A stretch of DNA of 64,000 bases from positions 1 to 64,000 of the forward strand of contig CBDBFU010000005.1 in NCBI GenBank assembly GCA_965205025.1, given 5' to 3'. Numbering within the stretch: position 1 is the stretch's first letter; every line of letters begins with the position of its first letter. This document shows, piece after piece, positions 1-64,000 of the stretch. The translations under genes were made by a program, and so were the position numbers. The notes below the pieces were generated by a model. That model was not told the origin of the DNA. It searched no databases and was given only the letters and a program-made list of their open reading frames with translations. Source of the stretch: Candidatus Poribacteria bacterium. Lineage in GTDB: Bacteria > Poribacteria > WGA-4E > WGA-3G.

Positions 1-14
1 ATCAAGGAGAATAA

Positions 15-1196
15 ATGAACCTTTTGATTGATATTGTAATACCCATTGTAAAGATACTTATCATTGCACACATGTTAATTATTGGTGTTATGGTGATGAT
101 TTGGTCAGAACGACGGGTTAGTGGATGGATTCAAGACAGGTTGGGACCAAATCGTGTTGGTCCACAAGGTTACTCCAACCCATTGCAGACGAATTAAGTT
201 CCTATTTAAAGAAGACCTTATTCCCAACCATGTGGACAAACCTCTGTATGTTCTTGCACCAGCGATGCTTTTAGTTCCTGCTATGCTTACTGTCGCAGTC
301 GTGCCATTTGGAAGTTCAATCGAACTATTTGGGGAAACAATCAATCTCCAAATCGCAGATATCAATATCGGAGTTCTTTACATCTTAGCAATAACATCAC
401 TTGGTGTTTATGGTGTTGTAATTGGCGCATGGGCATCCAATAACAAATATTCTCTGTTAGGTGGTTTGCGTTCATCAGCACAGATGATTAGTTATGAATT
501 AACTCTTGGTCTATCAATAATCGGTGTGTTGATGCTATCTGAATCCTTAAGCCTACGTCAGATCGCTATAGCACAGGGTGAGGGTGTTTGGAATTGCTTT
601 ATCCATCTCCCGGCTTTTCTTGCATTTACCACTGCCATGTATGCTGAGACGAATAGACTACCATTCGATCTTGCTGAAGCTGAACAAGAACTTGTTGCAG
701 GTTATCACACCGAATATAGTAGTATGAAATTCGCGATGTTCTTTATGGCAGAATACATGAATATGATTGTTGGTTCAGCTGTAACTGTAACCCTCTTCTT
801 AGGTGGATGGCACTTTCTTCGGTTTGGAAAACATAGGTGGAGAAGGCTCTTTACTGGCTTGGACTTATCTCATTTGCTATCTTCTTTGTCAAAACTGGGA
901 TATTCTTGTTTGTGTTTATATGGGTAAGATGGACACTTCCACGATTCCGATATGATCAACTCATGAATTTCGGTTGGAAATTCCTATTACCAGTTGCTCT
1001 CACATCCATCGTTGTTACCGGAACATTGTGGATTCTAACAAATGGGAGTCAGCTTTGGATTGGTATCGGAAACGTTGTTGCAGCATTCATTGTTATATCA
1101 ATTGTTGCTGGTATATTTATGGTAGATAATACTAAAAAAGCAGCAGTAAGTAATACGGTTACATCACCACTATCTGGTTTGGATGCAATAGAATAG
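15..1196 (+). CDS. nuoH: NADH-quinone oxidoreductase subunit H, split by frameshifts (probably sequencing indels)
   Basis: [57 protein letters not shown] and [13 protein letters not shown] fall in three overlapping ORFs. Single-base fixes in short runs near 170-192 and 815-862 restore one frame. AAGGAG RBS upstream. Confidence 0.93.
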
Positions 1197-1203
1197 GAGA
1201 GAG

Positions 1204-1737
1204 TTGATGAGTGCTGAACATATACTATTTTTCATTTTTGGTGGAGTGTCTCTAATCGGGGCAATTTCTGTCATTTCATTTCGACATCCTATCTATAGTG
1301 CTCTTGCTCTGATTGTTACATTTTTTGCACAAGCAGGTTTGTTTGTCCTATTAGGGGCACACTTCGTTGCTGCTGTTCAGGTAATTGTTTATGCTGGGGC
1401 AATCATGGTCTTATTCCTATTTGTAATTATGCTACTGAATCTCGGTACACTCTCTTTGAAGGGTGCGTTATCAGGTAAACTAAAAGGTTTTGCAATTATA
1501 TTAGGTATTCTCTTAGCAATTGAAGGAATATATATTGCTGTTACCACCCTTGATAATTCAAATACCGCTGTAGCCACAAGTGAAGTTGCTGCAGATTCCT
1601 CTTACTCAATTACCCAGATAGGAGAGTTATTATTTCGTGATTACTTACTCCCCTTTGAAGTTACATCACTCATCTTGTTAGCAGCTTTAATAGGTGTAAT
1701 TGTTTTAGTAAAACGCGAGAATCAACCTGAAAACTAA
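1204..1737 (+). CDS. nuoJ: NADH-quinone oxidoreductase subunit J
   Basis: QVIVYAGAIMVLFLFVIMLL and YLLPFEVTSLILLAALIG motifs; operon position. Confidence 0.95.
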   Translation: MMSAEHILFFIFGGVSLIGAISVISFRHPIYSALALIVTFFAQAGLFVLLGAHFVAAVQVIVYAGAIMVLFLFVIMLLNLGTLSLKGALSGKLKGFAIILGILLAIEGIYIAVTTLDNSNTAVATSEVAADSSYSITQIGELLFRDYLLPFEVTSLILLAALIGVIVLVKRENQPEN

Positions 1738-1781
1738 TATAATTCTGGAGTCACATCTACAATATATGTAGTGTATAGTTT

Positions 1782-2084
1782 ATGTTGTCAATAGAATACT
1801 ATCTCATTTTGAGTGCTCTTCTTTTTACAATAGGTGTTATAGGTGTATTAATCCGTAGAAACGCTATAATCATCTTTATGTGTATTGAACTAATGCTAAA
1901 TGCAGCAAATCTTGCCTTTGTAGCGATAAGTCGAAGTCTCGGAGAAGTTGAAGGACAATTATTCGTATTTTTCGTTATGGCTGTTGCTGCCGCAGAAGTG
2001 GCAATCGGGTTAGCAATAATAGTTAGTGTCTTTAAACATCGTGAAACGATAAATGTTGATGAAGTCAATTCGCTGAAAGGATAG
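1782..2084 (+). CDS. nuoK: NADH-quinone oxidoreductase subunit K
   Basis: [20 protein letters not shown] and [11 protein letters not shown]; 100 aa. Confidence 0.97.
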
Positions 2085-2176
2085 GTACATTGGTTTCAGG
2101 AAACGGTTATTAATGAGGTGATTAACTTCCTCTAACTGACCAATTACTGAAAATCTGACCAACTGAAGGAAATAAA

Positions 2177-4117
2177 ATGTCTCTGAATCTGATTGTTATT
2201 CTGTTAATTTCTCCATTTGTAGGATTCCTCATTAATGGATTATTTGGCAAATGGCTAAAAGGAAATGAAAAACTCAGCGGATGGATCGGTACCCTTGCAG
2301 TACTCGTCTCCTTAATCTGTTCGATTATCGCTTTCATTAGTATTAATGGTAGTGGAGAACCGCTTGAAGGCGAGGCTGGTGTTCTCTATACATGGATTTC
2401 AGGTGAAGCCTTTACTTTCAACATCGGTTTTCACGTTGATGCATTAACAACTATAATGCTGTTAGTCATCACAGGTGTCGGATTTCTTATTCATGTATAT
2501 TCCATAGGATATATGCATGGAGATGAAGGATACACACGTTATTTTGCATATCTAAATCTGTTTGTCTTCGCAATGCTTATCCTTGTTCTCGGCAATAATT
2601 ATCTATTGATGTTTGTTGGATGGGAAGGGGTCGGTCTTTGCTCATATCTTCTAATCGGGTTTTGGTATGAAAAACAATCTGCTACAGATGCTGGAAAGAA
2701 AGCCTTTATTGTCAATAGAATCGGTGATTTCGGATTCCTACTGGGTATGTTCACACTATTTGCTGTATTTGGTACACTTGATTTTGGTAGTATCTTTGAA
2801 ACTGCTAAGGAATTACAACCTGCAGCAGATGGGATGGGTTTTGTTGAGACAGACAATTTCGATCAGATTTTCGGTGCAAGCACACTTGTTATTGCAACAT
2901 TACTACTCTTTGTCGGTGCAGTCGGAAAATCCGCACAGATACCGCTATATGTGTGGCTACCAGATGCGATGGAAGGCCCAACCCCTGTCAGTGCATTAAT
3001 ACATGCTGCTACGATGGTTACCGCAGGCGTTTATATGATAGCACGGTCAGCAGTATTATATGATATCGCACACACTGGAATGGTTGTTGCATGGATTGGG
3101 GTTCTAACAGCGTTCTTCGCCGCAACAATAGCATTAAAACAGAACGATATTAAACGGATTCTCGCCTATTCCACTGTCAGTCAACTCGGTTATATGTTTG
3201 TTGGTGTTGGTGTTGGGGCGTATGCTTCAGGTATTTTTCACCTTGTAACTCATGCATTTTTTAAGGGATTAATGTTCCTTACCGCAGGTAGTGTGATGCA
3301 CGCTATGTCAAACGAATTAGATATGCGGAAGATGGGTGGACTCAGAAGTAAAATGCCTATCACACATGCAACTTTCTTAGTTGGCGCGTTAGCGATTGCA
3401 GGATTTCCATTCTTAAGCGGTTTCTGGAGTAAGGATGAGATATTACACAGTGCATGGGGTAGTTCTCCATACATCTATATCATCGGTCTAATCACAGCCT
3501 TCCTAACAGCATTTTATATGTTCCGTCTTATTTTTGTGACATTCTATGGTGAATCCCGCGTTGATTCTGAAACAGCTTCACATCTTCATGAATCCCCTTC
3601 AGTCATGTGGTTACCATTAGTAATTCTTGCTGTACCATCTGCATTGATAGGACTTTTGTTAGGTATAGGTGGACATAACAGTTGGTTTCACGAGTTTACT
3701 AAGGATGTGTTCCCCGCAGCACACGGTGAGCTTGAAGGTAGTGTAATTCTGTTTATGGCAATATCATCTATTGTAGGTTTAGGTGGTATTCTATTTGCTT
3801 GGACACGTTATTCGAATCGTGTACCTGCTGATGAATCTTCTAATTCTTTAGAAAAACTCGTTGAGAACAAATACTATATTGACGAGGTATATAATACATT
3901 TATCGTACAACCCATCAAGAACGGTTCCCATTTCTTATTATGGAAACTATTTGATACAGGAATCATTGATGGAATTGTTAACGGTGTTGCAGCTGTAGTC
4001 AGATGGTTTGGAGGAACATTAAGACGGATTCAAACTGGAATCGTTCAGGCATATATTGTGTCAATGGTAATAGGCATCGTGATTTTCCTTGCCTTCTATC
4101 TGTTTGTTGTAAATTGA
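2177..4117 (+). CDS. nuoL: NADH-quinone oxidoreductase subunit L
   Basis: GWEGVGLCSYLLIGF, KSAQIPLYVWLPDAMEGPTPVSALIHAATMV, HAFFKG. Confidence 0.97.
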   Translation: MSLNLIVILLISPFVGFLINGLFGKWLKGNEKLSGWIGTLAVLVSLICSIIAFISINGSGEPLEGEAGVLYTWISGEAFTFNIGFHVDALTTIMLLVITGVGFLIHVYSIGYMHGDEGYTRYFAYLNLFVFAMLILVLGNNYLLMFVGWEGVGLCSYLLIGFWYEKQSATDAGKKAFIVNRIGDFGFLLGMFTLFAVFGTLDFGSIFETAKELQPAADGMGFVETDNFDQIFGASTLVIATLLLFVGAVGKSAQIPLYVWLPDAMEGPTPVSALIHAATMVTAGVYMIARSAVLYDIAHTGMVVAWIGVLTAFFAATIALKQNDIKRILAYSTVSQLGYMFVGVGVGAYASGIFHLVTHAFFKGLMFLTAGSVMHAMSNELDMRKMGGLRSKMPITHATFLVGALAIAGFPFLSGFWSKDEILHSAWGSSPYIYIIGLITAFLTAFYMFRLIFVTFYGESRVDSETASHLHESPSVMWLPLVILAVPSALIGLLLGIGGHNSWFHEFTKDVFPAAHGELEGSVILFMAISSIVGLGGILFAWTRYSNRVPADESSNSLEKLVENKYYIDEVYNTFIVQPIKNGSHFLLWKLFDTGIIDGIVNGVAAVVRWFGGTLRRIQTGIVQAYIVSMVIGIVIFLAFYLFVVN

Positions 4118-4174
4118 TGAAATATAACTAATGGATTTGTCTATTTTCTTGAGTTCAATCTATATGAGAAGTAG

Positions 4175-5053
4175 ATGAGTAAAAACACTTTTAAACCTCG
4201 TGATTTACTAAATAAAGAAGTTGCTGGCATCTGCGGTGCTGCAAGACTGGCAGATAAAGCACGAGCTGCACATTCTGGAGAAGTTGGAAGCTATAAATAC
4301 GGTGCTGATTCTAAGCAAGATAGTGGTATTTTATCCTTCCTTGGCATTTCAGCGGATGCTTTTCAAGAAGCATCTGTACAGCATACAAATGATGTCAGAC
4401 TCGGCGTATGGGTTCTGGATCACTGCAGCAGATCGGATGAGGAAATTTCGAAGTTTAATCATCAACTGGTATCTTGGTGGCGAAAAAATACGCCTCAGGA
4501 TTATTTGTCAAAACGTCGTCGCGAATTAGTGAAGGATAATGATGATAGACCGCCTTTTCTGCAGTTTATGATGACAGGACATTTGTTTTTAATAGGGTTG
4601 ATGCTTTGGGTAGGGTGGATGCTTTGGAAATTCTTGAAAAGAAAGAAAGAAAATACTTTTCAACCGCGAGATATACTCAGTAAAGAAGTTGCTGGTATCT
4701 GTGGTGTCGCAAGGTTAACAGATAAGGCACGAGCTGAACATTCTGGAGAACTTGGTAGTTATAAATACGGTGTTGATTCTAAGCAAGATAGTGGTGTTTT
4801 GACATTCCTTGGTATTTCAGCGGATACTTTTCAAGAAGCATCTATAAAGCATACAAATGATGTCAGACTCGGCGCGTGGATTTTGAATAACTGCAATAGA
4901 TCGGATGAGGAAATTTTGAAGTTTAATCGTCAGTTAGTGTCTTGGTGGCGAAAAAATACGCCTCACAATTATTTGCTAAAACGTCGTAGTAAATTAACAA
5001 ACGAAGAAACAACTTCTCATAATAGAGATGGTGGTTGTTTTGGTGCAGTATAG
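4175..5053 (+). CDS. Tandem DUF5069-like domain protein with central hydrophobic segment
   Basis: Two near-identical ~115 aa repeats (PRD..K.VAGICG.ARL.DKARA.HSGE.GSYKYG.DS.QD...L.FLGI), also visible at DNA level, separated by a hydrophobic stretch. Family assignment from recalled motif. Confidence 0.65.
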   Translation: MSKNTFKPRDLLNKEVAGICGAARLADKARAAHSGEVGSYKYGADSKQDSGILSFLGISADAFQEASVQHTNDVRLGVWVLDHCSRSDEEISKFNHQLVSWWRKNTPQDYLSKRRRELVKDNDDRPPFLQFMMTGHLFLIGLMLWVGWMLWKFLKRKKENTFQPRDILSKEVAGICGVARLTDKARAEHSGELGSYKYGVDSKQDSGVLTFLGISADTFQEASIKHTNDVRLGAWILNNCNRSDEEILKFNRQLVSWWRKNTPHNYLLKRRSKLTNEETTSHNRDGGCFGAV

Positions 5054-5252
5054 GTGAATGTATATTTTGGTTATTGGACTTTTTGTTGGACTGTTGATTT
5101 TGTCTGACTTATGTTAAGATTGAGTAATTCGAAAAATTGTTTCCGTTTGCAGCACGCATAATGTCAATGTCAAATTAAGGGATTCACAGATCAATTTGGC
5201 TTGGATTTATTTCAATGTGCTAAAGTAGCACCACATATCAAAGGAGAATTAT

Positions 5253-6839
5253 TTGCTACTTTCATTAGTTATTTTCTTACCACTACTTGGCGTAATTGCA
5301 ATTGCATTGCTCAGAGGAATGGGGGCATCTACTGTTAAAGGCATTGCACTTATCATAAGTTTATTGACATTCCTCATCTCAATTGGATTATATTATGGTT
5401 TTGACGCGAATATTGAAGGTTTTCAAACTGCGGATCTATTACGCCAGAAACTGAACTGGATCCCTGATTTAGGTATTAGTTACCACGTAGGTGTTGATGG
5501 TATTTCTCTTTGGTTAATACTACTCACAACATTCCTAACCCCAATATGTGTTATTGCTGCCTGGAATTCCATTGAAAAAGGGTTAAGTGGGTTCATGATG
5601 TCCCTCCTTGCTCTGGAAACTGGAATGTTAGGTGTATTCTGTTCTTTAGATCTATTTCTTTTCTTTGTTTTCTGGGAATCGATGCTAATTCCAATGTATT
5701 TCCTCATAGGTATATGGGGTGGAGAAAGACGGATTTATGCGACTGTCAAGTTCGTTCTGTATACTATGGCTGGCAGTGCACTCATGTTAGTTGGAATATT
5801 AGCACTTTATTTCCAAAATGATAGTAGTTTCGATTTTGTCGCACTAACACAAAGTGGTCCTTTTGAACATTCACATTATCTATTCCTTGCATTCTTTATA
5901 GCATTTGCCATTAAAGTTCCTCTCTTTCCATTCCATACTTGGTTACCAGATGCACACGTTGAAGCACCCACAGTTGGTAGTGTAATCCTTGCAGGTGTGC
6001 TACTTAAAATGGGTACGTATGGTATAGTCCGGTTTTGTCTCCCACTATTTCCAGAAGCGGCTGCGAATGCTACTTCTTGGATAATCCCACTTGCTGTTAT
6101 AGGTATTATCTACGGTGCATTAGTAGCAATGGTACAACCCGATTTAAAAAAACTGGTAGCATATTCCAGTGTTAGCCACCTCGGTTTTGTTGTATTAGGT
6201 TTATTTTCTCAAAGCCATGCCGGGATACAAGGTAGTGTTCTGCAGATGATAAATCACGGTTTAAGCACTGGAGCGCTCTTCCTTTTAGTTGGAATGATTT
6301 ATGAACGACGTCATAGTCGTATGATTGTCGATTTTGGTGGACTGGCGAAACGAATGCCGATATTTGCAACTTTCTTCCTAATAGTCACTTTATCCTCTAT
6401 CGGATTACCCGGTCTCAACGGATTTGTTGGTGAATTCATGATTTTATTGGGTAGTTTTACGAAAGGTGCATTTTCAATATGGTATGTGGTTTTTGCAACT
6501 ACAGGTGTGATTCTGGCAGCAGTCTATATGCTGTGGATGTACCAAAGAGTTATGTTTGGTAAACTTGATTCTGCCAACGAATCACTTCCTGATTTGGACC
6601 AACGAGAAATTGTTCTCCTAATTCCAATCCTGGTGTTGATTGTTTGGATAGGTGTCCATCCAAATTCATTCTTAAAACCTATGAAAATGTCAGTTGATGA
6701 AGTAGTGAGAAAGGTAGACATGACACAAACCACACCTGCTGTTGGACAATTGGATATTAATGAGGATCCTATTGAATCAAATAAAATGATTAAAAATGAA
6801 CAAATTATATTAGTTGATGAGGAGGCACAGATTAAGTAG
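5253..6839 (+). CDS. nuoM: NADH-quinone oxidoreductase subunit M
   Basis: FFVFWESMLIPMY, KVPLFPFHTWLPDAHVEAP, LKMGTYG; TTG start after AAAGGAG. Confidence 0.97.
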   Translation: MLLSLVIFLPLLGVIAIALLRGMGASTVKGIALIISLLTFLISIGLYYGFDANIEGFQTADLLRQKLNWIPDLGISYHVGVDGISLWLILLTTFLTPICVIAAWNSIEKGLSGFMMSLLALETGMLGVFCSLDLFLFFVFWESMLIPMYFLIGIWGGERRIYATVKFVLYTMAGSALMLVGILALYFQNDSSFDFVALTQSGPFEHSHYLFLAFFIAFAIKVPLFPFHTWLPDAHVEAPTVGSVILAGVLLKMGTYGIVRFCLPLFPEAAANATSWIIPLAVIGIIYGALVAMVQPDLKKLVAYSSVSHLGFVVLGLFSQSHAGIQGSVLQMINHGLSTGALFLLVGMIYERRHSRMIVDFGGLAKRMPIFATFFLIVTLSSIGLPGLNGFVGEFMILLGSFTKGAFSIWYVVFATTGVILAAVYMLWMYQRVMFGKLDSANESLPDLDQREIVLLIPILVLIVWIGVHPNSFLKPMKMSVDEVVRKVDMTQTTPAVGQLDINEDPIESNKMIKNEQIILVDEEAQIK

Positions 6840-8326
6840 TGAAATCAAGACTTGCCTCCTGTCTTATAGTTTTTGTTATACTCGGACTAATCCTTTCTTT
6901 CTCTACACAAGTCTTCGGTGCTGACGAAGAAGCACACGGACATTATAAAGTTGATGGTACGAAATTACCTATTTGGAGTATAATTCCATTTGTTGGTATT
7001 CTACTATCAATCGCACTTTTACCACTTTTGTTGGATTCTCATTTTCTTGTTCATCATGGTGGAAAGATGTCATTGGCATGGGGGTTAATCTTTGCAATAC
7101 CCTACCTTATTGCCTACGGAGGGGATGCTTTTCACGATATTCTATACATCTATCTAATTGACTATATCCCATTTATTGTGCTTTTATGGGGTCTGTTCAC
7201 AGTAGCGGGTGGAATTCTCGTACGTGGTACGTTACGCGGTACTCCGTTAGTTAATACATTGTTGCTACTAATCGGTACTGTAATTGCATCTTGGATAGGG
7301 ACAACAGGCGCATCAATGCTCCTGATTCGTCCATTAATTCGTGCTAACGAATATCGAAAGAGCAAGGTTCATCTGGTTGTATTCTTCATATTTCTGGTTA
7401 GCAATATCGGAGGATCTTTAACACCTCTGGGAGACCCACCACTCTTCTTAGGTTTTTTACATGGTGTGCCTTTCTTCTGGACAACAACAGCATTATTCCC
7501 ACACATGCTATTTATTAGTGTGATCTTAATTGTGCTCTTCTTCATTATAGACACATTTATGTTCAAACGCGAAGGTGGTGTCGTACCAGACGATGGAACT
7601 AACGAACCAATTCGGATTGATGGTCTCTTTAATCTCATTTTCCTTTTTGGTATTATCGCCGCTGTTTTGATGAGTGGAACTTACAAATGGGGAGAAATAA
7701 GTATAATCGGGGTTCATGTATATTGGCAAAATATAGCACGTGATGTTCTAATCGTGGTGATGGGACTTTTATCCCTAATGTTTACTCCCTTTACTGGTGA
7801 ATTACGGAAAGCAAACGAGTTTTCATGGGAACCTATTGAAGAAGTAGCCAAAATTTTTGCTGGGATCTTTATTACTATAATTCCCGCTTTGACGATTCTC
7901 GGTGTTGGGGAGAAAGGCGCACTCAGCGGATTAATCGTAGCAATTGAACAACCTTGGCATTACTTCTGGATAACTGGGGGACTCTCAAGTTTCTTAGATA
8001 ACGCACCAACCTATTTAACCTTCTACAACACAGCTCTTGGAAAGTTACATTTAGTCGAAGATCAAGTTCCGGATATATTGAATACACCGATTGCTGAATT
8101 AGCAGTCACTGAACATCAAACTTTTGTAAGACTACTGACTGCTATATCTGTCGGGGCTGTTTTCATGGGAGCGAACACTTATATCGGAAACGCACCTAAT
8201 TTCATGGTAAAAGCGATAGCTGAACAGAGCGGCATCCGCATGCCCAGTTTCTTTGGCTATATGTTATGGTCAGTTATTATCTTAGTTCCACTTTTTGTGG
8301 TTGTAACTTTTGTGTTCCTTCTGTAG
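6839..8326 (+). CDS. IT-superfamily (NhaD/ArsB/CitMHS-like) putative sodium:proton antiporter
   Basis: Polytopic protein with SNIGGSLTPLGDPPLFLG, SSFLDNAPTY and GANTYIGNAPNFMVK motifs. GTG start overlaps the nuoM stop; signal-peptide-like N-terminus. Confidence 0.8.
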   Translation: MKSRLASCLIVFVILGLILSFSTQVFGADEEAHGHYKVDGTKLPIWSIIPFVGILLSIALLPLLLDSHFLVHHGGKMSLAWGLIFAIPYLIAYGGDAFHDILYIYLIDYIPFIVLLWGLFTVAGGILVRGTLRGTPLVNTLLLLIGTVIASWIGTTGASMLLIRPLIRANEYRKSKVHLVVFFIFLVSNIGGSLTPLGDPPLFLGFLHGVPFFWTTTALFPHMLFISVILIVLFFIIDTFMFKREGGVVPDDGTNEPIRIDGLFNLIFLFGIIAAVLMSGTYKWGEISIIGVHVYWQNIARDVLIVVMGLLSLMFTPFTGELRKANEFSWEPIEEVAKIFAGIFITIIPALTILGVGEKGALSGLIVAIEQPWHYFWITGGLSSFLDNAPTYLTFYNTALGKLHLVEDQVPDILNTPIAELAVTEHQTFVRLLTAISVGAVFMGANTYIGNAPNFMVKAIAEQSGIRMPSFFGYMLWSVIILVPLFVVVTFVFLL

Positions 8327-8412
8327 GAGATAACAACGTTTGGAAGAATCATTGATGAACATATATACTGTATCCTATTGCTATTATGGAGTATTTTCAA
8401 CGGAGGTCTTGA

Positions 8413-9848
8413 ATGCCAACAATTAACTGGTTATTGTTGATGCCAGAATTGGTAATTGTTTCAACACTGTTCATTGTTCTTATCTTTGACATGATTGACT
8501 CACTGTCAAAGAAGGTGCTTGGATGGATAACTATTGTTGGAGCAGCTATTGCACTGTGGGTTTCTATAGACATGCTATTAACAAATGAGGTGGGAACACA
8601 ATTCAGTGGTATGTTTGAGATCGACTCATATTCACTCTTTTTTAATATCATATTTCTGGTTTCTACAATTCTGGTCACACTTATTTCTCTTAGTTATTTG
8701 GGCAGAGACGATAAAAAACAGGGACCATACTACCTCCTGATTCTACTTGCTACATTGGGTATGATGTTAATGGCAGCAGGGAATGAGTTAATAATTGTCT
8801 TTCTTGGTTTAGAACTCATGTCATTATCCCTATATGTCTTAGCAGGATATTTCCGTGAAAGTCCAGCATCAAGTGAAGCAGGAATGAAATACCTGTTACT
8901 TGGTGCATTCGCGAGTGCTTTTTTTCTCTACGGAATTGCACTTATCTATGGAGCAGCTGGAACAACAAGCATTCCTGACATAGCAGATGAACTAACAGAA
9001 AACAGTATATCACCTTTACTATTATCAGGAATGTTCCTACTCATCGTAGGTTTTGGCTTTAAGGTAGCAATTGTCCCATTCCATCAATGGGCACCAGATG
9101 TATATGAAGGAGCACCTACCACAATCGCTGCCTTCATCTCTGCAGGACCAAAAGCTGCTGGTTTCGCAGCATTTATTAGGATATTTATGGAAAGCATTAC
9201 CAGACATGCAACCACAATGGAACGGTGTAATTATCCTACTGGCAATGATTACCAATGACGGGTGGGAATATCATAGCAATTGCACAGACAAACATTAAAC
9301 GGATGTTGGCATACTCAAGTATTGCTCATGCTGGTTACATTCTAATAGGTTTAGCTGCAGCCAATAACGATGGCACAGCGAGTGCAATGTTATATCTGTT
9401 GATTTATTGTGTTATGAATATCGCAGCCTTTGGAGCAGTGATATTAGCAAAGAATGCTGACGGTGAAAGCCTATTAATTACCGATTACGCTGGACTCGGC
9501 TTTCGAAAACCAATACTCGGTCTATTCCTAACGCTTATGTTATTATCTCTCGCGGGATTTCCACCAACTGCCGGTTTCGTAGGAAAATTCTATATCTTTA
9601 AATCTGCTGTCCAGTCTGGTCATGTTTGGCTTGTAATCATAGGAGCAATCAACACTGCAATCTCAGCATTCTACTACTTACGTGTTGTGGTAACTATGTA
9701 CATGAATGAACCAGAAGATGAATTAGAGTTCAACCCATATCCCTCAACATTAATCTTAGGATTAGTCATTGCTTCCATAGTAGTACTCCTAATAGGTATT
9801 CTACCTTCACCTCTACTTAGTACTGTGAAGAATGCAGTCATGATGTAA
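8413..9848 (+). CDS. nuoN: NADH-quinone oxidoreductase subunit N, split by frameshift (probably sequencing indels)
   Basis: EAGMKY, FKVAIVPFHQWAPDVYEGAP, KRMLAYSSIAHAGY. Removing one A near 9192 and one C near 9252 gives a continuous MEALPDMQPQWNGVIILLAMITMTGGN. Confidence 0.93.
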
Positions 9849-9883
9849 ATTGTTACGATAATCATCGCTCATTGTCCATTTTT

Positions 9884-9927
9884 ACACCTCAATATTGATA
9901 ATTGTAATCAATATTGAGGTGTTTTTG
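9884..9927 (+). terminator. Rho-independent terminator after nuoN
   Basis: 16-bp stem ACACCTCAATATTGAT / ATCAATATTGAGGTGT followed by a T-run. Confidence 0.8.
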
Positions 9928-10270
9928 TTACTACCATCTAACATATACTAATTAAAATGGAACTTTATTCCTTCCATATTGTAGTAACCTATAGATTGAT
10001 AAATTCTAAGCTTTGAACCATTTTAGATTATTTAGTATTGTTCTGGGTTAACACTTAACACCAACATATTGATATCAAACGGGTATTATGTTGATACATC
10101 TATCGTCTGTTTAACGCTCACGGTCTATACAAAAATGTAAGCTTGAATTATATCGTTTGGGCAAGAGAAGACGGAATCCCATTTGACCTAATTATAATGT
10201 CAAATATCAACGAGGATGATAGGGTCTGTCAATCATTGAAATAGACGTTGTTCTATTATAAAGATTTAAT

Positions 10271-11560
10271 ATGTACTTAATTCAAGGGTTATACATTGCT
10301 CTTTCTGCAATTTGGACAAACAAGATACGCTCATTACTAACTATGCTTGGTATTATCATAGGAATTGCTGCGGTGTTAGCAATGATAGCAATTGGTGATG
10401 GTGCAAAGGAAATTGTTAGACAAGACGTGCAGAAGTTGGGTGGGGCAAATCAATTTCTGATTCTCTATACTGGGTATAAATGGAAGGGAAATAGAAGAAC
10501 AAAGATACGAAGTAATGAATACTTGGAATTTGAGGATGTGTTAGCTATTCAGTCTGAATGTTCTGCTGTGAAGGCAGTTACGCCAAGAATTGGGAATTGG
10601 GCAGGCGTGTTAATTCAATCAGCGGATGGTGTTGGAACGCGTGCGGGTTGGAATGGGGTGGATTCTACCTATACAAAAGTTATGAATTGGGATATTAAAG
10701 AAGGACGATTCATTACTGATGAAGATGTAGCACATGCAACAAAAGTCTGTGTGCTTGGTGATGAGGTAGCAACAGAACTTTTTGGAGAGAAATCCGCTTT
10801 GGGACAAGAGGTAAAAATTGCTCGACACAGTGACTATTACATAAAAAAAGGAACTCGATTGACTGAGCGTTTCAGGGTCATAGGCACATTGAAACCAAGG
10901 GGAAGAAGTCTTCGGTTTGGATGGAGTTTTGATAACCTTGCTTTTATCCCAATAACCACTGTACAAGAACGTTTCACCGGTAGTAATCGCCTACAAGAAA
11001 TCGCGGTTTATGCTCATTCAGTTGAACAGGTTTCAAAGGCGATTGAGCAAGTAAAATCTGTCATCCGGAAACGCCACAGAAATCAAGATGACTTTATCCG
11101 GATTTTTGAAATGCGCGTAGGTATGGCACAATTGGAAAAAATCAGTCAGGTGATAAAGATATCATTGGGAAGTATTGCAGGATTTTCGCTACTTGTTGGT
11201 GGTATTGGAATAATGAATATGATGTTAGTTGCCGTAGGTGAGCGTACCCAAGAAATCGGTTTAAGGAAAGCAGTGGGTGCAAAGAATCTGAATATTTTAA
11301 TACAGTTTTTGATGGAAGCAGTTGTTATGTGTGGGGTAGGCGGTGTGCTTGGTATCGGTATTGGCATTCTTACAGCTGAAGGACTGACACTTCTTGCTAT
11401 CAAAATAGTCAAAATCGTTCCCGATTGGCCGGCTGTTCTCTCAATAAACTGGGTATTGATTTCAATGACATTTTCAACTGTTATCGGTATAGTGTTCGGG
11501 ATCTACCCTGCAATAAAAGCTTCTATGCTTACCCCAATAGAAGCCTTACGTACTGATTAA
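10271..11560 (+). CDS. MacB/FtsX-family ABC transporter permease
   Basis: RSLLTMLGIIIGIAAV, GGIGIMNMMLVAV.ERT.EIGLRKAVGA, C-terminal PIEALR. Confidence 0.92.
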   Translation: MYLIQGLYIALSAIWTNKIRSLLTMLGIIIGIAAVLAMIAIGDGAKEIVRQDVQKLGGANQFLILYTGYKWKGNRRTKIRSNEYLEFEDVLAIQSECSAVKAVTPRIGNWAGVLIQSADGVGTRAGWNGVDSTYTKVMNWDIKEGRFITDEDVAHATKVCVLGDEVATELFGEKSALGQEVKIARHSDYYIKKGTRLTERFRVIGTLKPRGRSLRFGWSFDNLAFIPITTVQERFTGSNRLQEIAVYAHSVEQVSKAIEQVKSVIRKRHRNQDDFIRIFEMRVGMAQLEKISQVIKISLGSIAGFSLLVGGIGIMNMMLVAVGERTQEIGLRKAVGAKNLNILIQFLMEAVVMCGVGGVLGIGIGILTAEGLTLLAIKIVKIVPDWPAVLSINWVLISMTFSTVIGIVFGIYPAIKASMLTPIEALRTD

Positions 11561-11637
11561 TCTGAAGATTTTTATTTTATAAGTCTAATTTGAAATGTAA
11601 ACTATTTTGTTTGTAAGTATTGACTTACTAAGGACCA

Positions 11638-13413
11638 ATGTTGGATATGTCCAAGAAAGAACAGAAATGGGGAATTACGAGGATTGCTACCCGATTATTA
11701 GGTTTTCTTAAACCGTATTGGGGCTTAGCTTTTTTGTGTGTACTTCTTCAAGCTGGATTTCGGGCTCTCCACTTGGTTAATCCATGGGTGGAAGGACAAC
11801 TTCTTGATCGCGTCTTTGGTCAAAAAGATGCTGATTATCTATACATACTTGTGTGTTTATGGATTGGTGTTGTCCTTTCTACCTATATCATGGGACTGGC
11901 AACGACATATCTTAATGTCAAAATCAAAGGGCAAACCCGTCGTGATCTGAAAATACTGGTTTACAAACACCTACGTTTCCTACCTTTCCGTTTCTACGAT
12001 AACCATACAACAGGACAGATCATGGCTTATATGAATTCTGATACCGGTGCTGCTACAAGTGGTGTTTTTGCAAGTGTACGGATAATTCTTGCGGGGATTG
12101 AATTTGTTATTACTCTGACAGTCTTATCGATGGTTAATCCGTGGTTAGGTGTTTATAGTATTCCTTTTACTCTACTCGTGGTGGTGCTTCCAGTTCTTTT
12201 TAGAGGTCCGGTAAAAAATGCAGCGAAACAAGTACTATACGAAAAAGAAAAAATAACATCTCGACTCCAAGAGGGTATTGCAGGATCACGAGAGATAAAA
12301 GCATTAGGGCATGAGATACAAGACATGGGGGTCATCCAGCGTTCAATAGAAACCCTTCTCAAGACACAACTCCGTCAGACTTTAACCGATTCTTTGACCC
12401 AGCTTGGACCTCTTGCTTCGTTATTAGGAAATCCTATTTTCTTTCTTATTGGTGGAATAATGGTGCTTGATGGACACATCAGTGTTGGTTATTTATGGAT
12501 GGCTAACCGTTATTTAAATCTCCTTGTCGTTCCGTTATATAATGCACGTAATGAATATCAAAACCTACTCAAAGCTGGAGAAGGGGCAAAGCGGGTTTTT
12601 ACTTTTTTCGATGAAAACCGGACTGAAACAAACGAAGGAATTGAGGATGTTAATATTCAGGGGAAAGTACGTTTTGAAAAAGTTCATTTCGGCTACGATG
12701 ATACTACAGAAGTCCTACAGAACATCAGTTTTGAGGTGTCACCAGGACAACTTGTAGCACTCATAGGTCCAAGTGGGGCAGGGAAAAGCACAATTCTCAA
12801 TCTAATACCTCGTTTTTATGAAACGACTAAAGGAACTATATATGTTGATGATCACGATATAAAGACTTTCAAGTTGCAGAACTTCCGATCTCATATCGGC
12901 ACGGTATTTCAATCACCCTATCTCTTTTCAGGAACAATTGATGACAATATTCGGTTAGGAGCACAATACCCAGAAAAGGTAAAAAAAGAAGACATTATTG
13001 ATGCTGCAACAGCAGCTAACGCACACAATTTTATTACGAAGTTAAAGGATGGTTACGCCACTGAGATAGGTGAACGAGGTGTTAAGCTTTCTGGAGGGGA
13101 ACGTCAACGTATTGCTATCGCACGTGTGCTGCTTCGAAACCCGAGAATTCTCATTTTAGATGAAGCCACTTCTGCCCTTGATTCAGAAACAGAGCATGTC
13201 GTGACAGAAGCATTAGAACGACTGATGAAAGACAGGACATCGTTTGTTATTGCACATCGGTTGTCTACTGTGCAAAATGCCGATGTAATTTTTTCTGTGG
13301 AAAATGGGCAAATTGTGGAACAAGGAACACATCATGAGTTGTTAAATCAGAATGGGATCTATGCCCGTATATACCACTTACAATTTGCTATATCCAACAA
13401 TTCGAAATTATAA
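11638..13413 (+). CDS. ABC exporter, fused permease/ATPase (MsbA/Sav1866-like)
   Basis: Walker A GPSGAGKS, LSGGERQR, ILDEATSALD, AHRLST; N-terminal transmembrane domain. Confidence 0.93.
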   Translation: MLDMSKKEQKWGITRIATRLLGFLKPYWGLAFLCVLLQAGFRALHLVNPWVEGQLLDRVFGQKDADYLYILVCLWIGVVLSTYIMGLATTYLNVKIKGQTRRDLKILVYKHLRFLPFRFYDNHTTGQIMAYMNSDTGAATSGVFASVRIILAGIEFVITLTVLSMVNPWLGVYSIPFTLLVVVLPVLFRGPVKNAAKQVLYEKEKITSRLQEGIAGSREIKALGHEIQDMGVIQRSIETLLKTQLRQTLTDSLTQLGPLASLLGNPIFFLIGGIMVLDGHISVGYLWMANRYLNLLVVPLYNARNEYQNLLKAGEGAKRVFTFFDENRTETNEGIEDVNIQGKVRFEKVHFGYDDTTEVLQNISFEVSPGQLVALIGPSGAGKSTILNLIPRFYETTKGTIYVDDHDIKTFKLQNFRSHIGTVFQSPYLFSGTIDDNIRLGAQYPEKVKKEDIIDAATAANAHNFITKLKDGYATEIGERGVKLSGGERQRIAIARVLLRNPRILILDEATSALDSETEHVVTEALERLMKDRTSFVIAHRLSTVQNADVIFSVENGQIVEQGTHHELLNQNGIYARIYHLQFAISNNSKL

Positions 13414-13527
13414 CAATATAAAATTTACTTAAAGGATGTCCTCTTTTCTACTTTTTGTTATTAACTAATTAAAACTGACCTAACTATAGTAGTATCATGT
13501 ATATAGAGACTAAATCGGAGTTATAAA

Positions 13528-14055
13528 ATGTTAGAGGATGAATTTCTCTCACTATTTAATAAACATCATAAACAAGTATATCGACATGCTTTCTATCTCT
13601 TGAAAAATACTGAGAGTGCCGAAGACATGACCCAAGAGACATTCATTAAGGCATGGCAACTGAAAAATGAATTAAGACAGTCTACCGTTCATTCTTGGCT
13701 ACTAAAATGTGTTCAGAATCTCTGTTTCAATGAATTGAAGAGACGAAAACATCAAGTATACCCTTCAGATGAATTTACTGATATTGTTGATAATTTGCAT
13801 CACTCTGAATCCGTACAACACGTACAGTCTCCTGAAAAGATTGTTTGTAATGACGAGACTAAAAGGTTAGTTCATCAGGCAATTGGCAAATTGCCACCAA
13901 GACTACGACTCATCGTTGTGATGCGGGAATTAGATGATATGAGTTATAGCGATATTTCAGAAGTAATTGGAATACCAGAAGGCACTGTGAAGTCCACCCT
14001 ATATCGAGCCAGAAAGAAGTTACGGAAAATACTGAGTATTATGTTGGAGAAGTAA
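13528..14055 (+). CDS. ECF RNA polymerase sigma factor
   Basis: AEDMTQETFIKAW (region 2) and SYSDISEVIGIPEGTVKSTLYRARKKL (region 4). Confidence 0.93.
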   Translation: MLEDEFLSLFNKHHKQVYRHAFYLLKNTESAEDMTQETFIKAWQLKNELRQSTVHSWLLKCVQNLCFNELKRRKHQVYPSDEFTDIVDNLHHSESVQHVQSPEKIVCNDETKRLVHQAIGKLPPRLRLIVVMRELDDMSYSDISEVIGIPEGTVKSTLYRARKKLRKILSIMLEK

Positions 14056-14056
14056 A

Positions 14057-14464
14057 ATGAACCAAGAAATGTCATGTTTACAATGCGAAGATTCATTAGA
14101 TAAATACCTCGACAATGAATTAGACGCAGAAACGTATTTATTGATTTCAAGCCATTTACAGGATTGTCAAAAGTGTCAATACACATATAAGTTGGCACAG
14201 GTAATTGATGAAGCACTATGTGATCTGCCTTCACCAGAACCCTCCCTGAAGTTATACAACCAAGTTACAGACTATATCGACTGTACTACTGATGATAGCA
14301 GATGGGAACAACTACCACTGTTTAACATTACAGCAATACCCCAATCATCAATGGAAGATGATGAAGTAATTGATACTATGTCACCTGAATCAAATTGGAT
14401 TCAATTAACTTTACAAGACATATCCGAGCTTCATGAAGAATTGATTACTCCGAATAATAAGTAA
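14057..14464 (+). CDS. zf-HC2 (ZAS) anti-sigma factor, apparently soluble
   Basis: YLDNEL...HLQDCQKC (HxxxCxxC); directly after the sigma gene; acidic C-terminus with no TM helix. Confidence 0.85.
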   Translation: MNQEMSCLQCEDSLDKYLDNELDAETYLLISSHLQDCQKCQYTYKLAQVIDEALCDLPSPEPSLKLYNQVTDYIDCTTDDSRWEQLPLFNITAIPQSSMEDDEVIDTMSPESNWIQLTLQDISELHEELITPNNK

Positions 14465-14505
14465 TCTAAATATAAATTAAGAATCTAAAGCAAAGGAGAA
14501 TCATT

Positions 14506-15678
14506 ATGTATCTAACTATCAATAGAGATAATTTAATAACTGCATTATTAAAATTAGAGGATGTTGTTAATAGCAACGACCCATCATCAATACAATCAAA
14601 CATACTTATACAGACAAGGGGTGATCGAATTGAATTGACTGCTACAGATTTAGAAATAACCATTCAAACTACAACTTATTGTGCAGTTATAGAAGATGGT
14701 AAAGTAGCGGTATCGGGTAAACACATGACAGACATAATATATAATCTACCCTCAAAAACTCAAATTGATATTTCATCAAGTAATGAGAGCGATGTATTAG
14801 AAATCTCATGTACAGAAGGTAGGTATAAACTTAGGACGGTTCCAGTTAATTATTTCTCGGTCTTGCCTACACTACATGGATCAATTCTTTCAATAGAAGA
14901 TCAGAGCTTACATTCACTGATTCACAAGACTGCATTTGTTGTAGGTGAAAACGCGGTTAGTAAGAGTATTTTTAGTAATCCTATGAATGGATTATTCTTT
15001 AATATTGATAAAGATACAACTGAAATTGTTGCAACAAATGGAGCAATTGCTCTATCATTGGCAAAATTTAATTTAAAAAAACATTCAAATGAGTCCAATA
15101 GTTTTCAATTTATTCTACCTCTAAAATCAGCTCAAAATATCATAAGACATATTTCTGATACTTCTGAACTATCCGTATGCATTGAAGTCGATAAAGGAAA
15201 GAATAAAAAGAATAATAGTTTTTCTTATATGCAGGTTAATGATGGTAGTACTAAAATAACATCTAAAGTCTTAGGTGGAGGAGCTTATCCAGAATATCAA
15301 GTTATTTTCGCAAAAGATATTATTGGAGGAATTAGAATTAATCGTAAGAGATTGATAGAAGGATTAGAACGAGTATCCGTTTTATCAAGTCCTGAACTTA
15401 ATAGGGTGAAATTATCAATTCAGCCAGATAAACTAATCCTATCCTCTGAAACAGATAATTTAGGTGAAGCATTAGAAGAGATAGATATTGAACATATTGA
15501 TGATGAAACTATGATAGATGTTTATCTAAATGCTAAACACTTAATTGATGGATTACTACACATGAAGAGTGATGAAGTGATAATGGAATATAGTACTGAT
15601 AGATTACCGGTTTTTTTCAAATCTATTCCTGAAGAAAACCATGTTTTTGTATTATGTCCAATGAAATTAATGGATTAA
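14506..15678 (+). CDS. Divergent DNA polymerase III beta clamp (DnaN) paralogue
   Basis: LTATDLEITI, IVATNG, YPEYQ, LNAKHLID, VLCPMK; 390 aa; AAAGGAG RBS; no dnaA/recF context. Confidence 0.85.
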   Translation: MYLTINRDNLITALLKLEDVVNSNDPSSIQSNILIQTRGDRIELTATDLEITIQTTTYCAVIEDGKVAVSGKHMTDIIYNLPSKTQIDISSSNESDVLEISCTEGRYKLRTVPVNYFSVLPTLHGSILSIEDQSLHSLIHKTAFVVGENAVSKSIFSNPMNGLFFNIDKDTTEIVATNGAIALSLAKFNLKKHSNESNSFQFILPLKSAQNIIRHISDTSELSVCIEVDKGKNKKNNSFSYMQVNDGSTKITSKVLGGGAYPEYQVIFAKDIIGGIRINRKRLIEGLERVSVLSSPELNRVKLSIQPDKLILSSETDNLGEALEEIDIEHIDDETMIDVYLNAKHLIDGLLHMKSDEVIMEYSTDRLPVFFKSIPEENHVFVLCPMKLMD

Positions 15679-15813
15679 CGATTGTGAGGTATCCAATTCA
15701 ACCCATTACCATGCCATTTGATAGGATTCATTAGGCGTTGGGAACAAAGTTTCCAGTGGTTGCGGACATGCTTGCTACAGTTTGATAAGCCTTTAGCCAT
15801 CATAATAGAAAAA

Positions 15814-17547
15814 ATGAAGAATATACTTAGGATATTATCTTATCTAAAACCTTATTGGTTTTTTCAACTGCTCTATATTTGCTCTACCCTTGGATATTTC
15901 GGAGGCGAATTAGCACTCCCATGGATCGAAAAACTGTTAATTGACGATGTTTTTAATCAAAATAACTCGGATATGCTTTTACCGACTGTTGGGCTTTATA
16001 TTTTAACAGCATTCATTATGTTCCTTTTTGCATTTTGTCAGCTCTATTTCTCAACTAAGGTATCTGAAAACGTTTCAAAAGACATTCAACATGCTGCATA
16101 CCATCACCTACGCAAATTAGGATTTCCTTTTTATGATAGTCAGAAGACAGGTAGGACTATGTCTTTATTTAAATCTGATATTCCAACAGCAATCGGATTG
16201 CGAGTTTTAGTGGGAACTTATCTCATTGATGGTGCCAAACTTATCATTACTATTGTCATAATAACGTCTATTAGTTGGCAGTTGTGTATTTTCACTCTAC
16301 TGCTTGTAGCGATGAATACTCTTGTACCCATTTTTTTGGATAAACCACTACGGAAAGTTGGGGAGGAAATTCAAGAACAGAAGGCTTCACTATCAGGCAA
16401 TCTACAAGAGGGTATTGCAGGATCCCGAGAACTCAAAGGGCTTGGTAAGGAGTTCTTTGACTTAACGAAGATCCATCAATCACTTACACGTCTTATCTCA
16501 CTTAATATCAAACAGACTATCGTAAAACAAGTTGGTAATGTCAATGTGGTTTTAGTCTGGATAGCAATTGCACTGATATTTCTAATCGGAGGTAGACAGG
16601 TTTTAAATGGGAATATGACAGTCGGTGAAGTTTTTGCTATAACAAGGTATTTTAGCCTTGTTTATCGTCCGCTTAATTCCCTAATAGGTGTTCATCTTGG
16701 TCTTCCACTGAAAATGGTTGCAGCCCGTAGAGTTTTCGCATTCTTTGACGAATTTGAGGAAGAATCCCAAGATGGGAAACCTATAAAGGAACTTGTTGGA
16801 AAGGTTCAATTTTCTAATGTCTCTTTTGGATACAGTGACGAGCAACCTGTCCTAATCGACATAAATTTTCAAACAGAACCAGGGGAGACAGTTGCGGTTG
16901 TTGGACCCAGTGGGACAGGAAAAAGCACATTGATGAACTTAATTCCGCGTTTCTATGAACCCCAAAAAGGTACCATACTGATAGACACTACTCCCATTAA
17001 CGATATTCAGATTCAATCGTTGCGTGATCACATCGGTATAGTTTTTCAAGATCCATATCTATTTGCAGAAAGTATTAGATATAATATATGTTTGGGTGCA
17101 CATGATCCCGATTCAGTTTCCCATGAAAGTATAGTTACAGCTGCCAAATTAGCGAACGCACACAACTTCATCATGAACTTTCCAGAACAATACGAAACCA
17201 AAGTCGGGGAACGCGGTGTAAGATTATCTGGCGGTGAGCAACAACGGATTGCTATCGCCCGTGTTCTAATAAGAGACCCGAAGATTCTGATTTTCGATGA
17301 AGCAACATCGTCGTTAGATGCGGATTCTGAGGCACTCGTCCAAGAAGCACTGACACGCCTTATGAAAGGACGTACAAGTTTTGTAATTGCTCATTGTCTC
17401 TCCACTGTTCTGAACGCCGATAAGATCCTTGTACTCAACGGTGGAAAACTTGTTGAGTTTGGAAAACATGCCGAACTAATTCAACACAAGGGAGTATATC
17501 ATGATATGTTTCAAAAACAATTCTCGGGAATGAAGGAAGGTGTGTAA
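15814..17547 (+). CDS. ABC exporter, fused permease/ATPase (paralogue of 11638-13413)
   Basis: GPSGTGKS, LSGGEQQR, FDEATSSLD; shares LQEGIAGSRE with the upstream paralogue. ATG start chosen; the ORF is open from 15718. Confidence 0.92.
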   Translation: MKNILRILSYLKPYWFFQLLYICSTLGYFGGELALPWIEKLLIDDVFNQNNSDMLLPTVGLYILTAFIMFLFAFCQLYFSTKVSENVSKDIQHAAYHHLRKLGFPFYDSQKTGRTMSLFKSDIPTAIGLRVLVGTYLIDGAKLIITIVIITSISWQLCIFTLLLVAMNTLVPIFLDKPLRKVGEEIQEQKASLSGNLQEGIAGSRELKGLGKEFFDLTKIHQSLTRLISLNIKQTIVKQVGNVNVVLVWIAIALIFLIGGRQVLNGNMTVGEVFAITRYFSLVYRPLNSLIGVHLGLPLKMVAARRVFAFFDEFEEESQDGKPIKELVGKVQFSNVSFGYSDEQPVLIDINFQTEPGETVAVVGPSGTGKSTLMNLIPRFYEPQKGTILIDTTPINDIQIQSLRDHIGIVFQDPYLFAESIRYNICLGAHDPDSVSHESIVTAAKLANAHNFIMNFPEQYETKVGERGVRLSGGEQQRIAIARVLIRDPKILIFDEATSSLDADSEALVQEALTRLMKGRTSFVIAHCLSTVLNADKILVLNGGKLVEFGKHAELIQHKGVYHDMFQKQFSGMKEGV

Positions 17548-17750
17548 ATTTTTCGCATAGGAATACCGTTGTATTTCAGGACTTTTTGTGTCTTGCCTGT
17601 CACCACAACACCTTCATAAAGTCATAGATATATGTAGTAGAAAAGATAGGGTATAAATAAACTCTTGCGTCATCCAATAATATAATACCAACTCTAATTG
17701 ATTAGTTTACATTATAGGCATTAGGAAATAGTTTTTTATTTTAAAGTTAT

Positions 17751-17780
17751 TTCTATAAACATTCCGTCCCTACGGGACTC
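17751..17780 (-). repeat. REP-like hairpin, GTCCC-GTA-GGGAC family
   Basis: Near reverse complement of AGTCCCGTAGGGACGGAATGTCTATAGAA, which occurs near 37970, 38021, 46538, 49134 and 49185. Confidence 0.75.
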
Positions 17781-17989
17781 AGTATATGTTAAGACGTATA
17801 TTCTATAGACAGACCGTTTCTACACCCCTCCAATTTTTACAGCTAATTAGTCCTATTTATGGGTTGATTCACCGTATCGATACATAATATTACTTATACC
17901 GAATCCATGATAAAAAATAATCATAAAAAGATGCAACCAATCTTAAACTCATTTGTATTACTATTATCCATTGCGCGTGGAGTTGCGAA

Positions 17990-18520
17990 ATGACTGAAGA
18001 GGAATTCCTTGAATTAGTCCGTAAACATCAAGATCAAGTATATCGGCATACGCTATACCTTCTAAAAAACATTGAAGACGCTAAGGATATGACACAAGAA
18101 ACTTTCATGAAGGCATGGCAACATCGCTCAAAATTGAGACAAGATACGGTTCGTTATTGGTTACTAAAATGTGCTCGAAATCTTTGTTTCAATAAAATAA
18201 GAAGACGAAAGTTTCAAGTACATTTATCTGATGAAGAAGATAGTGATTCGTTAGAGATATTATTACAGGAACATTCACATCAGTCAAATCCATCTCCAGA
18301 GGAGAATACTATTAATCTGGAAACAAAACAGTTGGTACATCAGGCTATCGCAGAATTACCTCCAGATATACGATCAATAGTAATTATGCGGGAATTAGAG
18401 GAAATGAGCTACAAAGAAATTGCAAAGGTTGTAAAACAATCCGAAAATACTATTAAATCCACTGTCTTTCGGGCACGGAAGAAATTACGGGAGATATTGA
18501 ACCGTCTAATGGAGATATAA
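17990..18520 (+). CDS. ECF RNA polymerase sigma factor (paralogue of 13528-14055)
   Basis: DAKDMTQETFMKAW, SYKEIAKVV...TIKSTVFRARKKL. Confidence 0.93.
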   Translation: MTEEEFLELVRKHQDQVYRHTLYLLKNIEDAKDMTQETFMKAWQHRSKLRQDTVRYWLLKCARNLCFNKIRRRKFQVHLSDEEDSDSLEILLQEHSHQSNPSPEENTINLETKQLVHQAIAELPPDIRSIVIMRELEEMSYKEIAKVVKQSENTIKSTVFRARKKLREILNRLMEI

Positions 18521-18523
18521 TCA

Positions 18524-19195
18524 ATGCTACAACAACCATACATAAATACATGCTCTGACATCCAAACATACATGGAAGAATATGTTGCAGGAGAATTAGA
18601 TTCTCAAACAGAATCCACAATCAGATCACATCTCACCACATGTGACGCCTGTCAACAAGAATTCCGTATGGCACAGATGATTGATACAGTATTAGATGAT
18701 TTGGAAAAACCGACTTCTCCACCAGAGGTTTTAAGAGAAGTTACAGCTTTTGTCAGGGCAAATCAGAAAAATTATGGTTGGTTACATCGGATTTTAGATT
18801 TCTCACATGTTGCGTCATACTTAAGTTCACCTTTATTACGTATCAGCACATTGATTTTCATTATCGGTATGATGTTAATCGGTATTCACCAATATCGCAG
18901 ATATGTTGTTGTAGAACAAGCAAAAGACGAATTCTATTATGCTATGAGTAAAATGCAGACTGCAGTACAAAAAACAAGTTTAGGAGTAAATGAAAGTTTC
19001 ACATCACTTAACATTGACGATGCCCCAAATCGTGCACTAAAACCAACAATAGAAATCTCATCATCAATTCAAAACACTTTTGATATCCTTCACATTATAA
19101 CAGGTTCAGATAAACCAGAAAAACAAGATTCAATTAGGTCAATAGATAATTCAATAGATCAAAATAAGCAATTAACAGGAGATAATACACAATGA
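18524..19195 (+). CDS. Membrane-anchored zf-HC2 anti-sigma factor
   Basis: HLTTCDAC motif and one TM segment (ISTLIFIIGMMLIGI). Confidence 0.85.
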   Translation: MLQQPYINTCSDIQTYMEEYVAGELDSQTESTIRSHLTTCDACQQEFRMAQMIDTVLDDLEKPTSPPEVLREVTAFVRANQKNYGWLHRILDFSHVASYLSSPLLRISTLIFIIGMMLIGIHQYRRYVVVEQAKDEFYYAMSKMQTAVQKTSLGVNESFTSLNIDDAPNRALKPTIEISSSIQNTFDILHIITGSDKPEKQDSIRSIDNSIDQNKQLTGDNTQ

Positions 19196-19749
19196 AACGT
19201 CTTACACTTACGATCTTATTTGTCACGGTCTGCTTTTTTGGCAGTACTATAGCACAGACCGATGCCATCCGTGGAAAAATAAATATGAAATTACCTAATA
19301 ATCCAGCTCCAACGGTTGAAGTTAACTTAGACCAATCATTTTTCAATCTCTTTATCAAGTTTACACTTAATCTTCCCGAATATGGGGAGTATGCAGAAAT
19401 GATTGATGGGATTTACGTTCATAGTTATGATAAACAGTCATTAGAATTGGACAATATGAAAAGCAATTTCCAAGAAACACTGAAAACCGAAAATTGGGAG
19501 CAGATCGTCAAGGTAAAGGACGAACTTCACGTCAGTATGCTCTTTGCTGAAACACCCGGTGTACTAAACGGTATTTTTGTGTCCTTCACTGATAAACAGA
19601 ACACTACCTTTGTGAATGTTTTTGGTGAAATTGATTTCCAAAAACTTGGTATCCTCTTTGGAAAAATTATGGAAACCAAACCTGATTTCATGAAGAACAT
19701 CAAAATCGATGGTAATTTTGGAATTAATAGTGATAAGGACAAAGATTGA
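19192..19749 (+). CDS. DUF4252-like exported protein
   Basis: Signal peptide; VEVNL...IDGIYVHSY...WEQIVKV...FVNVFGEID pattern; ECF/anti-sigma context. Confidence 0.7.
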   Translation: MKRLTLTILFVTVCFFGSTIAQTDAIRGKINMKLPNNPAPTVEVNLDQSFFNLFIKFTLNLPEYGEYAEMIDGIYVHSYDKQSLELDNMKSNFQETLKTENWEQIVKVKDELHVSMLFAETPGVLNGIFVSFTDKQNTTFVNVFGEIDFQKLGILFGKIMETKPDFMKNIKIDGNFGINSDKDKD

Positions 19750-19813
19750 AAAACACTTCTTCCAGAAAGCAAGGAATTTATTTATACCCATTACATTTAC
19801 AGGAGAAAAGACC

Positions 19814-22309
19814 ATGAAACTGCAAAGAACTCTTTCACTGTTATTTACAGTGTTATGTTTACTAATATGGACTTTACCGATTCAGCATTCATTTGCCCAA
19901 GAAAACAAAGATAAAAACATCAAAAAAGGACTCATCCCTTTTGACTATATGGATGAACTTGAAGCACAAGTTGAGGTTAATCTAACCGATAAACTCATCA
20001 ATCTGGTTACTAAATCCGTGAATTCAAAACCAGAAGTGGTAGAATTAATTAAAATGATTGAAGGCATCTATTTACGTACCTATGGGGAGTACGGTGTCGC
20101 TGAATCAGGAATGATTAAATATTATAGAGATAAACTAAAGGCAAATAAATGGGAAACTCTTGTAAAAATTAATGACCGTGAAAACAAAAGAGATCAAGCC
20201 GAAATAGTTGAAATCAGTTTGTTATATGATGAAGATGTTGCTTATGGTATCTTTGTAATCTTTGCTACTAAAAATCCTGATGAGGTGACTTTTATCAATA
20301 TCATTGGTCGAATTGCACCAGATAGAATTACAGAACTACTTGGAAATCTAAGCAATTTTGGTATGGCAGATATTGATCTGAAAGGAACACTTAAGACAAG
20401 TGTAGAACTTAACCCAAATCGGGGTACAATACAAAGAGAACTACTTGGAGTCAAGACTGAAAAACCACCAGTTATTGATGGTGACTTGGGAGATATGTGC
20501 TGGAAAACTGCCCCAATAGCAGATAAATTCACACATGTAATTACCGAACAAATTGTCAAAGATCAAACTGAAGCAAAACTGGTTTATACAGACAAATCAA
20601 TCTACATTGCATGGTACATCCACGAGTCACAACCAAATAAGACTATTGTTCTCCAACCAAACGATCAGACACCTTTTAAGGATGAGGATTCAGTCTGTTT
20701 TACTATTGACCCCTTCCATACACACAAATCCACACAACGAACACTGTTTATGGTAAACCGAAATGGAAACAGGAATCTTCAGTTTGGTACACGCCGGACA
20801 AAAGATGACGAAAGAATGAAGCAATGGAATGTGGCGATTAAGTTTGTCAAAGATGGATGGATTGTTGAGATGGAAATTCCATGGAAAATTCTGGATTATC
20901 CTGAAAGCTCTGAACCAATCCTCATGGGGATCAACTTTGAAAGAAAACACAAAAGAACGGGGGAACATTCTTGGTGGTCAAACATTGGGGATGAAAAGAA
21001 TTACCAACAAGATGGTAACTGGAAACAAATTATACCACCATCCAAATTCTCATTAATGCAGGGGATGTTAGATGCATTAGAAAAAGACAAACACAGTGTC
21101 CCTCTTGTTCTCGCTAAAGAGAAGAATGTATCAAAAACAAACAGAGATTTCCTCCGTTTTGTTAATACCAGCGGATTAAATCCTGTAGATGGGATTCGAC
21201 TCGGTGGTGGATTTGAAATTGGTTCACGTTGGAATTCTGATCCATACTTCTTTGATCGTTCTGGTGAAACTATACACCGGAATGTAAATATAGGTACAAT
21301 CCCAATTGATATAAATGATGATTTCAGTATGAGATCCCAATTAGGACTTAAACCTTTCCTATATGGTAGTATGAGTTTTGCTACTCGAGCAGAAACTCCT
21401 AATTATCGGCTTGGTGGTGGTATCACATTAGGTAAGAAAGCAAATATAACATATAGTACTCAAATTCATAGGTTAACATCTGCAAGGGACAGAGACCTTC
21501 TGTTAAGCGGAAGTGAGCAATTCTTAAGAGCATTCATTGATGCAGACTTTCATGATTATTATACCAGACAAGGAGGAGTGATGGCACTTCAATGGCAGAA
21601 CACTACATTGAAGCATACTCTTGGACTAACACTACTCTTAGAAGAACATGAAAGCATCTTCAGCGATAGCTCTTCTTACTTCAGAATCGGGACTTCAAGT
21701 TATCACTTAGATACAAGTACCAGAGCAAATTCTCTAATATATGATGGCAATATGCACAGCCTATCCTTAAAATACGATTTTGATACACGGGAAGATACTA
21801 AAGTTAGATACGACTTGAGAAACCGAGCGAACAATAACGAGTGGTATAACACATTTCTTATTGAACACTCAAATTCTGAAATCGGTTCTACCTATGATTT
21901 TACACGTTTTATTATACATCTTCGGAATTACCATCCTATCGGTGAAAACCGGATTGATACCCGACTGAAAATCGGTATTGCTGCTACAGAATTTTCGTTG
22001 CCTTTCCAACGTCAATTTGTGCTTGGTGGAACTGGGACATTACGCGGATATTCACTCTATGAATTTGTAGGCAACCACGGATTTCTTTTTAATCTGGAGT
22101 ATTTGCATAGTTTAAAAGGCGGATTATTCATAGTGCCTTTTGTAGACATAGGGCAAGTGTGGGAGAATTTGGAAGACATAAAAAATGTTCATCCAATGGT
22201 TAACCTCGGAATCGGTTTCCAATGGCATATCTTTAGATTGAATTTCGCAAGATCCCTTGAAAAAGAACGTGGATACCAAGCCAACTTTAAATGGTCCCGC
22301 ACATTCTAA
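19814..22309 (+). CDS. Exported multidomain protein: DUF4252-like + CBM9-like + Omp85/BamA-type surface-antigen barrel
   Basis: Signal peptide after AGGAG RBS; DUF4252-like segment; PPVIDGDLGD..W and WIVEMEIPW (CBM9-like); FVLGGTGTLRGY, PFVDIGQVW and terminal Phe (Omp85-like). Confidence 0.7.
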   Translation: MKLQRTLSLLFTVLCLLIWTLPIQHSFAQENKDKNIKKGLIPFDYMDELEAQVEVNLTDKLINLVTKSVNSKPEVVELIKMIEGIYLRTYGEYGVAESGMIKYYRDKLKANKWETLVKINDRENKRDQAEIVEISLLYDEDVAYGIFVIFATKNPDEVTFINIIGRIAPDRITELLGNLSNFGMADIDLKGTLKTSVELNPNRGTIQRELLGVKTEKPPVIDGDLGDMCWKTAPIADKFTHVITEQIVKDQTEAKLVYTDKSIYIAWYIHESQPNKTIVLQPNDQTPFKDEDSVCFTIDPFHTHKSTQRTLFMVNRNGNRNLQFGTRRTKDDERMKQWNVAIKFVKDGWIVEMEIPWKILDYPESSEPILMGINFERKHKRTGEHSWWSNIGDEKNYQQDGNWKQIIPPSKFSLMQGMLDALEKDKHSVPLVLAKEKNVSKTNRDFLRFVNTSGLNPVDGIRLGGGFEIGSRWNSDPYFFDRSGETIHRNVNIGTIPIDINDDFSMRSQLGLKPFLYGSMSFATRAETPNYRLGGGITLGKKANITYSTQIHRLTSARDRDLLLSGSEQFLRAFIDADFHDYYTRQGGVMALQWQNTTLKHTLGLTLLLEEHESIFSDSSSYFRIGTSSYHLDTSTRANSLIYDGNMHSLSLKYDFDTREDTKVRYDLRNRANNNEWYNTFLIEHSNSEIGSTYDFTRFIIHLRNYHPIGENRIDTRLKIGIAATEFSLPFQRQFVLGGTGTLRGYSLYEFVGNHGFLFNLEYLHSLKGGLFIVPFVDIGQVWENLEDIKNVHPMVNLGIGFQWHIFRLNFARSLEKERGYQANFKWSRTF

Positions 22310-22337
22310 TCTAAAAATAATATTTAAGGAGAGTCTA

Positions 22338-22892
22338 ATGAGAAAATCAAATCAGTTTTTAAGCTTTACTATAATCACCTTTCTACTCACATTATCTTAT
22401 TTGATCGGTTGTAGCGAAGAGGATCGTGAGTTGATGTTCCCTGATACTGATATTCCTGAAAGTGTAACCGTTACGGTTGAGGATGTCCCTGAGGGGACAG
22501 TATTTAATCTTGATATTTCTACAGACTTCAGTGAATATAAAGACAATTTGGGTGGTATAGTCATAAAATACAATTACAATGAGAAATATTCTGTTTCCAA
22601 GAACTTCAGCAAGACATTTCCGTTAGAAGCCGAAGAACCCGCCATTGCTGTCGCTCTATTATGCACTCACGTTGGTTCCGCAAGTAAAAACGATCTTGAT
22701 ACAATTCGTCTGATTGTTCGATTTAACGGAGAAGGGGATTTCGATAAAGGAAATCACAATGAAATTCACCCGTTTGAAGTTGGCACAACAATAAACGTGC
22801 TAAGTACTTTTAGTCGATACGAAGGTACATCTCAGTCTGTCAGCCGTTTTACTAACAATAATACACCACCTCCTATTAGGTCTACCAATTAG
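22338..22892 (+). CDS. Putative lipoprotein
   Basis: AAGGAG RBS; signal peptide ending in lipobox LIG-C. Confidence 0.7.
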   Translation: MRKSNQFLSFTIITFLLTLSYLIGCSEEDRELMFPDTDIPESVTVTVEDVPEGTVFNLDISTDFSEYKDNLGGIVIKYNYNEKYSVSKNFSKTFPLEAEEPAIAVALLCTHVGSASKNDLDTIRLIVRFNGEGDFDKGNHNEIHPFEVGTTINVLSTFSRYEGTSQSVSRFTNNNTPPPIRSTN

Positions 22893-23137
22893 GTAAGTTA
22901 TTGTATTTTTAAAAGTACTTGTCCCAAACTGTAACATGAGATGATATAAGAATACAATGTAGGTAAACGTAATGAAATTGATGCCAAATGCCATACGTGC
23001 ATTCGGCATCAATTTGTTGCAATAGGAGCAACTTCCTGGTCTCGATATCATTTATTGATACATATAATTTAGGATCGACAGTCTACTTAGTTCTCCAGTA
23101 TGCTATAATGTTTGAAATATCAAAAGGAGAACACAAT

Positions 23138-23920
23138 ATGAAACCAACAATCATGATTCTCGGTACTTATCACATGGATAACCCAGGCGCGGATACTGTC
23201 AACTTTGAAGCAGATGATGTGTTATCGTCTATAAGGCAGCGTGAACTTCAACAACTTATTAAACAACTTGCACGATTTAATCCCACCAAGATAGCCGTTG
23301 AAGCAGATACCAGTCTTGACGATGAAATCAACGCATTATACCAAGATTATTTAAATGGTGAATACCAACCTACGAGAAGTGAAGGTGACCAAGTCAGTTT
23401 TCCTCTCGCACAAAAGATGCAACATCCGAAAATTTATTGTGTTGACTGGTTTCAGAGAGAAGACGAGGATAAAACAGTGCATGTTGAAGTTTTTGCGAAT
23501 ACTCATAACCAAAAAGGACTATTGGATAAAGCCAACGAGATGGTTCAATCAATGGCACAAGAACCACTTACTACCCTTACGGAGATCCAAAAAAATGGGA
23601 GTGTTATTGACATGTTCCGTTTTCTCAATCAGAAAAAGACTATACGGGTTTTACATGAGATTAACACCATACCACAATTCACACTCGCACAAATCGGTGA
23701 CGCAGACCAATATGTCGGACTGGACTGGTTAATGGGATGGTACGAAAGAAATCTCAAAATCTTTGTTAACTTGACCCGTATTACTAAATCTTCGGATGAC
23801 CGAATTTTGTTGATGATTGGAGCTGGTCATGTTTATCTTGTGCAGCAGTTTCTTGAGGATTCAGGAGATTACAACCTTGAAAGTTCACTAAAATATCTAA
23901 AATCGGAGAGTAGTAATTGA
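23138..23920 (+). CDS. DUF5694-like protein
   Basis: ILGTYHMDNPG, FNPTKIAVE, WYERNLKIF.N, RILLMIGAGH; AAAGGAG RBS. Confidence 0.7.
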   Translation: MKPTIMILGTYHMDNPGADTVNFEADDVLSSIRQRELQQLIKQLARFNPTKIAVEADTSLDDEINALYQDYLNGEYQPTRSEGDQVSFPLAQKMQHPKIYCVDWFQREDEDKTVHVEVFANTHNQKGLLDKANEMVQSMAQEPLTTLTEIQKNGSVIDMFRFLNQKKTIRVLHEINTIPQFTLAQIGDADQYVGLDWLMGWYERNLKIFVNLTRITKSSDDRILLMIGAGHVYLVQQFLEDSGDYNLESSLKYLKSESSN

Positions 23921-24083
23921 TAAAGAATTCACACATCAATTTGAAACACTCCAATCAAAACTAAACGAACCCTATGATTTAGCAGTTCGGTATTATCATT
24001 AATTTAATCTGATAATTTCATTTTTTTAAACCATCATCTACTTAATCCCTCTCTTAAGCTTAAATCTAATAGGAAATCTATAT

Positions 24084-25289
24084 ATGCATTCCGATTTAGA
24101 AGCGAACACAGAACTAACAGATGAAGAACTCATACGACTTACACAAGACGGGGATGAGTCAGCATTAAAAGAACTAATGTCACGCTTTAGTCCGCATATA
24201 TGGAAAGGGATTCTCGCAAATTCAAGATCACGTTGTGATGCTGAAGAGATACTTATGGATGTTTGGAGGTCTGTTTGGGAAAACATCAAGGGATTACATA
24301 ATCCTGGGAGTCTTAGGGCATGGCTCAGTGTCATTGCTTACAATGCCTGTAAAAGGTACTATAATTCTCGTAAATATTCAAACCATGTCATATTGTGTTC
24401 TGATGTGTTTTTATTAGAAAGAATTAATCAAGACTCCATTACATATTTCAACAAAACAGAACTCCTCCAAGCTATAACTGAAGCAGTACATCAACTACCG
24501 GATAAATTACTACCTATAGCAGAATTATATTATTTGGAACAGTGGAGTATTAAAGAAATCCACAAGGAACTTGGATTAGCAATTGGAACAATCAAGACAA
24601 GATTAAGACAGACACGTGAACTGCTACGGAAAGAGTTCGGTGTCGAACCTAATATAGGGGGAACTATGTTACATAAGCAAGATGAACCTAATCAGATACA
24701 AACAAAAACAAAGGTGATTGGTGTCGGTGCTGCTGGCAGTAATGCAGTCCAACGGATGGAAGAAGTAGGTATGACAAATCTTGAATCCTACGTTGTAAAT
24801 ACTGATCACCAAGTACTTGAAAAGTGCAAATATGGAATACAAATACCAATAGGTGAAAAAACCACTGAAGGACTTGGTTGTAAAGCAAATCCAGAGATTG
24901 GTAAATTGGCTGCAGAAGAGAATATTGAGACTTTGCAAAAAATTGTTGAGAAAACAGAAATAGTATTCATTATTGCAGGGATGGGAGGTGGAACAGGTAC
25001 AGGTGTAGCACCAGTGATTGCCTCTCTATCACAAAAGCAAGGAGCAATCACAGTTGGAGTTGTCACATATCCATTTGATTTTGAAGGAGAATCGTTTCAC
25101 CTACGAGCACAAAAAGGACTTGAAGATTTACGCAAATATACAGATGCAGTTGTTGTAATCCAAAACCAAAGTCTTATCAAGGCTGTGTCTCGTCAAATGA
25201 ATATACGTGAAGCATTCAGTCTCAGTGATAAGGCGATTCTGCATGGTGTAGAATGTTTATCCGGTCTTTACTCCAACATCATGCAGTAA
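24084..25289 (+). CDS. ECF sigma factor fused to a truncated FtsZ GTPase domain
   Basis: Residues ~1-185 show sigma regions 2 and 4 (DAEEILMDVW; SIKEIHKELGLAIGTIKTRL). Residues ~205-401 are FtsZ-like (KVIGVGAAGSNAV, NTD, AGMGGGTGTG, PFDFEG). Confidence 0.9.
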   Translation: MHSDLEANTELTDEELIRLTQDGDESALKELMSRFSPHIWKGILANSRSRCDAEEILMDVWRSVWENIKGLHNPGSLRAWLSVIAYNACKRYYNSRKYSNHVILCSDVFLLERINQDSITYFNKTELLQAITEAVHQLPDKLLPIAELYYLEQWSIKEIHKELGLAIGTIKTRLRQTRELLRKEFGVEPNIGGTMLHKQDEPNQIQTKTKVIGVGAAGSNAVQRMEEVGMTNLESYVVNTDHQVLEKCKYGIQIPIGEKTTEGLGCKANPEIGKLAAEENIETLQKIVEKTEIVFIIAGMGGGTGTGVAPVIASLSQKQGAITVGVVTYPFDFEGESFHLRAQKGLEDLRKYTDAVVVIQNQSLIKAVSRQMNIREAFSLSDKAILHGVECLSGLYSNIMQ

Positions 25290-25317
25290 TAGAAAAAATT
25301 CACTACATTTTGAAAAA

Positions 25318-25391
25318 ATACCATTTCTAATAATTATTGTCTCTTTAATGCATAACAAATGTTGATGGATATTCATTGTTAGAAATGGTAT
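25318..25391. mobile_element. Short MITE-like element, ATACCATTTCT...AGAAATGGTAT family
   Basis: Terminal inverted repeats shared with copies at 34067, 34610, 53524, 58278 and 59382. Confidence 0.7.
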
Positions 25392-25518
25392 GATATCCTT
25401 ATTTTCAATTTGCTAAGCCTGAAATGTCAAGTTTCACAACAAATACCCCGGAATTTTTAGCTGATTGATACTTTTTGAAATAGACTATATATAAACATAG
25501 AGGTGAATCACTTTTTAA

Positions 25519-27537
25519 ATGAAACACAATATATATACTACGTTAATACTGATATTAGTATTATCAATCGCATTTCTCACATCTCTCCAAACTATACATG
25601 CCCAAGAAAACCTACAAACAATTAAGAAAGAACTCAAAGCAATAAAAATTGAAATCCCACCAACCATCGACGGCAACCTTAATGATACATGTTGGCAAAA
25701 TGTCCCTAAAGCTATCGGTTTCACCGATGAACGTACGGAAAAGCCAGCGAAAAATCAATCCGTTGGTCGCCTTGTTTATACAGACAAAGCCATCTACATT
25801 GGACTTCACCTCTACGATGATATGCCTGACAAAATTGTGGCACGTCAAACCAAAGATCAAACGCGAATTCGGGGGGAAGACTGGGTTTCTTTCAGTCTTG
25901 ATCCGTTTCATACACATCAGTTTTCTGACAGAAATTTCTTCATCGTAAATCCACTCGGAACCAAATTTGCACACCTTGCAACTGGACGGGCTGAGAAAAG
26001 CGAATGGATTGGGTTATGGAAAACTGCTGCAAAAATTGTAGATGATGGTTGGATTGTAGAGATCGAAATTCCATGGCAGATGTTAGATTACCCTGATACA
26101 ATTAAGCCTATTCGGATGGGGATTAACATTGATCGAGGGCAGCAGCGAACCGGAGAAAAATCGTGGTGGTGTAATTTGGGAGTTAATGAATTTCGTGAAA
26201 ATGACGGACATTGGGTTGATGTACTACCACCAAGACGAAAACGAGAACTGAAGTTGTTACCCTATCTAATTGGAGGTATAAACGAAATAAATACAGATGA
26301 ATCAACGGTAGATACATCTGAAGTTCAAAGAGAATATACAGCACGTGGCGGAGCGGATATACGTTATGAAGTAACACCACAGATACGGCTTATTGCTACT
26401 GCCAATCCAGATTTTGATAACATTGAACAAGCAGTTGAAGGTATAGATTTTTCTTACGGTGAACGCTACGTGCCTGACCGGCGTCCTTTCTTTTCCGAGG
26501 GCGGCAATGTCTACAATGTTGGTCGTTATTTCCACTCGCGACGGATAGAGGATATGGATGGGGGACTCAAACTTTTTGGGAAAATCGGGAAAAACACCTC
26601 TGTCGGTACTTTAGGCACTTACCACCGAAACAACCAAAATATTATCCTCCGAGCTTCACAATCGTTAACCGCAACATCCAATCTAAGTGCGGCCTTCCTG
26701 TCACACCATCAACGGGATGCTTCTGTAAACAACATCGGTTACTTGTCAGGTGATGTGCGACACGGTAGACTATCAGTGGGTACTACTCTCGTCCAAACTT
26801 GGGCAGACCAATCAGATGGAAGAAATGGGTTCATCAGTGTAGGCTATAACAGTTCACTCTTCCAACCCTACCTATCCGCATTTTTTGTTGATCCGGACTT
26901 TGTCAATAGACTTGGCTACCACCCGTTCACCGGCTACCGCGGAATAGGCTTGGGGACTTTCATTAGAAACGAATGGCGCGACGGACTCTTACGTAGAGCA
27001 TCCGTCTCTGTAGATAGTCAGATCTCTAATACTTATGAAGGTGAGATTTTCAGGCGTTTACTCAATGTATCTTCACTTATTATGACACATAGTGACTATG
27101 CACTTGCCGCTGGATGGAGGGGAGGACAATTTGAAGAATTCAACGATAGCGTTTTCAGCATTGGATTACGTGCGCGTGCTTCTGACAGGTTCAATAATGT
27201 CGGTATTACCTACAATTGGGGTGAACAGGCAGGTGTGACGATTCATCGCATCAGTGGAAATCTAAATCTCAGCGCTTACGGCTTCACTGCCGGATTGATT
27301 TCCCAAATCCAATGGCATTTTGAACGTCGCTACCAACAAATTCTTACTCTCACGTACGACTTCAGTCCTGCCTTAAGTCTCGGCAGCCGCTTAATCTGGC
27401 AAGCAGAACATATTAATGTCTATTTTGCTCTTCGCCGTTCTGGGTATGCAGGAATGGATTTCTTTATTATCCTTGGTGATCCAAATGCACTTGAGTTTAA
27501 ACAACGACTTGTAGCAAAAGTCATACGTGCCTTTTAA
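25519..27537 (+). CDS. CBM9-like / DUF5916 outer-membrane protein
   Basis: Signal peptide, PTIDGNLND..W, WIVEIEIPW, ATANPDF, DRRPFF.EG, terminal Phe. Confidence 0.8.
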   Translation: MKHNIYTTLILILVLSIAFLTSLQTIHAQENLQTIKKELKAIKIEIPPTIDGNLNDTCWQNVPKAIGFTDERTEKPAKNQSVGRLVYTDKAIYIGLHLYDDMPDKIVARQTKDQTRIRGEDWVSFSLDPFHTHQFSDRNFFIVNPLGTKFAHLATGRAEKSEWIGLWKTAAKIVDDGWIVEIEIPWQMLDYPDTIKPIRMGINIDRGQQRTGEKSWWCNLGVNEFRENDGHWVDVLPPRRKRELKLLPYLIGGINEINTDESTVDTSEVQREYTARGGADIRYEVTPQIRLIATANPDFDNIEQAVEGIDFSYGERYVPDRRPFFSEGGNVYNVGRYFHSRRIEDMDGGLKLFGKIGKNTSVGTLGTYHRNNQNIILRASQSLTATSNLSAAFLSHHQRDASVNNIGYLSGDVRHGRLSVGTTLVQTWADQSDGRNGFISVGYNSSLFQPYLSAFFVDPDFVNRLGYHPFTGYRGIGLGTFIRNEWRDGLLRRASVSVDSQISNTYEGEIFRRLLNVSSLIMTHSDYALAAGWRGGQFEEFNDSVFSIGLRARASDRFNNVGITYNWGEQAGVTIHRISGNLNLSAYGFTAGLISQIQWHFERRYQQILTLTYDFSPALSLGSRLIWQAEHINVYFALRRSGYAGMDFFIILGDPNALEFKQRLVAKVIRAF

Positions 27538-27607
27538 TTCGGATTTATTGTATTTCTAATACATACAATTATAGACGTTTATTATACAGACACTTCTAAC
27601 ACTAATG

Positions 27608-27642
27608 CGCGATCTTCTCGTATCTGAGATAGATCGCGTTTA
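27608..27642 (+). terminator. Putative terminator hairpin
   Basis: CGCGATCT...AGATCGCG followed by TTT, downstream of the 25519-27537 CDS. Confidence 0.5.
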
Positions 27643-27818
27643 TAATTTGATAAAGAGATTGAAAATTTAAATAACGAAATTATGTTTATACCACTGAATT
27701 TGGATAATTCTCTTTTTCGTAAAACATATAAAATATAATTGGAAATTTGCACGTTTTCTGATTAATATTTCGTCATGTTACATTAAAAGCATATCTTGTT
27801 TCGTCAGGAGGATGTGTC

Positions 27819-29537
27819 GTGGATAGAGAGAATGATGGTAAATTGATTAAGAAATTCTTATCAGGCGATGATTCTGCCTTTCAGATCTTGGTTGAAAAAT
27901 ATCAAGAAAGCATTCATACACTTGCTTGGCGGAAGATCCAAGATTATCACTATGCTGAAGAAATTATGCAAGACACTTTCCTGAGGGTATATAAAAAACT
28001 ACCATCACTTAAGAATCATAATCAATTTGCTGGGTGGGTTCATGTAATTGCAAATAGACTTTGTACAGACTGGGTACGAAAGTATAAACCAGAAATACAA
28101 TCCTTAGATGTCACAGATAAGGATGAAATTGAGATATCTTCCTTTAAACACCACATGACTCAACAACGTGAAATAGAGAGAACTGAATATTGTCAAAAAC
28201 TTGTAAATAAACTATTAGAAAAATTACCAGAAAAGGAACGACATGTATTAACCCTCTATTATCTCGATGACATGTCAACAAAAGAGATCAGTGAAACTAT
28301 AGGGGTATCAGTAAATACCATTACAAGCCGTCTTCAACGCGCACGAAAACGTCTACAAACAGATCAAGAAATCATCAATCAGGAATTCTTAGATTATTTC
28401 CCATTATCAGAAAAACTAAAGGAGAATATTATGAGTCAATTAGACCTAATTCGAAGCAAATTCGATTCATACATGGAACAGGTAAGAACTAATCCTACAT
28501 CAAGAGAGGAACTTCTAACAGAAACATTCAAAGAAATTGAGGATGCACTTAAGGGAGACATCACTCCTGAACTGGTACATCTTGTCGTTGATGATATATA
28601 CCCACATATGGGAAAACAAGGAATAGAAAAACGACTCTCACTTCTACAAGAGTTTTTGGATGACGCACCAGATAATAAAGAACGTTTTTGGGCACATCAA
28701 GAGTTAGCCTCAAGCCTCGCGTTTCTTGGGAGACACCGAGAATCAGTTGAAGAACAATTACAACTTTATCAATGGGCATGCAAAAACGACATTACAGATA
28801 AGGATGTATTACATATTTTCTGCTCTAATCTCGAGAATCCTGGTGCTTGGTCTGCAGAAGATCGAATTGATGAATGGATTCAATTATATAATGAGGCTTC
28901 GGAACGTTTAGAAAAACCTGAAGTAAGTTATTTTGACCGCTGCGAATTTCTACAAATCGGGGCAGAAGTGCTACGAGCTAATGGCAAATCTGATGAGGCA
29001 TTAATTGAACTTGAAAAGTTGGAAAAAACCAATACTAAACAGGATTGGAGACACTATTTCCGATTCTGGTTAATTGTGAAAACTAATCGATTACTAATCT
29101 ATAATAGACGAAATGAGTCGGAACGTTTTGATGAAATCATAACTGAACTCAAAGACTATATGGAAGGTGAGAATAAGAAATATGATGCGGGTCAACCAGT
29201 AAATATTGGTGATCTTAAATGGCTTTCTCACGACATTGGTTGTTGTCTGGTGTGGATAAATAAGTACAGTATAGCAAGAAGTTTTCTCCAGGTCGCTTGT
29301 GATTTGGGTGGTGAGAATCACTATGGACACTACCAGTTGGCAGTAAGTATTTGGGCATCAGATAAGAACCGTGAGAAGACTCTACACCACTTGAAGATTG
29401 CAGAGAACGACTACGCTGTAGCTTCCTATAATTTTCGAGATAGTTACTACTCATCTTTCGTTAATACACCCGAATTTTCGGATGTTAAGGATGATCCAGA
29501 GTTTCTGAAGGCACTGGGGCAGAAGCCAGTCGATTAG
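27819..29537 (+). CDS. ECF sigma factor with ~370 aa helical (TPR-like) C-terminal extension
   Basis: AEEIMQDTF, STKEISETIGVSVNTITSRLQRARKRL; helical C-terminus ending PEFSDVKDDPEF; AGGAGG RBS with GTG start. Confidence 0.88.
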   Translation: MDRENDGKLIKKFLSGDDSAFQILVEKYQESIHTLAWRKIQDYHYAEEIMQDTFLRVYKKLPSLKNHNQFAGWVHVIANRLCTDWVRKYKPEIQSLDVTDKDEIEISSFKHHMTQQREIERTEYCQKLVNKLLEKLPEKERHVLTLYYLDDMSTKEISETIGVSVNTITSRLQRARKRLQTDQEIINQEFLDYFPLSEKLKENIMSQLDLIRSKFDSYMEQVRTNPTSREELLTETFKEIEDALKGDITPELVHLVVDDIYPHMGKQGIEKRLSLLQEFLDDAPDNKERFWAHQELASSLAFLGRHRESVEEQLQLYQWACKNDITDKDVLHIFCSNLENPGAWSAEDRIDEWIQLYNEASERLEKPEVSYFDRCEFLQIGAEVLRANGKSDEALIELEKLEKTNTKQDWRHYFRFWLIVKTNRLLIYNRRNESERFDEIITELKDYMEGENKKYDAGQPVNIGDLKWLSHDIGCCLVWINKYSIARSFLQVACDLGGENHYGHYQLAVSIWASDKNREKTLHHLKIAENDYAVASYNFRDSYYSSFVNTPEFSDVKDDPEFLKALGQKPVD

Positions 29538-29549
29538 TTATTTTCTGTG

Positions 29550-29620
29550 GTAGGTTCGGTTTCCTAACCGAACCTATTCGAGTCCGTAGGTTGGTTTCGT
29601 TCTTGTTCTATCCAACCTAC
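29550..29620. repeat. GTAG-type REP hairpins
   Basis: GTAGGTTCGGTTTCCTAACCGAACC and GTAGGTTGG...CCAACCTAC. Related copies near 36512, 46341, 46410, 58002 and 58228. Confidence 0.8.
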
Positions 29621-29724
29621 GGGTTATTTTTTGCACCATGCGCGTTTTCTGATCAAAGTTTTCGTTTTTAAATATTGGAGAGTGTGAATCGTATTGTTAA
29701 TTTTACAAATGGGAGAAGGGTAGA

Positions 29725-32058
29725 ATGAATTTCAAAAACATTGTTAATATTTGCTATGGCTTACTCTTATGTTTTGTGGCTTTTACGTCAACAATTAGTG
29801 AGGGCGAAGAAATGAATCCTTTAACACTTGATGATTTGCTCAAATTTAACGAATTTATTTTTAGAGTTCCTATTGATATTACCTCCGATGGAAACTGGAT
29901 TGCTTATAACACGCAAAACCGTGAAATGTATGAAGGTGGCGGAGGAAACTCAGCGTATTCTAAAACAGGTGTGATGATTGAAATGGCGTACGGAATGATT
30001 TGGGTGACGAATACGCGAACAGGTGAACACCGCAACCTCACTCCAGATTGGGGCTCAAGCTGGGCACCGAGGTGGTCTCCGAAGGGAACACATCTCGCGT
30101 TTTACTCAGATCGGATGGGTAAACCTCATCTATATGTTTGGAACCGAGAATCTGACGATATGCAGGAGTTCGCATCGGAAACCGTTAAGACGTTCTTTGG
30201 CTTTGAGGTGCCTAAATGGACACCAGATGGAAGGTTTGTTCTTTTCAAATCCATTTCCCCAACGGATTCCGAATCTGTACCAGACGAACCGAAGCCTTTG
30301 CCTAAAACCTCACAAAAACCATCCTTTGTTGAAATTTGGGACTGGCCTAAAAAACGATTTGAAAAACAAGAAGATGAGCCAACACAGGAAAACGAACAGA
30401 CTACAACAAAGGAACGCGGAAGATCGAATAAAGACTTGGCTATTGCTGATATTCAGACTGGTAAAACACTGCCATTAATGAATGGATATGCGATTAGGAG
30501 TTTCGATATTGCACCTAACGGGGAATATGTTGCTGTTACGGTTTCCTTAGGATCTGAAACATCCGATGCGCAACAACAGATATTTGATCTCTACATCTTA
30601 CCTCTACCAATGGAGTTAAGTGAGGCTTCCTCCACGGAAATTGAACCTCTTGTACGGAAGATACGTCTGGCGTACGGAATTACTGTCAATTGGTCGCCGG
30701 ACTCAAAACACGTTGCATGGACAACCGGGGGCGAAGGAGGTAAATTAGCTTCAGGAAATGCTTATGTTGTTGAATTAGAGACAGGTATTGTCCGTAATCT
30801 CACAGAAGATCTTGACGTTGACCTTGGACGATTATATAAACCCCCACTCTGGACAGCAGAAAGCGAGGCACTTCTCTGCATAGCGAATGGGGAAATATGG
30901 AAAGTACCTCTGAACGGCGACGCGGTCCAAAACTTGACGAAAGATTTTGAGTTTTCAGCTCATGATGTATTCTATCCAAGCGAAGGGTATACACCCTTGA
31001 CGGTAGACAATACCATCACGATAAGCACTCATGATCACGGTTTCTATCGTTTGAGTCTTGCAGATGGTACAATTACGCTTCTGCACAAAGATGAACATCG
31101 GTACGTTCATGCAGGCCGCTTTCATCAAGATGTGGCAGAGGAAACCGGCGAAATTATTTACGTTGTGGAAAACAACCAAGAACCACAGAATATCTGGATG
31201 AGTGATGCTGCTTTTGAATCCCCGCGACAAATTACAGACACTAATCCGCACATACAATCAATTGACTTTGGCAGAAGCGAGCATATTGAATGGACACTTG
31301 AAGATGGAAAAACGGTTAAAGGAATCCTCGTGCTACCGCACGAGGCATCTGAGAAAAATCCTGCACCGATGATTGTAAGTGTCTATGCAGGAGAAGAGCC
31401 TTCAACACAGATCAATATCTTTGCTTTCGGTGAGAACATAGGGGGTGCCCATCCGGGTATGTTTGTTTCACGAGGCTATGCACTTTTCTTACCCGACTTC
31501 CCCGTCCCGAAGATTGAGCCATCCAAGCAATTTTCGAGTGTCCTTCTTCCAGGAATTGACGCAGCAATTACGACTAAAAAGGTAGATGCGGAACGGTTGG
31601 GCGTCATCGGTCACAGTTTTGGTGGATATACTGTAAATGTGCTTATCACACAAACAACGCGATTTAAAGCAGCCGTCGCTATTGCATCTGTAGGCAACTT
31701 AATCAGTGGATACCTTAATAGTGGACTTGGTATTGGTTGGCACGAGGCGGGACAAGCCGGAATGGGTGGCTCCTTATGGGAATTTCCACAACGTTATATT
31801 GATGGTTCGCCAGTCTTCCATCTGGATAAGGTTGAGACTCCTTTGCTTTTGATTCACGGAGACCAAGATTTCATACCCTTTGAACAGGCACAAGAAATGT
31901 TCATAGGACTTGCACATCTTGAGAAAGAGGTTGTGTTATTGAAATACAAGGAGGCAGACCATTGGCATGGCTTTTGGTCAAATGAAAAACTTGCAGATTA
32001 TTGGGAACGGGTCCTTAACTGGTTTGACGAATATCTAAAAACGGAGAAGGCTAATTAA
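29725..32058 (+). CDS. S9-family (prolyl oligopeptidase/acylaminoacyl peptidase-like) serine peptidase, exported
   Basis: PD40-like repeats (PRWSPKG, WSPDS), nucleophile GHSFGG, HGDQD, C-terminal His. Confidence 0.9.
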   Translation: MNFKNIVNICYGLLLCFVAFTSTISEGEEMNPLTLDDLLKFNEFIFRVPIDITSDGNWIAYNTQNREMYEGGGGNSAYSKTGVMIEMAYGMIWVTNTRTGEHRNLTPDWGSSWAPRWSPKGTHLAFYSDRMGKPHLYVWNRESDDMQEFASETVKTFFGFEVPKWTPDGRFVLFKSISPTDSESVPDEPKPLPKTSQKPSFVEIWDWPKKRFEKQEDEPTQENEQTTTKERGRSNKDLAIADIQTGKTLPLMNGYAIRSFDIAPNGEYVAVTVSLGSETSDAQQQIFDLYILPLPMELSEASSTEIEPLVRKIRLAYGITVNWSPDSKHVAWTTGGEGGKLASGNAYVVELETGIVRNLTEDLDVDLGRLYKPPLWTAESEALLCIANGEIWKVPLNGDAVQNLTKDFEFSAHDVFYPSEGYTPLTVDNTITISTHDHGFYRLSLADGTITLLHKDEHRYVHAGRFHQDVAEETGEIIYVVENNQEPQNIWMSDAAFESPRQITDTNPHIQSIDFGRSEHIEWTLEDGKTVKGILVLPHEASEKNPAPMIVSVYAGEEPSTQINIFAFGENIGGAHPGMFVSRGYALFLPDFPVPKIEPSKQFSSVLLPGIDAAITTKKVDAERLGVIGHSFGGYTVNVLITQTTRFKAAVAIASVGNLISGYLNSGLGIGWHEAGQAGMGGSLWEFPQRYIDGSPVFHLDKVETPLLLIHGDQDFIPFEQAQEMFIGLAHLEKEVVLLKYKEADHWHGFWSNEKLADYWERVLNWFDEYLKTEKAN

Positions 32059-34067
32059 TGAAACCACAAAAAATTTACGCGATAATTTTGTTCATAATAC
32101 TATCGCTTATTTTAGTCGTAAACGGACAGAACGTAGCGGCACAAAACATACAAACCGTAAAAAAAGAACTACCCGCAGTCAAAACCGAACAATCGCCAAC
32201 CATTGATGGTATCCTCAATGATGATTGTTGGCAAGACGCACCAAAAGCAATTGGTTTTACCGATCAACGCACCGAAAAACCAGCAAAGAATCAATCTATC
32301 GGCAGAGTCGTTTACACAGACGAAGCTATATACGTCGGACTTCACCTCTATGACGATAAACCCAAACAGATAGTGGCACGACAAGAAAAAGACCAGACAC
32401 GAATTAGGGGAGAGGATTGGGTTTCTTTCACTATTGACCCATTTCATACGCACCAGTTTTCTGACAGAAATTTCTTTATCGTCAATCCAATCGGAACAAA
32501 ATTCGCGCATCTCGCTACCGGACGTGCAGAAAAGAGCGAATGGATTGGACTTTGGAAAGCTGCAGCCAAGATTGTAGATGACGGTTGGGTCGTAGAAATG
32601 GAAATACCATGGCAAATATTGGATTATCCTGAGACTGAAAAACCAATTCGGATGGGTATAAATCTTGACAGGTTTCAACAAAGAACTGGAGAACGCTCAT
32701 GGTGGTGCAATTTAGGGGTACAAGAATTTCGTGAAAATGATGGACACTGGATTGATGTTTTACCACCACCCCGAAAACGAGACATAAAATTCTTGCCCTA
32801 TCTGATTGGTGGCATCACTGAAACGGAGACTTCTGTTGAAGCTACCTCCCGGTCGCGACGAGAATATACTGCCCGTGCAGGAGCAGACCTACGTTATGAA
32901 GTTACGCCACAACTCCGTCTCATAACCACGGCAAATCCAGATTTTGATAACATTGAACAAGATGTCGAAGGGATTGATTTCTCTTATAGTGAACGCTATG
33001 TAGGTGATCGACGTCCGTTCTTTTCCGAAGGTGGAAATGTCTACAATCTTGGCAACCTTTTCTATTCACGACGGATAATGGATATGGATGGAGGAATTAA
33101 ACTATATGGTAAAGTAGCAAAAAATACATCAATTGGCACATTAGGGACATATCATCGCAACTACCAGAACATAATTGTCCGGGCGAAACAATCTATTACT
33201 GCAACTTCTCATATTATCGCCGGTTTCTTATCGCACCATCAACCCGAAACAGATATGAACAATGTTGGACACCTATCTGGAAGTATTAGAAAAGGCAAGT
33301 TCTCTGCAGATTCAAGCTTCACCCAAAGTTGGCATGCAGATTCTGATGGAAGAACTGGCAATCTAAACATAAAATATAATGGTTCTCTTTTTCAATCAAC
33401 GTTATTCGGGTATTTTGTGGATCCAGATTTCGTAAATCACCTCGGTTATCGTCCATTCACTGGTATACGCGGAGGTGGTGTAGAAGGACTCATATCCAAC
33501 GAATGGCGTAAGGGAATAATACGAAGTATTTTCGTCGGTGCGAATGTAATTGCTGCAAATACTTATGAAGGTGAATTATTTCAACAAGACTATTCTATAT
33601 TCTCAAATTTATACACACACAGTGATTACGGTCTCTCAATCAATTGGTATGGAGGGCAATTCCAAGAATTCACTGATAGTATTTTATCCATCAGAATGAG
33701 TGCTCGTTCCTCAGACCAGTTCAACAATGTAAGAATTGGTTATAACTGGGGTGAACAGGCTGATAAAAGGTTACATCGGATCAGTGGAAATCTCAACCTA
33801 CGTTTTTATGGATTTACTGCAGGACTCACTTCCAGTATCCAATGGCACTTTGAAAGACGTTACCAACAGATTCTCACGCTTTCCTATGACTTCAGTCCAG
33901 CCATAAGTCTTGGAAGTCGATTAATCTGGCAAGTTGAAGGTACCAATATCTACTTCGCATTACGTCGATCAGGTTATGCAGGCACAAACTATTTCATTAT
34001 CCTTGGTGATCCAAATGCAGTAGAATTCAAACAACGTATCATAGCAAAAATTATACAAGCATTCTAA
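32058..34067 (+). CDS. CBM9-like / DUF5916 outer-membrane protein (close paralogue of 25519-27537)
   Basis: Long identical stretches with the paralogue, e.g. DPFHTHQFSDRNFFIVNP and KFAHLATGRAEKSEWIGLWK. Confidence 0.8.
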   Translation: MKPQKIYAIILFIILSLILVVNGQNVAAQNIQTVKKELPAVKTEQSPTIDGILNDDCWQDAPKAIGFTDQRTEKPAKNQSIGRVVYTDEAIYVGLHLYDDKPKQIVARQEKDQTRIRGEDWVSFTIDPFHTHQFSDRNFFIVNPIGTKFAHLATGRAEKSEWIGLWKAAAKIVDDGWVVEMEIPWQILDYPETEKPIRMGINLDRFQQRTGERSWWCNLGVQEFRENDGHWIDVLPPPRKRDIKFLPYLIGGITETETSVEATSRSRREYTARAGADLRYEVTPQLRLITTANPDFDNIEQDVEGIDFSYSERYVGDRRPFFSEGGNVYNLGNLFYSRRIMDMDGGIKLYGKVAKNTSIGTLGTYHRNYQNIIVRAKQSITATSHIIAGFLSHHQPETDMNNVGHLSGSIRKGKFSADSSFTQSWHADSDGRTGNLNIKYNGSLFQSTLFGYFVDPDFVNHLGYRPFTGIRGGGVEGLISNEWRKGIIRSIFVGANVIAANTYEGELFQQDYSIFSNLYTHSDYGLSINWYGGQFQEFTDSILSIRMSARSSDQFNNVRIGYNWGEQADKRLHRISGNLNLRFYGFTAGLTSSIQWHFERRYQQILTLSYDFSPAISLGSRLIWQVEGTNIYFALRRSGYAGTNYFIILGDPNAVEFKQRIIAKIIQAF

Positions 34068-34181
34068 TACCATTTCTAATTGAAAATGTCTCTTTTTTGT
34101 ACCACAAACTTTCAGTTTGTGTAGTATTTCAAGACATTAATATCACCTAATCCTGGGAGAATCATTTATAGAAATGGTATT
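34067..34181. mobile_element. ATACCATTTCT-family MITE carrying a CACAAAC/GTTTGTG hairpin
   Basis: TIRs; internal sequence closely similar to 58278-58406. Confidence 0.75.
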
Positions 34182-34609
34182 ATCTAATTTATCACATCTA
34201 ACTCAACACATAAAATGAAACCCTCATTGCTCCAGCGGAACGGTATGTAGTGATTCGACACATAGCACTCTGCTGGAGTGCAGTATTCCTGTAGGATTCC
34301 ACTGATATAGAAAACTCACAAATTCCTCATGGGTAAGAATTGTCCAAGCTATAGTATCTGTTAATACCGCATTGAGAAATCCACCACTCCATTCACGGAA
34401 ACCTTCACGGAGCAATTTTACGAACCCCTATTCTATAAGGGTTTAACATTAATAATATGTCAATTCTCCGTGAATCACATATGTTATATTTTATTTAACT
34501 ATATTGAATTGTAGATGGGATACACTCTTGAATCTCAATACAATTATTATGCATCATCCCTGAGCATTACTCTGAAAATATCACTGCTAATCCAAAACAA
34601 CTATAATCT

Positions 34610-34725
34610 AATACCAATTCTATTTAAATAGTTCACATTACGAATACTCTTAGAAGTCCCCCTGACAAGGGGGATTTAGGGGGTTTCTTCAATTAATAAT
34701 GGGTAATCATTATTAGAAATAGTAT
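34610..34725. mobile_element. ATACCA(A/T)TTCT-family MITE carrying TCCCCCTGA.AAGGGGGATTTAGGGGG
   Basis: Degenerate TIRs; closely similar to 53524-53674. Confidence 0.7.
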
Positions 34726-34850
34726 AAAAACAATAAACACGGATATCCGTGCGTGAGTCATGAATGGACTAATGCTGTTCAAAATGGCATGATATAATTG
34801 AACCATGAATTCATACATATAATATATTGAAATGTTCCGAAGGAAATCGT

Positions 34851-36281
34851 ATGATCAGAAATGGTAGATTACGTTTTGCTATCTGCAAATTAGCATTGTT
34901 ATTTATACTTGGATTTATTTACATGACAGTGCAGGAAGTCAATGCCAAAGAGGATGTAGATATGGAAAAAGACAGAATCCAGATTTATAAAGAAAACCCA
35001 CGTTACTGGCAATATAAAGGTCAACCAATACTCCTAATCGGTGGTTCAGTCGAAGATAATTTGTTTCAAATTCCAAACCTAAAAGAACATCTTGAACTCA
35101 TGAAGTCTGTCGGTGGGAACTATGTGCGATCAACGATGGGTTGGAATGATGAAGGAAATATACCCCCTTTCAGAAAAGTTAGTGATAAATATGACCTAAA
35201 TCAATGGGACGAAGAATTCTGGAACCGTTTTCAAAACTTCATTAAATGGACACACGAAATGGATATTATTGTCCAAATTGAAGTATGGGGGACCTTCACC
35301 TATTACCGAGAATCCTGGTTAGCAAATCCATTCAATCCAAAGAACAACACAAATTACACTGAAGAAGAATCAGGGTTACCGACTGTTGTTAATAGTCATC
35401 CTGTAGCTACAAAGAACAACTTTTTCTGGTCTGTACCAAAAGAACGTAACCAGAAGACAGTCCTAAAATATCAAGAGAAATTTGTGGATAAACTCCTCTC
35501 CGAAACACTCCCTTATGGACATATACTCTACTGTATGGACAACGAAACTGCGGTTACTGCTTCTTGGGGAGAATACTGGGCAACCTATATTCAAAAGAAG
35601 GCAGCAGACGCTGGACGAGATGTAGAAACAACTGAAATGTGGGATCCATGGGATCTGTCGGATGAAAAACACAAGGCAACATTCGACCATCCTGAAACCT
35701 ATTCATTCTGTGATATTTCCCAAAATAACCATCAGAAACGTCAGCGACATTGGGACAATGCACAGAAAATTCGAGCACAACTTGATCCTATCCGACCCAT
35801 CAATAATATAAAAATCTACGGTGCAAATGGTGGACGTTTTGGGAATACAAGAGACGGATTAGAGCGATTTTGGCGAAATATCTTCGGTGGTTTTGCGTCT
35901 GCACGTTTCCATCGTCCTGATAGTGGAGTTGGCTTAACCGAAATAGCACAAGCACATTTAAAAAGCATGCGAATGATTACAGACGAAATGGATGTTTTCA
36001 AGTGTGAACCCAACAATAAATTGCTGTCAAACCGAGAAGACAATGAAGCGTATGTAATTGCAAATCCCGGTCAAGAATATGCCATCTACTTTCCTAAAGG
36101 TGGATCAGTTGATCTGAATCTGAGTGTCGGCAAAAAACCAGATGCAAAAACAGTAAAAATCAGATGGCTAAATATAGGTAAAAGTGAATGGAAGCTTGAG
36201 AAAGAAATTCCATTCAAGCATAGCATCACATTATCCCAACCCACAGATTCACATTGGGCAGTATTGGTTCAAGCAAAATAA
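34851..36281 (+). CDS. Glycoside hydrolase-like protein (apiosidase/DUF6298-like) with C-terminal collagen-binding-like domain
   Basis: NPRYWQYKG.PILLIG, YCMDNE, YAIYFP.GG, HWAVLV; hydrophobic N-terminus. Family call is approximate. Confidence 0.6.
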   Translation: MIRNGRLRFAICKLALLFILGFIYMTVQEVNAKEDVDMEKDRIQIYKENPRYWQYKGQPILLIGGSVEDNLFQIPNLKEHLELMKSVGGNYVRSTMGWNDEGNIPPFRKVSDKYDLNQWDEEFWNRFQNFIKWTHEMDIIVQIEVWGTFTYYRESWLANPFNPKNNTNYTEEESGLPTVVNSHPVATKNNFFWSVPKERNQKTVLKYQEKFVDKLLSETLPYGHILYCMDNETAVTASWGEYWATYIQKKAADAGRDVETTEMWDPWDLSDEKHKATFDHPETYSFCDISQNNHQKRQRHWDNAQKIRAQLDPIRPINNIKIYGANGGRFGNTRDGLERFWRNIFGGFASARFHRPDSGVGLTEIAQAHLKSMRMITDEMDVFKCEPNNKLLSNREDNEAYVIANPGQEYAIYFPKGGSVDLNLSVGKKPDAKTVKIRWLNIGKSEWKLEKEIPFKHSITLSQPTDSHWAVLVQAK

Positions 36282-36321
36282 AGTTTTTTAGGTTTCAATT
36301 AGGAGTATAAATTAGTTAAAC

Positions 36322-36880
36322 CTATAGGCGTTAATCTAAGCATAATGCTCTTCTGTAGGAGGGGATTCCGAACCCCGATTCTTACATTTCTTCAGTGGGA
36401 GAGATTCCGATCTCCGATCTTTCAAGATCCTGTTCCCACCCATTGGTTGGCGGTGAATGCCTAATGAAGATTTATTTATTAATTCGGCAATTATTATTTC
36501 ACTATAACCCGGTAGGTGCGGTTTCCTAACCGCACGAATTCTCGGCAAAACTACCAATTTATTTTTTTAATCTTGATATGACATTCATACCCGGGGAATG
36601 CTAAATAGCATTCATACCCGGGGAATGCTAAATAGCATTCATACCGTTGATTCCTTGATTCCTTGATTCCTTGATTCCTTGATTCGCAGGACGAATGTCT
36701 GTAGAAACACCATACCTCCCCAAAGAACAAGCCCCAGAGGGGCGAAATGTCTGTAGAAACACCATACCTCCAAAAAGAACAAGCCCCAGAGGGGCGAAAT
36801 GTTTGTAGAAAACGGATAAAGCCCCGGGGAATGTCTTAATGACATTCATACCGTTGATTCGAGGGGCGAAATGTCTATTG
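36322..36880. repeat. Mosaic of REP-like hairpins, a 27-bp tandem, TTGATTCC x~5 and a 52-bp tandem repeat
   Basis: Seen directly: 27-bp repeat 36592-36645, octamer 36647-36685, and a 52-bp period from 36694 containing GCCCCAGAGGGGC. Confidence 0.85.
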
Positions 36881-36915
36881 CTTAAAACTGATCAAACTAT
36901 TGTAAATTAATCATC

Positions 36916-37212
36916 GAAATAAGTCGTTTTGAACTTGAGATATTTTCAATATAGACTATACAATCCTCTTGGGTTGGGAACATCTCCATAATCTGAATCA
37001 AATCCATCAGATACTCCGTAATAAGTTGATTTTTCTGACGGATTCTTATACAATATAGATAAGCGAGAACATCACAAAACAACTCGTTTTTTGTGTTCAA
37101 TTAGGGGGTTACAGCCCCCTATTTTCTTATCTCTTATACCATATAAACCCAATCAATACAAGGGATTATCACACTTTTCAAACATTTTACCAAGTCTAAA
37201 ACGACTAATTCC
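36916..37212 (-). mobile_element. Internally deleted IS1595-family-like element
   Basis: Imperfect TIRs GAAATAAGTCGTTTTGAACTTG / CAAGTCTAAAACGACTAATTC. The minus strand from 37007 encodes MDLIQIMEMFPTQEDCIVYIE, resembling the N-terminus of IS1595 transposases, then runs into the TIR. Confidence 0.6.
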
Positions 37213-37331
37213 GTTTGATAAAACTTAGAACAACCCCAGCAGGAATGAAAAATCACATCCATCTTTCTGTTATTATATGTAAATCATAAGATTATTATAC
37301 AACTGACGATAGTATACACATGAAGGAAACT

Positions 37332-37793
37332 ATGGAAGAAAAAACACAGCCAAAAGTTTTCATCGTGCATGGGCATGATGAGGCAGCTAAAGTCTTTGTC
37401 GCCAGGTTCATAGAAAAACTTGATTTTGAGGCAATCATACTTGACGAACAAGCTGGCGGCTTGCAAGCAGTTATTGATAAGTTTGAAGAACAGGTAGAGG
37501 ACATCGTTTTTGCTGTCGTTTTGTTAACTCCTGATGATATTGGCACTTCAATAGCAGAAAAAGACAATCTTAAACCAAGAGCTCGTCAAAATGTCATCCT
37601 TGAACTTGGTTATTTTATCGCTAAATTAGATCGGAATCAAATTTGTCTTCTCTATAAAGAAAGTGTTGAATTTCCATCTGATGTTCGCGGTATATCTTAT
37701 GTGCTTATGGATAATTACGATGGATGGCAATTGAAATTGGCAAGGGAAATGAAGAATGCGAAATTACCTATTGATGCAAATAAACTTTTGTAG
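37332..37793 (+). CDS. Stand-alone TIR-like domain protein (Cap12/PycTIR-type, PF10137-like)
   Basis: KVFIVHGHD, FAVVLLTPDD, RARQNVILELGYF, PSD. Confidence 0.9.
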   Translation: MEEKTQPKVFIVHGHDEAAKVFVARFIEKLDFEAIILDEQAGGLQAVIDKFEEQVEDIVFAVVLLTPDDIGTSIAEKDNLKPRARQNVILELGYFIAKLDRNQICLLYKESVEFPSDVRGISYVLMDNYDGWQLKLAREMKNAKLPIDANKLL

Positions 37794-37957
37794 AAGATAG
37801 GTCCATTCAAAATACTGGGTAAATTGGGTTTGATACTTTCAATAAATTAGTGCTATAATTTAAAAATAAAGTTATGTTTTACGAGTTGTGCTAAATAACT
37901 TTTAGCAACCAATAATTTCACATATATAATAGTTGATATGAATATCCTACATTAGTT

Positions 37958-38104
37958 AAGACTTTCTTTAGTCCCGTAGGGACGGAATGTCTATAGAAAA
38001 CCAATGAAAAACCTAAGTTGAGTCCCGTAGGGACGGAATGTCTATAATAAAAACCAAAATCCGTAAAAACAACAAATACATTTAGTTAACTGGCACAAGT
38101 CGTT
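37958..38104. repeat. Element with two AGTCCCGTAGGGACGGAATGTCTATA units
   Basis: Same organisation and right end (AAATCCGT.AAAACAA...CTGGCA.AAGTC) as 49082-49268. Confidence 0.75.
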
Positions 38105-38171
38105 ATGTTTGATTGATTATAAAAGGGTGTTTTCGTGCTTCAGCACGTCAGCGTGAAATGGAGGAAAGATT

Positions 38172-38636
38172 ATGAATACAGAAACTCGGAGTAAAGTTTT
38201 CATCTCCCATGGGCACGACGAGGAAGCTATTACAACTGTTGCTAAGTTTGTAGAAAACTTGGGTTTAACGGCAACTGTTCTCAACGAACAACCAAAACAC
38301 GGTCTGACGGTTATTGAGTGCCTCGATAAATATGCAGACGACACAGAGTTTGCAATTGCATTGTTGACTCCTGACGATGTTGGTGCCTTAAAAGATGAGG
38401 TAGACCGCCAGCTCAATCCCAGAGCACGCCAGAACGTCATTTTTGAACTTGGCTATTTCATTGGTAAACTGAATCCTAACCGAGTGTGCCTTCTTTATAA
38501 GGAAGGTGTTGAATTACCATCATACATTCCTAACGTAGTCTATGTGCCTATGGATAGTGCAGAGGATTGGAAATTGAAACTTGGTCAAGAGATGCGGAAT
38601 GCAGGATTGCCCATTGATATGAACCGAATCCTATGA
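38172..38636 (+). CDS. Stand-alone TIR-like domain protein (paralogue of 37332-37793)
   Basis: KVFISHGHD, FAIALLTPDD, RARQNVIFELGYF; GGAGG RBS. Confidence 0.9.
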   Translation: MNTETRSKVFISHGHDEEAITTVAKFVENLGLTATVLNEQPKHGLTVIECLDKYADDTEFAIALLTPDDVGALKDEVDRQLNPRARQNVIFELGYFIGKLNPNRVCLLYKEGVELPSYIPNVVYVPMDSAEDWKLKLGQEMRNAGLPIDMNRIL

Positions 38637-38717
38637 ATTGATCCTTAAACCTGAGGTTAATTGGGAAAAGATAGTAGTGTTTTGTGAAATCACTAGTGTG
38701 AAAATGGAGAAAACGTT

Positions 38718-39701
38718 ATGAATGAGAAAAAGATTGCAGATCCGTTGAGAAATATATGGGATATTGCAGTCCAGTACAATGATATAAGAAGTTCATTTCA
38801 GAGTCAACAAAAACAATTAGAAAATGCATGCAGGCCTCCTGAAGCCGCAACGAATTTTTCTTATGTAGGAGAAGCAAGAGCGATAAAGGATTTGTTTGGA
38901 GGGGCAAGTGTGGCAAAGGATTTGTTAGGAGAAGCAAGAGCGATAAAGAAAACACATCTTGCGGTTGTATCAAATAAATTTGATGGTCTCTTCAAACCTT
39001 TACCAGAAATGTCAAATATATTTGAGGACCTCTTAAAACCTATCCCAGGCATGCCAAATAAGATTCATAATACATTAAAACATTCTGAAATCATTGAAAA
39101 AGATTCTCCTCTTGCAAGGTTATTGTCAACAAACACAATTCTCCCTGTTGTTTCCAGTCTCAATTTCCCTAATATCATTATCCCGCGCCCAACTGACAAC
39201 TCAATTGTCCCTCCAGTACATGAGGAACGTCATACGCCACCACCGGAAACAGATTCTACAATCATCACCGACGAAGTACCTATAAAAAAAAGAATTTTTA
39301 TTGGACATGGACATTCTGATTGCTGGATAGAACTTAGAGATTTTATTGAGAAGGACTTAGGGTTATCTCATGACGAATTTAATCGTGTTTCAACACCCGG
39401 CTTATCCACATTAGAACGCCTTCGACAAATGAAAACCGAAGCTGGTATGGCATTTTTAATCATGACTGCTCAAAATGAATATGCTGATGGCACGCTACAT
39501 GCCAGCAGTAATGTAATTCATGAGATAGGACTGTTTCAAGGTAAACTTGGTTTTAAAAAAGCAATCATTTTGCTTGAAGAGGGTTGTGAAGAATTTAGCA
39601 ACATTCACGGACTCGGTCAGATACGGTTCGCGAAAGGAAATATAAAGGCAGCATTTCAAGAGATCCGTGAAGTCTTGGAACGGGAAAGAATCATTTTATA
39701 G
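38718..39701 (+). CDS. TIR-like domain protein with ~185 aa N-terminal extension
   Basis: C-terminal IFIGHGH, AFLIMTA, NVIHEIGLFQG.LGF, EEFSNIHGL; N-terminal GEARAIK repeat and Pro-rich linker. Confidence 0.85.
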   Translation: MNEKKIADPLRNIWDIAVQYNDIRSSFQSQQKQLENACRPPEAATNFSYVGEARAIKDLFGGASVAKDLLGEARAIKKTHLAVVSNKFDGLFKPLPEMSNIFEDLLKPIPGMPNKIHNTLKHSEIIEKDSPLARLLSTNTILPVVSSLNFPNIIIPRPTDNSIVPPVHEERHTPPPETDSTIITDEVPIKKRIFIGHGHSDCWIELRDFIEKDLGLSHDEFNRVSTPGLSTLERLRQMKTEAGMAFLIMTAQNEYADGTLHASSNVIHEIGLFQGKLGFKKAIILLEEGCEEFSNIHGLGQIRFAKGNIKAAFQEIREVLERERIIL

Positions 39702-39757
39702 TCTATTTAGATCCAATAATACCATTGTCATAAATTTAATTTCTTGTAAGGAAACCC

Positions 39758-41377
39758 ATGCCAACCCTCGACTTCAAAGGCAAACAATTCATATACGCAC
39801 ACCACCTCACCGTACCCTTCCACAAACCAGAGATAGACCCAGAAAAATCCCTAACAGGCGAAAACCCTCCATCACTTGACGACAACCTAATCATTCACGG
39901 CGACAATCTACACGCCTTAAAAGCACTCCTTCCCAGATACGCTGGCAAAATCAAATGTATCTATATTGACCCACCTTATAACACTGGCAACGAAAATTGG
40001 GTTTACAACGACAACGTCAACAGTCCGATGATGCAAGCATGGCTTGAGAAAAACAGTCCAATTGACATTGAAGATTTAGAACGTCATGATAAATGGTTGT
40101 GTATGATGTGGCCTCGGTTACATTTATTGCATGAGCTACTCGCTGATGATGGCGTAATTTTTATCTCAATTGATGATAATGAACAGCATCGTTTGCGTTT
40201 GTTAATGGATGATATTTTTGGGGCAGAAAATTTTGTTACTAATATAATTTGGCAGAAAAAATTTAGTCCACAAAATGATGCCAAATATTTTTCCGATAAT
40301 CATGATTTTGTGGTTTGCTACGCAAAGGATAAAGAAACATGGCGTCCGATTCTTCTACCTCGAACCGAAAAGCACAACAAGCGATATTCTAATCCTGACA
40401 ACGACCCGCGGGGACCATGGAGTTCAAGTGGATTAGATGTTAAAACCTATCAAGAAGAATATGATTATCCGATCACTACACCATCAGGTCGAATTGTTAA
40501 TCCACCAACAAGTAGGTGCTGGAGGTGCAGCAAAGAGAAATTTGATGAACTTATAAATGACAATAGGATATGGTTTGGCGAAGAGGGTAATAATGTTCCT
40601 CGCGTAAAGCGTTTTCTATCAGAAGTTAAACAAGGCATTACACCCTTAACTGTATGGCTGCACGAGGACGTTGGGCATACCCAGAGTGCAACACAAGGAC
40701 TCAACAAAATTGGTGTTGCCTTCTCAAACCCAAAACCGCATACACTGATAAAGCACATATTACAAATAGGTGCTGACCCGGATTCTATCATTCTGGACTC
40801 CTTTGCTGGTAGCGGCACCACTGCTCACGCAGTCCTTGCACTCAACAAAGAAGATGGTGGTAACCGAAAGTTTATACTCGTTGAATGTGAAGACTACGCA
40901 GACAACATCACTGCTGAACGTGTCCGTCGCGTCATAAAAGGTGTTGAAAATGCAAAAGATGAAAACCTGCGGGAAGGTCTCGGTGGTTCGTTCACCTACT
41001 GCACACTCGGTGAACCGATTGACACTGAAGGCATGCTCACAGGCGATACACTACCTACCTACGTAACATTAGCACATTATATTGCCTGGATAGCAACTGG
41101 TAGTAAACTTGAAGTTAATGCACAACAAAAGGATTATTGCTTCGGTGAAACAAAGGATATCCGCTTTTATCTCATCTATGAACCAACACTTGAATTCTTA
41201 GAAAGTAATAAGTCAGCACTTGACGCATCCCTTGCTGAGCAGATAGCTGAGGAATGCAAAGCGACAGGCAAAAAAGCCTACGTCTATGCGTCTCATAAGT
41301 TTATGAGTCAAAAAGAACTTACACCGTTGGGGATTACATTCTGTCAACTCCCCTATAGCATCTATCAAATCGCGTAA
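39758..41377 (+). CDS. mod: Type III R-M adenine methyltransferase (Mod)
   Basis: IYIDPPYN precedes DSFAGSGTT (beta class); MPTLDFKGK N-terminus; res lies downstream. Confidence 0.92.
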   Translation: MPTLDFKGKQFIYAHHLTVPFHKPEIDPEKSLTGENPPSLDDNLIIHGDNLHALKALLPRYAGKIKCIYIDPPYNTGNENWVYNDNVNSPMMQAWLEKNSPIDIEDLERHDKWLCMMWPRLHLLHELLADDGVIFISIDDNEQHRLRLLMDDIFGAENFVTNIIWQKKFSPQNDAKYFSDNHDFVVCYAKDKETWRPILLPRTEKHNKRYSNPDNDPRGPWSSSGLDVKTYQEEYDYPITTPSGRIVNPPTSRCWRCSKEKFDELINDNRIWFGEEGNNVPRVKRFLSEVKQGITPLTVWLHEDVGHTQSATQGLNKIGVAFSNPKPHTLIKHILQIGADPDSIILDSFAGSGTTAHAVLALNKEDGGNRKFILVECEDYADNITAERVRRVIKGVENAKDENLREGLGGSFTYCTLGEPIDTEGMLTGDTLPTYVTLAHYIAWIATGSKLEVNAQQKDYCFGETKDIRFYLIYEPTLEFLESNKSALDASLAEQIAEECKATGKKAYVYASHKFMSQKELTPLGITFCQLPYSIYQIA

Positions 41378-41421
41378 CTCTCATTCCTGTCTTGAATTTT
41401 ATTGTTTTCTACTCTATAATT

Positions 41422-41720
41422 ACTATAGTTTGGACAATTATTATTCATGAGACAGTTGAGTTTCTAATGATAAGTCTGTTTTGAGAGTTGGACATATCAG
41501 TGGATTCCTACAAGAATACTGCACTCCAGCGGAGTGCTATGTCTATAGAAAACATGATCGGTACGTTCTTGCACTCCAGCGGAGTGCTATGTGTCGTAAT
41601 CTTCATACTGTTCTGCTGGAAAAATGAGTGTTACATTTTATATTTTGTGTCAGAATTTAGTACAGATGAAGTAAACCGATTTCTTATTGAGTTCACACAT
41701 GAAAGTGTCCAAACTATAGT
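41422..41720. mobile_element. 299-bp MITE with perfect 15-bp TIRs and ATAATT target duplication
   Basis: ACTATAGTTTGGACA...TGTCCAAACTATAGT, with ATAATT at 41416-41421 and 41721-41726. The empty site is present in the paralogous copy near 42851. Confidence 0.9.
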
Positions 41721-41756
41721 ATAATTTAGTCAAGTGTTTACTGAAGGAGTACAAAA

Positions 41757-42176
41757 ATGAAGAAGATTTTACTCTTAGCACTCTGTTTTCTTATCTCAAC
41801 GACTTGTACATTTGCAGAACTCTCACAATCCGATTTTGAGAAGATCCAATCTATTGTTGACAAATCTGTTGAAAAGGTTGAAAAGTCTATTGAAAAATCT
41901 GAAGAACAGATTAAGGTATACGTGGATCTCAAAATCAACGCTTTGGACGGGAAGTTGAGCGGAGAAATCAAATCATTAGACGGACGATTGAATCAATTAT
42001 TCTTGCTTGTAATTGTGTTAATTGCTTTGATTGCTGTGGCTGTGGGAATGCCACATATCCTTGTTGCAAGGCAGGGAAAAGAGATACAGTCACAAAACCA
42101 ACGCATTGAGGCGTTGCAGCAAGAGATTGAAGCAATGCGACACGAAATGAATGAAAGAAACATCAGTACATCATAA
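41757..42176 (+). CDS. Signal peptide + coiled coil + TM + coiled coil protein (copy 1)
   Basis: AAGGAG RBS, signal peptide, one LDGKLSGEIKS unit, hydrophobic LFLLVIVLIALIAVAVG. Confidence 0.8.
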   Translation: MKKILLLALCFLISTTCTFAELSQSDFEKIQSIVDKSVEKVEKSIEKSEEQIKVYVDLKINALDGKLSGEIKSLDGRLNQLFLLVIVLIALIAVAVGMPHILVARQGKEIQSQNQRIEALQQEIEAMRHEMNERNISTS

Positions 42177-42245
42177 TACCTTAAGGCATTACTACGTTGG
42201 AAAGCAGAACGTCAATGGCATATTGAGAATCATAAACACATAAAA

Positions 42246-42335
42246 ATGGAACTGAAAGACTACCAACAACAAGCATTAGGGACATTAGACCGCTACCTTG
42301 ATGCACTAAAAGAAGCACGTCAACAAATAGAAGAA
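42246..42335 (+). pseudogene. Duplicated 5' fragment (30 codons) of res
   Basis: MELKDYQQQALGTLDRYLDALKEARQQIEE, near-identical to 43444-43533, then homology ends abruptly. Confidence 0.85.
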
Positions 42336-42344
42336 CTTGTCACA

Positions 42345-42727
42345 TCTGTTTTCTTATCTCAACGACTTGTGCATTTGCAGAACTCTCACAATCAGATTTT
42401 GAGAAGTTTCAATCTATTGTTGAAAAGACTGTTGAAAAATCTGAAAAACAGATTAAGGAATACATTGATCTCAAAATTGATGCCGTTAATGCAAGAATTG
42501 ATGCTATTGATACGAAAATTGATTCGAGAATTGATTCCGTTAATACGAGAATTGATTCCGTTGAAAAATCTGTTGGTCGTAACTTCTACCTAATTATAGT
42601 CACGTTTATTCTAATTGTGGTGGCTGTTGGTATTCCGCAGGCAATCATCGCAATACAAAGTAAGAAATATGATAAATTAGTTGAAGATGTTGAGATGTTA
42701 AAACAGCAACGAATTGTAAGTTCGTGA
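42345..42727 (+). pseudogene. 5'-truncated third paralogue of the coiled-coil membrane protein
   Basis: Frame reads CFLISTTCAFAELSQSDF...IDAVNARIDAIDTKIDSRIDSVNTRIDSV...FYLIIVTFILIVVAVGIPQ...RIVSS* with no start codon. Confidence 0.75.
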
Positions 42728-42888
42728 AATCTACTTATACCATGTAGTGAATGTAAACCGATACAACTACTTATCGCTTTGCCAACTCCCTATAGTATCT
42801 ATCAAATCGCGTAACTCTCATTCCAGTCTTGAATTTTATTGTTTTCTACCCTATAATTTAGTCAAGTGTTTACTGAAGGAGTACAAAA

Positions 42889-43374
42889 ATGAAGAAGATT
42901 TTACTCTTAGCACTCTGTTTTCTTATCTCAACGACTTGTGCATTTGCGGAACTCTCACAATCAGATTTTGAGAAGTTCCAATCTATTGTTGACAAATCTG
43001 TTGAAAAGGTTGAAAAGTCTATTGAAAAATCTGAAGAACGGATTAAGGAATACGTGGATCTCAAAATCAACGCTTTGGACGGGAAGTTAAGCGGAGAAAT
43101 CAAAGCATTAGACGAGAAGTTAAGCGGAGAAATCAAAGCATTAGACGAGAAGTTAAGCGGAGAAATCAAAGCATTAGATGGACGGTTGAATCAATTATTT
43201 TTACTTGTGATTGCGTTAATTGCTTTGATTGCTGTGGCTGTGGGAATGCCACATATCCTTGTGGCAAGGCAGGGAAAAGAGATACAATCACAAAACCAAC
43301 GCATTGAGGCGTTGCAGCAAGAGATTGAAGCAATGCGACACGAAATGAATGAAAGAAACATAAGTACATCTTAA
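42889..43374 (+). CDS. Signal peptide + coiled coil + TM + coiled coil protein (copy with three 11-aa repeats)
   Basis: Near-identical to 41757-42176 plus two extra 33-bp units (three units at 43078-43176). Confidence 0.82.
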   Translation: MKKILLLALCFLISTTCAFAELSQSDFEKFQSIVDKSVEKVEKSIEKSEERIKEYVDLKINALDGKLSGEIKALDEKLSGEIKALDEKLSGEIKALDGRLNQLFLLVIALIALIAVAVGMPHILVARQGKEIQSQNQRIEALQQEIEAMRHEMNERNISTS

Positions 43375-43443
43375 TACCTTAAGGCATCACTACGTTGGAA
43401 AGCAGAACGTCAATGGCATATTGAGAATCATAAACACATAAGA

Positions 43444-46092
43444 ATGGAACTGAAAGACTACCAACAACAAGCATTAGAGACATTAGACCGCTACCTTGAT
43501 GCACTAAAAGAAGCACGTCAGCAAATAGAAGAATTCGCTGCACTTGACCCCAATACACTTCCACCAGTTTTGAGACAGCAATCTGCTGCCTTAGCCAACG
43601 CAGCGGCGGATTTCCCGCGTGTCGCGTGGGAAAGTTTACGCGAAAAATCTGGGTTACCGGGTGTGCCAAATGAAAATGGGGAGAACCATATTCCAGAATA
43701 TATCTCACGTGATGCTGCTTCTGGTGAACCAATCCCGCATGTCTGTCTAAAAGTGCCAACTGGTGGGGGAAAGACGTTGTTAGGTGTTGAGGCAGTACGA
43801 CGACTCAAAATCGGTACAGGATTTCTGCTCTGGATTGTCCCAACGAAAGCCATCTATTCACAAACGCGGGATGCATTTCGCAATCAAGAACACCCTTACC
43901 GACAAATCTTGGATCGAGCTTCTGGTGACCGAGTTAAACTCCTTGAAAAAGACGACAGATTTACAAAGCAAGATGTTGAGAATCACCTCTGTGTGATGCT
44001 TCTGATGCTACCCTCCGCAAACCGAGAAAAAAACAAAGAATTTCTCAAAATCTTCCGTGATAGCAGCGGTTATGACTCCTTCTTCCCTATTGAAGACGAT
44101 ATCAGAAAGCATCAGGCATTATCGGAAAAACACCACGACCTTGAGACAGTAAAACCCGGTGAACCAGGACAGATACGTGGCATGTTCGCAGCAAATCCTG
44201 CAGATAGACTGATTAAGCAGAGTCTCTTTAATGTCTTAAAGTTGATAAGACCAACAGTAATTTTAGACGAAGCACACAAGGCTTACGGGAACAAAAATGT
44301 TGAAAACAATCGGGAGTTTGTGAAAGCAGTTAACCGCCTGAATCCCAGCTTTGTGTTGGAGTTATCTGCTACACCACAGCTCGGTATTAGCAACATCCTT
44401 GTCAATATATCAGGCACAGCACTTAAAGAGGAGGAGATGATTAAAATCCCGATTCAACTCCGCAATTATCCAAACTCCACTTGGAAATATACACTTGCCA
44501 AAGCAAAGACAGAACGGGATGAATTGGAAGAAGCAGCTAAGCAGTTTCAGCAAGAAGAAAATCGTTACATCCGTCCTATTGCTGTAATTCGGGTTGATCG
44601 TACCGGTAAAAAGCAGCGTGATGGCGTTAAGGTGCATGCAGAAGATGCACGCGACGAACTCATCAAAGTACTCGGTGTACCAGAGGAGCATATTAAAGTC
44701 AAATCTTCTGAACAAGATGAACTCGCTGGTGTGGATCTGCTCAGTCCTTTCTGCCCTGTCCGCTACATTATCACAAAAGATGCCCTAAAAGAGGGATGGG
44801 ATTGTCCGTTTGCATATCAATTGGCACTACTTGATAACACCACAGCACAAACCGCTATGACGCAGCTGATCGGTAGAGTCATGCGTCAACCGCATGCACG
44901 AGCAACCAATCTAACGGAATTAGATACTTGTTATATCTACTGCTACAATCAGAAAGTAAGCAATGCTGTCAATAACGTTAAAAAAGGGTTAGAAGCGGAA
45001 GGGTTAACAGGACTTGCAGAATACGTTGAAAGCACAGATGCGGAGCGTGAAAATAAAAGTATCCTACGTAGGAAGAAATACCGTGAGATGGATATTTTTC
45101 TGCCACAAGTACTGCACAAACGGGGACGTAGTTGGGACATGCTAAATTATGAGCGTGACATTCTCAGTGCAGTTGATTGGCGTCAACTCGAAGCAGTTGA
45201 ACCTGTAAATTTAGATGACCAAGAACTCTTACAAGAAATCCGCGCGACCATCCATTTGCAAGATCATGACGAAACAGAGAAAATCATAGGAGAAAGTGCC
45301 TCTCAAAATTTGGAAATATCGTTTTTTGTTCGACGTTTGAACGATGTGATTCCGAACCCTTGGCAAGCGTCTCGGATTGTAAAAGCCACCTTGCAAGCGT
45401 ATCGGGAACAAGGCATTGATGAGAACAAGCTATTTGCAAATCGGTTGTATCTCTCTGAAGTTTTGAAAAAGAAACTCAGCACACAGATAGAGACTCTCGC
45501 TGAAACTATTTTCCGAGAGAAACTTGAAAATAATAAAATTAGGTTTAGTCTTGAAACAGATGTCGCATTGAATTTTGAGTTAGAAAAAACAATTGAAGTT
45601 AATATCTCAAAAGATGCAAAACGTCTAACCCGTTCAGATGCAAGTCCCCTGCAGCTCAACCTCTTTAACCCAGTGTATGAAGCAGAATTCAACAATTTGG
45701 AGAAAGATTTCGCGCTTTATTTAGATAAAAAAGAGGCAATTCAGTGGTGGCATCGTATCGCCGCAAGGCAAGGATATTATTTGCAAGGTTGGCGTCGTGA
45801 CCGTGTTTATCCTGACTTTATCGCCTGTGTGCAAGGAAACAAGAAGGGACAACAACGTCTACTGATTCTTGAAACGAAAGGACAACACCTTGAAGGTAAC
45901 AGCGATACTACCTACAAAAAAGAACTTATCAAGACATTAGAATCAGCGTATAAAAACGCAACAGAATACGGAACGATGGAAGCTGCCGGTCCCAATGATA
46001 AAACAATGTCATTCCGCATGTTGCTTGAGGATACTTGGCGCGAGACAGTGAATGAAACGATAGATGATATTTATACGACAGAAAATAGTTGA
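43444..46092 (+). CDS. res: Type III restriction endonuclease subunit (Res)
   Basis: PTGGGKT, DEAH, SAT, EGWD, QLIGRVMR helicase motifs; C-terminal YPDF...ETKG nuclease motif. Confidence 0.92.
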   Translation: MELKDYQQQALETLDRYLDALKEARQQIEEFAALDPNTLPPVLRQQSAALANAAADFPRVAWESLREKSGLPGVPNENGENHIPEYISRDAASGEPIPHVCLKVPTGGGKTLLGVEAVRRLKIGTGFLLWIVPTKAIYSQTRDAFRNQEHPYRQILDRASGDRVKLLEKDDRFTKQDVENHLCVMLLMLPSANREKNKEFLKIFRDSSGYDSFFPIEDDIRKHQALSEKHHDLETVKPGEPGQIRGMFAANPADRLIKQSLFNVLKLIRPTVILDEAHKAYGNKNVENNREFVKAVNRLNPSFVLELSATPQLGISNILVNISGTALKEEEMIKIPIQLRNYPNSTWKYTLAKAKTERDELEEAAKQFQQEENRYIRPIAVIRVDRTGKKQRDGVKVHAEDARDELIKVLGVPEEHIKVKSSEQDELAGVDLLSPFCPVRYIITKDALKEGWDCPFAYQLALLDNTTAQTAMTQLIGRVMRQPHARATNLTELDTCYIYCYNQKVSNAVNNVKKGLEAEGLTGLAEYVESTDAERENKSILRRKKYREMDIFLPQVLHKRGRSWDMLNYERDILSAVDWRQLEAVEPVNLDDQELLQEIRATIHLQDHDETEKIIGESASQNLEISFFVRRLNDVIPNPWQASRIVKATLQAYREQGIDENKLFANRLYLSEVLKKKLSTQIETLAETIFREKLENNKIRFSLETDVALNFELEKTIEVNISKDAKRLTRSDASPLQLNLFNPVYEAEFNNLEKDFALYLDKKEAIQWWHRIAARQGYYLQGWRRDRVYPDFIACVQGNKKGQQRLLILETKGQHLEGNSDTTYKKELIKTLESAYKNATEYGTMEAAGPNDKTMSFRMLLEDTWRETVNETIDDIYTTENS

Positions 46093-46298
46093 TTTATCCA
46101 ACGATGAATCTAAGTCAACATTCTGACAAACCCGTTTCATTCTATAAAAATTCAAAATAAAATGAAGAAAAAGGACATCTCTAACAACTAACATACATAT
46201 ATCACAAAAACAGAATAACATATTAATAATAACCCATGTTTTTATTGACGGATTTTGATCATTTCAACACAGTTTTTCAGACACTTTCCTCAACCCAG

Positions 46299-46808
46299 AT
46301 GAAGTTAAAAAAATAAAATAGGTAATTTGGACCCAGAGCTGGTAGGTGCGGTTTCCTAACCGTACTATAGGCGTCAATTTAAGGAGAAGTACGCTATAAA
46401 TTTCAGGTCGGTAGGTTCGGTTTCCTAACCGAACCGGGTTTGTTCCAATTGCGTTCATAAAGTTTTTCGCGAAGGATCCAGTGCGATTAGGAAATCGCAC
46501 TATTAGCGTCAATTTAGACTATGATTTATTGGTTTTGAGTCCCGTAGGGACGGAATGTCTATAGAAGTGGTTATCACCAATATCCCAAGCCCCAGCGGGG
46601 CGAAAGGTTTGTAGAAAACGTAATAAACACAAAACACTAAGCCCCAGCGGGGCGAAAGGTGTATCTAAATTGATGCCTATGGTGCGATTAGGAAATCGCA
46701 CCTACCGGCCTGGGAAAACCACTAAATTGACGCCTATGGTGCGGTTTCCTAACCGTACCGGATTCTACAAGAAACTGGAAATTACCCGAATAAATTTTTT
46801 AACTTCAT
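46299..46808. mobile_element. Three-layer nested MITE/REP structure
   Basis: Outer TIR ATGAAGTTAAAAAA; middle 46367-46737 (TIR ATAGGCGTCAATTTA); inner ~46502-46680 (same TIR family). Confidence 0.8.
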
Positions 46809-47391
46809 GAGGGATGATATGTCTATAGAAAAATGTATATCAACCTCCTGCACTCCAGCGGAGTACAAGGACAACGAAATCAAAAAAGGACAAATTTAGA
46901 ATTTTTTAATTTTTAAATTTAGAATGCTAAGAAGCCAGTCTATGACAGGGGTTACAGGGGTAATTTACACCAATTTCAAAGTTACACCATGTAACGAAAA
47001 GTGTAACTTTTTTCATATTTTCTGTCTATGAATGAGACTTAAACCAATAACGACAAACAAAAACTATAAGAAATTGATGACAATTAAAAGATTTAACACT
47101 TATAACGAAATATCAAATTCTCCTAAGAATACACCTCTATTTGGAGACATTGGATGTCTAAAAAAGAAAAGTCAACTAAGACACAAAATGACACTTTTTA
47201 GAATTTTTATAATTTCATTTCAAATTGCTATAAACCCTGTCTATAACAGCGTTTATAGCCATAATTTACACCAATTTTAATGTCACACCGTGTGACAAAA
47301 AGTGTAACTTTTTTCATATTTTACGACTTCGGAAAATACAAGAGTTAAACGGAAACAACTAAAAACTATAGTATTATTTATTGAGTTTCTT

Positions 47392-48849
47392 ATGTTAAGA
47401 CTTTTGCAACATCATATAGTTATCAAATATTTTATATCGGTCTTATTCATTATAATGTTCGTTTGCATAACGCAAACAAGCAATACAAATGCCATAGAAG
47501 AATCAGAGATGAAAAAAAACAGAATCCAGATTTACAAAGAAAACCCACGTTACTGGCAATATAAAGGTAAACCCATTCTGCTTATCGGCGGTTCTGTTGA
47601 TGATAATTTGTTTCAGATACCGAATCTCAAAGAGCATCTTGAATTATTGAAATCAGTCGGTGGAAATTATGTTAGGTCTACGATGGGATGGACTGAGGCG
47701 GTCGATGTGCCACCCTTCAAAAAAGTCGGTGATCTGTATGACTTAAATCAGTGGAACGATGAATTTTGGACACGTTTTCAAAACTTTATCAGATGGACTC
47801 ACGAAATGGATATTATCGTCCAAATTGAAGTCTGGGCAACTTTCAACTATTATAGAGATTATTGGGAGGTCAACCCATTCAATCCAAAAAATAATAGCAA
47901 TTACTCCACAGAGGAGACAGAATTACCTACTGCCGTCAATAGCCATCCAAGTGCAGCGAAAAATGACTTCTTCCGGTCAGTTCCCAAAAAGCGAAATCAG
48001 GAAATTGTCCTAAAATATCAACAAAAATATGTGGATAAACTTCTTTCTGAGACGCTACCTTATGGACACATACTCTACTGTATGGACAACGAAACGGCTG
48101 TTACACCAGCATGGGGGGAATACTGGTCAACGTATATCAAGAATCGAGCAACCGAAGTTGGACGCGGTGTTGAAACAACTGAGAGTTGGAATCCATGGGA
48201 AATTGACCATGAACAACATCTGAATACAAAGGATCACCCAGAAATATATTCATTCTGTGATATATCACAGAATAATATGCAGAAACGGCAAACACATTGG
48301 GACAACGCACAGAAATACAGGGCAGAACTCTCACCGATCCGTCCCATGAATAATGTTAAGATCTACGGTGCTGATACCGGGAAATACGGTACAACACGAA
48401 ATGGGTTAGAACGGTTCTGGCGTAATATCTTTGGTGGACTTGCATCAGCACGGTTCCACCGTCCTCCCAACGGACTCGGTTTGACTAAGACAGCACAAGC
48501 GAGTCTCAAGAGTATGAGAATGATTACCGACGAAATCGATGTTTTTAACTGTGAACCTAACAACGAATTGCTATCCAACCGTGAAGATAATGAAGCATAT
48601 ACCTTAGCAAATCCCGGTAAAGAATATGCTTTATATTTCCCAAAAGAGGGTTCGGTTGATCTCGATTTGAGTGTTAATAGACAGAAGGATGCCAAAACAG
48701 TTAATTTAAGATGGCTAAATATAAGTAAAGGCGAATGGAAAAAAGAACAGGAAATTCCGTTCAGTGATAGCATAACGTTGTCTCCACCCACTGAATCACA
48801 TTGGGCAGTCTTAGTTAAGTTTACCCAAGTTGCTACTAAAGGATTTTGA
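47392..48849 (+). CDS. Glycoside hydrolase-like protein (close paralogue of 34851-36281)
   Basis: Long identical stretches, e.g. RIQIYKENPRYWQYKG, LLSETLPYGHILYCMDNETAVT, GLERFWRNIFGG. Confidence 0.65.
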   Translation: MLRLLQHHIVIKYFISVLFIIMFVCITQTSNTNAIEESEMKKNRIQIYKENPRYWQYKGKPILLIGGSVDDNLFQIPNLKEHLELLKSVGGNYVRSTMGWTEAVDVPPFKKVGDLYDLNQWNDEFWTRFQNFIRWTHEMDIIVQIEVWATFNYYRDYWEVNPFNPKNNSNYSTEETELPTAVNSHPSAAKNDFFRSVPKKRNQEIVLKYQQKYVDKLLSETLPYGHILYCMDNETAVTPAWGEYWSTYIKNRATEVGRGVETTESWNPWEIDHEQHLNTKDHPEIYSFCDISQNNMQKRQTHWDNAQKYRAELSPIRPMNNVKIYGADTGKYGTTRNGLERFWRNIFGGLASARFHRPPNGLGLTKTAQASLKSMRMITDEIDVFNCEPNNELLSNREDNEAYTLANPGKEYALYFPKEGSVDLDLSVNRQKDAKTVNLRWLNISKGEWKKEQEIPFSDSITLSPPTESHWAVLVKFTQVATKGF

Positions 48850-48945
48850 TCGTTTCAACCCAGTTTTTTAAGACATTTTCCTCACCCAGAGGGTAATAGA
48901 CCAGTCGAGAGTAAAGGTTTAGATCTAAGTTTTTCAGATACTTTA

Positions 48946-49268
48946 CACACCCCAGAGGGGTGATATGTCTATAGAAAAGGGTATCAACATCCTGCACTCC
49001 AGCGGAGGCTATGTCTATAGAAACATCATCGGTACATTCTTGCACTCCAACGGAGTGCTATGTAATACCATTTGCAATTGATAGACTTACATTATGTTTT
49101 GTGTCAAATAGGAACAATCATACACAGATTATGAGTCCCGTAGGGACGGAATGTCTATAGAAAATGTGTAAAACTCTATAATTGAGTCCCGTAGGGACGA
49201 AATGTCTATAGTACAAAATCTTAAATCCGTGAAAACAATAAAAATAAGTTAGCTGGCAAAAGTCCTTA
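48946..49268. repeat. Cluster of hairpin + ATGTCTATAG repeats
   Basis: CACCCCAGAGGGGTG, GCACTCCA.CGGAG and two GTCCCGTAGGGAC units, most followed by ATGTCTATAG. Confidence 0.8.
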
Positions 49269-49400
49269 AGATAGAGTAATATCGTAAATGAAAATTACTG
49301 TTAATTTTTGCATTCTCACTGTTCTTGTAGTATAATTTAAACCGTTGCTGAATAGATGATTCTCTCTCCAAACCACTTTGGCAGTATGGAAGCAACCCAC

Positions 49401-49694
49401 ATGTTTAAACGACGCTTAGACCAAGTCAAACATGAAAATATAGGGATGTTTGATCTTGCCTCAATCGGTATAACACTTGCACTTGCGATAGTCATCGGTT
49501 ATTTTGGAGGCAAGTGGATTGGTGGCAAATTAGGCAACGCTGATATCGGTTCATACATCGGTTTTGCCATTGGAGTTGCTGCTGGTTTCTTAGAGATGTT
49601 TCGCTCCGTAGCGCGATGGAACCGAAAACTGGAACGCATGGAAAAACAACGTCGTGATGAAGCACAACAAGAACAAGACGTTAAAGAAGAATGA
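49401..49694 (+). CDS. AtpZ/AtpI-family two-TM accessory protein
   Basis: SIGITLALAIVIGYFGGKWI...IGFAIGVAAGF; first gene of the atp cluster. Confidence 0.75.
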   Translation: MFKRRLDQVKHENIGMFDLASIGITLALAIVIGYFGGKWIGGKLGNADIGSYIGFAIGVAAGFLEMFRSVARWNRKLERMEKQRRDEAQQEQDVKEE

Positions 49695-49751
49695 TACTTA
49701 AAGCATCCGATAACCTCCGGTATTTTGACAAAGGAGTCGTTTGGAATTATA

Positions 49752-50417
49752 ATGGCTGCCGTTTTGAAATTTGAAGACCAGACTATTAAGAACATCTATA
49801 CTTATATACAGATTTTCACTATAGGTATGATTATTGAAGGATTGTTAAAGGGTGAAACTTCTGCACTTCCGAATTATCTAATTAACAGTACTATCGGGTT
49901 CGGTCTATTTTGGACTATTGAATTAGCAGCTCGGCAGGTTGTTCTTTCCGATAAAACTGAACCAACCAAACGCGTACTGCGCATGATTTACCTCGGTAGA
50001 TATATGGCTCTCGGTGTGCTGTTCTATTTCCTATTTAAATTCCTGATTACTTCAACCGATATCGTCTTTGGACTCATATTATTCTCCTTAATTTGCGGCT
50101 GGTACTTTGTAGGAAATTGGTTTAATAGCAAATTAGGTGACACACAAGAAGAGATGGATGTAAAGATGTTCGATATCGCTTCGGTCGGACTAATGCAATT
50201 CATCGCCCTTTCTATCGGTTATTTCGGAGGAAGATGGATCGGAGGACACTTGTACAACGCAGAAATCGGATCATATATCGGGTTAGTTTTCGGTTTTGTT
50301 GCATGGCTCGTGCTCGGGTTCTTAGTTCATAAACAACGCCGTGATGCACAACAAGCACAAGATCCTAAGGAAGATAACCTATTAAGAAGGATCAACAACG
50401 ATTCAATGTTATATTGA
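49752..50417 (+). CDS. Membrane protein combining AtpI-like and AtpZ-like segments
   Basis: N-half resembles 50438-50845 (L.F.D..I..Y, LP..LI.S.IG..LFW.IE, LG.Y..LGVL.YF). C-half resembles 49401-49694 (MFD.AS.G, IGYFGG.WIGG.L.NA.IGSYIG, KQRRD). Confidence 0.7.
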   Translation: MAAVLKFEDQTIKNIYTYIQIFTIGMIIEGLLKGETSALPNYLINSTIGFGLFWTIELAARQVVLSDKTEPTKRVLRMIYLGRYMALGVLFYFLFKFLITSTDIVFGLILFSLICGWYFVGNWFNSKLGDTQEEMDVKMFDIASVGLMQFIALSIGYFGGRWIGGHLYNAEIGSYIGLVFGFVAWLVLGFLVHKQRRDAQQAQDPKEDNLLRRINNDSMLY

Positions 50418-50437
50418 CAAAGGAGTCACCTACTTAA

Positions 50438-50845
50438 ATGGGTCCCACACTTGAATTTGGGGACCGGTTTATTCGACAAGTTTATATCTTGACAATTTGC
50501 CTCACTGCGGTTATTGGCAGTATATTGTTAGGATTCAAACTATCTGCTCTCCCCAGTTTTCTTATTGGTAGCGTCATTGGAATCAGTCTATTTTGGTCAA
50601 TTGAATTTGTGATACGACGGTTGTTGCGTCCTGGGAAAACGCAAAAAACAAAATATCTGCTTGGATTCATTGCATTAGGAAAATATACGGTCCTTGGTGT
50701 GCTACTCTATTTCATATTTGACACAACGTGGATAAATGTATACGCATTTGCGGGAGGTATAGTTTTAGTTCAATGTGCGATTATTCTTAAAGCATTCGGA
50801 TTGATGATAACAATTCTTAGAAAGAAAGACCCTGATCAACCTTAA
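50438..50845 (+). CDS. atpI: ATP synthase protein I (four-TM)
   Basis: Four hydrophobic segments, KY motif, position just before atpB. Confidence 0.7.
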   Translation: MGPTLEFGDRFIRQVYILTICLTAVIGSILLGFKLSALPSFLIGSVIGISLFWSIEFVIRRLLRPGKTQKTKYLLGFIALGKYTVLGVLLYFIFDTTWINVYAFAGGIVLVQCAIILKAFGLMITILRKKDPDQP

Positions 50846-50896
50846 TATACATAAGGATGAATAAATTACACATCTAAACTAAGTCAACACTAAAAG

Positions 50897-51769
50897 ATGA
50901 AAAAAATATCGTTTATTTGCTTGGTCATTGCTCTCTCATTTATAGCAGTGACTGGAACATTCGCAGCGGAGGATGCGTCCGACGCTGATGAACATGAAAA
51001 AGCTCCCATCCACCATTACGGTTACCGTTCTTGGTTCTCTCCTATATCACAGTTATTACCGAATGAAATTTTTCCAGAACCCGGTAAATGGCATCAACCA
51101 GATTTAATCCCAAACACACTGTTTGTTGTTCTCTTTCTATGCATATTTTTCTTTTTAGTAACCCTGAAATTGAAGCCGATTCCTGAAGGAAAAGGACAGA
51201 CACTATTAGAAGTGTTTGTTGGTGGCATAACTGATTTCTTTGGTGGCATTCTGGGTGAAGACGGAAAGAAATATCTCCCTTTTGTTGGATCATTTTTCAT
51301 TTTCATACTCTCTCTAAACTATATCGGACTTATCCCTGGTTTTCAAGCCCCAACAGCAGATCTAAATACAACGCTTGCACTCGGTATTACCGCTGTCATC
51401 GGTGTTCAAATTATCGCAATTAAAGAAAATGGGGTAGTGGGTTATCTTAAACACCTGATTGGAAATCCTACGTGGTTAGGATTTTTGATGTTCCCGATTG
51501 AGGTAGTTGCCCAGTTATCACGGGCAGGATCACTCGCTATCCGGCTATTTGGTAATATTTTTGGTGAAAAATCCGTTGTTATTCAACTTACTGTACTTGG
51601 GGCAATCTCAGTTGGCGGTTTCATCCTCCCCGTACCAGTTCAGGTGCCGATGATGTTTTTCGCAATGTTCGGAGGTCTTCTACAAGCGTTCGTTTTCACA
51701 CTTTTAACAACAATATATATCGTGCTGTTCATAGAGCACCATGACGAAGCGCATGAAGCGCATCATTAA
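50897..51769 (+). CDS. atpB: ATP synthase Fo subunit a
   Basis: PTADLNTT, SLAIRLFGNI, LQAFVFTLLT; signal-peptide-like N-terminus. Confidence 0.96.
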   Translation: MKKISFICLVIALSFIAVTGTFAAEDASDADEHEKAPIHHYGYRSWFSPISQLLPNEIFPEPGKWHQPDLIPNTLFVVLFLCIFFFLVTLKLKPIPEGKGQTLLEVFVGGITDFFGGILGEDGKKYLPFVGSFFIFILSLNYIGLIPGFQAPTADLNTTLALGITAVIGVQIIAIKENGVVGYLKHLIGNPTWLGFLMFPIEVVAQLSRAGSLAIRLFGNIFGEKSVVIQLTVLGAISVGGFILPVPVQVPMMFFAMFGGLLQAFVFTLLTTIYIVLFIEHHDEAHEAHH

Positions 51770-51822
51770 ATTTCTATATGGCAAGAATTAACTTGCCTAT
51801 TTCTGTCCAAGGAGGACATTAC

Positions 51823-52161
51823 ATGATTTACTTAGCAGTATTAGCATTTGGTGTAACTTTAGGTTTACCAATCGCAGTTATTTTTGCCTCAAGAGCACAA
51901 GGTGCAGCTACAAGTACTGCCCTTGAAGGTATTGCACGTCAACCTGAATCCGCAGCGAAGATTCAAACCGCGATGATTATCGGTTTGGCTCTCATTGAAT
52001 CACTGGTTATCTATGCGTTGCTTATGTTCTTTCTTTTACTTCCCAAACTCCCCGGTGTTGATGTAAATCCAGACACAATTGATGTTCAAGAAGCAATAGA
52101 AGCTGCACGTACAGCACCCGCGGGTGAAAATAATGCCAATCTTGAAATGGACAATCAATAA
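51823..52161 (+). CDS. atpE: ATP synthase Fo subunit c with C-terminal extension
   Basis: GIARQPE, GLALIESLVIY; AAGGAGG RBS. Confidence 0.95.
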   Translation: MIYLAVLAFGVTLGLPIAVIFASRAQGAATSTALEGIARQPESAAKIQTAMIIGLALIESLVIYALLMFFLLLPKLPGVDVNPDTIDVQEAIEAARTAPAGENNANLEMDNQ

Positions 52162-52300
52162 TAACACAAAATCTCTAACACGTTGGGACATCAAATTTGG
52201 AACTGTCCCAACACGTTGGGGTGTCTAAGTAAATTGCGCTAATTATCAGCAAAGATATAAACTGATAGATCGTAGCAAATTTACAAAGTTGAGACCGTTA

Positions 52301-52888
52301 ATGAAAAAAATATACGCAAGTTGTTTCATTTTAATGAGTGTCTTCATAAGTAGTGTTTTTGCAGCCGAAGCTCCTTCAGGTGGAGGTTTGTTATCTGACT
52401 TGGGGATAAACCCGAAAACAATTTTGGTGCAAGCCGTTGGATTTCTGGTAGTGCTTGCAGTACTCTGGAAATTCGTTTTTGGCAAGGTAGGCGGACTATT
52501 AGAACAACGGCGAAATGAGATCACCAGTCAGTTAGACCAGTTAAAAACTGACCGTGATGAATTAGACCGACTCACTGCTGAAACACGACAACGTTTAGGC
52601 GATATTGAAGCTGAATCACAAGCCAAAATCCAAGCTGCAATTGATCAGGGAAATACCGAACGCCAGCAAATCGTTGATCAAGCGCGACAAGATGCTGCAG
52701 ATGAAATAGAACGCGCACGCGCAGAGATACAACGTGAAAAAGATGATGCTATTTCTGAACTTAGAGGCGTGGTTGCAGAACTCGCAATTGATGCAGCTGG
52801 GAAAATCATCAGTGCTGAACTCACTCCTGAAAGACATCAAGATATCATCGATGCATCCATAAGTAGATTGTCTGTCAATCAGAATTAA
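52301..52888 (+). CDS. atpF: ATP synthase Fo subunit b
   Basis: QAVGFLVVLAVLWKF...LEQRR..I followed by coiled coil; signal-like N-terminal extension. Confidence 0.92.
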   Translation: MKKIYASCFILMSVFISSVFAAEAPSGGGLLSDLGINPKTILVQAVGFLVVLAVLWKFVFGKVGGLLEQRRNEITSQLDQLKTDRDELDRLTAETRQRLGDIEAESQAKIQAAIDQGNTERQQIVDQARQDAADEIERARAEIQREKDDAISELRGVVAELAIDAAGKIISAELTPERHQDIIDASISRLSVNQN

Positions 52889-52948
52889 GTTCAAATTCCA
52901 ATTTCATGATGCCAGATAGATTAAATCATAATAGGTGATTACAAAATT

Positions 52949-53488
52949 ATGAGAGAAATCCGAGTTGCTAAACCTTATGCACGTGCTTTATACGAAGCAG
53001 CTGTTGAACAAGATGAATTGGAATCTATTGTTTCTGATATTAATCAGTTACAAGATGTGATTGATCAATCCGAGGAGTTCTCTGAATTTATCAGTACACC
53101 CCTATTATCACCACAGTTCAAGAGCGACACATTTCAGCAACTATTTGCGGACACAATGCATTCACTCACCGTTAATTTCCTGAAACTTCTCGCACAAAAA
53201 CAACGGGAACGTTTCTTAATTGCAATAATGGATGTCTTTTCTGCAATTGTTGATGAATCTGCTGGAAGAATTGTTGCAAAAGTCAAAACCGCAACTCCTA
53301 TTTCACATGATCAGGAACAAAGGCTTATTGACCAACTAAGTTCATATTCAGGAAAACAAGTACGTTTAGAAACCGAAACAGATGAACAGATTCAAGGTGG
53401 ATTTATCGTTCAAGTAGATGATACTGTTTTTGATGCAAGTATTGCAACCCAACTACAACGACTGAAACAACAACTCGCAAGAGGATAA
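52949..53488 (+). CDS. atpH: ATP synthase F1 subunit delta
   Basis: VAKPYARALY, GGFIVQVDD.VFDAS. Confidence 0.95.
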   Translation: MREIRVAKPYARALYEAAVEQDELESIVSDINQLQDVIDQSEEFSEFISTPLLSPQFKSDTFQQLFADTMHSLTVNFLKLLAQKQRERFLIAIMDVFSAIVDESAGRIVAKVKTATPISHDQEQRLIDQLSSYSGKQVRLETETDEQIQGGFIVQVDDTVFDASIATQLQRLKQQLARG

Positions 53489-53523
53489 TGAAAATATAAA
53501 TCACCCTAATAAGGATATAAAAT

Positions 53524-53674
53524 TATACCATTTCTATTTGAATAGTTCACATTACGATCACTCTTAGTAGTCCCCCTGATAAGGGGCGGGGAATGCCCTA
53601 AGGCATTCATACCGTTGATTCTTTAGGGGGTTTCTTCAATTAGTAATGAGTAATCATCATTTAAAATGGTATTA
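53524..53674. mobile_element. ATACCATTTCT-family MITE with a nested 35-bp module, between atpH and atpA
   Basis: Similar to 34610-34725, plus an insert at 53587-53621. Confidence 0.8.
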
Positions 53675-53727
53675 CATAACGTAACTTGTTTCATTATTGA
53701 CAATAGCGTTCCATAGAGGATACAAAT

Positions 53728-55299
53728 ATGGCAAGAGAAGTCCGACCGGACGAAATATCGAATATACTAAAACAACAACTCCAACAGTTTGAACAGGATG
53801 TGGATGTTTACGATTCCGGCACTGTGCTGGAAGTTGGCGATGGTATCGCACGGGTTCATGGACTTGCCAACGCTATGGCAAGCGAAATGATTGAATTCCC
53901 AAACGATATTTACGGCATCGCATTTAACCTGGAAGAAGACAACGTCGGTTGTGTTCTGTTTGGGGAAGACCAACTGATCCATGAAGGGGACACCGTAAAA
54001 CGTACGGGTAGATTACCTGAAGTGCCTGTGGGTGAAGCACTACTTGGACGCATCGTTGATGCACTTGGACAACCAATAGATGGGTTAGGTGATATTGAGA
54101 CTGAACACAGACTCCCTGTTGAAACAAAAGGCTTAGGTATTGTACAAAGACAACCTGTAAGTGAACCACTATATACAGGATTAAAAGCTATTGACAGTTT
54201 AACACCAATCGGACGTGGACAACGGGAACTTATCATTGGTGATAGAAGGACTGGAAAGACTGCTATCGCTATTGATGCTATACTAAGTCAACGAAATACA
54301 GATGTATATTGTATCTATGTTGCTGTTGGGCAAAAAGGATCTACACTTGCACAAGTAGCAAATACTCTCAGAGAACATAATGCAATGGAATACACTACTA
54401 TCGTTTCCGCACCAGCAAGTGCTCCTTCACCACTACAATATCTCGCTCCATATTCTGGTACATCAATGGGTGAATACTTCAGAGATAACGGTAAACACGC
54501 ATTAATCATCTATGATGATCTAACAAAACATGCTTGGGCATATCGCCAAATGTCTCTACTTTCCAGAAGACCTCCTGGTCGAGAAGCATACCCAGGTGAT
54601 GTCTTCTATCTACATTCACGCTTATTAGAACGTGCCGCAAAACTCAGCGACGAATTAGGGGGTGGATCTCTAACAGCACTCCCAATCATTGAAATCTTTG
54701 AAGGGGATTTAACAACATATATTCCTACAAACGTGATTTCTATTACAGATGGACAGATATACCTCACCACCGACCTTTTCAATAAAGGTGTGAGACCCGC
54801 TATTGATGTAGGAACTTCTGTATCTCGAGTCGGTGGTGATGCACAAGTCAAAGCAATGAAGGCAGAAGAAGTCGCGGGTACCCTGAAATTAGACCTTGCA
54901 AGTTTCCGTGAAATTGCTGCATTTGCACAATTCGGATCTGATCTGGATGAGTTAACACAATCACTCCTACTCCGTGGAACACGCTTAGTTGAATTGCTCA
55001 AACAACCCCAATACCAACCAATGCCTGTGGAACGTGAAGTCGCATCCATCTTCTGTGGCACTAACGGATATTTAGATGAAATCCCTGAAGAAGAGGTTGC
55101 ACGTTTTGAATCAGAATTCCTACAATACCTTGATCGAAACAATGCTGAGTTATTAACAGAAATATCAGAAACAGGTCAATTGAGTGATGAATTACTTGAA
55201 GCACTACATAATGCAGTAAAGGCATTCAAAGAAAATTGGAGTGACACACCTCCACAACCTCAAATAGAAGAAGTGGCTAACGAGAATACACCATCATAA
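53728..55299 (+). CDS. atpA: ATP synthase F1 subunit alpha
   Basis: [42 protein letters not shown]. Confidence 0.98.
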
Positions 55300-55308
55300 G
55301 AGGAATAA

Positions 55309-56187
55309 ATGGCAACGCTACGAGAGATACGGCGACGAATCGCAAGTATTAAAAACATTGAACAGGTAACAGATGCTATGCGCGTTGTTGCAGCAGCCAG
55401 GCTTCGTCGAGCACAAGAAAACATCACTGCCACACGTCCTTATGCTGATAAACTCAACACAATACTTGGTCATCTCATATCACAGATGGATACTGAGGAA
55501 CAGTCACTGACACATCCACTATTAGAGGAACGTGAGTTAAAACATGTATGTATCATCTCTGTTTCTGGAGACCGTGGATTGTGTGGAAGTTTCAATAGTA
55601 ATGTCATTCGAACAACCACCCAACGTATACAACACTATCAGGACAGTGGTGCAGATACAACACTTATATGTATTGGTAGACGAACACATGAACATTTCAC
55701 TCGACGCGGGTACGATATTACCGATGGATATATCAACATCTTCCGTCAACTGGAATTCCAAACTGCTGTTGATGTGGTTCACGAATTTGAACATTTATAT
55801 GTAGATAAGAAAATTGATAAAGTTGAAGTGATATATAACAATTTTAAGTCTGCTATACTTCAAACTGTACTCGTAGAACAACTATTACCCCTTGTTCCAG
55901 AAAAGCCAGAAGGGGATACACTTTTTCTCGATTATATTTACGAACCGAGTCAGATTGAACTTTTTGAGATGTTTCTTGGAAAACACCTCAATATGCAGAT
56001 GTGGAAGGTGTTATTAGACTCAAACGCTGCAGAACAGGCAGCACGAATGGCTGCTATGGAAAATGCTACACAGAAAGCCAAAGAACTTATTGACGAATTA
56101 GTACTACAACGGAACAGAGCACGTCAGACACAGATTACAACAGAAATCTCAGAAATTGTTAGTGGTGCATCCGCACAAGAAGGTTAG
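55309..56187 (+). CDS. atpG: ATP synthase F1 subunit gamma
   Basis: DRGLCGSFN, EQAARMAAM, NRARQTQITTEISEIV. Confidence 0.98.
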   Translation: MATLREIRRRIASIKNIEQVTDAMRVVAAARLRRAQENITATRPYADKLNTILGHLISQMDTEEQSLTHPLLEERELKHVCIISVSGDRGLCGSFNSNVIRTTTQRIQHYQDSGADTTLICIGRRTHEHFTRRGYDITDGYINIFRQLEFQTAVDVVHEFEHLYVDKKIDKVEVIYNNFKSAILQTVLVEQLLPLVPEKPEGDTLFLDYIYEPSQIELFEMFLGKHLNMQMWKVLLDSNAAEQAARMAAMENATQKAKELIDELVLQRNRARQTQITTEISEIVSGASAQEG

Positions 56188-56232
56188 TCATAGAGAACGT
56201 TGAAACCGATTTAAGAATTTACAATATTTCTC

Positions 56233-56439
56233 ATGAAGTATAAAACACTTAAGCAAAACTACCTGATTATATTAGGTATAGTTGGGTTGGGATTTTCTAT
56301 TAGTGGGTGTGGACCTTCCAATACTTTACTGCTAATTATTTTAATCTTTACGGTGATAAACACAACAATTCTGATAGTCAGTTTAATAGCCTTTCTTGTA
56401 TGGTATTTCAATAAAAATAAGAACAAAAACGGTTCGTAG
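56233..56439 (+). CDS. Small hydrophobic, possibly lipoprotein, ORF between atpG and atpD
   Basis: Signal-like segment ending ISG-C, then a long hydrophobic stretch and basic tail; no clear RBS. Confidence 0.45.
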   Translation: MKYKTLKQNYLIILGIVGLGFSISGCGPSNTLLLIILIFTVINTTILIVSLIAFLVWYFNKNKNKNGS

Positions 56440-56491
56440 TTTGAAACTTATAGCACCTCATATATTCATCTTAATATTAATATGATTTTAA

Positions 56492-58317
<1,826 letters not shown>

Positions 58318-58452
58318 TTAAATGTAGCACAAACTTCCAGTTTGTGTAGTATTTCAAGACATAAATATCACATAATCATGGGAGAATCATTTATAGAAAT
58401 GGTATTATTTGCCAAGATAAACCTAACCCAACACTTGGCGTAAGGTAAAAAA

Positions 58453-58863
58453 ATGCAAAGTAGAAGTTTTCATCTTGAAATTCGGACACCAGAACAGTTA
58501 ATATTTGAAGGAGATGTCACCAGTGTAGGTGCTCCCGGAGTTGAAGGCAATTTTCAGATTTTAGCAGGACACATCCCTTTTCTTACAGCATTAGGAGTTG
58601 GTGAGATCCGAATTGGTGAATCATCAGATACACAACAGCGGTTAGCGACGAGTGGTGGTGTCTTTGAAGTACTACGAACAGGTGTTACCGCATTAGTAGA
58701 AACAGCCGAATGGTCATCTGAAATAGACGTTGCCCGCGCCGAAGCAGCACTTACCCGCGCACAAGAACAACTCACCGAAGACAACCCCGACCTAAACCGT
58801 CCCCGCGCCGAAGCAGCCCTTGACCGCGCCCAAAACCGTATCAAGGTTGCAAGTAATTCGTAA
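58453..58863 (+). CDS. atpC: ATP synthase F1 subunit epsilon
   Basis: LEIRTPE, GNFQILAGHIP, SGGVFEV, IDVARAE. Confidence 0.96.
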   Translation: MQSRSFHLEIRTPEQLIFEGDVTSVGAPGVEGNFQILAGHIPFLTALGVGEIRIGESSDTQQRLATSGGVFEVLRTGVTALVETAEWSSEIDVARAEAALTRAQEQLTEDNPDLNRPRAEAALDRAQNRIKVASNS

Positions 58864-58926
58864 TCACACACCTTTCACAATAGAAATTCCATATATACAT
58901 TAAATCATTGAGGAAAGAGGTATTGG

Positions 58927-59163
58927 TTAAGCAGAATTTATCAACTTTTCAATCTTCCATTTGATAGTTGGTGGTGGAAGTACTTCATCTTCTTGCTGTG
59001 CGATTTTTATCCATTCATCAACAATCTCGCATAACTCACGATATACCTCAACTTCATCATCACCATGGCAACATGGACCAATAATTCCTGGGCAAAACCC
59101 AATAAAGCATTGGTCATCGTCAGACCATTTGACGATTTTAATATACTGTGCACTATCTGTCAT
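58927..59163 (-). CDS. HicB-like antitoxin-family protein (short, no DNA-binding domain)
   Basis: Y...VKWSDDDQCFIGFCP...HGDD..E...EL.E.VDEWI..A......LPPP; GAGGAG RBS upstream. Confidence 0.7.
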   Translation of the reverse strand: MTDSAQYIKIVKWSDDDQCFIGFCPGIIGPCCHGDDEVEVYRELCEIVDEWIKIAQQEDEVLPPPTIKWKIEKLINSA

Positions 59164-59381
59164 TATTGAGACTCCTCAATTTTTCGTTTGACTTCTATAT
59201 TAACGGTAATTTTCCTTTCGTTCGAAAATTGTTGTCATCAATGACGAAGTGACTCTGTTATTGTCCATTATAAGTATACCATAGAGATGCAGGAGTTTCA
59301 CCTTATTTAGTAAAAAAGAAAGGTATTCGGATATTGACTTAGCCTGCACCGAAATTACCATATCTATGTCTAAGATCAACT

Positions 59382-59511
59382 AATACCAATTCTGGTAATT
59401 AAAGTCGCATTAATAGAATCTCTTTAATGTAGCACAAACTTCCAGTTTGTGCAGTATTTCAAGCCATGCATAAAAAATGTTGATGGGATAAACATTTTTA
59501 GAAATGGTATT
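59382..59511. mobile_element. ATACCA(A/T)TTCT-family MITE
   Basis: Left part resembles 58278-58406. Right part (ATGCATAA.AAATGTTGATGG) resembles 25318-25391. Confidence 0.75.
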
Positions 59512-60270
59512 ACTTAACAGAAACAGATCAAATACATGTTCTTAATATAAACTGTATCAAATTCTAATTTCACACTTTTTCAATAAGACTGAAAAAAAAT
59601 TGAAGAAAATATAAACATCTAACAACTAACACACATATATCACAATAACATAAAATAAATTAAATATATTTGTCAAAATCAAAACAAAATGATACAATAC
59701 TATATCGTTCAATAATTGTAAACTAAAGATAACACATTACTTGGCCGATACGGAATATTATTTATACCGTGAAAGTGTAACTATTTTCTACAGTGTATCT
59801 CATAAATACGAATCGTTCACAACCATATAATTACTCTTCGTAGGGACGGGGTCTCCCCGTCCGTTGTTTAAATATAAAGTACAGTGTAAGATCAAAGAAT
59901 TCTCCATATATATGATTTATAAAATAAGCTCAAATTATTTATGTTTCTAAACTTTATGCCAAATTCAACTAAATCCACTATCTGGGAAATAGGAAAATCC
60001 ATGTTAGAATTACAACGAAAACATTCAGAATTATCACCATATAAGCAGATACAGAGGAAAATCAATGCGAATTCAACCGAATATTTTTTAGTTTTTCTAA
60101 TTTTAAAATTTTACATCTATTAATCAAATCCTTTGTTATCCCAACCCCCAACAGGGTTTACAGCCAATTAAAAAATCATTTCTTAAAAAGCAACTAAAAA
60201 AACTTGAAAAACTAAAAATTAGACCGACTTCAAACAAAACAGACTATTATGCACAACAGTAAACTACAGT

Positions 60271-60447
60271 GTATCTCATTACTACGAATCGTCCATACAG
60301 ATATAATACTCTTCATAGAATTGGTGTTTCCCCGTCTGTTGGTTAAAAATATAGTCTTCATAGGGACGGGGTCTCCCCGTCCGTTGGTTGAAAATATAGC
60401 AAATGGCAAGATCAAAGAATCCTCCAGATATATAATTTATGAGATAC
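60271..60447. mobile_element. MITE-like element (TIR GTATCTCAT/ATGAGATAC) carrying a TAGGGACGGGGTCTCCCCGTCC REP
   Basis: Second, degenerate copy at ~59795-59921. Confidence 0.65.
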
Positions 60448-60877
60448 GTTCAAATATCTTGTCAAAATGGATGGATAAGAAACTTCACATTCAAACGATT
60501 CCAAATCAATGGATCAGAAAGAAAAGTAAAAGACACAAAATTCAACCCAACTTTATAATTTTAACAAATTCTTGTAACCTTAAAAAAGTGCCTCTAAACC
60601 CAGTGTAGTACTGACGGGAGAGGGCATTTTCAAACGTTACACCATGTAACGAAAAGTGTAACTTTATTCAACATATAGAAAATATAAATATAACTATTGT
60701 GAACATCGAAAACAGCAAAATTACAGTAAAATTACCCTCGGTTCAGTATAATAAATGGGAAAAAGAACCCTATGATTCCGTGATATTCATACCAAAAACT
60801 TTACACACCCTTTCGAGAATTACAGTTTATTCTTCACTACTATAATTTTGACAATTCTATTTCAGGGGTAACTAAGA

Positions 60878-60999
60878 CAAGACTTACGCATTTCATCTTA
60901 AAGTCCCCCTGATAAGGGGGATTTAGGGGGTTAAAACACCGAAATGACGGCTTTTTAAGTCAAATTTTACCTTTTTCTGCTTAAGTTGCGTAAGTCCTG
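60878..60999. mobile_element. 122-bp MITE with TIR CA(A/G)GACTTACGCA and TAAGA target duplication
   Basis: TIRs at 60878-60890 and 60987-60999; TAAGA at 60873-60877 and 61000-61004; internal TCCCCCTGATAAGGGGGATTTAGGGGG. Confidence 0.85.
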
Positions 61000-61550
61000 T
61001 AAGAATCTAATGATAAGTCTATTTTTATTCAGTTTTCTATACCAAAAATACCGTACTCCAGCGGAGTGCTATGTCTATAGAAAACAATATCAGAACAATC
61101 TGGCACTCCAGCGGAGTGCTATGTCCAATACACTTCGTATGAAAAACATATAAGTACTTAATCCACACTTAAGTCATAGTGTAATTAACGTATGTGATTC
61201 ACGGAGAATTGGTCTACTTTAAATTATAAACCCTTATAGAATAAGGGCTCGTAAAATTGCTCCGTGAAGGTTTCCGTGAAAGTGCAATCATTTCAGAACA
61301 ATTAATATTAACACTTTTTTTCATTCACATTATCCATACATCTAAGATAATTATCCATTTATCTCACTTTGAAAGTATAAGTAACATTGTTTGTAAAATG
61401 ATTTCAGAGATAAATATTAGGATCCACATACTATTGCAGCGTAATGGTTAGTGACAAATACTTTACATACCCGTGAGCATGAGAATAATCTTATTGATAT
61501 ACATTCCAATATTTGATAAAATTACTTTCAAAATCTAAGGATTCAAACCA

Positions 61551-61958
61551 ATGGAATGTATATTTTGTGCTATTGTTGAAGGGAAGATTCCTTCTGCAAA
61601 GGTCTATGAAAACGACGATGTCTTTGCCTTTATGGACATAGCACCCGCAAACCCAGGTCATCTCCTCATAATACCGAAACAACACTATCGAAATATATTT
61701 GATATGCCAGCAGATGTGGGTAGTAAGATTATGGAAGCAGCCGTTCTCCTTGCAAATGCTATTAAAGATGCCTTAAAGCCGGATGGACTCAATCTATTCC
61801 AATCAAACGAACCAGCAGCATTTCAAACTGTGTTTCATTTTCATCTACATCTTATACCACGTTGGGAAGAAGATCCTCTAAGATTACCGTGGAAACCAAG
61901 TGAAGGTAATATTGAAGAAATAAATAACATAGCAGTTAAAATACAACAAGCCATATAG
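61551..61958 (+). CDS. HIT family nucleotide hydrolase
   Basis: CIFC, PGHLLIIPK, HFHLHLIPR. Confidence 0.95.
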   Translation: MECIFCAIVEGKIPSAKVYENDDVFAFMDIAPANPGHLLIIPKQHYRNIFDMPADVGSKIMEAAVLLANAIKDALKPDGLNLFQSNEPAAFQTVFHFHLHLIPRWEEDPLRLPWKPSEGNIEEINNIAVKIQQAI

Positions 61959-61997
61959 GAATATCTCGTTACTACAACCTATTGAATAAAAACTCTT

Positions 61998-62702
61998 ATG
62001 AATGTATTAATTACCTCAGCAGCATCTGAATTATCCAGAAGATTAGCCACAGCAGTATCGGATTCACATACGCTTCGTCTAACAGAACTACAACCTGTAG
62101 ATACTGATTTAGACTTTATTCAGAGCAATTTAGGACATGATGTGTCAACGAATGAATTGGTCAAAGGTATGGATACAATAGTCCATATTGCTGAAATCCC
62201 ACCACCTATTTTAGCAGATGCAAACCAGTCAGATAACTTTCATCTTGATTTTCAGACACGGTGTACCTATAACCTGCTTATGGCTGCATCTGAAGAAGGT
62301 GTGAAACACTTTATTTATGCAAGTACACTCCGATTATTTGAGAATCATGATGAGGATTGGACAGTAAAAGAGAATTGGAGACCACGACCAACTACAGATA
62401 GCGTTGTCCTATCAAAACATCTCGGTGAATTTACATGTAGGGAATTCTCACGCGAAGGTAAGATTAACGTATCTATCCTTAGGCTCGGTACATTGACAAC
62501 TTCTGAGGAAGCTAAAAAAGATACAATTAACTCTATGTGGTTGGAAATTGATGATGCGGTTTCCGCTTTTCAAGGGGCAATTGAGGCACCATCCAGATGG
62601 GGTATATTTCACATTCAATCGGAATTTCCGGGTTCACGTTTTGATATTGGTAATGCAAAAGGTCACCTAAATTTTGAACCAAGATTTGATCCGACAGTAT
62701 AA
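61998..62702 (+). CDS. NAD-dependent epimerase/dehydratase-like SDR, degenerate motifs
   Basis: TYNLLMAA...FIYAST, SKHLGE, ILRLG; Gly-rich motif and catalytic Tyr absent. Confidence 0.75.
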   Translation: MNVLITSAASELSRRLATAVSDSHTLRLTELQPVDTDLDFIQSNLGHDVSTNELVKGMDTIVHIAEIPPPILADANQSDNFHLDFQTRCTYNLLMAASEEGVKHFIYASTLRLFENHDEDWTVKENWRPRPTTDSVVLSKHLGEFTCREFSREGKINVSILRLGTLTTSEEAKKDTINSMWLEIDDAVSAFQGAIEAPSRWGIFHIQSEFPGSRFDIGNAKGHLNFEPRFDPTV

Positions 62703-62737
62703 TCCTATCCAATTAGAAAACAGGAGCAGATAAAGAA

Positions 62738-63466
62738 ATGAAAGTTCTCATTTTAGGTGGAAATGGTTACCTTGGACCCCACGTTGTAAAAGCCTTGGAG
62801 CCTTATTATACTCTCCGTGTAACCGACATCAACGATATTGATACAAATCATGAATCCATGCAGATTGATGTTAGTAATTTAGATCAGGTTTTACGTGCAG
62901 CTGAAGGGATGGATACCATAATCAACTGTTCAGTATTACGTCAGGATAGACAATTGGCTTTTGATGTAAGTACACGTGGATCTTACAATGCTATGCGTGC
63001 TGCTGTTGAACAAGGTATGGATCGTTTGATCAACACTGGTCCTCATTTCACCATCCAAGGTGATGATTATACTACCTATGATTATGAAATCAATCCTGAT
63101 GTTCCTCCACATACAAGTACGGGTCTATATCCATTAACAAAAGGTCTCGGACAGGAAATATGTAAAGTCTTTACAGAGCATTACGACATACACGTGCTAT
63201 GTTACCTATTTCTTAGTTTCCAAGAACATGATAATCAAGCAGAAGGTAGTGATGTAAATCCATTTACTGTGAGTTGGCGTGATGCTGCAGAAGCATTTCG
63301 TTTAGGATTAGAGATCGATTTAAATGAATTACCTTCAAAATGTGAGATCTTTAATATATTCGCTGACTTACCACATCAGCAGTTTTCTAATGCTAAGACT
63401 AAACGAATCTTAGGTTTCAAACCACAAGATAACTTTGACGCTCGGTGGCATAAAAAGAGTGAATAA
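62738..63466 (+). CDS. NAD-dependent epimerase/dehydratase-family SDR
   Basis: GGNGYLG and YPLTK; AGGAG RBS. Confidence 0.85.
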   Translation: MKVLILGGNGYLGPHVVKALEPYYTLRVTDINDIDTNHESMQIDVSNLDQVLRAAEGMDTIINCSVLRQDRQLAFDVSTRGSYNAMRAAVEQGMDRLINTGPHFTIQGDDYTTYDYEINPDVPPHTSTGLYPLTKGLGQEICKVFTEHYDIHVLCYLFLSFQEHDNQAEGSDVNPFTVSWRDAAEAFRLGLEIDLNELPSKCEIFNIFADLPHQQFSNAKTKRILGFKPQDNFDARWHKKSE

Positions 63467-63496
63467 CATTCTTTGTTAATTCTAAAGTAATTTTCT

Positions 63497-64000
63497 ATGG
63501 ATATTAAAATCTATGCTCACCGTGGTGGAATGGGACGCGCTCCAGAGAACACACTTAATTCCTTTCATCAAGCATTCTCTGATGGTGCCGATGGTTTTGA
63601 GTTTGATGTATGTCTTACACAAGATAAACAACCAGTCTTGATCCATGTGGACTTCAACGATGACGATATACGTATTGCAACTGGGTGTACAACTCCATTG
63701 AGTGAACTAACATGGGAGGATGTCCAAAAGATAACAATGTTAGACTCTGACGAACCTGTTGCACATCTTGATGATGCACTCAGGTTTATACGAGAAAACC
63801 AGTTTCCAGGATATCTTGAACCGAAAACAGACATACCTGAAATTCTGCCCATTATTTTAGATCGGATACATCACTTTGAAGTCACTCACCTTGTTAGTAT
63901 TCTCACCTTTTATCATCAGAAACATCTCTTGGTAGATGTAAAAGAACTTGAACCCCAACTCCACACAAGCACAATAGTTATTAATCCTTTCGCCAACTTT
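63497..64000 (+). CDS. Glycerophosphodiester phosphodiesterase family protein (runs off window end)
   Basis: Translated by hand: MDIKIYAHRGGMGRAPENTLNSF...DGFEFDVCLTQD..PVLIH. Confidence 0.9.
   Translation, partial: MDIKIYAHRGGMGRAPENTLNSFHQAFSDGADGFEFDVCLTQDKQPVLIHVDFNDDDIRIATGCTTPLSELTWEDVQKITMLDSDEPVAHLDDALRFIRENQFPGYLEPKTDIPEILPIILDRIHHFEVTHLVSILTFYHQKHLLVDVKELEPQLHTSTIVINPFANF

What the first reader, a model, noticed from the sequence alone, without database searches (positions are those of the whole stretch)
24084..25289. ECF sigma factor fused to an FtsZ GTP-binding domain that lacks the catalytic T7 loop
Seen: one uninterrupted ORF joins sigma regions 2 and 4 to an FtsZ N-terminal domain that keeps the tubulin signature GGGTGTG, NTD and PFxFEG. 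It stops just after the AF...D..L..V..L helix, before the NxDFAD T7 loop and the whole C-terminal domain. Established: the T7 loop completes the GTPase site of the neighbouring subunit and is needed for filament formation. Inference: the domain can bind guanine nucleotide or cap FtsZ filaments but cannot polymerise. That would make it a one-component regulator linking transcription to GTP status or division. No dcw genes and no anti-sigma gene are adjacent.
Basis: partly seen in the sequence, partly recalled or inferred. Interest (0 to 1): 0.85.

Follow-up and report, generated by a model that had tools for sequence, protein, structure and literature searches.

The report
Sigma factor fused to half an FtsZ
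A group of uncultivated Poribacteria carries a well-conserved gene that joins a transcription sigma factor to the GTP-binding half of the cell-division protein FtsZ, one of several fusions of the same sigma module to division and replication proteins, hinting at an undescribed link between transcription and the cell cycle.

Summary
Window 24084-25289 (+) is one open 401-aa gene: an ECF-type sigma (sigma2, sigma4), a disordered ~20-residue linker, and an FtsZ N-terminal GTPase domain that stops just after helix H7. It is not an artefact. At least 120 full-length homologues share the domains and the stop point. Both halves are under purifying selection, dN/dS about 0.14. An independent run's contig bridges the junction. 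Among 176 Poribacteria genomes the fusion occurs in one family only. It is the truncated sister of longer paralogues: sigma + full FtsZ, with or without a DnaE-type polymerase. The same sigma module is also fused to DnaE alone (in this genome), the beta-clamp, and WD40 propellers. All carry one promoter-like motif. Best reading: an auto-regulated one-component ECF sigma whose FtsZ-derived extension senses GTP and/or docks on housekeeping FtsZ. Binding to FtsZ has only weak in-silico support. No publication was found. New variant of a known kind; interest high.

The parts
24021..24057 (+). Promoter-like motif: T-run, AAACC (-35-like), 16-18 nt, CTCTCTTAA (-10-like)
   Evidence: Conserved upstream of the orthologues in 14 distinct genomes, while sequence further upstream is unrelated. 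The same motif lies 59-63 nt before the ATG of all 5 subfamily sigma genes of G000. It also precedes the long/mid paralogues in 5 of 5 other genomes. That it acts as a promoter is inferred.
24058..24083 (+). Conserved leader (GCTTAAATCTAAT..GGAAA) with a GGA-type ribosome-binding site
   Evidence: Alignment by eye of the upstream sequences printed; gene-start rows.
24084..25289 (+). Coding sequence of the sigma-FtsZ(N) fusion, 401 aa (P0001), stop codon included
24192..24374 (+). Sigma region 2 (residues 37-97)
   Evidence: Pfam PF04542. AF2 helices with block-mean pLDDT about 78-91. dN/dS 0.146 for residues 8-190.
24468..24632 (+). Sigma region 4 (residues 129-183), helix-turn-helix
   Evidence: Pfam PF08281 and PF04545. 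G168 T169 I170 K171 R178 are invariant.
24639..24701 (+). Flexible linker (residues 186-206), the fusion junction
   Evidence: pLDDT below 50 for residues 186-206. dN/dS 0.565 for 191-206. Bridged by X3 contig record 21.
24666..24668 (+). Nearly invariant in-frame ATG (Met195) preceded by a purine-rich Shine-Dalgarno-like run; possible internal start
   Evidence: Seen in 14 of 14 orthologues that matched the search pattern. The sigma-less stand-alone form starts at this Met. Use as a start site in the fusion is a hypothesis.
24702..25199 (+). FtsZ N-terminal GTPase (Rossmann-type) domain with loops T1-T6 (residues 207-372)
   Evidence: Pfam PF00091. Gapless match to PDB 4m8i residues 20-207, E 6.9e-50. 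Foldseek rmsd about 1-2 A to FtsZ structures. dN/dS 0.141.
25203..25283 (+). Helix H7 (residues 374-400), last FtsZ element before the stop
   Evidence: AF2 helix 374-400 with block-mean pLDDT about 60 falling to about 40 at its end. All 120 homologues end 5-12 residues after the EAFxLSD...SISEFH motif, except two with a short unrelated tail.

Best explanation
This is a genuine, selected gene of one family-level clade of Candidatus Poribacteria. It encodes a group-specific ECF-type sigma factor whose C-terminal extension is the N-terminal, nucleotide-binding half of a duplicated FtsZ.

Origin (shown by trees). A housekeeping FtsZ of this clade was duplicated and fused behind the sigma module. 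One copy stayed full-length, often with a DnaE-type polymerase behind it. The other was cut once, right after helix H7, giving the short form found here.

Mechanism (inferred). It works as a 'one-component' ECF sigma.
1. Sigma2 and sigma4 direct RNA polymerase to a group-specific promoter (T-run, AAACC, 16-18 nt, CTCTNTA). This motif stands in front of every gene of the subfamily, so the genes auto- and cross-activate.
2. The FtsZ-N extension hangs on a flexible ~20-residue linker. It keeps the whole nucleotide pocket and the 'top' polymerisation face, but has no T7 loop or C-domain.
3. It can therefore bind GTP and accept the T7 face of a real FtsZ, as a terminal subunit that cannot be extended.
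4. That docking, or the bound nucleotide, sets how much sigma is free to bind RNA polymerase. Transcription is thereby coupled to FtsZ assembly state or GTP level.
For: Real and selected:
- At least 120 full-length homologues, 55-87% identical. All 120 carry the Tubulin domain and all but a few both sigma domains; the named ones are Candidatus Poribacteria. All stop just after H7.
- 77 short-form rows in 76 of 176 Poribacteria genomes: 15 of 40 in genus g1, 61 of 65 in g6, none in the other 71.
- Median dN/dS: sigma 0.146 (87 of 91 pairs usable), FtsZ-N 0.141 (83 of 91), linker 0.565.

Origin:
- The fused FtsZ domains form one clade (99/96) nested inside the family's canonical FtsZ (100/96). 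The short forms are one clade (100/97), sister to the long/mid forms (92/81).
- The sigma modules form one clade (100/99).

Sigma function:
- TIGR02937 scores above its cut-off, and sigma2/sigma4 motifs are invariant.
- The promoter-like motif is conserved upstream in 14 genomes. It precedes all 5 subfamily genes in G000, at 59-63 nt from the ATG, and the long forms in 5 of 5 other genomes.

Pocket and top face:
- Of 52 columns that are >=90% conserved in 45 canonical FtsZs up to H7, P0001 keeps 47 and the family majority keeps 50.
- The model fits FtsZ structures at about 1-2 A rmsd.

Docking on FtsZ:
- Complex prediction gave weak support: score 0.37, best of 3 controls 0.05. The mark was reached by 58 of 80 solved complexes and 2 of 110 mismatched pairs, but at 0.60 or under by only 7 of those 80 and by both mismatches that passed.
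- The runs agree in >=88% of contacts and the partner's pLDDT is >=83. My own alignments and riding GTP make the counts rough.
- Solved FtsZ filaments exist, so this pass may only reflect likeness.

Dependence on sigma:
- Sigma-less copies show dN/dS 0.24-0.38, a changed T3 loop, and 1 of 3 is broken.

Background:
- ECF sigmas with C-terminal extensions usually lack anti-sigma factors and are regulated through the extension (passages of PMC7826278 and PMC8999054).
Against: - Nothing was measured: no GTP binding, no FtsZ binding, no transcription, no expression data.
- AF2 predicts no fixed packing between the sigma and FtsZ-N parts (pTM 0.51, linker pLDDT below 50). An intramolecular switch is therefore not supported.
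- The Pfam sigma scores are only just above their cut-offs, so the module is divergent and might not act as a sigma.
- No regulon beyond the sigma genes was found: the loose motif gives 12 genome hits against 1-9 for four control patterns. The promoter could equally be read by another sigma.
- The window's own protein replaces two glycines that are invariant in 45 of 45 canonical FtsZs: G23A in T1 and G74K in T3. It lies on a long branch (0.38).
- The complex pass is weak and could come from memory of solved filaments.
- The neighbourhood consists of envelope and exported-protein genes, with nothing tied to division.
Confidence: 0.45

Rival explanations
1. Pure nucleotide sensor. The FtsZ-N extension only binds GTP or GDP and changes the conformation of the sigma, as small-ligand or metal-binding extensions do in ECF41 and ECF238. 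Housekeeping FtsZ plays no part.
For: All nucleotide-binding loops are conserved. The review PMC8999054 (passages) describes ligand-driven conformational activation of ECFs with extensions. The complex pass with FtsZ is only weak.
Against: Conservation goes beyond the pocket: 50 of 52 canonical columns, H7 included. The paralogues carry whole protein-interaction or machine subunits (full FtsZ, DnaE, DnaN, WD40) rather than ligand pockets. No inter-domain packing is predicted.
Confidence: 0.15
2. Localised FtsZ antagonist, with information flowing the other way. The FtsZ-N part caps FtsZ filaments, and the sigma module merely places this cap on RNA polymerase or the nucleoid, or times its synthesis. 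The result would be a nucleoid-occlusion-like or stress-induced division brake.
For: The top face is intact and T7 is absent. There is a weak complex pass, 0.37 against 0.05, with the caveats given above. An isolated FtsZ-N gene exists in 3 genomes. A conserved internal SD+ATG could yield free FtsZ-N. End-capping regulators of FtsZ are known, for example MipZ (PMC9897490, title and abstract in the listings).
Against: The sigma module is as strongly constrained as the FtsZ part and has its own promoter logic. The sigma-less copies look relaxed, and 1 of 3 is broken. The same module is fused to non-FtsZ partners.
Confidence: 0.15
3. Decoy or guard sensor. The sigma module is fused to copies of host hubs that phages attack (FtsZ, clamp, polymerase). 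A phage inhibitor binding the decoy frees the sigma and switches on a response.
For: The fusion partners are paralogues of essential machines, kept alongside the normal copies. A defence protein that senses a phage protein in complex with FtsZ has been published (PMC13423816, abstract). The family is lineage-specific and modular, with repeated gain and loss of partners.
Against: There is no PADLOC match for P0001, sigma-DnaE, the long form or sigma-DnaN: 0 families each, 4 of the 5 proteins scanned. No effector regulon was found. Neighbouring genes are envelope and transport genes, not defence genes. Strong purifying selection rather than diversifying change.
Confidence: 0.1
4. Sigma mimic. 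The sigma-like module does not start transcription. It titrates an anti-sigma factor, as PhyR does, with FtsZ-N as the input domain.
For: Pfam sigma scores are barely above their cut-offs, and no regulon was detected. The PhyR analogy is recalled from memory; its paper appears only as a cited title in the reference list seen.
Against: TIGR02937 scores above its cut-off. The region 4 helix-turn-helix residues are invariant. A group-specific promoter-like motif precedes all members. No partner anti-sigma gene is conserved nearby.
Confidence: 0.08
5. Artefact, pseudogene or split gene: an assembly chimera, a decaying FtsZ duplicate, or an N-half that pairs with a separately encoded C-half.
For: Only one FtsZ half is present, and TIGR00065 scores below its cut-off.
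Against: There are 120 homologues with the same end and dN/dS is 0.14. Contigs of an independent run bridge the junction. FtsZ_C occurs only once in G000, in the canonical gene.
Confidence: 0.02

Closest known systems
ECF sigma factors with fused C-terminal regulatory extensions (ECF41 SnoaL-like, ECF42 TPR, ECF57 WD40-like, ECF238 Cys-rich)
   Same: A sigma2-sigma4 core followed by an extension of more than 50 residues, with no cognate anti-sigma gene alongside. The extension is expected to control sigma activity through a ligand or a partner protein (passages of PMC7826278 and PMC8999054). Close paralogues here carry WD40 propellers.
   Different: The extension is half of a cytoskeletal GTPase. 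Sister genes carry a whole FtsZ, a DnaE-type polymerase or a beta-clamp. None of these appears among the extension types named in the main texts read; supplements could not be seen. No contact between extension and core is predicted.
Housekeeping FtsZ, and FtsZ variants with a disabled T7 (bottom) face
   Same: The N-terminal fold, loops T1-T6 and helix H7 are kept. It derives from this clade's own FtsZ. By my recollection of the FtsZ literature, which no call checked, a subunit with a working top face and no bottom face should act as a chain terminator.
   Different: There is no T7 loop, no C-terminal domain, no C-terminal tail and no dcw context. TIGR00065 scores below its cut-off. It is fused to a sigma factor.
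PhyR (sigma-like domain fused to a receiver domain; sigma-factor mimicry)
   Same: An ECF-like domain fused to a C-terminal input domain in one polypeptide (recalled; cited title seen).
   Different: There is no receiver domain. The sigma module passes the ECF model cut-off and has a promoter-like motif in front of its own genes.
CapRel sensing of phage Gp0.4 bound to FtsZ
   Same: FtsZ serves as the monitored hub in a signalling event (abstract of PMC13423816).
   Different: That system is a toxin-antitoxin that reads the real FtsZ. Here a truncated FtsZ copy is built into a sigma factor, and no defence link is shown.

Membership tests
ECF (group 4) sigma-70 family | Sigma region 2 and region 4 present, scoring above the family model's cut-off | tested here: met
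   TIGR02937 68.2 bits against a cut-off of 42.9. PF04542 27.8 against 24; PF08281 28.2 against 25.7.
ECF (group 4) sigma-70 family | Binds core RNA polymerase and starts transcription at a specific -35/-10 promoter | not testable with these tools
   Indirect only: a shared promoter-like motif precedes all 5 subfamily genes in G000, and is conserved in front of the short-form gene in 13 further genomes and the long/mid paralogues in 5 of 5.
ECF sigmas with regulatory C-terminal extension | Extension longer than 50 residues and no cognate anti-sigma gene next to it | tested here: met
   The extension is about 215 residues (186-401). Flanking genes are DUF5694 and a CBM9/DUF5916 protein. The zf-HC2 protein 5 kb upstream sits behind another sigma.
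ECF sigmas with regulatory C-terminal extension | Extension contacts the sigma core and controls its activity | tested here: inconclusive
   AF2 pTM 0.51 with a disordered linker; no confident packing. No experiment.
ECF57 (WD40-like extension) | Two conserved cysteines thought to link sigma2 and sigma4 (PMC8999054 passage) | tested here: not met
   Only one invariant Cys (C89) in the sigma part of 34 aligned members. Group HMMs were not available, so true group assignment was not tested.
FtsZ (TIGR00065 equivalog) | Full-length match above the curated cut-off | tested here: not met
   219.1 bits against 295.2; model positions 14-205 of 353 only.
FtsZ (TIGR00065 equivalog) | T7 loop (N-x-D-F-x-D) and FtsZ_C domain | tested here: not met
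   The columns N210, D212, F213, D215 and all C-domain columns are gaps in 34 of 34 members. There is no PF12327 hit.
Tubulin/FtsZ GTPase domain (PF00091) | Rossmann-type GTPase domain with the G-G-G-T-G-(T/S/A)-G signature and loops T1-T6 | tested here: met
   138.1 bits. P0001 keeps 47, and the family majority 50, of 52 conserved columns. Foldseek matches to FtsZ structures.
Tubulin/FtsZ GTPase domain (PF00091) | Binds guanine nucleotide | not testable with these tools
   Inferred from motif conservation. P0001 itself carries G23A (T1) and G74K (T3).
Known anti-phage defence systems (PADLOC) | Match to a defence-system protein model | tested here: not met
   0 families for P0001, sigma-DnaE, the long form and sigma-DnaN.

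The most novel reading that the evidence does not exclude
One Poribacteria lineage has built a small network of sigma factors. Each is fused to a spare copy of a cell-cycle hub: half or whole FtsZ, a DnaE polymerase, or the beta-clamp. WD40 sensors join the same network. All read the same promoter, which stands in front of their own genes. Each fused copy would report the state of its machine (Z-ring, replisome), or attack on it by phage proteins, straight to RNA polymerase. That would make a direct, one-polypeptide checkpoint or effector-triggered alarm between division or replication and transcription. An internal start at Met195 may add a free FtsZ-N product as a second layer.
Probability: 0.2. 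Interest if true: 0.9.

Novelty: new variant of a known kind. Interest (0 to 1): 0.75.

Why it matters
ECF sigmas with fused sensor domains are a recognised signalling class. The extensions named in the main texts I read are ligand-binding or repeat domains. Here the extension is half of the cell-division GTPase. Its sister genes fuse the same sigma to a whole FtsZ, to a replicative-type polymerase and to the sliding clamp.

If the extension reads FtsZ or GTP, this would be a direct physical link from the division or replication machinery to promoter choice, in a single protein. It also supplies a natural, selected 'top-face-only' FtsZ, which is useful for studying filament polarity and capping.

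The host is uncultivated. The protein is small, though, and its promoter is defined, so binding, GTPase and in vitro transcription tests are feasible.

Tried and rejected
- Split gene: FtsZ_C (PF12327) occurs once in G000, in the canonical ftsZ. Rejected.
- Frameshifted remnant downstream: none in 25290-25518.
- Assembly artefact: rejected.
- Wider regulon: the loose promoter pattern gave 12 hits against 9, 6, 7 and 1 for four control patterns. Only the 5 sigma genes stand out.
- Intramolecular docking: AF2 gave no confident domain packing.
- Expression: no RNA holder was listed among 24 runs. This says nothing either way.
- Defence-system membership: no PADLOC match for 4 of the 5 proteins. 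The WD40 paralogue hit one repeat model weakly.
- P0145, a 456-aa sigma + tubulin protein with a different, generic ECF sigma. It groups with another canonical FtsZ (98/94) and breaks off at T7 into an unrelated tail. It is a single sequence on a 2,078-nt contig, so I kept it only as a lead for an independent fusion.
- The high-depth 33-nt stretch at 25318-25350 occurs once in the window. Not followed further.
- Rows dropped: locus L060 did not match my extraction pattern; L060, L070 and L071 did not match.
- Literature: searches, and term look-ups in three ECF papers, found no description of a sigma-FtsZ fusion. Supplementary tables of PMC7826278, which list domain content per ECF group, could not be seen and may bear on the novelty claim.
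Full report
**1. The observation**

Window 24084-25289 (+) is a single open frame of 401 codons.
- Pfam places Sigma70_r2 at residues 37-97, Sigma70_r4_2 at 129-180 and the Tubulin/FtsZ GTPase domain at 209-367 (138 bits).
- NCBIfam's ECF superfamily model passes its cut-off (68.2 against 42.9 bits).
- The ftsZ equivalog model reaches only 219 of the required 295 bits, because it matches positions 14-205 of 353 and nothing beyond.
- The protein ends about 20 residues after the EAFSLSD motif of helix H7. The genome's own FtsZ continues at that point with the T7 sequence GEINLDFADV.
- The next 230 bases are AT-rich and hold no FtsZ remnant.

**2. It is a real, selected gene**

A search of 5.8 billion proteins returned at least 120 full-length homologues of 397-443 aa, 55-87% identical. 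All 120 carry the Tubulin domain and all but a few both sigma domains. The named ones are Candidatus Poribacteria. All stop within about a dozen residues of H7; two have a short unrelated tail.

Among 14 orthologues the median pairwise dN/dS was (one of 15 loci was dropped because my extraction pattern missed it):

| Part | dN/dS |
|---|---|
| sigma part | 0.146 |
| FtsZ domain | 0.141 |
| H7 and tail | 0.238 |
| linker | 0.565 |

Contigs of two runs, possibly the source sample, cover the whole gene without a difference. A ~92%-alike contig from a different study runs from the end of sigma4 into the FtsZ domain. Its only two indels lie 4 nt apart and compensate each other.

**3. Distribution**

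A profile of the family was run over 176 Poribacteria genomes from 11 families.
- Matches that cover both halves occur in a single family (f1).
- Short-form rows (open frames of 386-464 aa) number 77 in 76 genomes: 15 of 40 in the window's genus g1, and 61 of 65 in g6.
- The other ten families (65 genomes) reach only the score expected of their canonical FtsZ.
- An exhaustive profile-free search of 1.84 billion representatives found no further full-length fusion lineage. The one exception is a doubtful 456-aa singleton, P0145.

**4.

Many f1 genomes hold a second, longer paralogue.
- In G078 it has 1,435 aa: the same sigma module, a complete FtsZ (Tubulin + FtsZ_C, with a T7 sequence GEISLDFDDIQ), then a DnaE-type polymerase with PHP, DNA_pol3_alpha, finger and HHH_6 domains.
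- Forms of about 550-600 aa are sigma + whole FtsZ.
- Each genome examined also has a normal dnaE and a normal ftsZ. In G000 the normal ftsZ lies beside an ORF that looks like ftsA by eye; I did not scan it.
- In the window's own genome the second polymerase is a 1,104-aa sigma-DnaE without FtsZ.
- Relatives of the sigma module at about 50% identity are fused to beta-clamp domains (P0133; a cluster member is annotated by its source as DNA polymerase III subunit beta), to a PHP domain, and to WD40 propellers.
- G000 has 66 ECF-type matches in all. Only four are close paralogues (46-49% identity): the sigma-DnaE and three proteins of about 900 aa. Two of those three were scanned and are sigma-WD40.

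**5. Order of events**

In a tree of the FtsZ N-domain (42 rows, 193 columns):
- all fused copies form one clade (99/96), nested within the canonical FtsZ of family f1 (100/96);
- the short forms, plus a sigma-less 212-aa derivative, form one clade (100/97), sister to the long/mid forms (92/81).

In the sigma-module tree (41 rows, 183 columns):
- the subfamily is one clade on a long stem (100/99);
- the short forms are monophyletic (98/95);
- the sigma-DnaE forms nest within the sigma-FtsZ-DnaE forms (for example 95/92 for G000's copy), so FtsZ was lost from those secondarily.

The C-domain of the long forms is FtsZ-derived and contiguous. The common ancestor therefore carried a whole FtsZ, and the short form arose by one truncation after H7. 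This last step is inference.

**6. What the parts can still do**

The FtsZ half aligns without a gap to staphylococcal FtsZ (4m8i residues 20-207, E 6.9e-50). Its AF2 model superposes on many FtsZ structures at about 1-2 A.

Fifty-two columns are at least 90% conserved in 45 canonical FtsZs up to the end of H7.
- The family majority keeps 50 and the window's protein keeps 47.
- The window protein's losses are the start Met, G23A (loop T1), G74K (loop T3) and two Leu-to-Ile changes.
- The nucleotide pocket and the surface that receives a neighbour's T7 loop are thus kept in the family.
- They are somewhat altered in the window's fast-evolving sub-clade (branch 0.38).

The AF2 model gives confident sigma2, sigma4 and FtsZ-N domains, a linker with pLDDT below 50 (residues 186-206) and pTM 0.51. 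No fixed packing between the halves is predicted.

The verdict was weak support:
- Score 0.37; best of 3 controls 0.05.
- The mark was reached by 58 of 80 solved complexes and 2 of 110 mismatches, but at 0.60 or under by only 7 of those 80 and by both mismatches that passed.
- Runs agree in at least 88% of contacts; partner pLDDT is at least 83.
- Counts are rough because my own alignments and a ligand were used.
- FtsZ filaments are solved, so the pass may show likeness only.

**7. A shared promoter**

The ~70 bases before the start codon are conserved in all 14 genomes examined: T-run, AAACC, 16-18 nt, CTCTTTAGGTTAAATC..., ATG. Sequence further upstream is unrelated between genomes.
- The same motif lies 59-63 nt before the ATG of all five subfamily genes of G000.
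- It also precedes the long/mid forms in 5 of 5 other genomes.
- Genome-wide, a loose version gives 12 hits against 1-9 for four control patterns, so no further targets can be claimed.

From memory, a group-specific promoter in front of its own gene, with an AAC-containing -35 element, is typical of auto-regulated ECF sigmas.

**8. Neighbourhood**

Across nine loci the gene sits in a variable island of ECF sigmas of about 570 aa, CBM9/DUF5916 proteins, DUF5694, S9 peptidases and ABC transporters. In 8 of 10 copies a CBM9/DUF5916 or S9 peptidase gene follows downstream on the same strand. Nothing there is division-related.

**9. Sigma-less copies**

Three Poribacteria genomes carry FtsZ-N alone in the same island.
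- The sigma part is replaced by about 500 nt of GC-rich repeats.
- The gene starts at the linker Met.
- dN/dS is 0.24-0.38, the T3 loop is changed, and 1 of the 3 copies is interrupted.

This suggests, weakly, that the domain's role depends on the sigma.

That Met (window 24666-24668) is nearly invariant. In 14 of 14 orthologues it follows a purine-rich Shine-Dalgarno-like run, even where the encoded residues differ. An internal start giving free FtsZ-N is possible but unproven. The residues there (E, R, G) are purine-rich by their codons anyway.

**10. Reading**

The best-supported account is an auto-regulated, one-component ECF sigma whose extension is a top-face-only FtsZ. It can bind GTP and dock as a non-extendable subunit on the T7 face of housekeeping FtsZ, coupling sigma availability to FtsZ state or GTP (confidence 0.45).

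Rivals:
- a pure nucleotide switch (0.15);
- a localised FtsZ cap, with sigma serving as address or timer (0.15);
- a decoy/guard sensor of phage attack (0.10; a published system senses a phage protein in complex with FtsZ, PMC13423816 abstract, but no PADLOC match);
- a PhyR-like mimic (0.08);
- an artefact, pseudogene or split gene (0.02; one search shows no separate C-half).

**11. Comparison and novelty**

ECF sigmas with C-terminal extensions are well known. Passages of PMC7826278 name 19 such groups, with TPR, SnoaL-like, Cys-rich, DUF1835 and transmembrane extensions. PMC8999054 adds WD40-like ECF57 and three activation modes.

None of the three ECF papers mentions tubulin, a GTPase or Poribacteria in its main text. 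FtsZ had 0 occurrences in all three in the listing. Six literature searches found no description of the fusion.

I file it as a new variant of a known kind. It works like an ECF with a regulatory extension. It is a member of the ECF family and of the tubulin/FtsZ GTPase-domain family, but it is not an FtsZ.

Noticed in passing
L015:3097-7404 (G078); also L052 (G142), L019 (G071): Triple fusion of about 1,350-1,500 aa: ECF sigma + complete FtsZ + DnaE-type DNA polymerase III alpha (PHP, alpha, finger, HHH_6). It is present in many genomes of the same family, next to tatD and a permease gene. Its T3 loop is degenerate (GSSADGNLE).
   Followed up: partly
L026:3722-7036 (-) = G000 contig C4: The window's own genome encodes a 1,104-aa sigma-DnaE fusion with the same sigma module and promoter motif but no FtsZ. 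A canonical dnaE lies elsewhere (C2).
   Followed up: partly
P0133 / P0273 (public proteins, Candidatus Poribacteria): The same sigma module fused to domains 2 and 3 of the DNA polymerase III beta-clamp (469 aa). One cluster member is annotated by its source simply as DNA polymerase III subunit beta.
   Followed up: no
G000 genome-wide, e.g. contig C2 at about 344-398 kb: 66 ECF-type sigma matches, most at the start of open frames of 900-1,400 aa and several in tandem arrays. This is a very large expansion of sigma factors with long C-terminal extensions.
   Followed up: no
window 24666-24668: A nearly invariant in-frame ATG in the linker, behind a Shine-Dalgarno-like purine run. It may be an internal start giving free FtsZ-N. 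A Met at the matching place is also seen in the long forms and in sigma-DnaE.
   Followed up: partly
window 25318-25350: A 33-nt stretch with about 190 times the local contig depth in runs X1 and X2 (4,364 against 23), and many short contigs ending there. It occurs once in the window. An inverted copy of its first 12 nt lies about 50 nt downstream. Probably a high-copy repeat or mobile-element end.
   Followed up: partly
L069:3455-3973: In the sigma-less lineage the place of the sigma module is filled by tandem-like GC-rich repeats (units containing CGCCCCGCTGGGGCT).
   Followed up: no
window 17990-22309: A classical ECF cluster: a 176-aa sigma, a zf-HC2 anti-sigma, a DUF4252 protein, and an 866-aa DUF4252-CBM9-Omp85 protein.
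   Followed up: no
window 27819-29537: A 572-aa ECF sigma with an unassigned C-terminal extension of about 390 aa. This family (F0) recurs next to the short fusion in most genomes.
   Followed up: no
L062 (G137:C1), two copies about 4 kb apart: One genome carries two short-form genes (403 and 439 aa) in the same island.
   Followed up: no
P0145 (2,078-nt contig): A 456-aa protein with a different, generic ECF sigma fused to an FtsZ N-domain. The FtsZ part groups with another canonical FtsZ and breaks off at the T7 loop. It may be an independent fusion, or a frameshift or chimera.
   Followed up: partly

Follow-up and report, generated by a model that had tools for sequence, protein, structure and literature searches.

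The TIR-mod-res locus

The window, that is the whole stretch of 64,000 nucleotides of Candidatus Poribacteria DNA analysed here, contains three co-oriented TIR genes directly upstream of a type III restriction-modification (R-M) operon (Table 1). An earlier reading made from the sequence alone had described this arrangement, together with the N-terminal extension of the third protein and a conserved glutamate in all three, and these features were confirmed by the ORFs, their strand and the domain matches. In a Pfam search TIR1, TIR2 and TIR3 matched PF10137 with E-values of 1.1e-36, 2e-33 and 6.2e-18 and scores of 125.8, 115.3 and 65.4 bits, respectively, all above the gathering cut-off of the family (24.7 bits). 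TIR1 and TIR2 are 53% identical, TIR3 shares 23-30% identity with either of them; its PF10137 domain covers residues 192-305 within a TIR region of about 190-327. The glutamate of the NVxxE(L/I)G motif is kept in TIR1 (NVILELG), TIR2 (NVIFELG) and TIR3 (NVIHEIG), and aligns with the glutamate of NVVFEFG in the solved CAP12 chains 9lmq and 7un8. The sequence-only reading had placed the start of TIR1 at 37332. This is an ATG and yields 153 amino acids, the length of most homologues, and it is likely the start rather than 37320; it is the second ATG of the ORF and not the first, from which the protein would have 157 amino acids.

Table 1. Positions of the genes and repeats of the locus in the window
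Feature	Position	Strand	Evidence
REP-like (short palindromic) repeat cluster, left island border	36350..36860	.	repeat families D3, D8, D9, D11; motif scan
TIR1, stand-alone CAP12/Pycsar-type TIR	37320..37793	+	PF10137 and PDC-S35 match
Two D3-family repeat copies, TIR1-TIR2 gap	37968..38053	.	repeat family D3; high read depth
TIR2, second stand-alone TIR	38172..38636	+	154 aa; PF10137, PDC-S35
TIR3, divergent TIR domain behind 190-aa N-terminal extension	38718..39701	+	327 aa; PF10137
mod, type III methyltransferase	39758..41377	+	PF01555 6e-39; PADLOC MTase_III PDLC03644 2.6e-175
CC1, small signal-peptide, coiled-coil and transmembrane protein gene between mod and res	41757..42176	+	no Pfam family; homologues between mod and res
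Duplicated res 5' fragment (~32 codons) running into out-of-frame partial CC gene copy	42246..42593	+	direct repeats D1, D2, D4, D7, D10
CC2, second coiled-coil gene copy with two extra 33-nt repeats	42889..43374	+	direct repeats D1, D2, D5; translation
res, type III restriction endonuclease/helicase	43444..46092	+	PF04851 7e-14; PADLOC REase_III PDLC03653 9.9e-243
REP-like repeat cluster, right island border	46340..46835	.	families D3, D8, D9, D12; inverted pairs I1-I4

TIR1 and TIR2 also match PDC-S35, a single-gene candidate of PADLOC, at 1e-61 to 1e-64 (TIR2 6.2e-61). The PDC-S35 models have 264-278 positions, of which TIR1 and TIR2 span the last 150 or so. Because only C-terminal model positions are covered (115-277; TIR1 126-277 of 278), the N-terminal helical domain of PDC-S35 is missing from both proteins. 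TIR3 aligns with positions 112-245 (2.2e-12), and long TIR forms in related loci match PDC-S35 over its full length. The model of one long-form relative (L014, pLDDT 85.9) consists of an N-terminal helical bundle and a TIR domain; among structures it matches TIR-STING best (Foldseek E 3.7e-6; VIA Z 14.0, rmsd 2.9, 130 residues), and the fold matches also include the SpbK filament 9phb. TirC of amoeba, a small PF10137 TIR lacking a sensor, is described as a potent NADase in the available text of 10.64898/2026.04.30.722052. The window TIRs are sensor-less CAP12/Pycsar-type TIR domains of the NAD+ glycohydrolase effector kind, with predicted NADase activity.

In the AlphaFold model of TIR3 the TIR domain is folded with moderate confidence, and the N-terminal extension is of low confidence, the pLDDT being below 50 over residues 71-188. 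TIR3 groups differently by part: the TIR domain clusters with those of L011, L022 and L034, the N-terminus with those of L009 and L164. At two conserved motifs TIR3 of the window deviates from the consensus of its own subfamily (TAQN for TAED, ASSN for RAREN); it may be catalytically impaired.

The window was found to encode a full-length Mod and near it a full-length Res, the combination by which a type III R-M system is recognised (an N6/N4 methyltransferase having a target-recognition domain, and an SF2 helicase joined to a PD-(D/E)xK nuclease). Mod, which starts 56 nt past the stop codon of TIR3, covers positions 1-540 of the 542 of PDLC03644, carries DPPY and FAGSGTT motifs, and has a central region that is variable across 33 homologues. 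Res covers positions 1-878 of the 883 of PDLC03653 and carries GGGKT, DEAH and PDF...ETKG motifs. CC1 matched no family in the Pfam search, and homologues of it occupy the mod-res interval in 10 of 50 loci (L009-L058). The first 32 amino acids of the ORF at 42246..42593 match the N-terminus of Res. Without the duplication the cassette is about 5.5 kb, small enough for cloning and testing.

Five of the seven occurrences of the repeat motif found in the window by the motif scan fall in the right border cluster, and reads cover the left border repeats 10- to 100-fold more deeply than the flanks. The gap between TIR1 and TIR2 is 378 nt, and a strong promoter-like site (TTGATA-18-TATAAT with TG, 11 of 12 matches) lies at 37830-37859. 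A contig from a public run matches 38534-39929 (end of TIR2, TIR3 and into mod) with no differences; that run is possibly the source sample of the window itself. A search for RNA runs containing the locus found none.

The absence of a cyclase, a sensor and ThsA, asserted in the sequence-only reading, was borne out: the other 41 ORFs of at least 100 amino acids in the window include none with a cyclase, STING, SAVED, cNMP-binding, SIR2, SLOG or Macro domain, and the 64-kb window has no ThsA gene. The remaining ORFs encode NADH dehydrogenase, ATP synthase, ECF sigma factors and ABC transporters. Nor are the TIRs dispersed genome-wide paralogues. The genome has four PF10137 matches, the three window TIRs and a single protein outside the locus (contig C14), which is a canonical cNMP-binding (PF00027) plus TIR protein like PycTIR.

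Conservation and modularity of the linkage in Candidatus Poribacteria

Whether the linkage between TIR and R-M genes is conserved had been named beforehand as a test of the module. Among the 50 loci with the closest Res proteins (L009-L058) 47 were informative, and 26 of these 47 have one to six TIR genes co-oriented with mod and immediately 5' of it. The median distance between TIR and mod is 42 bp; in 26 of 33 loci the distance is at most 100 bp. By our own reading of the loci such a cluster is present in 38 of the 176 species genomes of the phylum; PF10137 itself occurs in 96 and the Res family of the window in 110 of the 176. The linkage between TIR genes and type III R-M is conserved, far above chance in Poribacteria. 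The arrangement recurs in many related sponge-associated bacteria. In a second Res clade a long TIR gene lies directly 5' of mod-res in eight of nine loci, which were chosen for adjacency already seen; in the ninth (L155) the TIR gene is 4.8 kb upstream.

The order of the arrays is fixed: a TIR1-type gene is followed by a TIR2-type gene and then by the longer third protein. TIR2 orthologues are always second, and the order of the A-B pair is kept across many species. TIR3-type proteins were seen only adjoining mod (6 of 6: L011, L015, L019, L022, L034 and the window). TIR1 orthologues in other loci are 75-96% identical. The TIR genes are under purifying selection, with a median dN/dS of 0.11, 0.16 and 0.22 for the TIR1, TIR2 and TIR3 types, respectively. 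The catalytic glutamate is present in 81 of 87 TIR ORFs of the Poribacteria loci, the exceptions being four fragments and two ORFs with arginine. Some loci are in decay (L019, L054, L163). TnpB-like insertions and REP-like repeats are common in the TIR/R-M loci of Poribacteria.

Several observations concern how tightly the TIR genes are tied to the R-M enzyme. The presence of TIR genes on the Res tree requires at least ten changes. The flanking contexts are many, and TIR-positive and TIR-negative loci are mixed in five of the seven contexts with several loci. The identity of the mod-adjacent TIR does not follow that of Res (Spearman 0.11, vs. 0.64 for Mod and Res), and TIR types were swapped between R-M clades. 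Intact TIR1-TIR2 pairs are found without R-M genes in six loci (L006, L007, L158, L160, L161, L165), mostly without neighbours recognised by PADLOC. In sister loci lacking TIRs the slot 5' of mod holds SIR2-APAZ and pAgo genes (L010, L012, L013), CBASS (L020, L057) or a ThsB-like gene (L050). Between sister loci with and without TIRs Res is 87-95% and the Mod N-terminus 82-96% identical, thus no adaptation of the enzyme to the TIRs is visible. The TIR arrays are autonomous and the 5' slot is exchangeable. Since arrays also stand alone, types were swapped and the slot can be filled by SIR2-pAgo, CBASS or ThsB-like genes, the comparison leans against a specific wiring of the TIRs to the R-M enzyme. 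In Poribacteria the TIR genes are always 5' of mod and co-oriented with it, in three other phyla they come after mod, and they were re-associated after swaps; this specificity of placement could be more than co-location.

Outside the phylum almost all loci have a single long-form TIR, and of the 67 in which a TIR ORF was called 63 have no type III gene adjoining it. In four loci (L088, L102, L132, L167), which belong to Chloroflexota, Spirochaetia and Nitrospira, the TIR gene comes immediately after a type III mod of another kind (PDLC03632), and in three of them (L102, L132, L167) res is two or three genes beyond the TIR. The neighbours of the TIR family outside Poribacteria include toxin-antitoxin, Abi, R-M, pAgo and ThsB genes and integrases.

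Possible roles of the TIR genes

We consider it probable that the TIR genes act as autonomous abortive-infection modules with NADase function, which the type III R-M operon carries as exchangeable cargo. They would fill a variable slot at the head of the mod-res operon and would probably be co-transcribed with it, thus the locus looks like a two-layer anti-phage cassette. In the first layer Mod and Res would cut unmodified incoming DNA, in the second the TIR proteins would act as an autonomous abortive-infection backup. A phage cue would presumably drive the TIRs into oligomers or filaments, as in TIR-STING, with depletion of NAD+ and protection as the expected outcome. In the family at large this cue is presumably read by the N-terminal three-helix domain (N1), and in the window this would be the part played by the N-terminal extension of TIR3. 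TIR1 resembles a long form from which N1 has been deleted. As a conserved pair without sensors, TIR1 and TIR2 would assemble jointly and also with TIR3. Against this reading it can be said that a pair of TIRs which lack a sensor but keep the glutamate should by themselves be either inert or toxic.

It is unlikely, in our estimate, that the TIRs instead form a guard of the R-M enzyme, as PrrC does in EcoprrI, an idea of the sequence-only reading. The TIRs would be held inactive by Mod/Res or would monitor it, and a phage anti-restriction factor that disables the enzyme would free them to deplete NAD+. The position immediately in front of mod in the same orientation, at a median distance of 42 bp, the re-association of different TIR types with different Res clades, the confinement of the TIR3 type to the side of mod, and the placement of the same TIR family directly after an unrelated type III mod elsewhere, where three of the four loci have res further on, are all consistent with such a guard; intact TIR pairs under purifying selection nevertheless persist without R-M, most family members outside Poribacteria stand alone, Res and Mod of the sister loci show no visible adaptation to the TIRs, and elsewhere the slot is filled by known autonomous systems (SIR2-pAgo and CBASS). 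The wiring itself, for which our estimate is equally low, might take the form of Mod/Res keeping the TIRs monomeric or of a stalled Res activating them, so that a block of restriction would lead to NADase filaments. If true, a PrrC-like guard of TIR domains would have arisen at least two times, once with the order TIR-mod-res (Poribacteria) and once with the order mod-TIR-res (Chloroflexota and Spirochaetia). In a weaker version the conserved TIR1/TIR2 pair would regulate itself, as a two-TIR switch with no need of a ligand sensor.

Somewhat less probable still is that the TIR genes are mere passengers, selfish or metabolic, or inactive remnants, hitch-hiking at an insertion-tolerant, horizontally moving locus and having no anti-phage role. 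The frequent gain and loss of TIR genes, the decaying loci, the TIR-only arrays among genes without PADLOC match and the REP-like repeats and TnpB-like insertions would fit such passengers. They are, however, difficult to reconcile with dN/dS values of 0.11-0.22, the retained catalytic glutamate, the pair order conserved across many species and the defence genes and integrases which neighbour the family outside the phylum.

The least probable reading, which we regard as very doubtful, is that of signal-producing TIRs, raised already from the sequence alone: the tandem arrays of two to six paralogues do resemble multi-ThsB Thoeris loci, in which each TIR would sense a different phage and send a cADPR-type signal to an effector encoded elsewhere, and the available text of 10.64898/2025.12.03.692087 mentions a type III Thoeris that has several TIRs, but PF10137 is the effector clade (TIR-STING, PycTIR) and not the ThsB clade, the three TIRs have no PF08937 match, and known effector genes (SIR2, SLOG, Macro or other) are neither present in the window nor conserved beside the arrays.

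If the TIR genes are indeed exchangeable cargo, 'guilt by embedding' is extended to type III R-M, and in one phylum the 5' end of the type III operon is a slot for interchangeable abortive-infection modules (TIR arrays, SIR2-pAgo, CBASS, ThsB-like). The TIR1/TIR2 pair, a conserved CAP12-type pair stripped of every recognisable sensor domain, raises the biochemical question of how it is kept off and switched on.

Comparison with known systems

It is interesting to compare the locus with known TIR systems. CAP12/TIR-STING (7un8, 9lmq) is of the same Pfam family, is the best match in sequence and fold, and has the aligned glutamate; unlike it, the window TIRs lack a STING domain and the window has no CD-NTase gene. 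Identity with Cap12 of CBASS was rejected, the NCBIfam Cap12 models giving 25-38 bits against a cut-off of 450 bits, with no second domain and no cyclase. PycTIR has the same TIR family, and identity with Pycsar PycTIR was likewise rejected, there being no PF00027 match in the three TIRs and no cyclase in the window. Thoeris shares the several tandem TIR genes; this identity was dismissed because the window has no ThsA-type domain and no ThsB model is among the PADLOC matches of the three TIRs.

SpbK of B. subtilis and TirC of amoeba are single-protein abortive-infection NADases which are small, combine an N-terminal region with a TIR and act by oligomerisation, as is predicted for the window type. 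SpbK belongs to another TIR family. TirC is, according to the available text of 10.64898/2026.04.30.722052, a PF10137 NADase without a sensor, but eukaryotic and toxic when expressed in other hosts. PrrC in the type Ic R-M system EcoprrI is, like the window TIRs, a putative or known abortive-infection effector whose gene is co-oriented with an R-M operon and lies in it or next to it; PrrC is an anticodon nuclease reportedly masked physically by the R-M enzyme (available text of 10.1101/2024.01.29.577857). In contrast to PrrC, TIR arrays of the window type survive without R-M, and their slot is exchangeable.

A further close counterpart is PDC-S35, whose full architecture, an N-terminal helical domain plus TIR, is that of the long relatives beside mod. 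What defines the PADLOC PDC candidates as a set is that they lie within BREX, DISARM and type I R-M systems (available text of 10.1101/2024.01.29.577857); the name PDC-S35 does not appear in the main text of that study, and a full-text literature search for 'PDC-S35' found neither a paper nor a test of the candidate. PDC-S35 is a computational candidate only. Since TIR1 and TIR2 match it, calling the R-M-linked TIR module undescribed, as the first reading did, was too strong. The TIR genes of the loci considered here differ from it in forming ordered arrays (2-6) and in being tied to type III R-M, which, judging from the available text, lay outside the analysis of that study. The purifying selection, the retained catalytic residue and the recurrent attachment to R-M provide comparative support for candidate PDC-S35.

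The island and its borders

The three TIR genes and the type III mod and res genes lie on the + strand in a 10-kb island, which is set between two housekeeping blocks (window ORFs): one upstream, with NADH dehydrogenase, ECF sigma factors and ABC transporters, the other downstream, with the ATP synthase operon. The ORFs, the PF10137 and PADLOC matches, the spacing and the retained glutamate all confirm that three TIR genes accompany a type III R-M system, as the sequence-only reading had observed, and the TIR genes do end just before mod, with 56 nt between the TIR3 stop and the mod start. It had also been claimed that neither a cyclase, nor a sensor, nor a ThsA is nearby; this holds, cyclase, STING, SAVED, cNMP, SIR2, SLOG and Macro domains being absent from the 41 other window ORFs of at least 100 aa. 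A contig from a public run spans 38534-39929 with 0 differences to the window, thus the TIR3-mod junction is not peculiar to this assembly, with the proviso that the run may be the assembly's own source. For 37200-43500 no RNA run is listed. Judged by consensus matches only, the + strand has no terminator-like site from TIR2 to the mod start, the sole match between TIR2 and the mod stop is weak and lies inside mod at 40141, and the best promoter-like site is in the TIR1-TIR2 gap (11/12 matches).

Coordinates of the island genes and of other features named in the text (window positions, or positions in the locus indicated)
Feature	Position	Strand	Remark
TIR1	37320-37793	+	PF10137 1.1e-36; PDC-S35 2.9e-64
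TIR2	38172-38636	+	PF10137 2e-33; PDC-S35 6.2e-61
TIR3	38718-39701	+	PF10137 6.2e-18
mod	39758-41377	+	PADLOC PDLC03644, 2.6e-175; full-length type III protein
CC1, small coiled-coil gene	41757-42176	+	
res 5' fragment, duplicated	42246-42593	+	
CC2, coiled-coil gene copy 2	42889-43374	+	
res	43444-46092	+	PADLOC PDLC03653, 9.9e-243; full-length type III protein
484/485-aa paralogues	34827-36281; 47392-48849		
401-aa fusion ORF	24084-25289		
Proton_antipo_M halves	8413-9258; 9255-9848		
PycTIR-type gene	G000 C14:273549-273905 (L003:1021-1944)		307 aa
SIR2-APAZ and short pAgo	L010:4047-8265; L012:3461-7679; L013:6402-10635		5' of mod
CBASS	L057:4661-8481		5' of mod; E1-E2, cyclase, patatin
CBASS	L020:1419-5642		5' of mod; E2, cyclase, patatin, CapH/CapP
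ThsB-like TIR	L050:6127-7228		5' of mod
Type IV Cas7 and Cas5 genes	L041:6361-8504		
TnpB/Cas12f-like genes	L034:7295-8392; L044:4476-5678		
393-aa protein	L160:7093-8274; L164:13359-14540; L035:5587-6768		
Second type III cassette	L102:6947-15329; L132:7107-13930; L167:7634-14875; L088:6588-12258		

The spacer between mod and res (41351-43530) is a complex tandem duplication (repeat families D1, D2 and D10), whose unit comprises the last 27 nt of mod with the sequence 3' of it, the coiled-coil gene and approximately the first 100 nt of res. Positions 42345-42477 contain part of the coiled-coil gene once more, as a third copy, and CC2 carries two extra 33-nt repeats. Homologues of this gene, encoding a signal peptide, a coiled coil and a transmembrane segment, stand between mod and res in 10 of the 50 Res loci closest to the window's own (L009-L058).

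The window contains no tRNA and its ORFs no integrase domain. A 27-nt inverted pair (I4) flanking the island was considered as transposon ends and rejected, as I4 is a member of a multi-copy repeat family. Families of short GC-rich palindromic, REP/MITE-like repeats occupy the island borders and intergenic gaps (36350-36860, 37968-38053, 41520-41554 and 46340-46835); in public runs these bins have 10-1000x the depth of their neighbours, and short-read contigs break there. The island is also flanked by paralogous genes of 484/485 aa, approximately 75% identical, for which Pfam names no family, one alone showing a weak putative collagen-binding domain. They stand side by side, with the TIR pair after them, in L007 and L159, and in L021 the second paralogue is directly 5' of TIR1. 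Either the island or one of these paralogues has moved. Elsewhere in the window a 401-aa ORF is unusual in fusing a tubulin/FtsZ GTPase domain (residues 209-367, 5.6e-40) to ECF sigma-70 regions 2 and 4 (37-180), and the halves of a Proton_antipo_M domain fall on two adjoining ORFs, perhaps because an NADH dehydrogenase or antiporter subunit gene is split or frameshifted there, or because of a mistake in assembly.

The TIR proteins and their arrays

All three proteins match PF10137, and the glutamate of the NVxxExG motif, said to be kept in all of them, is indeed present and aligns with the same residue of the solved CAP12 chains. The top PADLOC models for TIR1 and TIR2 were not CBASS or Pycsar effector models, they were those of PDC-S35, a candidate single-gene system, of whose 264-278 model positions the two proteins cover only the last ~150. 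The relatives number 4814 proteins of 86-275 aa at E ≤0.001; outside Poribacteria nearly all are single genes of 250-320 aa encoding an N-terminal extension and a TIR domain. The island's TIRs are not dispersed paralogues, since the genome holds only one further PF10137 gene, a cNMP-binding+TIR gene of the PycTIR type on contig C14. A class with an open frame of ~305 aa recurs in many Poribacteria genomes, at a distance from the listed Res matches.

The long-form extensions make up at least nine sequence families, the largest of which, the helical domain N1, has 41 members over several phyla. A 296-aa N1+TIR protein adjoining mod in a related genome (L014) was modelled at pLDDT 85.9 as a bundle of helices (23-42, 48-72 and 107-134) ahead of the TIR domain, whose best structural matches were TIR-STING (Foldseek E 3.7e-6; VIA Z 14.0, rmsd 2.9 over 130 residues). 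It must be noted that the matches in these searches were filled by the TIR domain, and the N1 fold was barely probed. Pfam has no match in N1 of the long forms nor in TIR3 residues 1-190, and an Atlas feature search with L014 residues 1-145 returned unnamed clusters only, at 0.83-0.85, below lead level.

TIR1 begins with MEEKTQPK (MEEKTLPK in orthologues), which is how N1 of the long forms opens, and the TIR core comes immediately after, thus by its sequence TIR1 looks like a long form with N1 deleted. The extension that had been noted in TIR3 is 190 aa long and is modelled at pLDDT <50. This protein is mosaic, grouping with L011, L022 and L034 by its TIR domain and with L009 and L164 by its N-terminus, and it departs from the subfamily consensus at two conserved motifs (TAQN for TAED, ASSN for RAREN).

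In 33 loci the number of TIR genes was one (20 loci), two (5), three (7) or six (1). The order in multi-gene arrays is fixed, a TIR1-type gene (75-96% identical to that of the window) being first and a TIR2-type gene (72-88%) second, while the third position is taken by a TIR3-type or a long N1+TIR protein. The catalytic glutamate is present in 81 of 87 TIR ORFs; four of the other six are fragments and two have arginine. Median pairwise dN/dS was 0.11 for TIR1-type, 0.16 for TIR2-type and 0.22 for TIR3-type genes.

Linkage to type III restriction-modification

Of the 176 species-level genomes of the phylum, 96 have PF10137 and 110 have this Res family. Besides the window's own locus, the 50 best-ranking Res loci and 10 of those ranking next (L059-L068) were fetched; G114:C20, where Res is cut at the contig start, was left out. 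The co-occurrence count that had been suggested shows the linkage to be conserved: of the 47 informative loci among L009-L058, 26 have TIR genes either 5' of mod, on the Res strand, or between mod and res, two of these 26 (L019 and L054) retaining remnants only. Of the others, 21 lack a TIR and three (L018, L046 and L048) are cut by contig ends at mod. None of the nine informative loci of L059-L068 has a TIR beside mod. In a second Res clade from other Poribacteria families (Res ~47% identical) a long TIR is directly 5' of mod-res in 8/9 loci, which were chosen because both genes had already been seen on one contig. TIR and mod are separated by a median of 42 bp, and by ≤100 bp in 26/33 loci. 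Altogether 38/176 genomes contain a TIR + type III cluster, a tally including G065:C200 and G095:C47, which were read from coordinates only. The chance expectation is ~0.2 (196 PF10137 matches over ~970 Mb, ≤10 kb upstream of 215 Res matches, right strand), a rough arithmetic that gives an order of magnitude and is no test, because related genomes are not independent.

Pattern scanning yielded 79 loci; by title 68 are non-Poribacteria, and 67 of those have a called TIR ORF. We scanned 128 of 146 immediate-neighbour ORFs; the 18 left out were 16 from Poribacteria loci (10 covered otherwise, six from L071, L119 and L125), one from L105 and a giant ORF in L122. Neighbours included toxin-antitoxin genes, AbiU, AbiV, integrases, ThsB, type I HsdR, type IIG enzymes and a Dam-like methyltransferase. 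In Nitrospira (L088), Caldilineaceae (L102) and Spirochaetia (L132) the neighbour was a large type III Mod from a different family (PDLC03632, 1e-145 to 1e-176), the TIR starting 61 bp after the mod end or overlapping mod. A ResIII + PD-ExK protein follows two or three genes after the TIR in L102 and L132, the two Res being 68% identical; the Nitrospira locus shows no Res. The type III pair next door in L123 (Psychrobacter) is divergently oriented. Among 401 sampled Chloroflexota genomes, PDLC03632-type Mod was found in 59 (unpublished G351 and G405 included) and PF10137 in 35, and mod and TIR are adjacent in the seed genome and G294 only (order mod, TIR, MNT-like, res), so with one non-seed case the linkage is rare there. 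The second type III cassette of Chloroflexota, Spirochaetia and Nitrospira thus consists of the large Mod, a PDC-S35-like TIR, MNT-like or AriA/PD-T4-4-like genes and Res: the same TIR family also comes, but rarely, directly 3' of another kind of type III mod, and 3/4 of these loci have res further downstream.

The sequence-only reading had proposed, as one possibility and by analogy with PrrC guarding, an abortive NADase backup triggered when R-M is inhibited. Such dependence on the type III enzyme we consider improbable, as the autonomy, turnover and swapping of the TIR genes and the exchangeability of their site favour independent modules in one operon. Six loci (L006, L007, L158, L160, L161 and L165) contain an intact TIR1-TIR2 pair and neither mod nor res within at least 9 kb of it, among neighbours mostly without a PADLOC match, and in L162, L163 and L164, classed as TIR-only, Mod or Res fragments remain, which indicates that the R-M system decayed beside surviving TIRs. 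On the Res tree (60 rows) TIR presence requires 15 changes, at least 10 of them being forced by well-supported branches; sister loci with and without TIRs have Res 87-95% identical. Flank contexts are many, and 5/7 multi-locus contexts hold both TIR-positive and TIR-negative loci. Identities of mod-adjacent TIR and Res gave a Spearman coefficient of 0.11 (22 loci; 157/2000 permutations as high), those of Mod and Res 0.64. L031 and L039 have Res 98% but TIR only 53% identical, L049 and L153 TIR 85% but Res only 47%, therefore TIR genes must have moved between cassettes and landed again in the same place. One ancestral fusion followed by co-inheritance alone was rejected because TIR and Res identities are uncorrelated.

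Exchangeability was surveyed in the three ORFs 5' of mod of 21 TIR-less loci. The site held SIR2-APAZ with short pAgo in three loci, CBASS in two and a ThsB-like TIR in one. L029, L036 and L044 have methyltransferase, helicase or TnpB-like genes there, and in the remaining loci PADLOC recognised no defence gene at the site. With the cyclase, patatin and E2 genes of L020 as the only exceptions, all systems named here share the strand of mod; L020 is the locus with the window's closest Res relative and a left flank common to both. In the independent-module reading, self-contained systems, mostly of the abortive-infection type, are carried as cargo at the 5' end of the operon, TIR arrays being the commonest cargo.

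Some cassettes carry further genes. In L041 the TIR array and res are separated by type IV Cas7 and Cas5 genes, and two other cassettes have TnpB/Cas12f-like genes in or beside them. A 393-aa protein, with an N-terminus matching the cNMP-binding part of PycTIR models, is encoded two genes away from TIR arrays that share one genomic context, and two genes upstream of mod in TIR-negative L035; it may be a mere flanking housekeeping gene.

Proposed role and comparison with known systems

We take PF10137 TIRs to be NADases switched on by oligomerisation. TIR-STING forms filaments, as the titles of solved structure entries state, and the available part of a report on amoeba TirC, a sensor-less PF10137 TIR, describes a potent NADase that oligomerises and is toxic if unregulated (10.64898/2026.04.30.722052). 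With this precedent the array may be read as an NAD+-depleting abortive-infection layer, which would be expressed together with that of restriction. As subunits TIR1 and TIR2 would assemble together, and the extension of the third protein, or N1 in relatives, would be the likely trigger-sensing or autoinhibitory part. Since sensor-less TIR pairs also survive by themselves, the way in which they are restrained is the most interesting loose end.

It is instructive to set the locus against what has been described. The PDC candidates of PADLOC were, according to the accessible portion of the study, defined as genes embedded in BREX, DISARM and type I R-M systems, type III being outside that analysis, and PDC-S35 is not discussed in the main text as available (10.1101/2024.01.29.577857). 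A systematic TIR survey discarded stand-alone TIRs, as its available sections state (10.64898/2025.12.03.692087). Our literature search found nothing on PF10137-type III linkage, on these arrays, or on PDC-S35 by name, and the accessible part of PMC11350192 contains nothing on R-M linkage. On the basis of this absence and of the scope of the PDC analysis we count three features as new. The locus is an abortive-infection candidate carried by an R-M operon, and what sets it apart from the known systems is the ordered arrays of sensor-less TIRs, their attachment to type III R-M in two architectures, and the phylum-wide exchangeable slot.
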